14,728 nucleotides of DNA from Chthonomonadales bacterium (GTDB lineage Bacteria > Armatimonadota > Chthonomonadetes > Chthonomonadales > Chthonomonadaceae), in NCBI GenBank assembly GCA_038217285.1, contig JBBQPO010000157.1, positions 1-14,728 of the forward strand, in the 5' to 3' direction. This document shows positions 1-14,728 of the stretch, piece by piece (position 1 is the first letter of the stretch; each line of letters starts with the position of its first letter). The notes under the pieces are model-generated. The model was not told the DNA's origin. It saw only the letters and a program-made list of their open reading frames with translations, and made no database searches. The position numbers and the translations under genes are program-made.

Positions 1-94
1 TTCGCTACCTATAGTGTCTGCCGATCAATTTAAAAACCGATCGCAGGATTTTTCGACTGACGGCGTTGTCTGATTTCTAGCGGTAGTCGCAAAA

Positions 95-295
95 TCATGG
101 ATTTGTCCACAGACAGTGGCAAATATGCCTGTGTAGTAACCCTCCGGGCTGTTCAAGACTCACACGTAAGGTAGCTTTCTCTAGCGATGCCGTCTTCTTT
201 CCCAGAAGGCGCTGCAACTCTACACCAGACGCCTCCGCCTGGCGGACTTCATCTGCTGAGAGAGACTGGTTGTTGGGGTACATCAAGGCTTGCAT
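95..295 (-). pseudogene. Probable N-terminal remnant of an excisionase-family (HTH_17-like) DNA-binding protein, frameshifted and truncated
   Basis: ATG at 295 has an AGGAG RBS and a sigma70-like promoter upstream. The N-terminus (SADEVRQAEASGVELQRLL...LRVSLE) resembles the leader of excisionase-like regulators. A shifted frame after ~140 reads VTTQAYLPLSV, like the 'IELPASA' segment of that family. No HTH is present before the stops. Confidence 0.4.
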
Positions 296-312
296 AGGGT
301 TCTCCTCTGTCC

Positions 313-341
313 ATTATACGAAATAAACGAAAGGAACGCAA
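313..341 (-). promoter_or_regulatory. Sigma70-type promoter TTGCGT-N17-TATAAT for the 95..295 gene
   Basis: Minus-strand TTGCGT at 341-336, a 17-bp spacer, and TATAAT at 318-313, just upstream of the RBS and ATG. Confidence 0.6.
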
Positions 342-588
342 GGGGCAAAGATATATTATTTTACTCGCTCGGTATTTTAGTAAGGGGAGACCGATGCAGA
401 AGCAAACGCGGAAAATTGCTCTTCTGCCTGAAGATGACCGTTCTTTTGACCCATTCAACGCCTTAGTTCGGCAGGAATACTAGACATTGACGTTTAGATA
501 AAAGGACAGCAGTCCTGAGCCGTTTGTGGCTCTCTTCTGCTGTCCATCGGGTAAAGTTTCCTAACGACCAAGAAAGGAACTTGCCCCG

Positions 589-1131
589 ATGCATTCTAAC
601 ATATTTTCGACCCTCATCGACTTTCGACACAAACTCTACGCCTGTTTCGTCAAAGCAGGCGATGTCTTGATGAACACCGTTGATGCGCTCCTGAGCCATA
701 CCGACGCACAATCGCTCGTCGAACTCTCCCTCTCACCCGCCTTTGAGAGGCGATGGAGCAGTCTCTATGACGCTTTCGACAACGCCAACATCGACCGGGA
801 GGCCCTGCGCAAACTCTTCATGAATTCCCTGCCCAAGACCGCCTTAGGACAAAGACGCGTCTTCGGAGTGGACGCCTCCTCCATTCCTAGACCGCTGTCT
901 AAGACGGCACGCGACCGCACCTATGTGCATGCGTCTAACCTGCCCGAGGGAACCAAGCCCGTCACCCCCGGATGGCAGTTCTCAACCATCGCTCTCTTAC
1001 CCGAGAAGCCCAGCAGTTGGACCGCACCGGTGGACAGCCTGCGCATTCCCAGTGACAAAACCCAAGGGGAGGTCGCACACCAACAACTCAAAGCCCTCGC
1101 TCCCTTGCTTAACGAGAGCGATCTGCTCCTA
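589..1131 (+). pseudogene. 3'-truncated IS701-like/DDE_5-type transposase
   Basis: AAAGGA RBS before ATG 589. Motifs FRHKLYACF, ELSLSPAFERRWSSLYDA, GVDASSIPRP (first catalytic Asp) and PGWQFS...SSWTAPVD. Transposase-like sequence stops at ESDLLL (~1131), about where the second catalytic Asp is expected; the rest of ORF 589..1377 is read-through into foreign DNA. Confidence 0.8.
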
Positions 1132-1160
1132 GAAGCGTGGCCGAAAAATCGCCTTCCAAA

Positions 1161-1175
1161 CAATACCTTCGCCAA
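1161..1175. repeat. Terminal inverted repeat (downstream end of the IS)
   Basis: CAATACCTTCGCCAA is the exact reverse complement of 2697-2711. Confidence 0.92.
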
Positions 1176-1240
1176 TCCTGACGCAATATCATGCGCCCTG
1201 TGTCTCGATTCCGATAGGCAGCGCGGTCTTACACCCCGAA

Positions 1241-2609
1241 TTAGGCCGCCCTTTTCAGTTCGGCGACCGCTGCGGAGCGTTTATGGATGCAACCGAGCCG
1301 ACTCGCCTCCTCCAAAAGACGCGCAAGTAATGCCATCCGGCCGATCTGGAAGCATTTTTAACAGCGATTCGAGATAGTGACGACCCCGATAGAAGCTTTT
1401 GAGGTCCACTATCCCCGCTCCAGGCGTAAAGCGGCGAAAGTCCTCCAGAAGATAGGTCGTCAGGTTCACCAGAAAGAACGACAGACCGATCCCATTGGCA
1501 ACAGAGGCCTTTTTCACTCCCATGAAGTCCTCCAGACCAAAGTGCTGCTTGGCGTCCCGGAACGTAAACTCGATCTGAAAACGCAATCGGTAGTAGTCGA
1601 GCAAGCATTCTGCCGACAAACAGAGATCGCTGCTAAACAAAACGATGTGGCCCACACGTCTGCTTTCGACATGGGTTTTGACGACAATCACCACGTTGAG
1701 ACGACAGGCGAACTCCTTGTGTTAGCAAGACACCTGATACATCTGGGTGCAATATCCGTCCTGGGTCTCCTCCGAACATAGCAGATGAGCGGGCAAGTGC
1801 GCATAGTCGATTTTGTCGCCATATTTCAGACGAGGATGCAAGGCCTTTTGCGCCTCGGTAGGTTCTAGCCACAGCGCGGCGTTGTAGCGCATTTTGGAAA
1901 TGATGTGCAGACCCAACTGCCGCACCATCTGGGTGGCCGGATGATTGCCGAAGTGACCGTCGAGAACAAAATAGACGAGTTTGATCTTGTCTTTGAGCCG
2001 CTCTTTCACCTTTTGTCCCTGGGCAAGAATGCGCGTGAGTTCGGGGTTTAGGATGACGTCGGCTTTGTTCTTGTTCTTGCTGCCCTTGGGGCGTCCGCGT
2101 GGTCGGGTCGCTTCGGTCTTCTTGACAGGCTTTTTGCGCGCTTGTTTTCGGCTCTTGGCCGCCTGCTTTTCCTCCTCGCTGCGTACGACTTGCTCGGTAG
2201 CGAGGGAGTAGGCTTGACGCTTTCCGACATGAATGAGAGCCATCGAGAAGCAAGAGATGCCTGGCACGGCTTTGTCGAACAAGGACGAGAAGAGGCGGTC
2301 GAGGCCGAAGGTACATTTTCCGGATTTTGTGATGACGCTTTCATCTCCTGCGAGGAGATAGACGCCCTTTGGGTCCCAGCAAAACTTCTCGAAGAAGCTC
2401 CATTGGATGGCTTCCCAGTCGATCTTGGTATGGAAGAAGCGATGCACGGTGCGATAGCTGGCTCCTTCTTTTGTCCATCGGGAGATGCCCAACTGGGTGA
2501 TGCGTCCTGTCATGGCGAGCATGGCCACGATGATAGAATGCAGTTGCCGACAGGATGTTTTGGACAAAACGGGCGAGAGCATGAGCAGAAGGGGTAAAAT
2601 ATTGGGCAT
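1241..2609 (-). pseudogene. IS4-like DDE transposase disrupted by an in-frame stop (1722-1724) and a probable frameshift near 1320
   Basis: ORFs 1722..2609 and 1281..1694 are in the same frame, split by one TAA (QVSC*HKEFACRLNVVIV). DDE motifs LAGDES, VLDGHFG and YRLRFQIEFTFRDAKQHFG are present. An alternative frame near 1320 gives RLLEEASRLGCIHKRSAAVAELKRAA*, ending at 1241, which looks like the family C-terminus. Confidence 0.85.
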
Positions 2610-2696
2610 GGGTTTTCGACTTTCGATAGTTGTTTTGTTGGCGCTTACAACTTCGATCCGAAAGCCCTATATTCATGCATGATCCGCTATTCTGTT

Positions 2697-2711
2697 TTGG
2701 CGAAGGTATTG
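2697..2711. repeat. Terminal inverted repeat (upstream end of the IS)
   Basis: TTGGCGAAGGTATTG is the exact reverse complement of 1161-1175. Confidence 0.92.
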
Positions 2712-2739
2712 ATTATACTACGATTTTTTACGGTGTCAA
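2712..2739 (-). promoter_or_regulatory. Consensus sigma70 promoter TTGACA-N16-TATAAT abutting the IS end
   Basis: Minus-strand TTGACA at 2739-2734 and TATAAT at 2717-2712, with a 16-bp spacer. Confidence 0.65.
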
Positions 2740-2856
2740 GGGTGTGGGGAGGGCAACGTTTCATACGGTTCTATTTTCTCGCAGGAGAAAATACTGCACC
2801 ATTAGAAACAACGGAGACGACGTAGAGAGAGGTACCTCCCCGACGGGGTCACTATA

Positions 2857-3462
2857 CTATTCAGCAAGGCGTCTCCCCCGCGCTACAAACGACGCCCAAT
2901 AGTCTTGCCCAAGCGCGACCAGTTGCTCCAGACTAAAGGGCTTACCATCGCTGCGACTGGCGCTTATGCTGCTGCAACGCATAGAGACCGTGCAGAACCG
3001 ATCATTTATCTTCTCGCCGTCCTGGTAGCCAGTAAGTTGCAAGGCGGCCCTATCCTCGCTGCGTACAAGTGTCGCATCGGTCACATTTAGCGGATCGGTC
3101 GCCAACGAAGCCTCGAATTCATTCCATCCGAGGGATTGCTTGCACCCTTTCCCCCAGTATTCGGCAACCAGACGTCTACTTTCCTCGTCGTCTATGCCCT
3201 CCATTACCTTGAACTCTCCCGGCCACAAGACGGAGATAGTCGATTCGACCGACGTGACTGCGTCCAGGTGGATCAGAAATCGGACATCCTTCCCATCTTC
3301 CATCAAATGAGAGACTTCCATTTCGAGACGGACGGATCGACTCAAGAGATCGGAGGTACACGCTAAGAGTGTCCCATCGTGCAGGCAATCCCACAGAGAA
3401 TGGACATCGCTGCTTGGCGGCAAACGAGTCCAGTACAGATCAGGCGACTGCGGTTCATCCAT
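2857..3462 (-). CDS. Hypothetical protein (~201 aa)
   Basis: Open frame with globular, acidic composition. AGGAGAGG RBS precedes ATG 3462, preferred over the GTG at 3486. No family recognised with confidence. Confidence 0.7.
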   Translation of the reverse strand: MDEPQSPDLYWTRLPPSSDVHSLWDCLHDGTLLACTSDLLSRSVRLEMEVSHLMEDGKDVRFLIHLDAVTSVESTISVLWPGEFKVMEGIDDEESRRLVAEYWGKGCKQSLGWNEFEASLATDPLNVTDATLVRSEDRAALQLTGYQDGEKINDRFCTVSMRCSSISASRSDGKPFSLEQLVALGQDYWASFVARGRRLAE

Positions 3463-3871
3463 AACGGGTCTTTCCTCTCCTGTCACTTCGTGTCATCGGG
3501 CTGATTTCGGACAACTTTTGATAACCCCGCAGGGTGATCACGCTCTGAACCATCGGACATTTTTGGACATCGCCTTCGGTCGTATCTAGTCCGTATCATT
3601 CGATTCTGACAGTGGATTAGCCGAAAGTCGTCACATTCTGCCATAAAATGGCCTAACCCGTCTGATATCGCCCTGCCGTTCCGCGTCACCGCGACTGCCG
3701 TAACATCCAACATAACTCAGGAAGTGTTGGAAGAAGCGCGGAGTGCTTTGCAATAGAACCGTGTTCACTTTCCCGGTCTCTATGCAGTGTTAAAGGATGG
3801 AAGCCACTCCTATTGAAGGTTCTCCGCAGGGCGGCTGAGTATCTCTGTTGCAGTCGCCATCCTTATGCTGA

Positions 3872-3901
3872 TTGACACACGATTCTTAATTACGGCATAA
3901 T
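3872..3901 (+). promoter_or_regulatory. Sigma70-type promoter TTGACA-N18-CATAAT for the two-gene nucleotidyltransferase unit
   Basis: TTGACA at 3872-3877 and CATAAT at 3896-3901, in AT-rich context ~90 bp upstream of the inferred start. Confidence 0.55.
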
Positions 3902-3990
3902 ATGGTTTGAGAACTTGGCCTAGCAATACATATGAGACCAAACCTCTCCGCTTTCTGGATGATGCCTACAATGACCTCAGGAGTCGCAAT

Positions 3991-4221
3991 TTGAACGACG
4001 AGGCAGAAAAACGCCACTCGCTGACCAAAGAACAGCAGGCACAACTCGACCGCGCTCTTTCCGGATTTGGCGCACAGGGCGCCAACGGATACGACCTGTC
4101 GCAGTTTCGAGAAAATCTGCGTCGAACTCCGACAGAGCGGCTAGAGCGTTTGCAAGCTGCGGTCAAATTTTTTGCTGAGGTAAAACGAACCCGTGGAAAC
4201 CGACTTCCAAAAATCGATTGA
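3991..4221 (+). CDS. Small helical protein (76 aa), partner of the downstream nucleotidyltransferase
   Basis: AGGAG RBS 7 nt before TTG 3991. Contains the GYDLSQFRENLRRTPTERLERLQ motif (xDxxxxRxNLxxTPxERL type), which I recognise from small genes upstream of such NTases. Overlaps the next gene by 29 nt. Confidence 0.7.
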   Translation: MNDEAEKRHSLTKEQQAQLDRALSGFGAQGANGYDLSQFRENLRRTPTERLERLQAAVKFFAEVKRTRGNRLPKID

Positions 4222-4687
4222 GTTGATGGTCGCGAGCGGAGTCCGGTTCGTTATTATCGGTGGGGTGGCGATGCGTTTGCAGGGCAGTTCTCACGTCACG
4301 GACGACATAGATTTCAGCTACTCCCGAGATCCGGAGGGTTTGCCGGGCCTCGTAGAGGCATTAATCCACTATCATGTTCGCTTGCGGGACTTCCCGGCGG
4401 ACCTACCTTTCTTCTTCGATCTGCGTACTCTCAAAAATACACAAAACCTTACCTTGGTGACCGATGTCGGTGACATAGACCTCCTCGCCGAACCTCCCGG
4501 CGTCGATAGCTTTGAGGGACTATGGGAAAGAGCGAACGAGATGGATGTTTTCGGAATTAAGGTCCGTGTCGCCTCCCTCGACGATCTCATCGCCATGAAA
4601 CGCGCCGCAGGACGCCCAAAAGATAAGCAACATTTACTTGAACTTCAAGATCTTCAGCAGTTCGTACACGACGAAAAAACCACTTAG
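4193..4687 (+). CDS. Pol-beta superfamily nucleotidyltransferase (164 aa)
   Basis: Motifs FVIIGGVAM...G.SHVTDDIDF (GG and DxD), GDIDLL (third Asp), and C-terminal VASLDDLIAMKRAAGRPKD. Confidence 0.85.
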   Translation: METDFQKSIELMVASGVRFVIIGGVAMRLQGSSHVTDDIDFSYSRDPEGLPGLVEALIHYHVRLRDFPADLPFFFDLRTLKNTQNLTLVTDVGDIDLLAEPPGVDSFEGLWERANEMDVFGIKVRVASLDDLIAMKRAAGRPKDKQHLLELQDLQQFVHDEKTT

Positions 4688-4689
4688 TA

Positions 4690-4713
4690 CCGCTCCCCGT
4701 GATAGGGGAGCGG
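4690..4713. terminator. GC-rich hairpin between convergent genes (possible terminator or REP-like palindrome)
   Basis: CCGCTCCCC-GTGATA-GGGGAGCGG forms a perfect 9-bp stem 2 nt after the NTase stop. There is no clear U-tract. Confidence 0.45.
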
Positions 4714-4748
4714 AATTGTCAATGACTCAATTTGTTACAATCGTCACC

Positions 4749-5549
4749 CTATTGCGCGGAGATGTCGTCGACCTGGACGATGTGGTTCATGGCTTGATAG
4801 GTGTCGTCGCCGAGGCGTTCGCGAGTGGTCTCCTGGCCTTTTTGGGAGAGGATGCGGTAGGTGACGACACGGTAGCCGACGGCGCCGGGGTTGCGGAGGT
4901 AGGCGCTGCCGGCGTGGGTGTCGGATCGGTAGGCGACGCGTGTCAGGTTCTGCGGCGTGACTGTCTCCAGAATGTCGGAGGTGATCTGCGCCGACTGAGG
5001 AGGCTTTTTTGCGCCGTAGAGGCGAATGTCCAGCATATCGCCGCGCGACTCGGTGTGGATGCGCAGCGGCCAGGGATAGGGATTGCGGAAGCGCAGATCG
5101 ACGGTGTACTGCGCGACGGCCGCATCCCGGCCCGGCGGCACATAGTGGGGTGCGAAGACGTGCGGGTGCCGTTCGAGTATTGGCAGGCCCGCCAAGAGCG
5201 CCGCGTTGTAGAGAGTCGTCGAGGTCTGGCAGACCCCGCCGCCGTAGGCTTTGATGAGCTCGCCGTCGTAACTGACCGGCGCTTTCACGTAGCCCGTATC
5301 CTGCGCCCAGGAGCGCACGATTTTATTGAACGAAAAGACAGCGCCCGGCGGAATGACTCTGCCGTCCAGAAACTCTGCCGCCCGCTGCGCATTGTGGCGT
5401 TGACTGGCGGTGCGGCCTTTCAGACTGGTCGCATAGCCCGCCATCTCGACCTCCGGGGGCGGAGCGGAGGAGAGGCGGAAAAACAGTCCGCCTCCCACCG
5501 CCAGCAGCGCCACTACCACCCCCGCCTCCAACCAGGGCAAGCCCTTCAT
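4749..5549 (-). CDS. VanW family protein with N-terminal membrane anchor and C-terminal G5-like domain (266 aa)
   Basis: Motifs RHNAQRAA..LDGRVIPPGAVFSFN, YGGGVCQTSTTLYNAALLAGL, ERHPH...YVPPGRDAAV and DLRFRN. The C-terminal GAVGYRVVTYR...DTYQAMNHIVQV is G5-like. AAGGAG RBS; starts 15 nt after the A2M stop. Confidence 0.92.
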   Translation of the reverse strand: MKGLPWLEAGVVVALLAVGGGLFFRLSSAPPPEVEMAGYATSLKGRTASQRHNAQRAAEFLDGRVIPPGAVFSFNKIVRSWAQDTGYVKAPVSYDGELIKAYGGGVCQTSTTLYNAALLAGLPILERHPHVFAPHYVPPGRDAAVAQYTVDLRFRNPYPWPLRIHTESRGDMLDIRLYGAKKPPQSAQITSDILETVTPQNLTRVAYRSDTHAGSAYLRNPGAVGYRVVTYRILSQKGQETTRERLGDDTYQAMNHIVQVDDISAQ

Positions 5550-5564
5550 CTCGATGCTCCTTCG

Positions 5565-8500
5565 CTACTTGATCTCGACACGGGTTTCGGCGGTTTCGGC
5601 ACGGGTCTCCGGCGTGTACATGCCCTGCACCAGCGTCGGCAGCGCGTGATAGCTGCCGGGGGTCTGGGCGCGCAGATTGTACTCGATGACGTGTTTGCCC
5701 TTCGTGATCGTCTTCGCGAAGAAGGCGATATGATCATCGCGCACGTCCACGCCCTGCCACCAGTAGCCCCATTCGACCACCTCGCTGGCATCGCCGCGCT
5801 CGTTGACCTCGCAGCCGGACGGGAACGGGTCTTCCACGAGGACATAGGCCATATCGCGGGGCGAGTCTATCGTCAGGCGCACCCGGATGCGGTCGCCCTG
5901 CGCCAGTTGATTGTTGGTCGGCTCCGTCTGCAACGACCACGAATCGCTCCCAACCTTCTGCGGTTTCAGGCGCAGATACTCGCGTTTCACCGTGAGCGTC
6001 TCGCCTTTGATCGGGGGCGGCGAAAAGGCGGGAATATCTTCGGTGGCGAGGGTCTGCTTCCACTCCACCGAGTAGAAGACGGGAATGGCGCCGCCGGTGC
6101 GTTCCAGGGTGACATCGTTCTTATCGGGACGGAGTTCCGAAGCCGGAACATGCAGCGTCAACTGCGGCTGTTTCATCAGGTCGGGGGTCAGCGTGTAGGT
6201 CTGCCGCACGACGCCGTTGAGCTTGATCGTCACCTGCCCGCCGGACGTGAAGTCCGACTTCGACTTCAGATAGTCGCAGAAAGCGGCCAGAGCCCAGGCG
6301 GTATCGCGGGTGCTGCCCCAGTAGGTGCCGGTGCGATGCAGCATCATCCAGCGCAGCATCGCGCCTATGCGCGGCTCCTGCGAATTGACGGCGAGCAGTG
6401 CGCGCAGCGCCATCGCGGTCATCTCGCGGTCGTCCCAGTCCCAGGAGTAGAGACCGGTGCTGTCCCGCCAGTGCAGCATTCCGTCGGTCCAGACGGCCTC
6501 ACGGTTCATGTTTGCCAGAGCGGCCGACGTGTCGAGGTTGATGAGTTTTGCCGTCAGAACGAGGTAGGCATAGCCTGCGCCGTGCATACGCCTGCCAACG
6601 AGACGGTCGTACTCCGACCGTGCCGTGGCGTTGTCGCCGTTCAGGGCGAGCGCATAGAGCAGGAACGCCGCCGTATCCGGGGCCGTCTTCGGGTCCCGAG
6701 CCATTTTCGCGGCGATAGCTCGCCCTTTCGTCAGCACCTTGTCCGACACCTTGTAGCCCTCGGCCCGCGCGGTCGCCAGCCCGTAGAGGACATAGGCCGT
6801 CATCCAGGGATCGTCGGCGTCGTGCTCCCACCAACCCCACCCGCCTGTCTCCGCATGCTGGAAACGCGTGAGGCGATTCAGTCCAGCGTGGACCATACGC
6901 GGCAGTTGCTCCTGGTGCTTCGTATCCGCCATCGCGTGCAGGGTCAGGGCGCGCTGCACCAACAGGTCGGGCAAGAAGCGGCTCATCGTCTGTTCGGTAC
7001 AGCCGTACGGGAAACCGATCAGGTAGTCCGTCGCGCCGACCAACGAACCGGCGATGGAGGGCGTGATATGCACGGTCAGCCGACTAAGCTCCGGCACGGC
7101 CTTCGGGTCGAGGCGGATCACCTCCGTCTCGGGGTTCTTGTCGGTCACCTCACCCGCGAAGGCCGTGATGACCTCGCGGCCATGCGGGCGAATCGGCAGG
7201 CTCGTCTCGACGCCATCGGTGAACTGTACGCCGTTGGTGCGCGGGGTAAACGCTGTCACCTTCAGCTTCGCTGCCCCGAAGCCGTCCGCCGTGACGTTCC
7301 AGACGACCTCCCCGATCTTGCCGGGTTCCAGGGTCAGGGACTGCACGGCAGCGCTGTTGATCGTCAGGTTTTCGGTGGTCAAATGAACCTGCGCGGTCTG
7401 CGCGACGCCGGTATCGTTGTGTACCAGGGCGACCACGCGGGAGAGATCGTGCTGGGTCAGGCTGCGCGGCGTCTGCAGGCGCACCAGGAACTCTTTCGAA
7501 ACAAGCACTTGCTGCGTGGTGCGTCCCAGGCGGGTATCGAGCGTGTGTGCGGTCGCCGTCGCGCGCCAGGTCGTCAGGTTGTCCGGCAGGGCGAACGAGA
7601 CTGTCGCCAACCCATGTTCATCGGTCTCCAGGGTCGGGTTCCAGTAGGCGGTGTCCGGGAACTTCTTCCGGGCCGCAATCTGCGGCTCGGCCTTGTCCGC
7701 ATCCCCGAGATACTGGATCGCAAACGAATACTCCGTTGAGACGCGGTTGTAGCGGTTTGGGAAGAAACTGTCCCGCAACGCCTTCGGATCGTCCTTACGC
7801 AGCGCGTAGATCGACTCGTCCACGACGCCGAATGACAGTTCTGCCGGGACGGCGTGCCCCTGAAGATCGGTCGTCTGCACGGTATAGCGAATCTTATCCC
7901 CCGGCGCATAGCGCGCCAATGTCAACTTAGCGCTGCCTCCCGCCGTGCCGCCTGCTGCTTGATGCTCGGCACTGGCCGTATCCCGATCTGCGGTGATCTT
8001 GACGTTGATCTGCTGTCCAGGAGTGGCGACGCGCAGGGCGGTTTGCGAGGTGGCGTAGTGCTTCTGCCGCACATAGCAGGCGGCGAGAACGACGTTCGGG
8101 CCGTAGTTGGGGGGTAGCGGGACGTGGACGATGGTGCTGTGCTGCTTCAGCACGACCGACTGGGTGGCGTAGACGCGGTTGCCCTCGACCGTCAGCAGCA
8201 CGGTCTGCCCGATGCGACTGGCATTGATGAGGACGCGCGCCGTCTCGCCGGGGTTGTAGTGGCGCTTATCGGTCAGCAGCGAGAGATCGGCGTACTCGGT
8301 GTTGAGGTCGCCGCCCTTCTCGTCCGCCACCCAGAGATAGGAGGTTCCTATGATTTTGTGGCGTCCGCTGTCGAAGGCGCGGGCCTTTATATAGAGCTCT
8401 CCGGAGCGCGGTGCGGTGACGGACACGACCGCATGTCCATCCGGGCCGGTGATCGCATGCAGGGTTCCGACCGCCGTGTAGTGATAGGCGAACTTGCCCT

Positions 8501-10529
8501 CCTCGTCGTTCTTCACCCGCTTCCACTCATGGAAGCCTGTTTCCAGCTCGATCGCGACGTTCGGGACAGGCTTGCCGTCGTGATCCATCGCTGTGAGATT
8601 GACATTGGTCGCCTCACCCGGCGCGGCCACATAGCCGTCTGGTTTCAGGGTGAGTCGGAAATCGCCCGCGACGACGTTCGCCGTGCCATCCGCCGAAACT
8701 TCGCGGTTCTCCCCCTCCGTCACGGTCGCATTGACGGTATAGATATCGGCCTGCGAGGACTCGGAGTTGCTGTCGCCCTTCGCGACGAACTGAATGACCG
8801 CCCTGCCGTTCTCATCCAGCACGGAAGCGCCGTCCGCTTTGACTTCGCCGTAGTAGCTCTCCGCGCCGCCATCGAAGCCCGCTTCATCGGGACCGGACGA
8901 ACTATCGGTTTCGTCGGCGTTGTCGTCGAGTGGTGTGGCGTAGTCCGCTGAGCTATAGACGCTGTACTTCACCTTCGCCCCAACCACGGGCGCGCCGAAG
9001 TAGTACTGCGCGGAGACGGTCATACGGACAGTTTCACCTTTACGGTAGCGCTTCTTGTCCGGCGTGACGCTGACGGAGAACTCTGGCTTCTGGTAGGAGG
9101 CGATGACGATCTGATGCGTATGCTCCTCACCCCTCACGGTCGTAATCAGGGTATAGACCCCGGTGGCGGCCTCTGGATCGAGAGCGACCTTGCCGTTGAA
9201 GGAGCCATAGCGGTTGGTGGTCAGTTTGGTCAGCAGAATGCGTTCGCTGTCTTTGTCTCGCATCTCGACCGTGACTGGCTCGCCTGCGGGCACGGCATAC
9301 CGCTGGGTCGGCTCGACGGCGTCCATATCCCGAATGCGCCGTACGATCCCCTTGAAGGCGATCTGCTGTCCGGGGCGGTAGATCGGCCGGTCGGTGTAGG
9401 CATGAACCGCGAAGTTCCCCGCGTCCTCATTGCGGAAATAGTCCCGCGTGATGATGGCCTCGTCGTCGCCCCGCACCACCAGCGTCGTGATTCTGGCGGC
9501 ATCGGCCGTGTCGGAGCCGTCCCCGCCCTCGTCCCCGCCGTCCGCACTGGCAGCATGGCGCGGCGCAGTGCGAGGCATCGTGAGCGAGGCGAGGCCCACT
9601 GCGTCGGTGCTCGACTCGGCCACAACCTTGCCGTTACGATAGGCGCGCACCGTGCTGTTCGGCAGCGGCGCACCGCTCTGCATATCGACCGCATAGGCCA
9701 GGACACTGTTCTGCGCCCGCTTCACGATGAGCGCCGTATCCGTCACCAGGATCCAGGAACAGACCGACTTGCCAGCATGTTTAAGGTCGAGCAGGTAGAG
9801 TCCGGTCGGCAGTTGCTCGAAGTTCAGCTTCTGATAGAAGAAGCCTTCCTTGTCACCCTGCGTAATGGCGATATCGCGCTCCTGAACGATCTTCGGCGCC
9901 TGCCCGACTTTCGGGTGCAGCAAGCCGTCCGGCAGATTAGGCGCCGGATCGTATGAGCGTCCGACCGAGTCGAGCTTCTGCTCGTTCTCCGGGTTTTGCA
10001 GCAGCGTGGAGAGGCGTGTGTGAAAAAGGCGCAGATGAACGTTGTCCTGCTCCCCCTTCTTTTTGGTATCGACGTAGCCGCTGACACCGAGGTTGGCTTT
10101 CTCCCTGGTGCCGAAAATCCGTTGATGCTCCTTGAGTGCAAGCTCCGGTTTCGAGCGGGCAAGGGTCATTTCGAGCGGGGTCGTCTGTCCCTCCTGCACG
10201 GAGACGTAGAGGTTCTGCACGTCGTGCGAGTCGGAGTTGGCATAGACATGGTAGTCGCCCGCCGGAAGGTGGGTAATGGCGAACGTGCCATCGTCGTTGC
10301 TGACGGCGAAGCGGTGTCTGCGGACGTCTCCCGAGGAGACGATCGGATAGAAGTTGATCTCGGCGCCGGCCAGAGGCTGCCGGTTCTCGGCAAGGAGCAC
10401 ATGCCCTCGCACCACCCCGACAGGAATCTCGTTGGAGAAGGCGAATCGCATGGCGACCCCGATGCAGACGACAGCCAGCAGCAGCGCCGCATGCCGGGGC
10501 CAGAGCAGAGAGCGGAGCGTGGAGGTCAT
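5565..10529 (-). CDS. Bacterial alpha-2-macroglobulin family protein (1654 aa) with an N-terminal carboxypeptidase-regulatory-like domain and intact thioester motif
   Basis: Motifs YTDRPIYRPGQ (MG2), YQKPEFSV, YYFGAPV, DKRHYNPGETA, GVVDESIYAL, RKKFPDTAYW, LPDNLTTWR, FPYGCTEQTMS (CxEQ at 6990-7001), WGSTRDTAWAL and VEDPFPSGCE. The true start is ATG 10529, which overlaps the upstream stop (ATGA), has a GGAAGGAG RBS and is followed by a hydrophobic signal/anchor. Confidence 0.95.
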   Translation of the reverse strand: MTSTLRSLLWPRHAALLLAVVCIGVAMRFAFSNEIPVGVVRGHVLLAENRQPLAGAEINFYPIVSSGDVRRHRFAVSNDDGTFAITHLPAGDYHVYANSDSHDVQNLYVSVQEGQTTPLEMTLARSKPELALKEHQRIFGTREKANLGVSGYVDTKKKGEQDNVHLRLFHTRLSTLLQNPENEQKLDSVGRSYDPAPNLPDGLLHPKVGQAPKIVQERDIAITQGDKEGFFYQKLNFEQLPTGLYLLDLKHAGKSVCSWILVTDTALIVKRAQNSVLAYAVDMQSGAPLPNSTVRAYRNGKVVAESSTDAVGLASLTMPRTAPRHAASADGGDEGGDGSDTADAARITTLVVRGDDEAIITRDYFRNEDAGNFAVHAYTDRPIYRPGQQIAFKGIVRRIRDMDAVEPTQRYAVPAGEPVTVEMRDKDSERILLTKLTTNRYGSFNGKVALDPEAATGVYTLITTVRGEEHTHQIVIASYQKPEFSVSVTPDKKRYRKGETVRMTVSAQYYFGAPVVGAKVKYSVYSSADYATPLDDNADETDSSSGPDEAGFDGGAESYYGEVKADGASVLDENGRAVIQFVAKGDSNSESSQADIYTVNATVTEGENREVSADGTANVVAGDFRLTLKPDGYVAAPGEATNVNLTAMDHDGKPVPNVAIELETGFHEWKRVKNDEEGKFAYHYTAVGTLHAITGPDGHAVVSVTAPRSGELYIKARAFDSGRHKIIGTSYLWVADEKGGDLNTEYADLSLLTDKRHYNPGETARVLINASRIGQTVLLTVEGNRVYATQSVVLKQHSTIVHVPLPPNYGPNVVLAACYVRQKHYATSQTALRVATPGQQINVKITADRDTASAEHQAAGGTAGGSAKLTLARYAPGDKIRYTVQTTDLQGHAVPAELSFGVVDESIYALRKDDPKALRDSFFPNRYNRVSTEYSFAIQYLGDADKAEPQIAARKKFPDTAYWNPTLETDEHGLATVSFALPDNLTTWRATATAHTLDTRLGRTTQQVLVSKEFLVRLQTPRSLTQHDLSRVVALVHNDTGVAQTAQVHLTTENLTINSAAVQSLTLEPGKIGEVVWNVTADGFGAAKLKVTAFTPRTNGVQFTDGVETSLPIRPHGREVITAFAGEVTDKNPETEVIRLDPKAVPELSRLTVHITPSIAGSLVGATDYLIGFPYGCTEQTMSRFLPDLLVQRALTLHAMADTKHQEQLPRMVHAGLNRLTRFQHAETGGWGWWEHDADDPWMTAYVLYGLATARAEGYKVSDKVLTKGRAIAAKMARDPKTAPDTAAFLLYALALNGDNATARSEYDRLVGRRMHGAGYAYLVLTAKLINLDTSAALANMNREAVWTDGMLHWRDSTGLYSWDWDDREMTAMALRALLAVNSQEPRIGAMLRWMMLHRTGTYWGSTRDTAWALAAFCDYLKSKSDFTSGGQVTIKLNGVVRQTYTLTPDLMKQPQLTLHVPASELRPDKNDVTLERTGGAIPVFYSVEWKQTLATEDIPAFSPPPIKGETLTVKREYLRLKPQKVGSDSWSLQTEPTNNQLAQGDRIRVRLTIDSPRDMAYVLVEDPFPSGCEVNERGDASEVVEWGYWWQGVDVRDDHIAFFAKTITKGKHVIEYNLRAQTPGSYHALPTLVQGMYTPETRAETAETRVEIK

Positions 10530-12316
10530 CGCACCGCTCCTTCCGTCGGAAGAACGCTGGTTCCCTGCCGTTTGCTGCGCATCCAACCGGCGAACCGTCC
10601 GCTGTAGTCTGCGAGGAGAATCAGGACTGCCAGAACCGCGATGAGCTTGAGCGTCAGCGTCTCTTTGTCGACGCGTGTCAGCTGCGTGAGCGGCAGAACG
10701 TGGTGCGTCCACTGTGCGAGCGCCAGACAGACTCCGAGCGCGAACAACGCCGGCAGCAGCCGCAGAGCGGGAGAAAGGGTCTCTTTCGGACTTGCTGCGG
10801 ACGTTGGCGCTGTGGACGGCAGCAGCGTGATCGCGAGCGCCAGACCGAGCATCAGGGCCAGGGCGCATTTCGTGCCCCAGAGGATGAGAACGAGCGCGGG
10901 AATCGCCAGCACCAAAGCGGCGACGACGCACAGGCGTGCGATACGAGGTCCGGGAGTGGTGGTCGCGGTAAAGGGACGCAGCAGGAAGCCGGTCAGGAGG
11001 GCAGGCAGCACCGCTCCGAGGAGCAGGCCGAACGCGGCATACTGATCGGTCAGGCTGACGCCGCGCAGCTCGCTCTCGAACCGGGAGGTGAAGACACGGT
11101 AGAGGAGCAGCGCCACGCCCATCAGCCCGAGCCGCAGCAGATTTGCGGCGACGACAGGCGTATCGGCCGACAGCGAATCGCTCTCTCCGGTTTCCGGCTC
11201 CTGTGCGAAGACGACGGAGAGGCTGACCGCCAGCCAGGCCCCGATCAACAGCAGTCCGACTCCGAAGCCCGCCAGCCTCTGAAACGCGACCATGATTCCG
11301 GCGAGCAGCAGCAGCGCCGCGACCGCATTGTTCTGCCAGGCGATCACGCCAGCGTTGCCAGGGGTCTCGCGCTCCAGCCGTCGCGCCGAGGCCGCCACCC
11401 ACCAGGCCGCTGCGCCTCCAAACAGTCCGAGCCCCATCACCTCAAAGAGGTGCAGGGCGAGTTTATGATTCTCGGTATCCACAACGCGCGCCGCCAGCAG
11501 TTTGCCCAGCGCGAGCAGCACGAGGGAGGCCAATGCCAGTCGCCAGAGCCGCAGAGCCGTATTGCGGGAGAGCGCGTCGGGCAGAATAGTCTCGCCGCTG
11601 CGCGCCAGCCCGGCCATGCCCGGCATCTGTCCAAACACCAGCGTCAGTCCGGCGTTCAGTACACCGCTCAGGAGCAGCGCGAAGGGCACTCCCGCCGCGA
11701 AGACCATGCCCAGCACACTCCAGGAAACCGTAGAGGTCGCCGTCAGATCGACGGTACCGCGCATCTCTCCGAGCGCCGCCACCCCGCAGGTCAGGATCGC
11801 GAAGCCGGTACCAGTAACCACCGACAGGACGCCGGGGCGCTCTGTCGTGTCCTCGCGCTGCAGCATTCCGATCAGGACGAGAAAGGTGACGCAGAACCAG
11901 CCGATGGCCGCACCCAGCAGCGTATCGAGCAGAGAGGCGCGCAGCATCAGCAAGGGCGTCACGGCGGCGACCAGTCCCATCCCACACGGCGCAGCGACCG
12001 TCGCCCCGATGCGACGGCGACGAAGTTCGCCGCCCTCCCCGGCCAGGAGCGGAACCAGGGCTGCCAGCAGCGCGCAGACAGCGCCGAGCAGGAAGCCCTT
12101 CCCAAGCCCCTGCCCCTCCGCGAAAAACTTACCGTGCGACGGCAGGGTCGCGATAAACACCAGCAGAGGCAAAACGACTGCGGCGATCAGATAGGGTCGG
12201 GGCAGTTCCTTTGCGCCGTTCCCCGTTTCCGTATGCCGTGCGCGGGCTGCGATCAGACCCAGCAGCCAGCTCACCCAACCCATCGCGAACACGCCCCACA
12301 AGAGACTGCGTTCCAT
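10526..12316 (-). CDS. Polytopic membrane protein (596 aa); possible non-catalytic homolog of membrane pyrophosphatases
   Basis: Roughly 15-17 hydrophobic segments by eye. AAGGAAGG RBS before ATG 12316. The stop overlaps the A2M start. Several helices resemble HppA helices in the same order (see findings). The CDS is confident; the family call is tentative. Confidence 0.85.
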   Translation of the reverse strand: MERSLLWGVFAMGWVSWLLGLIAARARHTETGNGAKELPRPYLIAAVVLPLLVFIATLPSHGKFFAEGQGLGKGFLLGAVCALLAALVPLLAGEGGELRRRRIGATVAAPCGMGLVAAVTPLLMLRASLLDTLLGAAIGWFCVTFLVLIGMLQREDTTERPGVLSVVTGTGFAILTCGVAALGEMRGTVDLTATSTVSWSVLGMVFAAGVPFALLLSGVLNAGLTLVFGQMPGMAGLARSGETILPDALSRNTALRLWRLALASLVLLALGKLLAARVVDTENHKLALHLFEVMGLGLFGGAAAWWVAASARRLERETPGNAGVIAWQNNAVAALLLLAGIMVAFQRLAGFGVGLLLIGAWLAVSLSVVFAQEPETGESDSLSADTPVVAANLLRLGLMGVALLLYRVFTSRFESELRGVSLTDQYAAFGLLLGAVLPALLTGFLLRPFTATTTPGPRIARLCVVAALVLAIPALVLILWGTKCALALMLGLALAITLLPSTAPTSAASPKETLSPALRLLPALFALGVCLALAQWTHHVLPLTQLTRVDKETLTLKLIAVLAVLILLADYSGRFAGWMRSKRQGTSVLPTEGAVR

Positions 12317-12471
12317 TGTAGCCTTCCTTGCCCTCCAGGGCAAAAAACCGAGAGAATCCGAACAGGGAGAAGAGACGAATCGTAGGCCACCACCCTCCTT
12401 ACCGCAACAGGACGGCAAGCGGCTACAATTGGTAAGACGTCACAACAATCGGCATCGACTACAGGCCAATG

Positions 12472-12510
12472 TGTGAATTATTGCACACTCATCCTGTGAA
12501 TTATTGCATA
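12472..12510. promoter_or_regulatory. Tandem palindromic operator pair, Rex-like or CRP/FNR-like
   Basis: TGTGAATTATTGCA occurs at 12472-12485 and 12495-12508. Site 1, TGTGAA-TTAT-TGCACA, is one mismatch from TGTGAA-N4-TTCACA. Confidence 0.55.
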
Positions 12511-12584
12511 GGAGTCGCATGCGGTCCCATGCGGCGATCTTCCGACTGGCAAAGAACGACCGCCTCGCGCTTTCGTACTCTGCC

Positions 12585-12772
12585 CCGCCCCTCAAGGAGC
12601 GGTCTGATGCGGTAAGCCCCCTAAAGGGGGCTGGGTCGGACGTCCGTCTATTCTTGCGCTTCCATAATCAGGCTGAGAGCATCAATGTTTGGCGCACTGG
12701 ACCTCCCTGGCAACCATCACATGCCCATTTATGGGCCTTAACATTCCCATCAGGCCGCTCCTTGAGGGGCGG
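12585..12772. repeat. Inverted pair of REP-like double-hairpin units
   Basis: 25-bp arms at 12585-12609 and 12748-12772 are reverse complements at 24/25 positions. Each arm contains an imperfect palindrome and has a second hairpin on its inner side (12615-12632 and 12723-12736). Confidence 0.8.
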
Positions 12773-12863
12773 CATTCCGATCATGCGGAAACCTGCAACA
12801 TCCCTCTCTCGACAGGTGTCAATAAGAGAAGCTATCTTTGCCTGATTAGAGTCAACGCCCACT

Positions 12864-14728
12864 ATGACTAAAAGCTGTGCGATTCTCTTCCTCTTGTTCT
12901 CTCTCGTGCTGCCGACAACACTCGTCTGGGCTGTGCCTCCGCGTCATGCTGCCCCATCGAAGAAGGCTGTCGCTCCGAAACCGGTGCGTCTGGTCGTTAC
13001 GCCCACTTTGGTGCGGCTTGTCGGGCCGAAGTCGGCGCAGCGGCTGCTGGCGACGGCTCTCTTCGCAGATGGCTCCCAACGGGATGTGACCGATAGCGCT
13101 GCCTTTGCAAGCGCCGCGCCCAAAGTGGCGATGGTGACGAACGGCACTACCCTTCCGAAGGGGGACGGGACTACGGCGGTCGTGGTCAGGTGGGAGGGAT
13201 TGACAGCCCGTGTGGCGGTCTCCGCGACGGGAACGCAGCAGCCGGTCAGCTACTCGTTCGTGGACGATGTGGTGCCGGTGTTGTCGCGGCTGGGGTGCAG
13301 TCAGGGAACGTGTCATGGCGCGGCACAGGGCAAAGGCGGCTTCCGACTGAGCCTGCGCGGGTATGCGCCGGAGATCGACATCGTCTCGATCACGCGGCAA
13401 CTCGGAGGGCGCCGCATCAGCCGCGAAGCGCCCGAAAACAGTCTGCTGCTGCGCAAGCCATTGGCGGAGGTGCCGCATCGCGGCGGCAAGCGGCTGGATA
13501 AGGCCTCACGGGAGTACGCTGTGTTGCTGGGCTGGCTGAAAAACGGGACGCCTGGGCCGACCGGCAAAGAGGCGGCGCTGGCGAAACTGGAGATACTGCC
13601 CGGCGACCGACAGATGAAGCCACTGGAGAAGCAGCGACTGCTGGTGCGCGCGACGTTTGCAGACGGACGCACGGAAGACGTCACGGATCGTGCCCTCTAC
13701 AACAGCAACGATGTGGCGCTGGCGACGGTAGACGAAAGCGGACTCGTGACGATGCAGCGGGCCGGAGAGACGGCCGTCACGACAAAGTATATGGACAAGA
13801 TGGCCGTGGTGCGGGTGCTGTCGCCGTTCAACCAGAAGGTGGCGGAGACGGCCTTTACGGCTTCCAACAACTATATCGACCCGTTGGTCGATGCGAAGCT
13901 GAAGCAACTGCACATCGAACCTTCCGGCCTCTGCACCGACGAAGAGTTCCTGCGCCGCGCCTCTCTGGACGCGATCGGAACCCTGCCGACGATGGACGAG
14001 GCCCGTGCCTTCCTGGACTCGAAGGACGTTCGCAAGCGCGAGACGCTGGTGGAGGCCCTGCTGCAGCGGCCCGAATACGGGGAGATCTGGGCCTTGAAGT
14101 TTGGGGACTTGTTTGTTCTTCGGCGGGAGTATATGCATCGCAAGTACGCTATGTTGATGCAGCAATGGCTCGCGGAACAGTTTAATGCCGACCGCTCCTG
14201 GGACAAGATCGTGACCGACATTCTGACGGCCAGCGGCGATCTGGAGACGCACCAGGGCGGCTACTTCTTCGTCAGTCGCGCCCCGCAAAAGCCGGGACAG
14301 GGCTACTGGGTGCGCGCCTCGGAGCCGACCGCAGAGATGACCGCGCAGGTGTTTCTGGGCGCGCGCATCCAGTGCGCCAAGTGCCACAATCACCCGACCG
14401 AACGCTATACCCAGGACGACTACTACCACTATACAGCGCTCTGGCAGCAGTTGGTGGGCAAGGGCGAAAATGACGACGGTGTGCCGGAGAAACTGGCCTC
14501 GGAGGACAAGAACGACATTCGCCAACCGCGCACCAACGACGTCATGATCCCGCGCCCCCTCGACCGCTCCGATCTCGGATTCGGCAAAGACGAAGACAGG
14601 CGCATCAAGGCGGCGGCCTGGATCGTACGGCAGGACGACTTCGCGCGCAACATCGTCAACCGCTACTGGGCGCGCTGTTTCGGCATGGGTATCGTCGAGC
14701 CGGTCGATGACATCCGCAGCACGAACCC
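12864..14728 (+). CDS. DUF1549/DUF1553 (planctomycete cytochrome-c-like, PSCyt2/PSD1) secreted protein with Ig-like domains; 3' end beyond the window
   Basis: Open from ATG 12864 to the window end. It has a signal peptide (MTKSCAILFLLFSLVLPTTLVWA) and motifs SFVDDVVPVLSRLGCSQGTCHGAAQGKGGFRLSL, NNYIDPLVDAKL, DEEFLRRASLDAIGTLPT, VFLGARIQCAKCHNHP and FARNIVNRYWARCFGMGIVEPVDD. Confidence 0.93.
   Translation, partial: MTKSCAILFLLFSLVLPTTLVWAVPPRHAAPSKKAVAPKPVRLVVTPTLVRLVGPKSAQRLLATALFADGSQRDVTDSAAFASAAPKVAMVTNGTTLPKGDGTTAVVVRWEGLTARVAVSATGTQQPVSYSFVDDVVPVLSRLGCSQGTCHGAAQGKGGFRLSLRGYAPEIDIVSITRQLGGRRISREAPENSLLLRKPLAEVPHRGGKRLDKASREYAVLLGWLKNGTPGPTGKEAALAKLEILPGDRQMKPLEKQRLLVRATFADGRTEDVTDRALYNSNDVALATVDESGLVTMQRAGETAVTTKYMDKMAVVRVLSPFNQKVAETAFTASNNYIDPLVDAKLKQLHIEPSGLCTDEEFLRRASLDAIGTLPTMDEARAFLDSKDVRKRETLVEALLQRPEYGEIWALKFGDLFVLRREYMHRKYAMLMQQWLAEQFNADRSWDKIVTDILTASGDLETHQGGYFFVSRAPQKPGQGYWVRASEPTAEMTAQVFLGARIQCAKCHNHPTERYTQDDYYHYTALWQQLVGKGENDDGVPEKLASEDKNDIRQPRTNDVMIPRPLDRSDLGFGKDEDRRIKAAAWIVRQDDFARNIVNRYWARCFGMGIVEPVDDIRSTN

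Follow-up and report, generated by a model that had tools for sequence, protein, structure and literature searches.

The membrane protein encoded at one end of a three-gene operon in the window (the whole 14,728-nucleotide stretch of Chthonomonadales DNA analysed here) belongs to an unnamed, Armatimonadota-wide family, the descent of which from the membrane pyrophosphatases (M-PPase, HppA) is well supported. We propose, with a probability of about 55%, that this dead M-PPase acts as a non-catalytic membrane subunit of a periplasmic defence-and-repair module, together with a macroglobulin and a VanW-domain protein.

The membrane-protein family and its M-PPase fold

12322..12329, minus strand: Shine-Dalgarno-like AAGGAAGG of the membrane-protein gene, 5 nt before the ATG, read from the sequence
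10526..12316, minus strand: membrane-protein gene, 596 aa, 17 helices, M-PPase fold without catalytic residues (ORF and translation)
10589..10663, minus strand: 17th transmembrane helix, which holds LKLIAV and lies past the point where the solved 16-helix M-PPases stop

The open reading frame starts with an ATG at 12316 and its stop ends at 10526 (596 aa); the N-terminal MERSLLW is kept among homologues. A promoter and terminator scan yielded nothing above shuffled expectation. Homologues comprise 33 sequences at 34-87% identity and 256 cluster representatives, and the family is present in 145 of the 401 Armatimonadota genomes sampled for the survey, the locus search with alignment A1 reaching closer relatives only. 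A search with an 86-sequence family profile returned 3 proteins, apparently swamped by hydrophobic words. Pfam and NCBIfam scans assigned no family to the membrane protein or its relatives, and the best scores in an ESM Atlas look-up (0.79) were to unrelated hypothetical clusters.

The first-pass annotation, made from the letters alone, had seen in this protein a helical resemblance to HppA, and the seven peptides that it quoted are all present where it placed them. When a 137-member family profile was compared with a 30-member HppA profile using hhalign, the local score was 57.8-61.0 (P = 2-5 × 10−6, 419-473 columns) and the global alignment extended over 558 columns (P = 2 × 10−8), compared to scores of 19-22 for reversed profiles, 21-37 for ten block-shuffled HppA profiles, and 21.6 (local) and 5.5 (global) for the unrelated 14-TM family MurJ. 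The resemblance is thus greater than expected by chance. With conservation set at 70% or more, the alignment covers 90 conserved positions of the family, and at 24 of these HppA has the same residue conserved to that level, in most cases Gly or Pro; under shifted registers, the same count is 3-8. The profile-profile match is collinear, as expected under common ancestry with M-PPase, and stands clear of the negative controls. Six of the seven helix pairings that had been suggested were also made by hhalign; the seventh, LKLIAV with IKLMAV, was not, LKLIAV being in the extra helix 17. The LKLIAV lysine (K551) was considered as the ion-gate residue K16.50 and rejected, given its place in helix 17; K16.50 falls in a gap.

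The check that had been suggested against Pfam H_PPase gave a divided result, whereby the deep profile-profile comparison was collinear but Pfam, the PDB profile search and shallow hhalign were blind to the relationship. The membrane protein did not match PF03030 at E ≤ 0.01 and did not reach the gathering threshold of that model (29.7 bits); among 31 A1 members, the best E was 1.7, in one member, and none of 27 distant members matched at E ≤ 1. A six-frame scan of the genome with PF03030 found the true HppA only (contig C5), the family profile had 0 matches at E ≤ 10 among PDB sequences, hhalign of a shallow 31-member profile against one HppA sequence gave a probability of 0.5%, and BLASTP against the genome's own HppA was not significant. 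Significance versus HppA appeared only once the profiles were deeper.

The AF2 model of the membrane protein has a pLDDT of 79 and a pTM of 0.86, with six segments below 50. Models of two family members that are 24% identical to each other were compared with the PDB using Foldseek; these models were predicted without templates, by a network trained on M-PPase structures. They matched 36 and 35 PDB chains at E ≤ 0.001, all of them M-PPase among the matches listed, at 12-15% identity, and the next rows had E values of 0.09 and 0.05. The first-pass annotation had set beforehand that its M-PPase proposal would fall if neither profiles nor structures gave a significant collinear match to M-PPases, or if another transporter fold matched better; neither was the case among the matches listed. 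In the models, the 16 helices form two rings, with helices 5, 6, 11, 12, 15 and 16 in the inner ring, as in solved M-PPase structures. About 16 transmembrane helices had been anticipated and 17 were counted: the VIA alignments stop at model residues 553 and 533, opposite residue 766 of the 5gpj chain, and a matching extra helix is present in 28 of 30 Armatimonadota HppA. The K+R counts (12.9 inside, 5.1 outside) fit an N-out topology. We consider both the fold and the homology to M-PPase to be well supported.

Catalytic residues and the distribution of conservation

11834..11860, minus strand: cytoplasmic loop TM5-TM6, residues 153-161, QREDTTERP (hhalign alignments and residue map)
11165..11200, minus strand: cytoplasmic loop TM11-TM12, residues 373-384, which stands for a 43-residue HppA segment with D11.57
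10757..10822, minus strand: cytoplasmic loop TM15-TM16, residues 499-520, which stands for a 50-residue HppA segment

M-PPases couple the hydrolysis of PPi to H+/Na+ transport and form homodimers through helices 10, 13 and 15. Their hydrolytic centre includes D5.61, D5.65, E5.76, D5.77, D6.35, D6.39, D6.43, D11.57, D15.61, D16.31, D16.35, D16.39, K5.58, K15.64, K16.38 and an Asn of TM12 (PMC6882861; helix.offset numbers were assigned here from anchor residues in that paper, which prints N12.53, and it was the Asn of the GNTT motif that was mapped). In the family, 12 of these 16 residues fall in deletions and 4 at unconserved positions, and none is kept as a conserved residue. The TM5-TM6 loop replaces a 26-residue HppA segment that bears K5.58, D5.61, D5.65, E5.76 and D5.77, and the adjacent D6.35/6.39/6.43/6.50 stretch is deleted too; the segment missing at TM15-TM16 bears D15.61, K15.64, D16.31, D16.35, K16.38 and D16.39, and in the loop that remains there residues 501-513 have a pLDDT <50. 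Altogether, the cytoplasmic loops amount to ~91 residues in the family vs. ~208 in HppA.

The coupling funnel and ion gate (R5.50, D6.50, D11.50, K12.50, E6.53/6.57, S6.54, D/N16.46 and K16.50; the residue mapping left out S5.43 and position 6.57) are not retained either. D6.50 and K16.50 lie opposite gaps in the family alignment, and in the membrane protein R5.50 is replaced by L148, D11.50 by A371, E6.53 by T170, S6.54 by G171, K12.50 by R395 (Arg in ~37% of members) and N16.46 by R519, at a variable position. The mid-membrane parts of the inner-ring helices contain no charged residue conserved in at least 70% of the members.

The catalytic motifs DVGADLVGKVE, DNVGDNVGD, TEYYT/TEYFT, DAYGP/DTFGP and GDPFKDT do not occur in the membrane protein, in agreement with the first-pass annotation, and local variants are absent as well; the genome's own HppA (820 bits to PF03030) bears them. 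The membrane protein is also, as had been noted, the shorter of the two (596 aa vs. an 844-aa ORF). The suggestion of a pseudo-enzyme with its catalytic loops deleted holds, in that the catalytic and gating residues that were mapped have disappeared, for the most part via loop deletions. The cytoplasmic extensions of helices 5, 6, 11, 12, 15 and 16 have been lost, taking the hydrolytic centre, the funnel charges and the ion gate with them. Because all three are missing, PPi hydrolysis or ion pumping by the M-PPase mechanism is not to be expected and, judging by the sequences, loss of catalysis in the family is well supported.

12110..12148, minus strand: conserved periplasmic loop TM2-TM3, TLPxxPPF...G (mean conservation 0.61)
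11045..11080, minus strand: conserved periplasmic loop TM12-TM13, RFxxDLxGxxLTD, flanked by R407, R412 and D424
10664..10681, minus strand: conserved periplasmic loop TM16-TM17, LTRxxK (R548 in 92% and K551 in 72% of members)

The mean conservation of the cytoplasmic loops in the family is 0.16-0.32, the lowest in the protein, and that of the periplasmic loops is 0.23-0.79, with five of eight at 0.57 or above. HppA shows the opposite pattern (0.75 for 208 cytoplasmic residues, 0.30 for 90 periplasmic ones). By the predicted topology, the conserved residues E2/R3, R126, D131, R186, R407, R412, D424, K483, Q535/W536, R548 and K551 map to periplasmic loops and helix ends, including those of inner-ring helices 5, 6, 12, 15 and 16; that the charges cluster on the periplasmic side is inferred from the topology. 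Selective constraint has shifted to the periplasmic face of the protein, where the conserved charges could form a structural plug or a ligand site instead of a docking surface.

The operon with macroglobulin and VanW

10526..10529, minus strand: ATGA overlap of the membrane-protein stop and the macroglobulin start (junction sequence)
5565..10529, minus strand: type I alpha-2-macroglobulin, 1654 aa (Pfam domains and thioester)
10437..10490, minus strand: hydrophobic helix at the N terminus of the macroglobulin (signal peptide or membrane anchor), ahead of a conserved E-[TV]-P-x-G
6990..7001, minus strand: CTEQ thioester motif of the macroglobulin, residues 1177-1180
4749..5549, minus strand: VanW-domain protein, 266 aa, with an N-terminal hydrophobic helix, VanW and a partial G5
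5229..5231, minus strand: Cys107, the candidate catalytic residue of the VanW domain (GGGVCQ in the translation)

The overlap suggests that the membrane-protein and macroglobulin genes are translationally coupled. The macroglobulin consists of an N-terminal hydrophobic helix followed by CarboxypepD_reg-like, MG, bait-region, TED and bMG10 domains (bMG10, 1.7 × 10−30; A2M, 5 × 10−20; MG2, 7 × 10−20; A2M_BRD, 8 × 10−18; TED, 2 × 10−16). With its MG, bait-region, TED and bMG10 domains and CXEQ, the type I hallmark according to passages of PMC5764988, it is a type I macroglobulin. In an alignment of 29 homologues, E34 is at least 90% conserved and G38 and G42 are invariant; no lipobox-like Cys is conserved across the family alignment. 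The VanW domain is complete (PF04294, E = 6.5 × 10−44, profile positions 2-130 of 130; G5, 7 × 10−4), and VanW domains are described as L,D-transpeptidases in portions of PMC11348318. Such enzymes have a Cys-His-Asp catalytic triad, and Cys107 may be the counterpart of the essential Cys of C. difficile Ldt4/Ldt5.

At all 33 loci with enough flanking DNA, the macroglobulin gene is linked to the membrane-protein gene, and at 32 of these (14/14 and 18/19 in two locus sets), it follows directly; at the exceptional locus, the order is A2M-VanW-membrane protein. By coordinates, 58 more loci agree with the linkage. The VanW gene comes after the macroglobulin gene at 27 of the 29 loci with DNA beyond A2M (10/11 and 17/18). 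No pbpC (PBP1c) gene was found beside the macroglobulin gene, the next gene being that of the VanW-domain protein. An apparent fusion of the membrane protein with the macroglobulin in two relatives (frames of 2099 and 1510 aa) was discarded, these being separate abutting or overlapping ORFs.

The operon is phylum-wide and also encodes a macroglobulin and a wall cross-linking enzyme, so the membrane protein is probably their membrane partner, a role read from gene order only. Macroglobulins that contain bMG10 are present in 304 of 401 Armatimonadota genomes vs. 145 of 401 for the membrane-protein family, and neither the family nor VanW adjoins the macroglobulin in three cases from genomes without the family; thus, macroglobulins as such would have no need of the membrane protein. 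The macroglobulin and the VanW protein each have their own hydrophobic N-terminal helix, so that an extra anchor is not obviously required. A complex prediction for the membrane protein with macroglobulin residues 1-135 scored 0.11 against a mark of 0.32, a result that has no bearing on whether the two bind.

Possible roles and comparison with known systems

The first-pass annotation had left the choice between scaffold, channel and sensor open; of these, we prefer the role of a scaffold or partner to that of a channel. The membrane protein, which retains the two-ring bundle and 17th helix of Armatimonadota HppA, would dock, position or stabilise the macroglobulin at the inner membrane and probably do the same for the transpeptidase. 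The result would be a periplasmic module in which the attacking protease is trapped and the wall re-crosslinked, with parallels in the pairing of E. coli A2M with PBP1c and in the retention of MagD by MagB in Pseudomonas. A more specific version, tentative and in our view doubtful, is that the family is a second, non-enzymatic branch of M-PPases that arose from a 17-helix Armatimonadota HppA by trimming of the cytoplasmic funnel, the old ion-exit mouth having become a conserved basic receptor site. This periplasmic receptor might bind the membrane-tethered macroglobulin at its conserved E-T-P-x-G neck or, alternatively, a pyrophosphate-lipid (C55-PP or lipid II, for example), physically coupling protease trapping to VanW-catalysed 3-3 re-crosslinking in a three-part 'immune and repair' machine.

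The bundle might instead have been kept as a working conduit, i.e. an ion channel, passive or gated, or else a secondary transporter on the former ion path, co-regulated with its neighbours by chance. We find this unlikely: the models do show the 16-helix core in full, with its six inner-ring helices, conserved polar and charged residues lie where the old exit channel opened to the periplasm, and ~37% of the members have Arg at the K12.50-equivalent position, but the mapped ion-gate and funnel residues are all deleted or replaced by unconserved, mostly apolar ones, the mid-membrane stretches of helices 5, 6, 11, 12, 15 and 16 are devoid of charged residues shared by 70% or more of the members, and the tight, near-universal linkage to A2M and VanW is not explained by a housekeeping transporter. 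The basic residues on the periplasmic side (R126, R186, R407, R412, K483, R548, K551), with D131, D424, Y406, Y426, W140, W199, W480, Q535 and W536 on the same side, and an operon partner that, by parts of PMC11348318, acts on peptidoglycan would also suit a net-basic pocket that has newly become an active site, or a binding site, for an anionic molecule of the envelope, such as the pyrophosphate of undecaprenyl-PP or lipid II. Pyrophosphate would then be handled from the other membrane side, feeding or guiding the VanW transpeptidase in repair. This seems rather improbable, considering that Pfam and NCBIfam brought up no known motif for a phosphatase or for lipid II binding, that a metal could be bound by just two conserved acidic residues, and that the gene neighbourhood is the sole tie to lipid carriers.

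It is very unlikely that the resemblance reflects analogy or a modelling artefact, whereby AlphaFold forced an unrelated Gly/Ala/Leu-rich 17-helix protein into the nearest learned template. Two independent lines, template-free models of 24%-identical members and a structure-free profile alignment, agree; the controls (reversed, shuffled and MurJ) all came out negative; every helix is aligned in the same order, with the invariant Gly and Pro of the family on those of HppA; and the deletions coincide with cytoplasmic loops in the alignment. In favour of an artefact are the 12-15% identity to PDB chains, the failure of HMM-to-sequence searches, and the first model's pLDDT of 79, with six segments below 50. 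Homology to M-PPases might even suggest that the protein is still a pyrophosphatase with a reduced or relocated active site, which we regard as nearly out of the question with 0 of 16 hydrolytic-centre residues retained as conserved, cytoplasmic segments (~91 residues) in which conservation is at its lowest, and a complete HppA (820 bits) already present in the genome.

To our knowledge, M-PPases have been treated as a self-contained enzyme family, and no inactive or pseudoenzyme relative was found in literature searches on that topic. Compared to HppA, the membrane protein falls below the Pfam model (PF03030), is conserved on the periplasmic rather than the cytoplasmic side, and is encoded in a macroglobulin operon instead of standing as an energy-metabolism gene. 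According to passages of PMC5764988, PBP1c is the usual partner of type I A2M, with pbpC adjacent at many type I loci; the 'defence plus repair' idea for type I macroglobulin and a wall enzyme is taken from there too. As in the E. coli/Salmonella systems (ECAM/YfhM and Sa-A2M with PBP1c), the gene for a CXEQ macroglobulin here adjoins one for a peptidoglycan cross-linking enzyme; however, that enzyme is a VanW-type L,D-transpeptidase, and the macroglobulin, unlike ECAM and Sa-A2M, has a hydrophobic N-terminal helix and a CarboxypepD_reg-like domain. We know of no third gene in the enterobacterial A2M system comparable to the 17-helix dead pump. In Pseudomonas aeruginosa, MagB is required for retention of MagD at the inner membrane (passages of PMC5764988). 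Like MagB of the type II A2M Mag complex, the membrane protein is encoded in a macroglobulin operon, its partner role being proposed here from gene order; unlike it, MagB has one predicted TM helix and an unrelated sequence and fold, and MagD lacks the thioester. The iRhoms, in which a polytopic membrane enzyme fold without catalytic residues is reused for partner handling (parts of PMC6451368), and other membrane pseudoenzymes are a conceptual analogy only, with unrelated folds and organisms.

A widespread relative that has the bundle but lacks the hydrolytic centre and the ion gate would be a naturally occurring 'membrane core only' pump, from which one could learn what the M-PPase bundle does alone. 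Such relatives escape Pfam-type annotation and are visible via deep profiles or structure prediction only. The family would exemplify a bacterial polytopic pseudoenzyme, and with this operon VanW L,D-transpeptidases would join PBP1c under the 'A2M plus wall-repair enzyme' idea. For bacterial alpha-2-macroglobulin systems, the membrane organisation of which is poorly understood, the family would add a component.

A conserved and unnamed membrane protein family

The gene of the window protein is read from an ATG that follows a ribosome-binding site, and its product contains all the peptides quoted in the first-pass annotation, each where it had been placed. Leu (20%), Ala (15%) and Gly (10%) dominate the composition, and approximately 16–17 hydrophobic segments are present. 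A longer, TTG-started frame was rejected because homologues share the MERSLLW start (among 137 members, M1 is found in 94% and E2 in 80%).

Features of the window (coordinates, strand, description, basis)
589–1377, plus: DDE_5 transposase ORF (Pfam)
1722–2609, minus: DDE_5 transposase ORF (Pfam)
3907–4221: 104-aa ORF ahead of the AbiEii/DUF2204-like gene
4193–4687, plus: AbiEii/DUF2204-like nucleotidyltransferase (Pfam)
4638–7739, plus: antisense ORF, 1033 aa, opposite the macroglobulin gene
4749–5549, minus: VanW-domain protein
5565–10529, minus: alpha-2-macroglobulin (A2M)
10526–12316, minus: window protein, 596 aa, ATG at 12316, stop ending at 10526
5 nt 5' of this ATG, minus: ribosome-binding site AAGGAAGG (sequence reading)
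10700–12385, plus: antisense ORF, 561 aa, opposite the membrane-protein gene
12472–12485 and 12495–12508: 14-nt exact direct repeat TGTGAATTATTGCA, 23 nt start to start
12864–14726, plus: large PSCyt2 (DUF1549) and PSD1 (DUF1553) protein, divergent, running off the end (Pfam)

The window protein is a member of a real, conserved, unnamed family. A word-indexed protein search returned 33 relatives (identity 34–87%), the few named ones being entered as 'hypothetical protein' from Chthonomonadaceae, and when 1.84 billion cluster representatives were scanned exhaustively with phmmer, 256 matched at E ≤ 1e-3; 183 of these passed E ≤ 1e-10 and 117 passed E ≤ 1e-30. No Pfam or NCBIfam family was found for the window protein, for 31 close members or for 27 distant ones. 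Of the 401 Armatimonadota genomes sampled, 145 have a match to the 92-member family profile, mostly a single copy; among high-quality genomes the figure is 111 of 300, and among genera 95 of 207. When one genome per prokaryotic species was scanned by pattern, a search that picks up closer relatives only and says nothing on other phyla, 18 loci came up, and each bears the title of an Armatimonadota lineage (Chthonomonadaceae or Chthonomonadales, Capsulimonadales, Abditibacteriaceae, Armatimonadaceae).

Relationship to membrane-bound pyrophosphatases

An AlphaFold2 model, built without templates from a 31-sequence alignment (pLDDT 79.1, pTM 0.86), was compared with 350,542 PDB chains using Foldseek, with 36 matches at E ≤ 0.001. 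Among the matches listed, all those within this threshold are membrane-bound pyrophosphatases (M-PPases) from Thermotoga, Vigna and Pyrobaculum (E 3e-7 to 3.5e-5, TM 0.48–0.62), and the first match beyond them has E 0.09 and TM 0.11. VIA-align, a method independent of Foldseek, was run against 48,161 representative chains. The predicted fold points to the M-PPase likeness proposed in the first-pass annotation.

A normal HppA is encoded elsewhere in the genome, on a separate contig (PF03030, 820 bits). The PF03030 scan of the genome did not detect the window gene, BLASTP of the window protein against this HppA gave no significant match, hhalign of a 31-member family profile against the single HppA sequence reached a probability of 0.5%, and the family profile retrieved no PDB sequence at E ≤ 10. 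With deeper profiles, built from 137 family members of full length and from 30 HppA sequences of Armatimonadota genomes, the local hhalign score was 57.8 (P = 4.7e-6, 473 columns), or 61.0 (P = 1.8e-6) under another column rule, and the global alignment paired family positions 1–596 collinearly with HppA 33–820 (probability 94%, P = 2.1e-8, 558 columns). Controls were negative: reversed profiles scored 19.2 (HppA) and 21.6 (family), ten block-shuffled HppA profiles 21.1–36.7 (best P = 0.0023), and a MurJ profile of 25 members, likewise built from this phylum, scored 21.6 locally and 5.5 globally against the family, comparable to HppA versus MurJ (21.9 and 8.4). Six of the seven helix pairings suggested by the first reading were reproduced by hhalign; one was not. 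At 24 of the 90 aligned positions that are ≥70% conserved in the family, the same residue is ≥70% conserved in HppA (including G78, G135, G139, G297, G352, G434, P438, P473 and G491), compared to 3–8 after register shifts of 1–7, a control with some bias, since register 0 is the one for which the alignment had been optimised.

The hydrolytic centre, coupling funnel and ion gate of M-PPase, as listed in excerpts of PMC6882861, were placed on the family via the global alignment, with helix.offset labels that we assigned from the anchor residues of that review; the map lacks S5.43 and position 6.57. On this map, in which equivalences rest on a profile alignment at ~15% identity and may be offset locally by a few positions, e.g. 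around helix 16, 12 of the 16 hydrolytic-centre residues fall in family deletions (D5.61, D5.65, D6.35, D6.39, D6.43, D11.57, D15.61, K15.64, D16.31, D16.35, K16.38, D16.39) and the other four (K5.58, E5.76, D5.77 and the TM12 Asn) stand opposite unconserved positions, in line with the earlier claim that catalytic residues had been lost. D6.50 and K16.50 are opposite gaps, R5.50 is replaced by Leu, D11.50 by Ala, E6.53 by Thr or Ala and S6.54 by Gly; the counterpart of K12.50 is Arg in 37% of members, and that of N16.46 is variable. The deletions relative to HppA are located in cytoplasmic loops 5–6, 11–12, 13–14 and 15–16, and the cytoplasmic segments sum to ~91 residues in the window protein versus 208 in HppA.

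We assign a probability of about 0.9 to the reading that the M-PPase fold is present in the window protein, that its relation to M-PPases is one of remote homology, and that it is incapable of acting as a PPase or PPi-driven pump. An M-PPase likeness that is an artefact or an analogy has to be set beside both the negative single-sequence searches and the deep-profile scores with their controls, and appears improbable; a still-active PPase, which has the emptied hydrolytic centre against it, is hardly credible.

Solved M-PPases end at helix 16, whereas most of the Armatimonadota HppA proteins compared, like the window-protein family, have a helix 17: in 28 of 30 HppA loci (L001–L030), an extra hydrophobic helix ending in SKRG follows helix 16. 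In the global alignment, family helix 17 is paired with this helix, with a conserved Arg in common (R574 and R803, respectively). This would fit a possible origin of the family by duplication of a 17-helix HppA. In five Armatimonadota genomes (G009:C45, G025:C30, G039:C5, G052:C2 and G053:C55, as genome:contig), the H_PPase match is split (profile 1–298 and ~296–645), the parts lying ~750 nt apart inside one open frame of 987–1125 aa, which suggests a large insertion between the halves of these HppA proteins.

Linkage with macroglobulin and VanW genes

The window-protein gene and the gene after it share an ATGA, in which the stop codon of the first overlaps the start codon of the second. This second gene encodes a 1654-aa bacterial alpha-2-macroglobulin with bMG10, A2M, MG2, bait-region and TED domains and a CTEQ thioester, i.e. 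type I in the nomenclature given in the portion of PMC5764988 consulted. At its N-terminus, a hydrophobic helix is followed by the conserved motif E-[TV]-P-x-G and by a CarboxypepD_reg-like domain. Fifteen bases beyond it starts the VanW gene, whose 266-aa product carries a hydrophobic helix at its N-terminus, a complete VanW domain (6.5e-44) and a partial G5 domain; according to excerpts of PMC11348318 (2024), VanW domains are L,D-transpeptidases for which a Cys is essential.

Among the 18 loci of the pattern-based scan, A2M is the next gene downstream of the membrane-protein gene in all 14 with DNA there; 11 of them continue past A2M, and in 10 of these VanW follows. Twenty further places were picked from the unresolved part of the 401-genome survey, one of which ends at a contig edge; A2M is next in 18 of the remaining 19, the other having the order A2M, VanW, membrane protein, and VanW is present in 17, one of the two lacking it ending ~0.8 kb past A2M. 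At locus L101 (G328:C18), with this permuted order, the linkage of the three genes survives rearrangement. By coordinates alone, with 150 of the 443 bMG10 matches used, a bMG10 match lies 4.3–5.2 kb downstream on the same strand at no fewer than 58 of 107 listed family places (at least 59 if G096, a genome whose contig has another macroglobulin too, is included).

bMG10 is more widely spread than the family (304 of 401 genomes). Three macroglobulins from family-less genomes adjoin neither a family gene nor VanW and differ within the first ~230 residues; therefore, the family accompanies one macroglobulin subtype. The genome of the window has a second bMG10 match on a different contig (G000:C302:4530–4931), away from its single family match.

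The repeat TGTGAATTATTGCA, for which chance expectation is none, lies upstream of the operon, in the intergenic region between the divergent genes, and is a possible operator; the loci of two close relatives (L031 and L051) have a single copy each. The PSCyt2/PSD1 gene is placed outside the module because it adjoins the family gene in close relatives only (L031, L033, L034). Positions 1–4700, with a GC content of 0.51–0.55 compared to 0.62–0.67 elsewhere, look like a mobile or toxin-antitoxin patch adjoining the operon. The antisense ORFs are probably not genes, given the high GC content.

Periplasmic conservation and candidate roles

The topology was taken as that of M-PPase, with the N-terminus outside, an orientation supported by the richer Lys+Arg content of inside loops (12.9 versus 5.1 for the outside ones) and by the basic nature of the C-terminal tail past helix 17. 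Under this assumption, mean conservation in the family is 0.61, 0.44, 0.23, 0.30, 0.68, 0.57, 0.79 and 0.60 in successive periplasmic loops and 0.16–0.32 in cytoplasmic segments, the opposite of the HppA pattern (0.75 inside, 0.30 outside); exit-channel residues of M-PPase are described in part of PMC6882861 as not highly conserved. The conserved polar residues (E2/R3, R126, D131, R186, R407, R412, D424, K483, Q535/W536, R548, K551) are all in periplasmic loops or periplasmic helix ends, including those of inner-ring helices 5, 6, 12, 15 and 16, and, judging from topology, would cluster in space. No charged residue in the membrane core is conserved in ≥70% of members.

Gene order suggests, at even odds or marginally better, that the window protein is a membrane subunit for the tethered macroglobulin, which it would dock or stabilise; it would probably do the same for the VanW transpeptidase. 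Together they would form a module in the periplasm that can 'trap the protease, re-crosslink the wall'. A channel or transporter left over from the pump would retain the predicted M-PPase fold, has to be reconciled with a core lacking conserved charges and with the gaps opposite D6.50 and K16.50, and seems unlikely; slightly less likely still is a new site facing the periplasm that would bind, or act catalytically on, an anionic molecule linked to a lipid, a reading that bears on the same conserved polar residues as docking.

In the literature searched on M-PPase pseudoenzymes and inactive transmembrane relatives, no such protein was described, and nothing was found on alpha-2-macroglobulin in Armatimonadota. 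Pfam H_PPase is not known to have clan partners. We rate the family as a branch of the M-PPase superfamily that is not catalytic and is found in a new functional context. Docking of the macroglobulin would parallel the Pseudomonas Mag complex, in which MagD relies on MagB, a membrane protein, and the proposed module would parallel the A2M–PBP1c pairing, both as described in sections of PMC5764988. Across the Armatimonadota loci examined, the pairing of a type I A2M with a VanW-type L,D-transpeptidase (window 4749–10529, minus strand) is conserved. Whereas Proteobacteria, according to the same sections, pair type I A2M with PBP1c, the wall enzyme here is a VanW-type L,D-transpeptidase, and the A2M–VanW pairing stretches the 'defence plus repair' idea to another wall enzyme.
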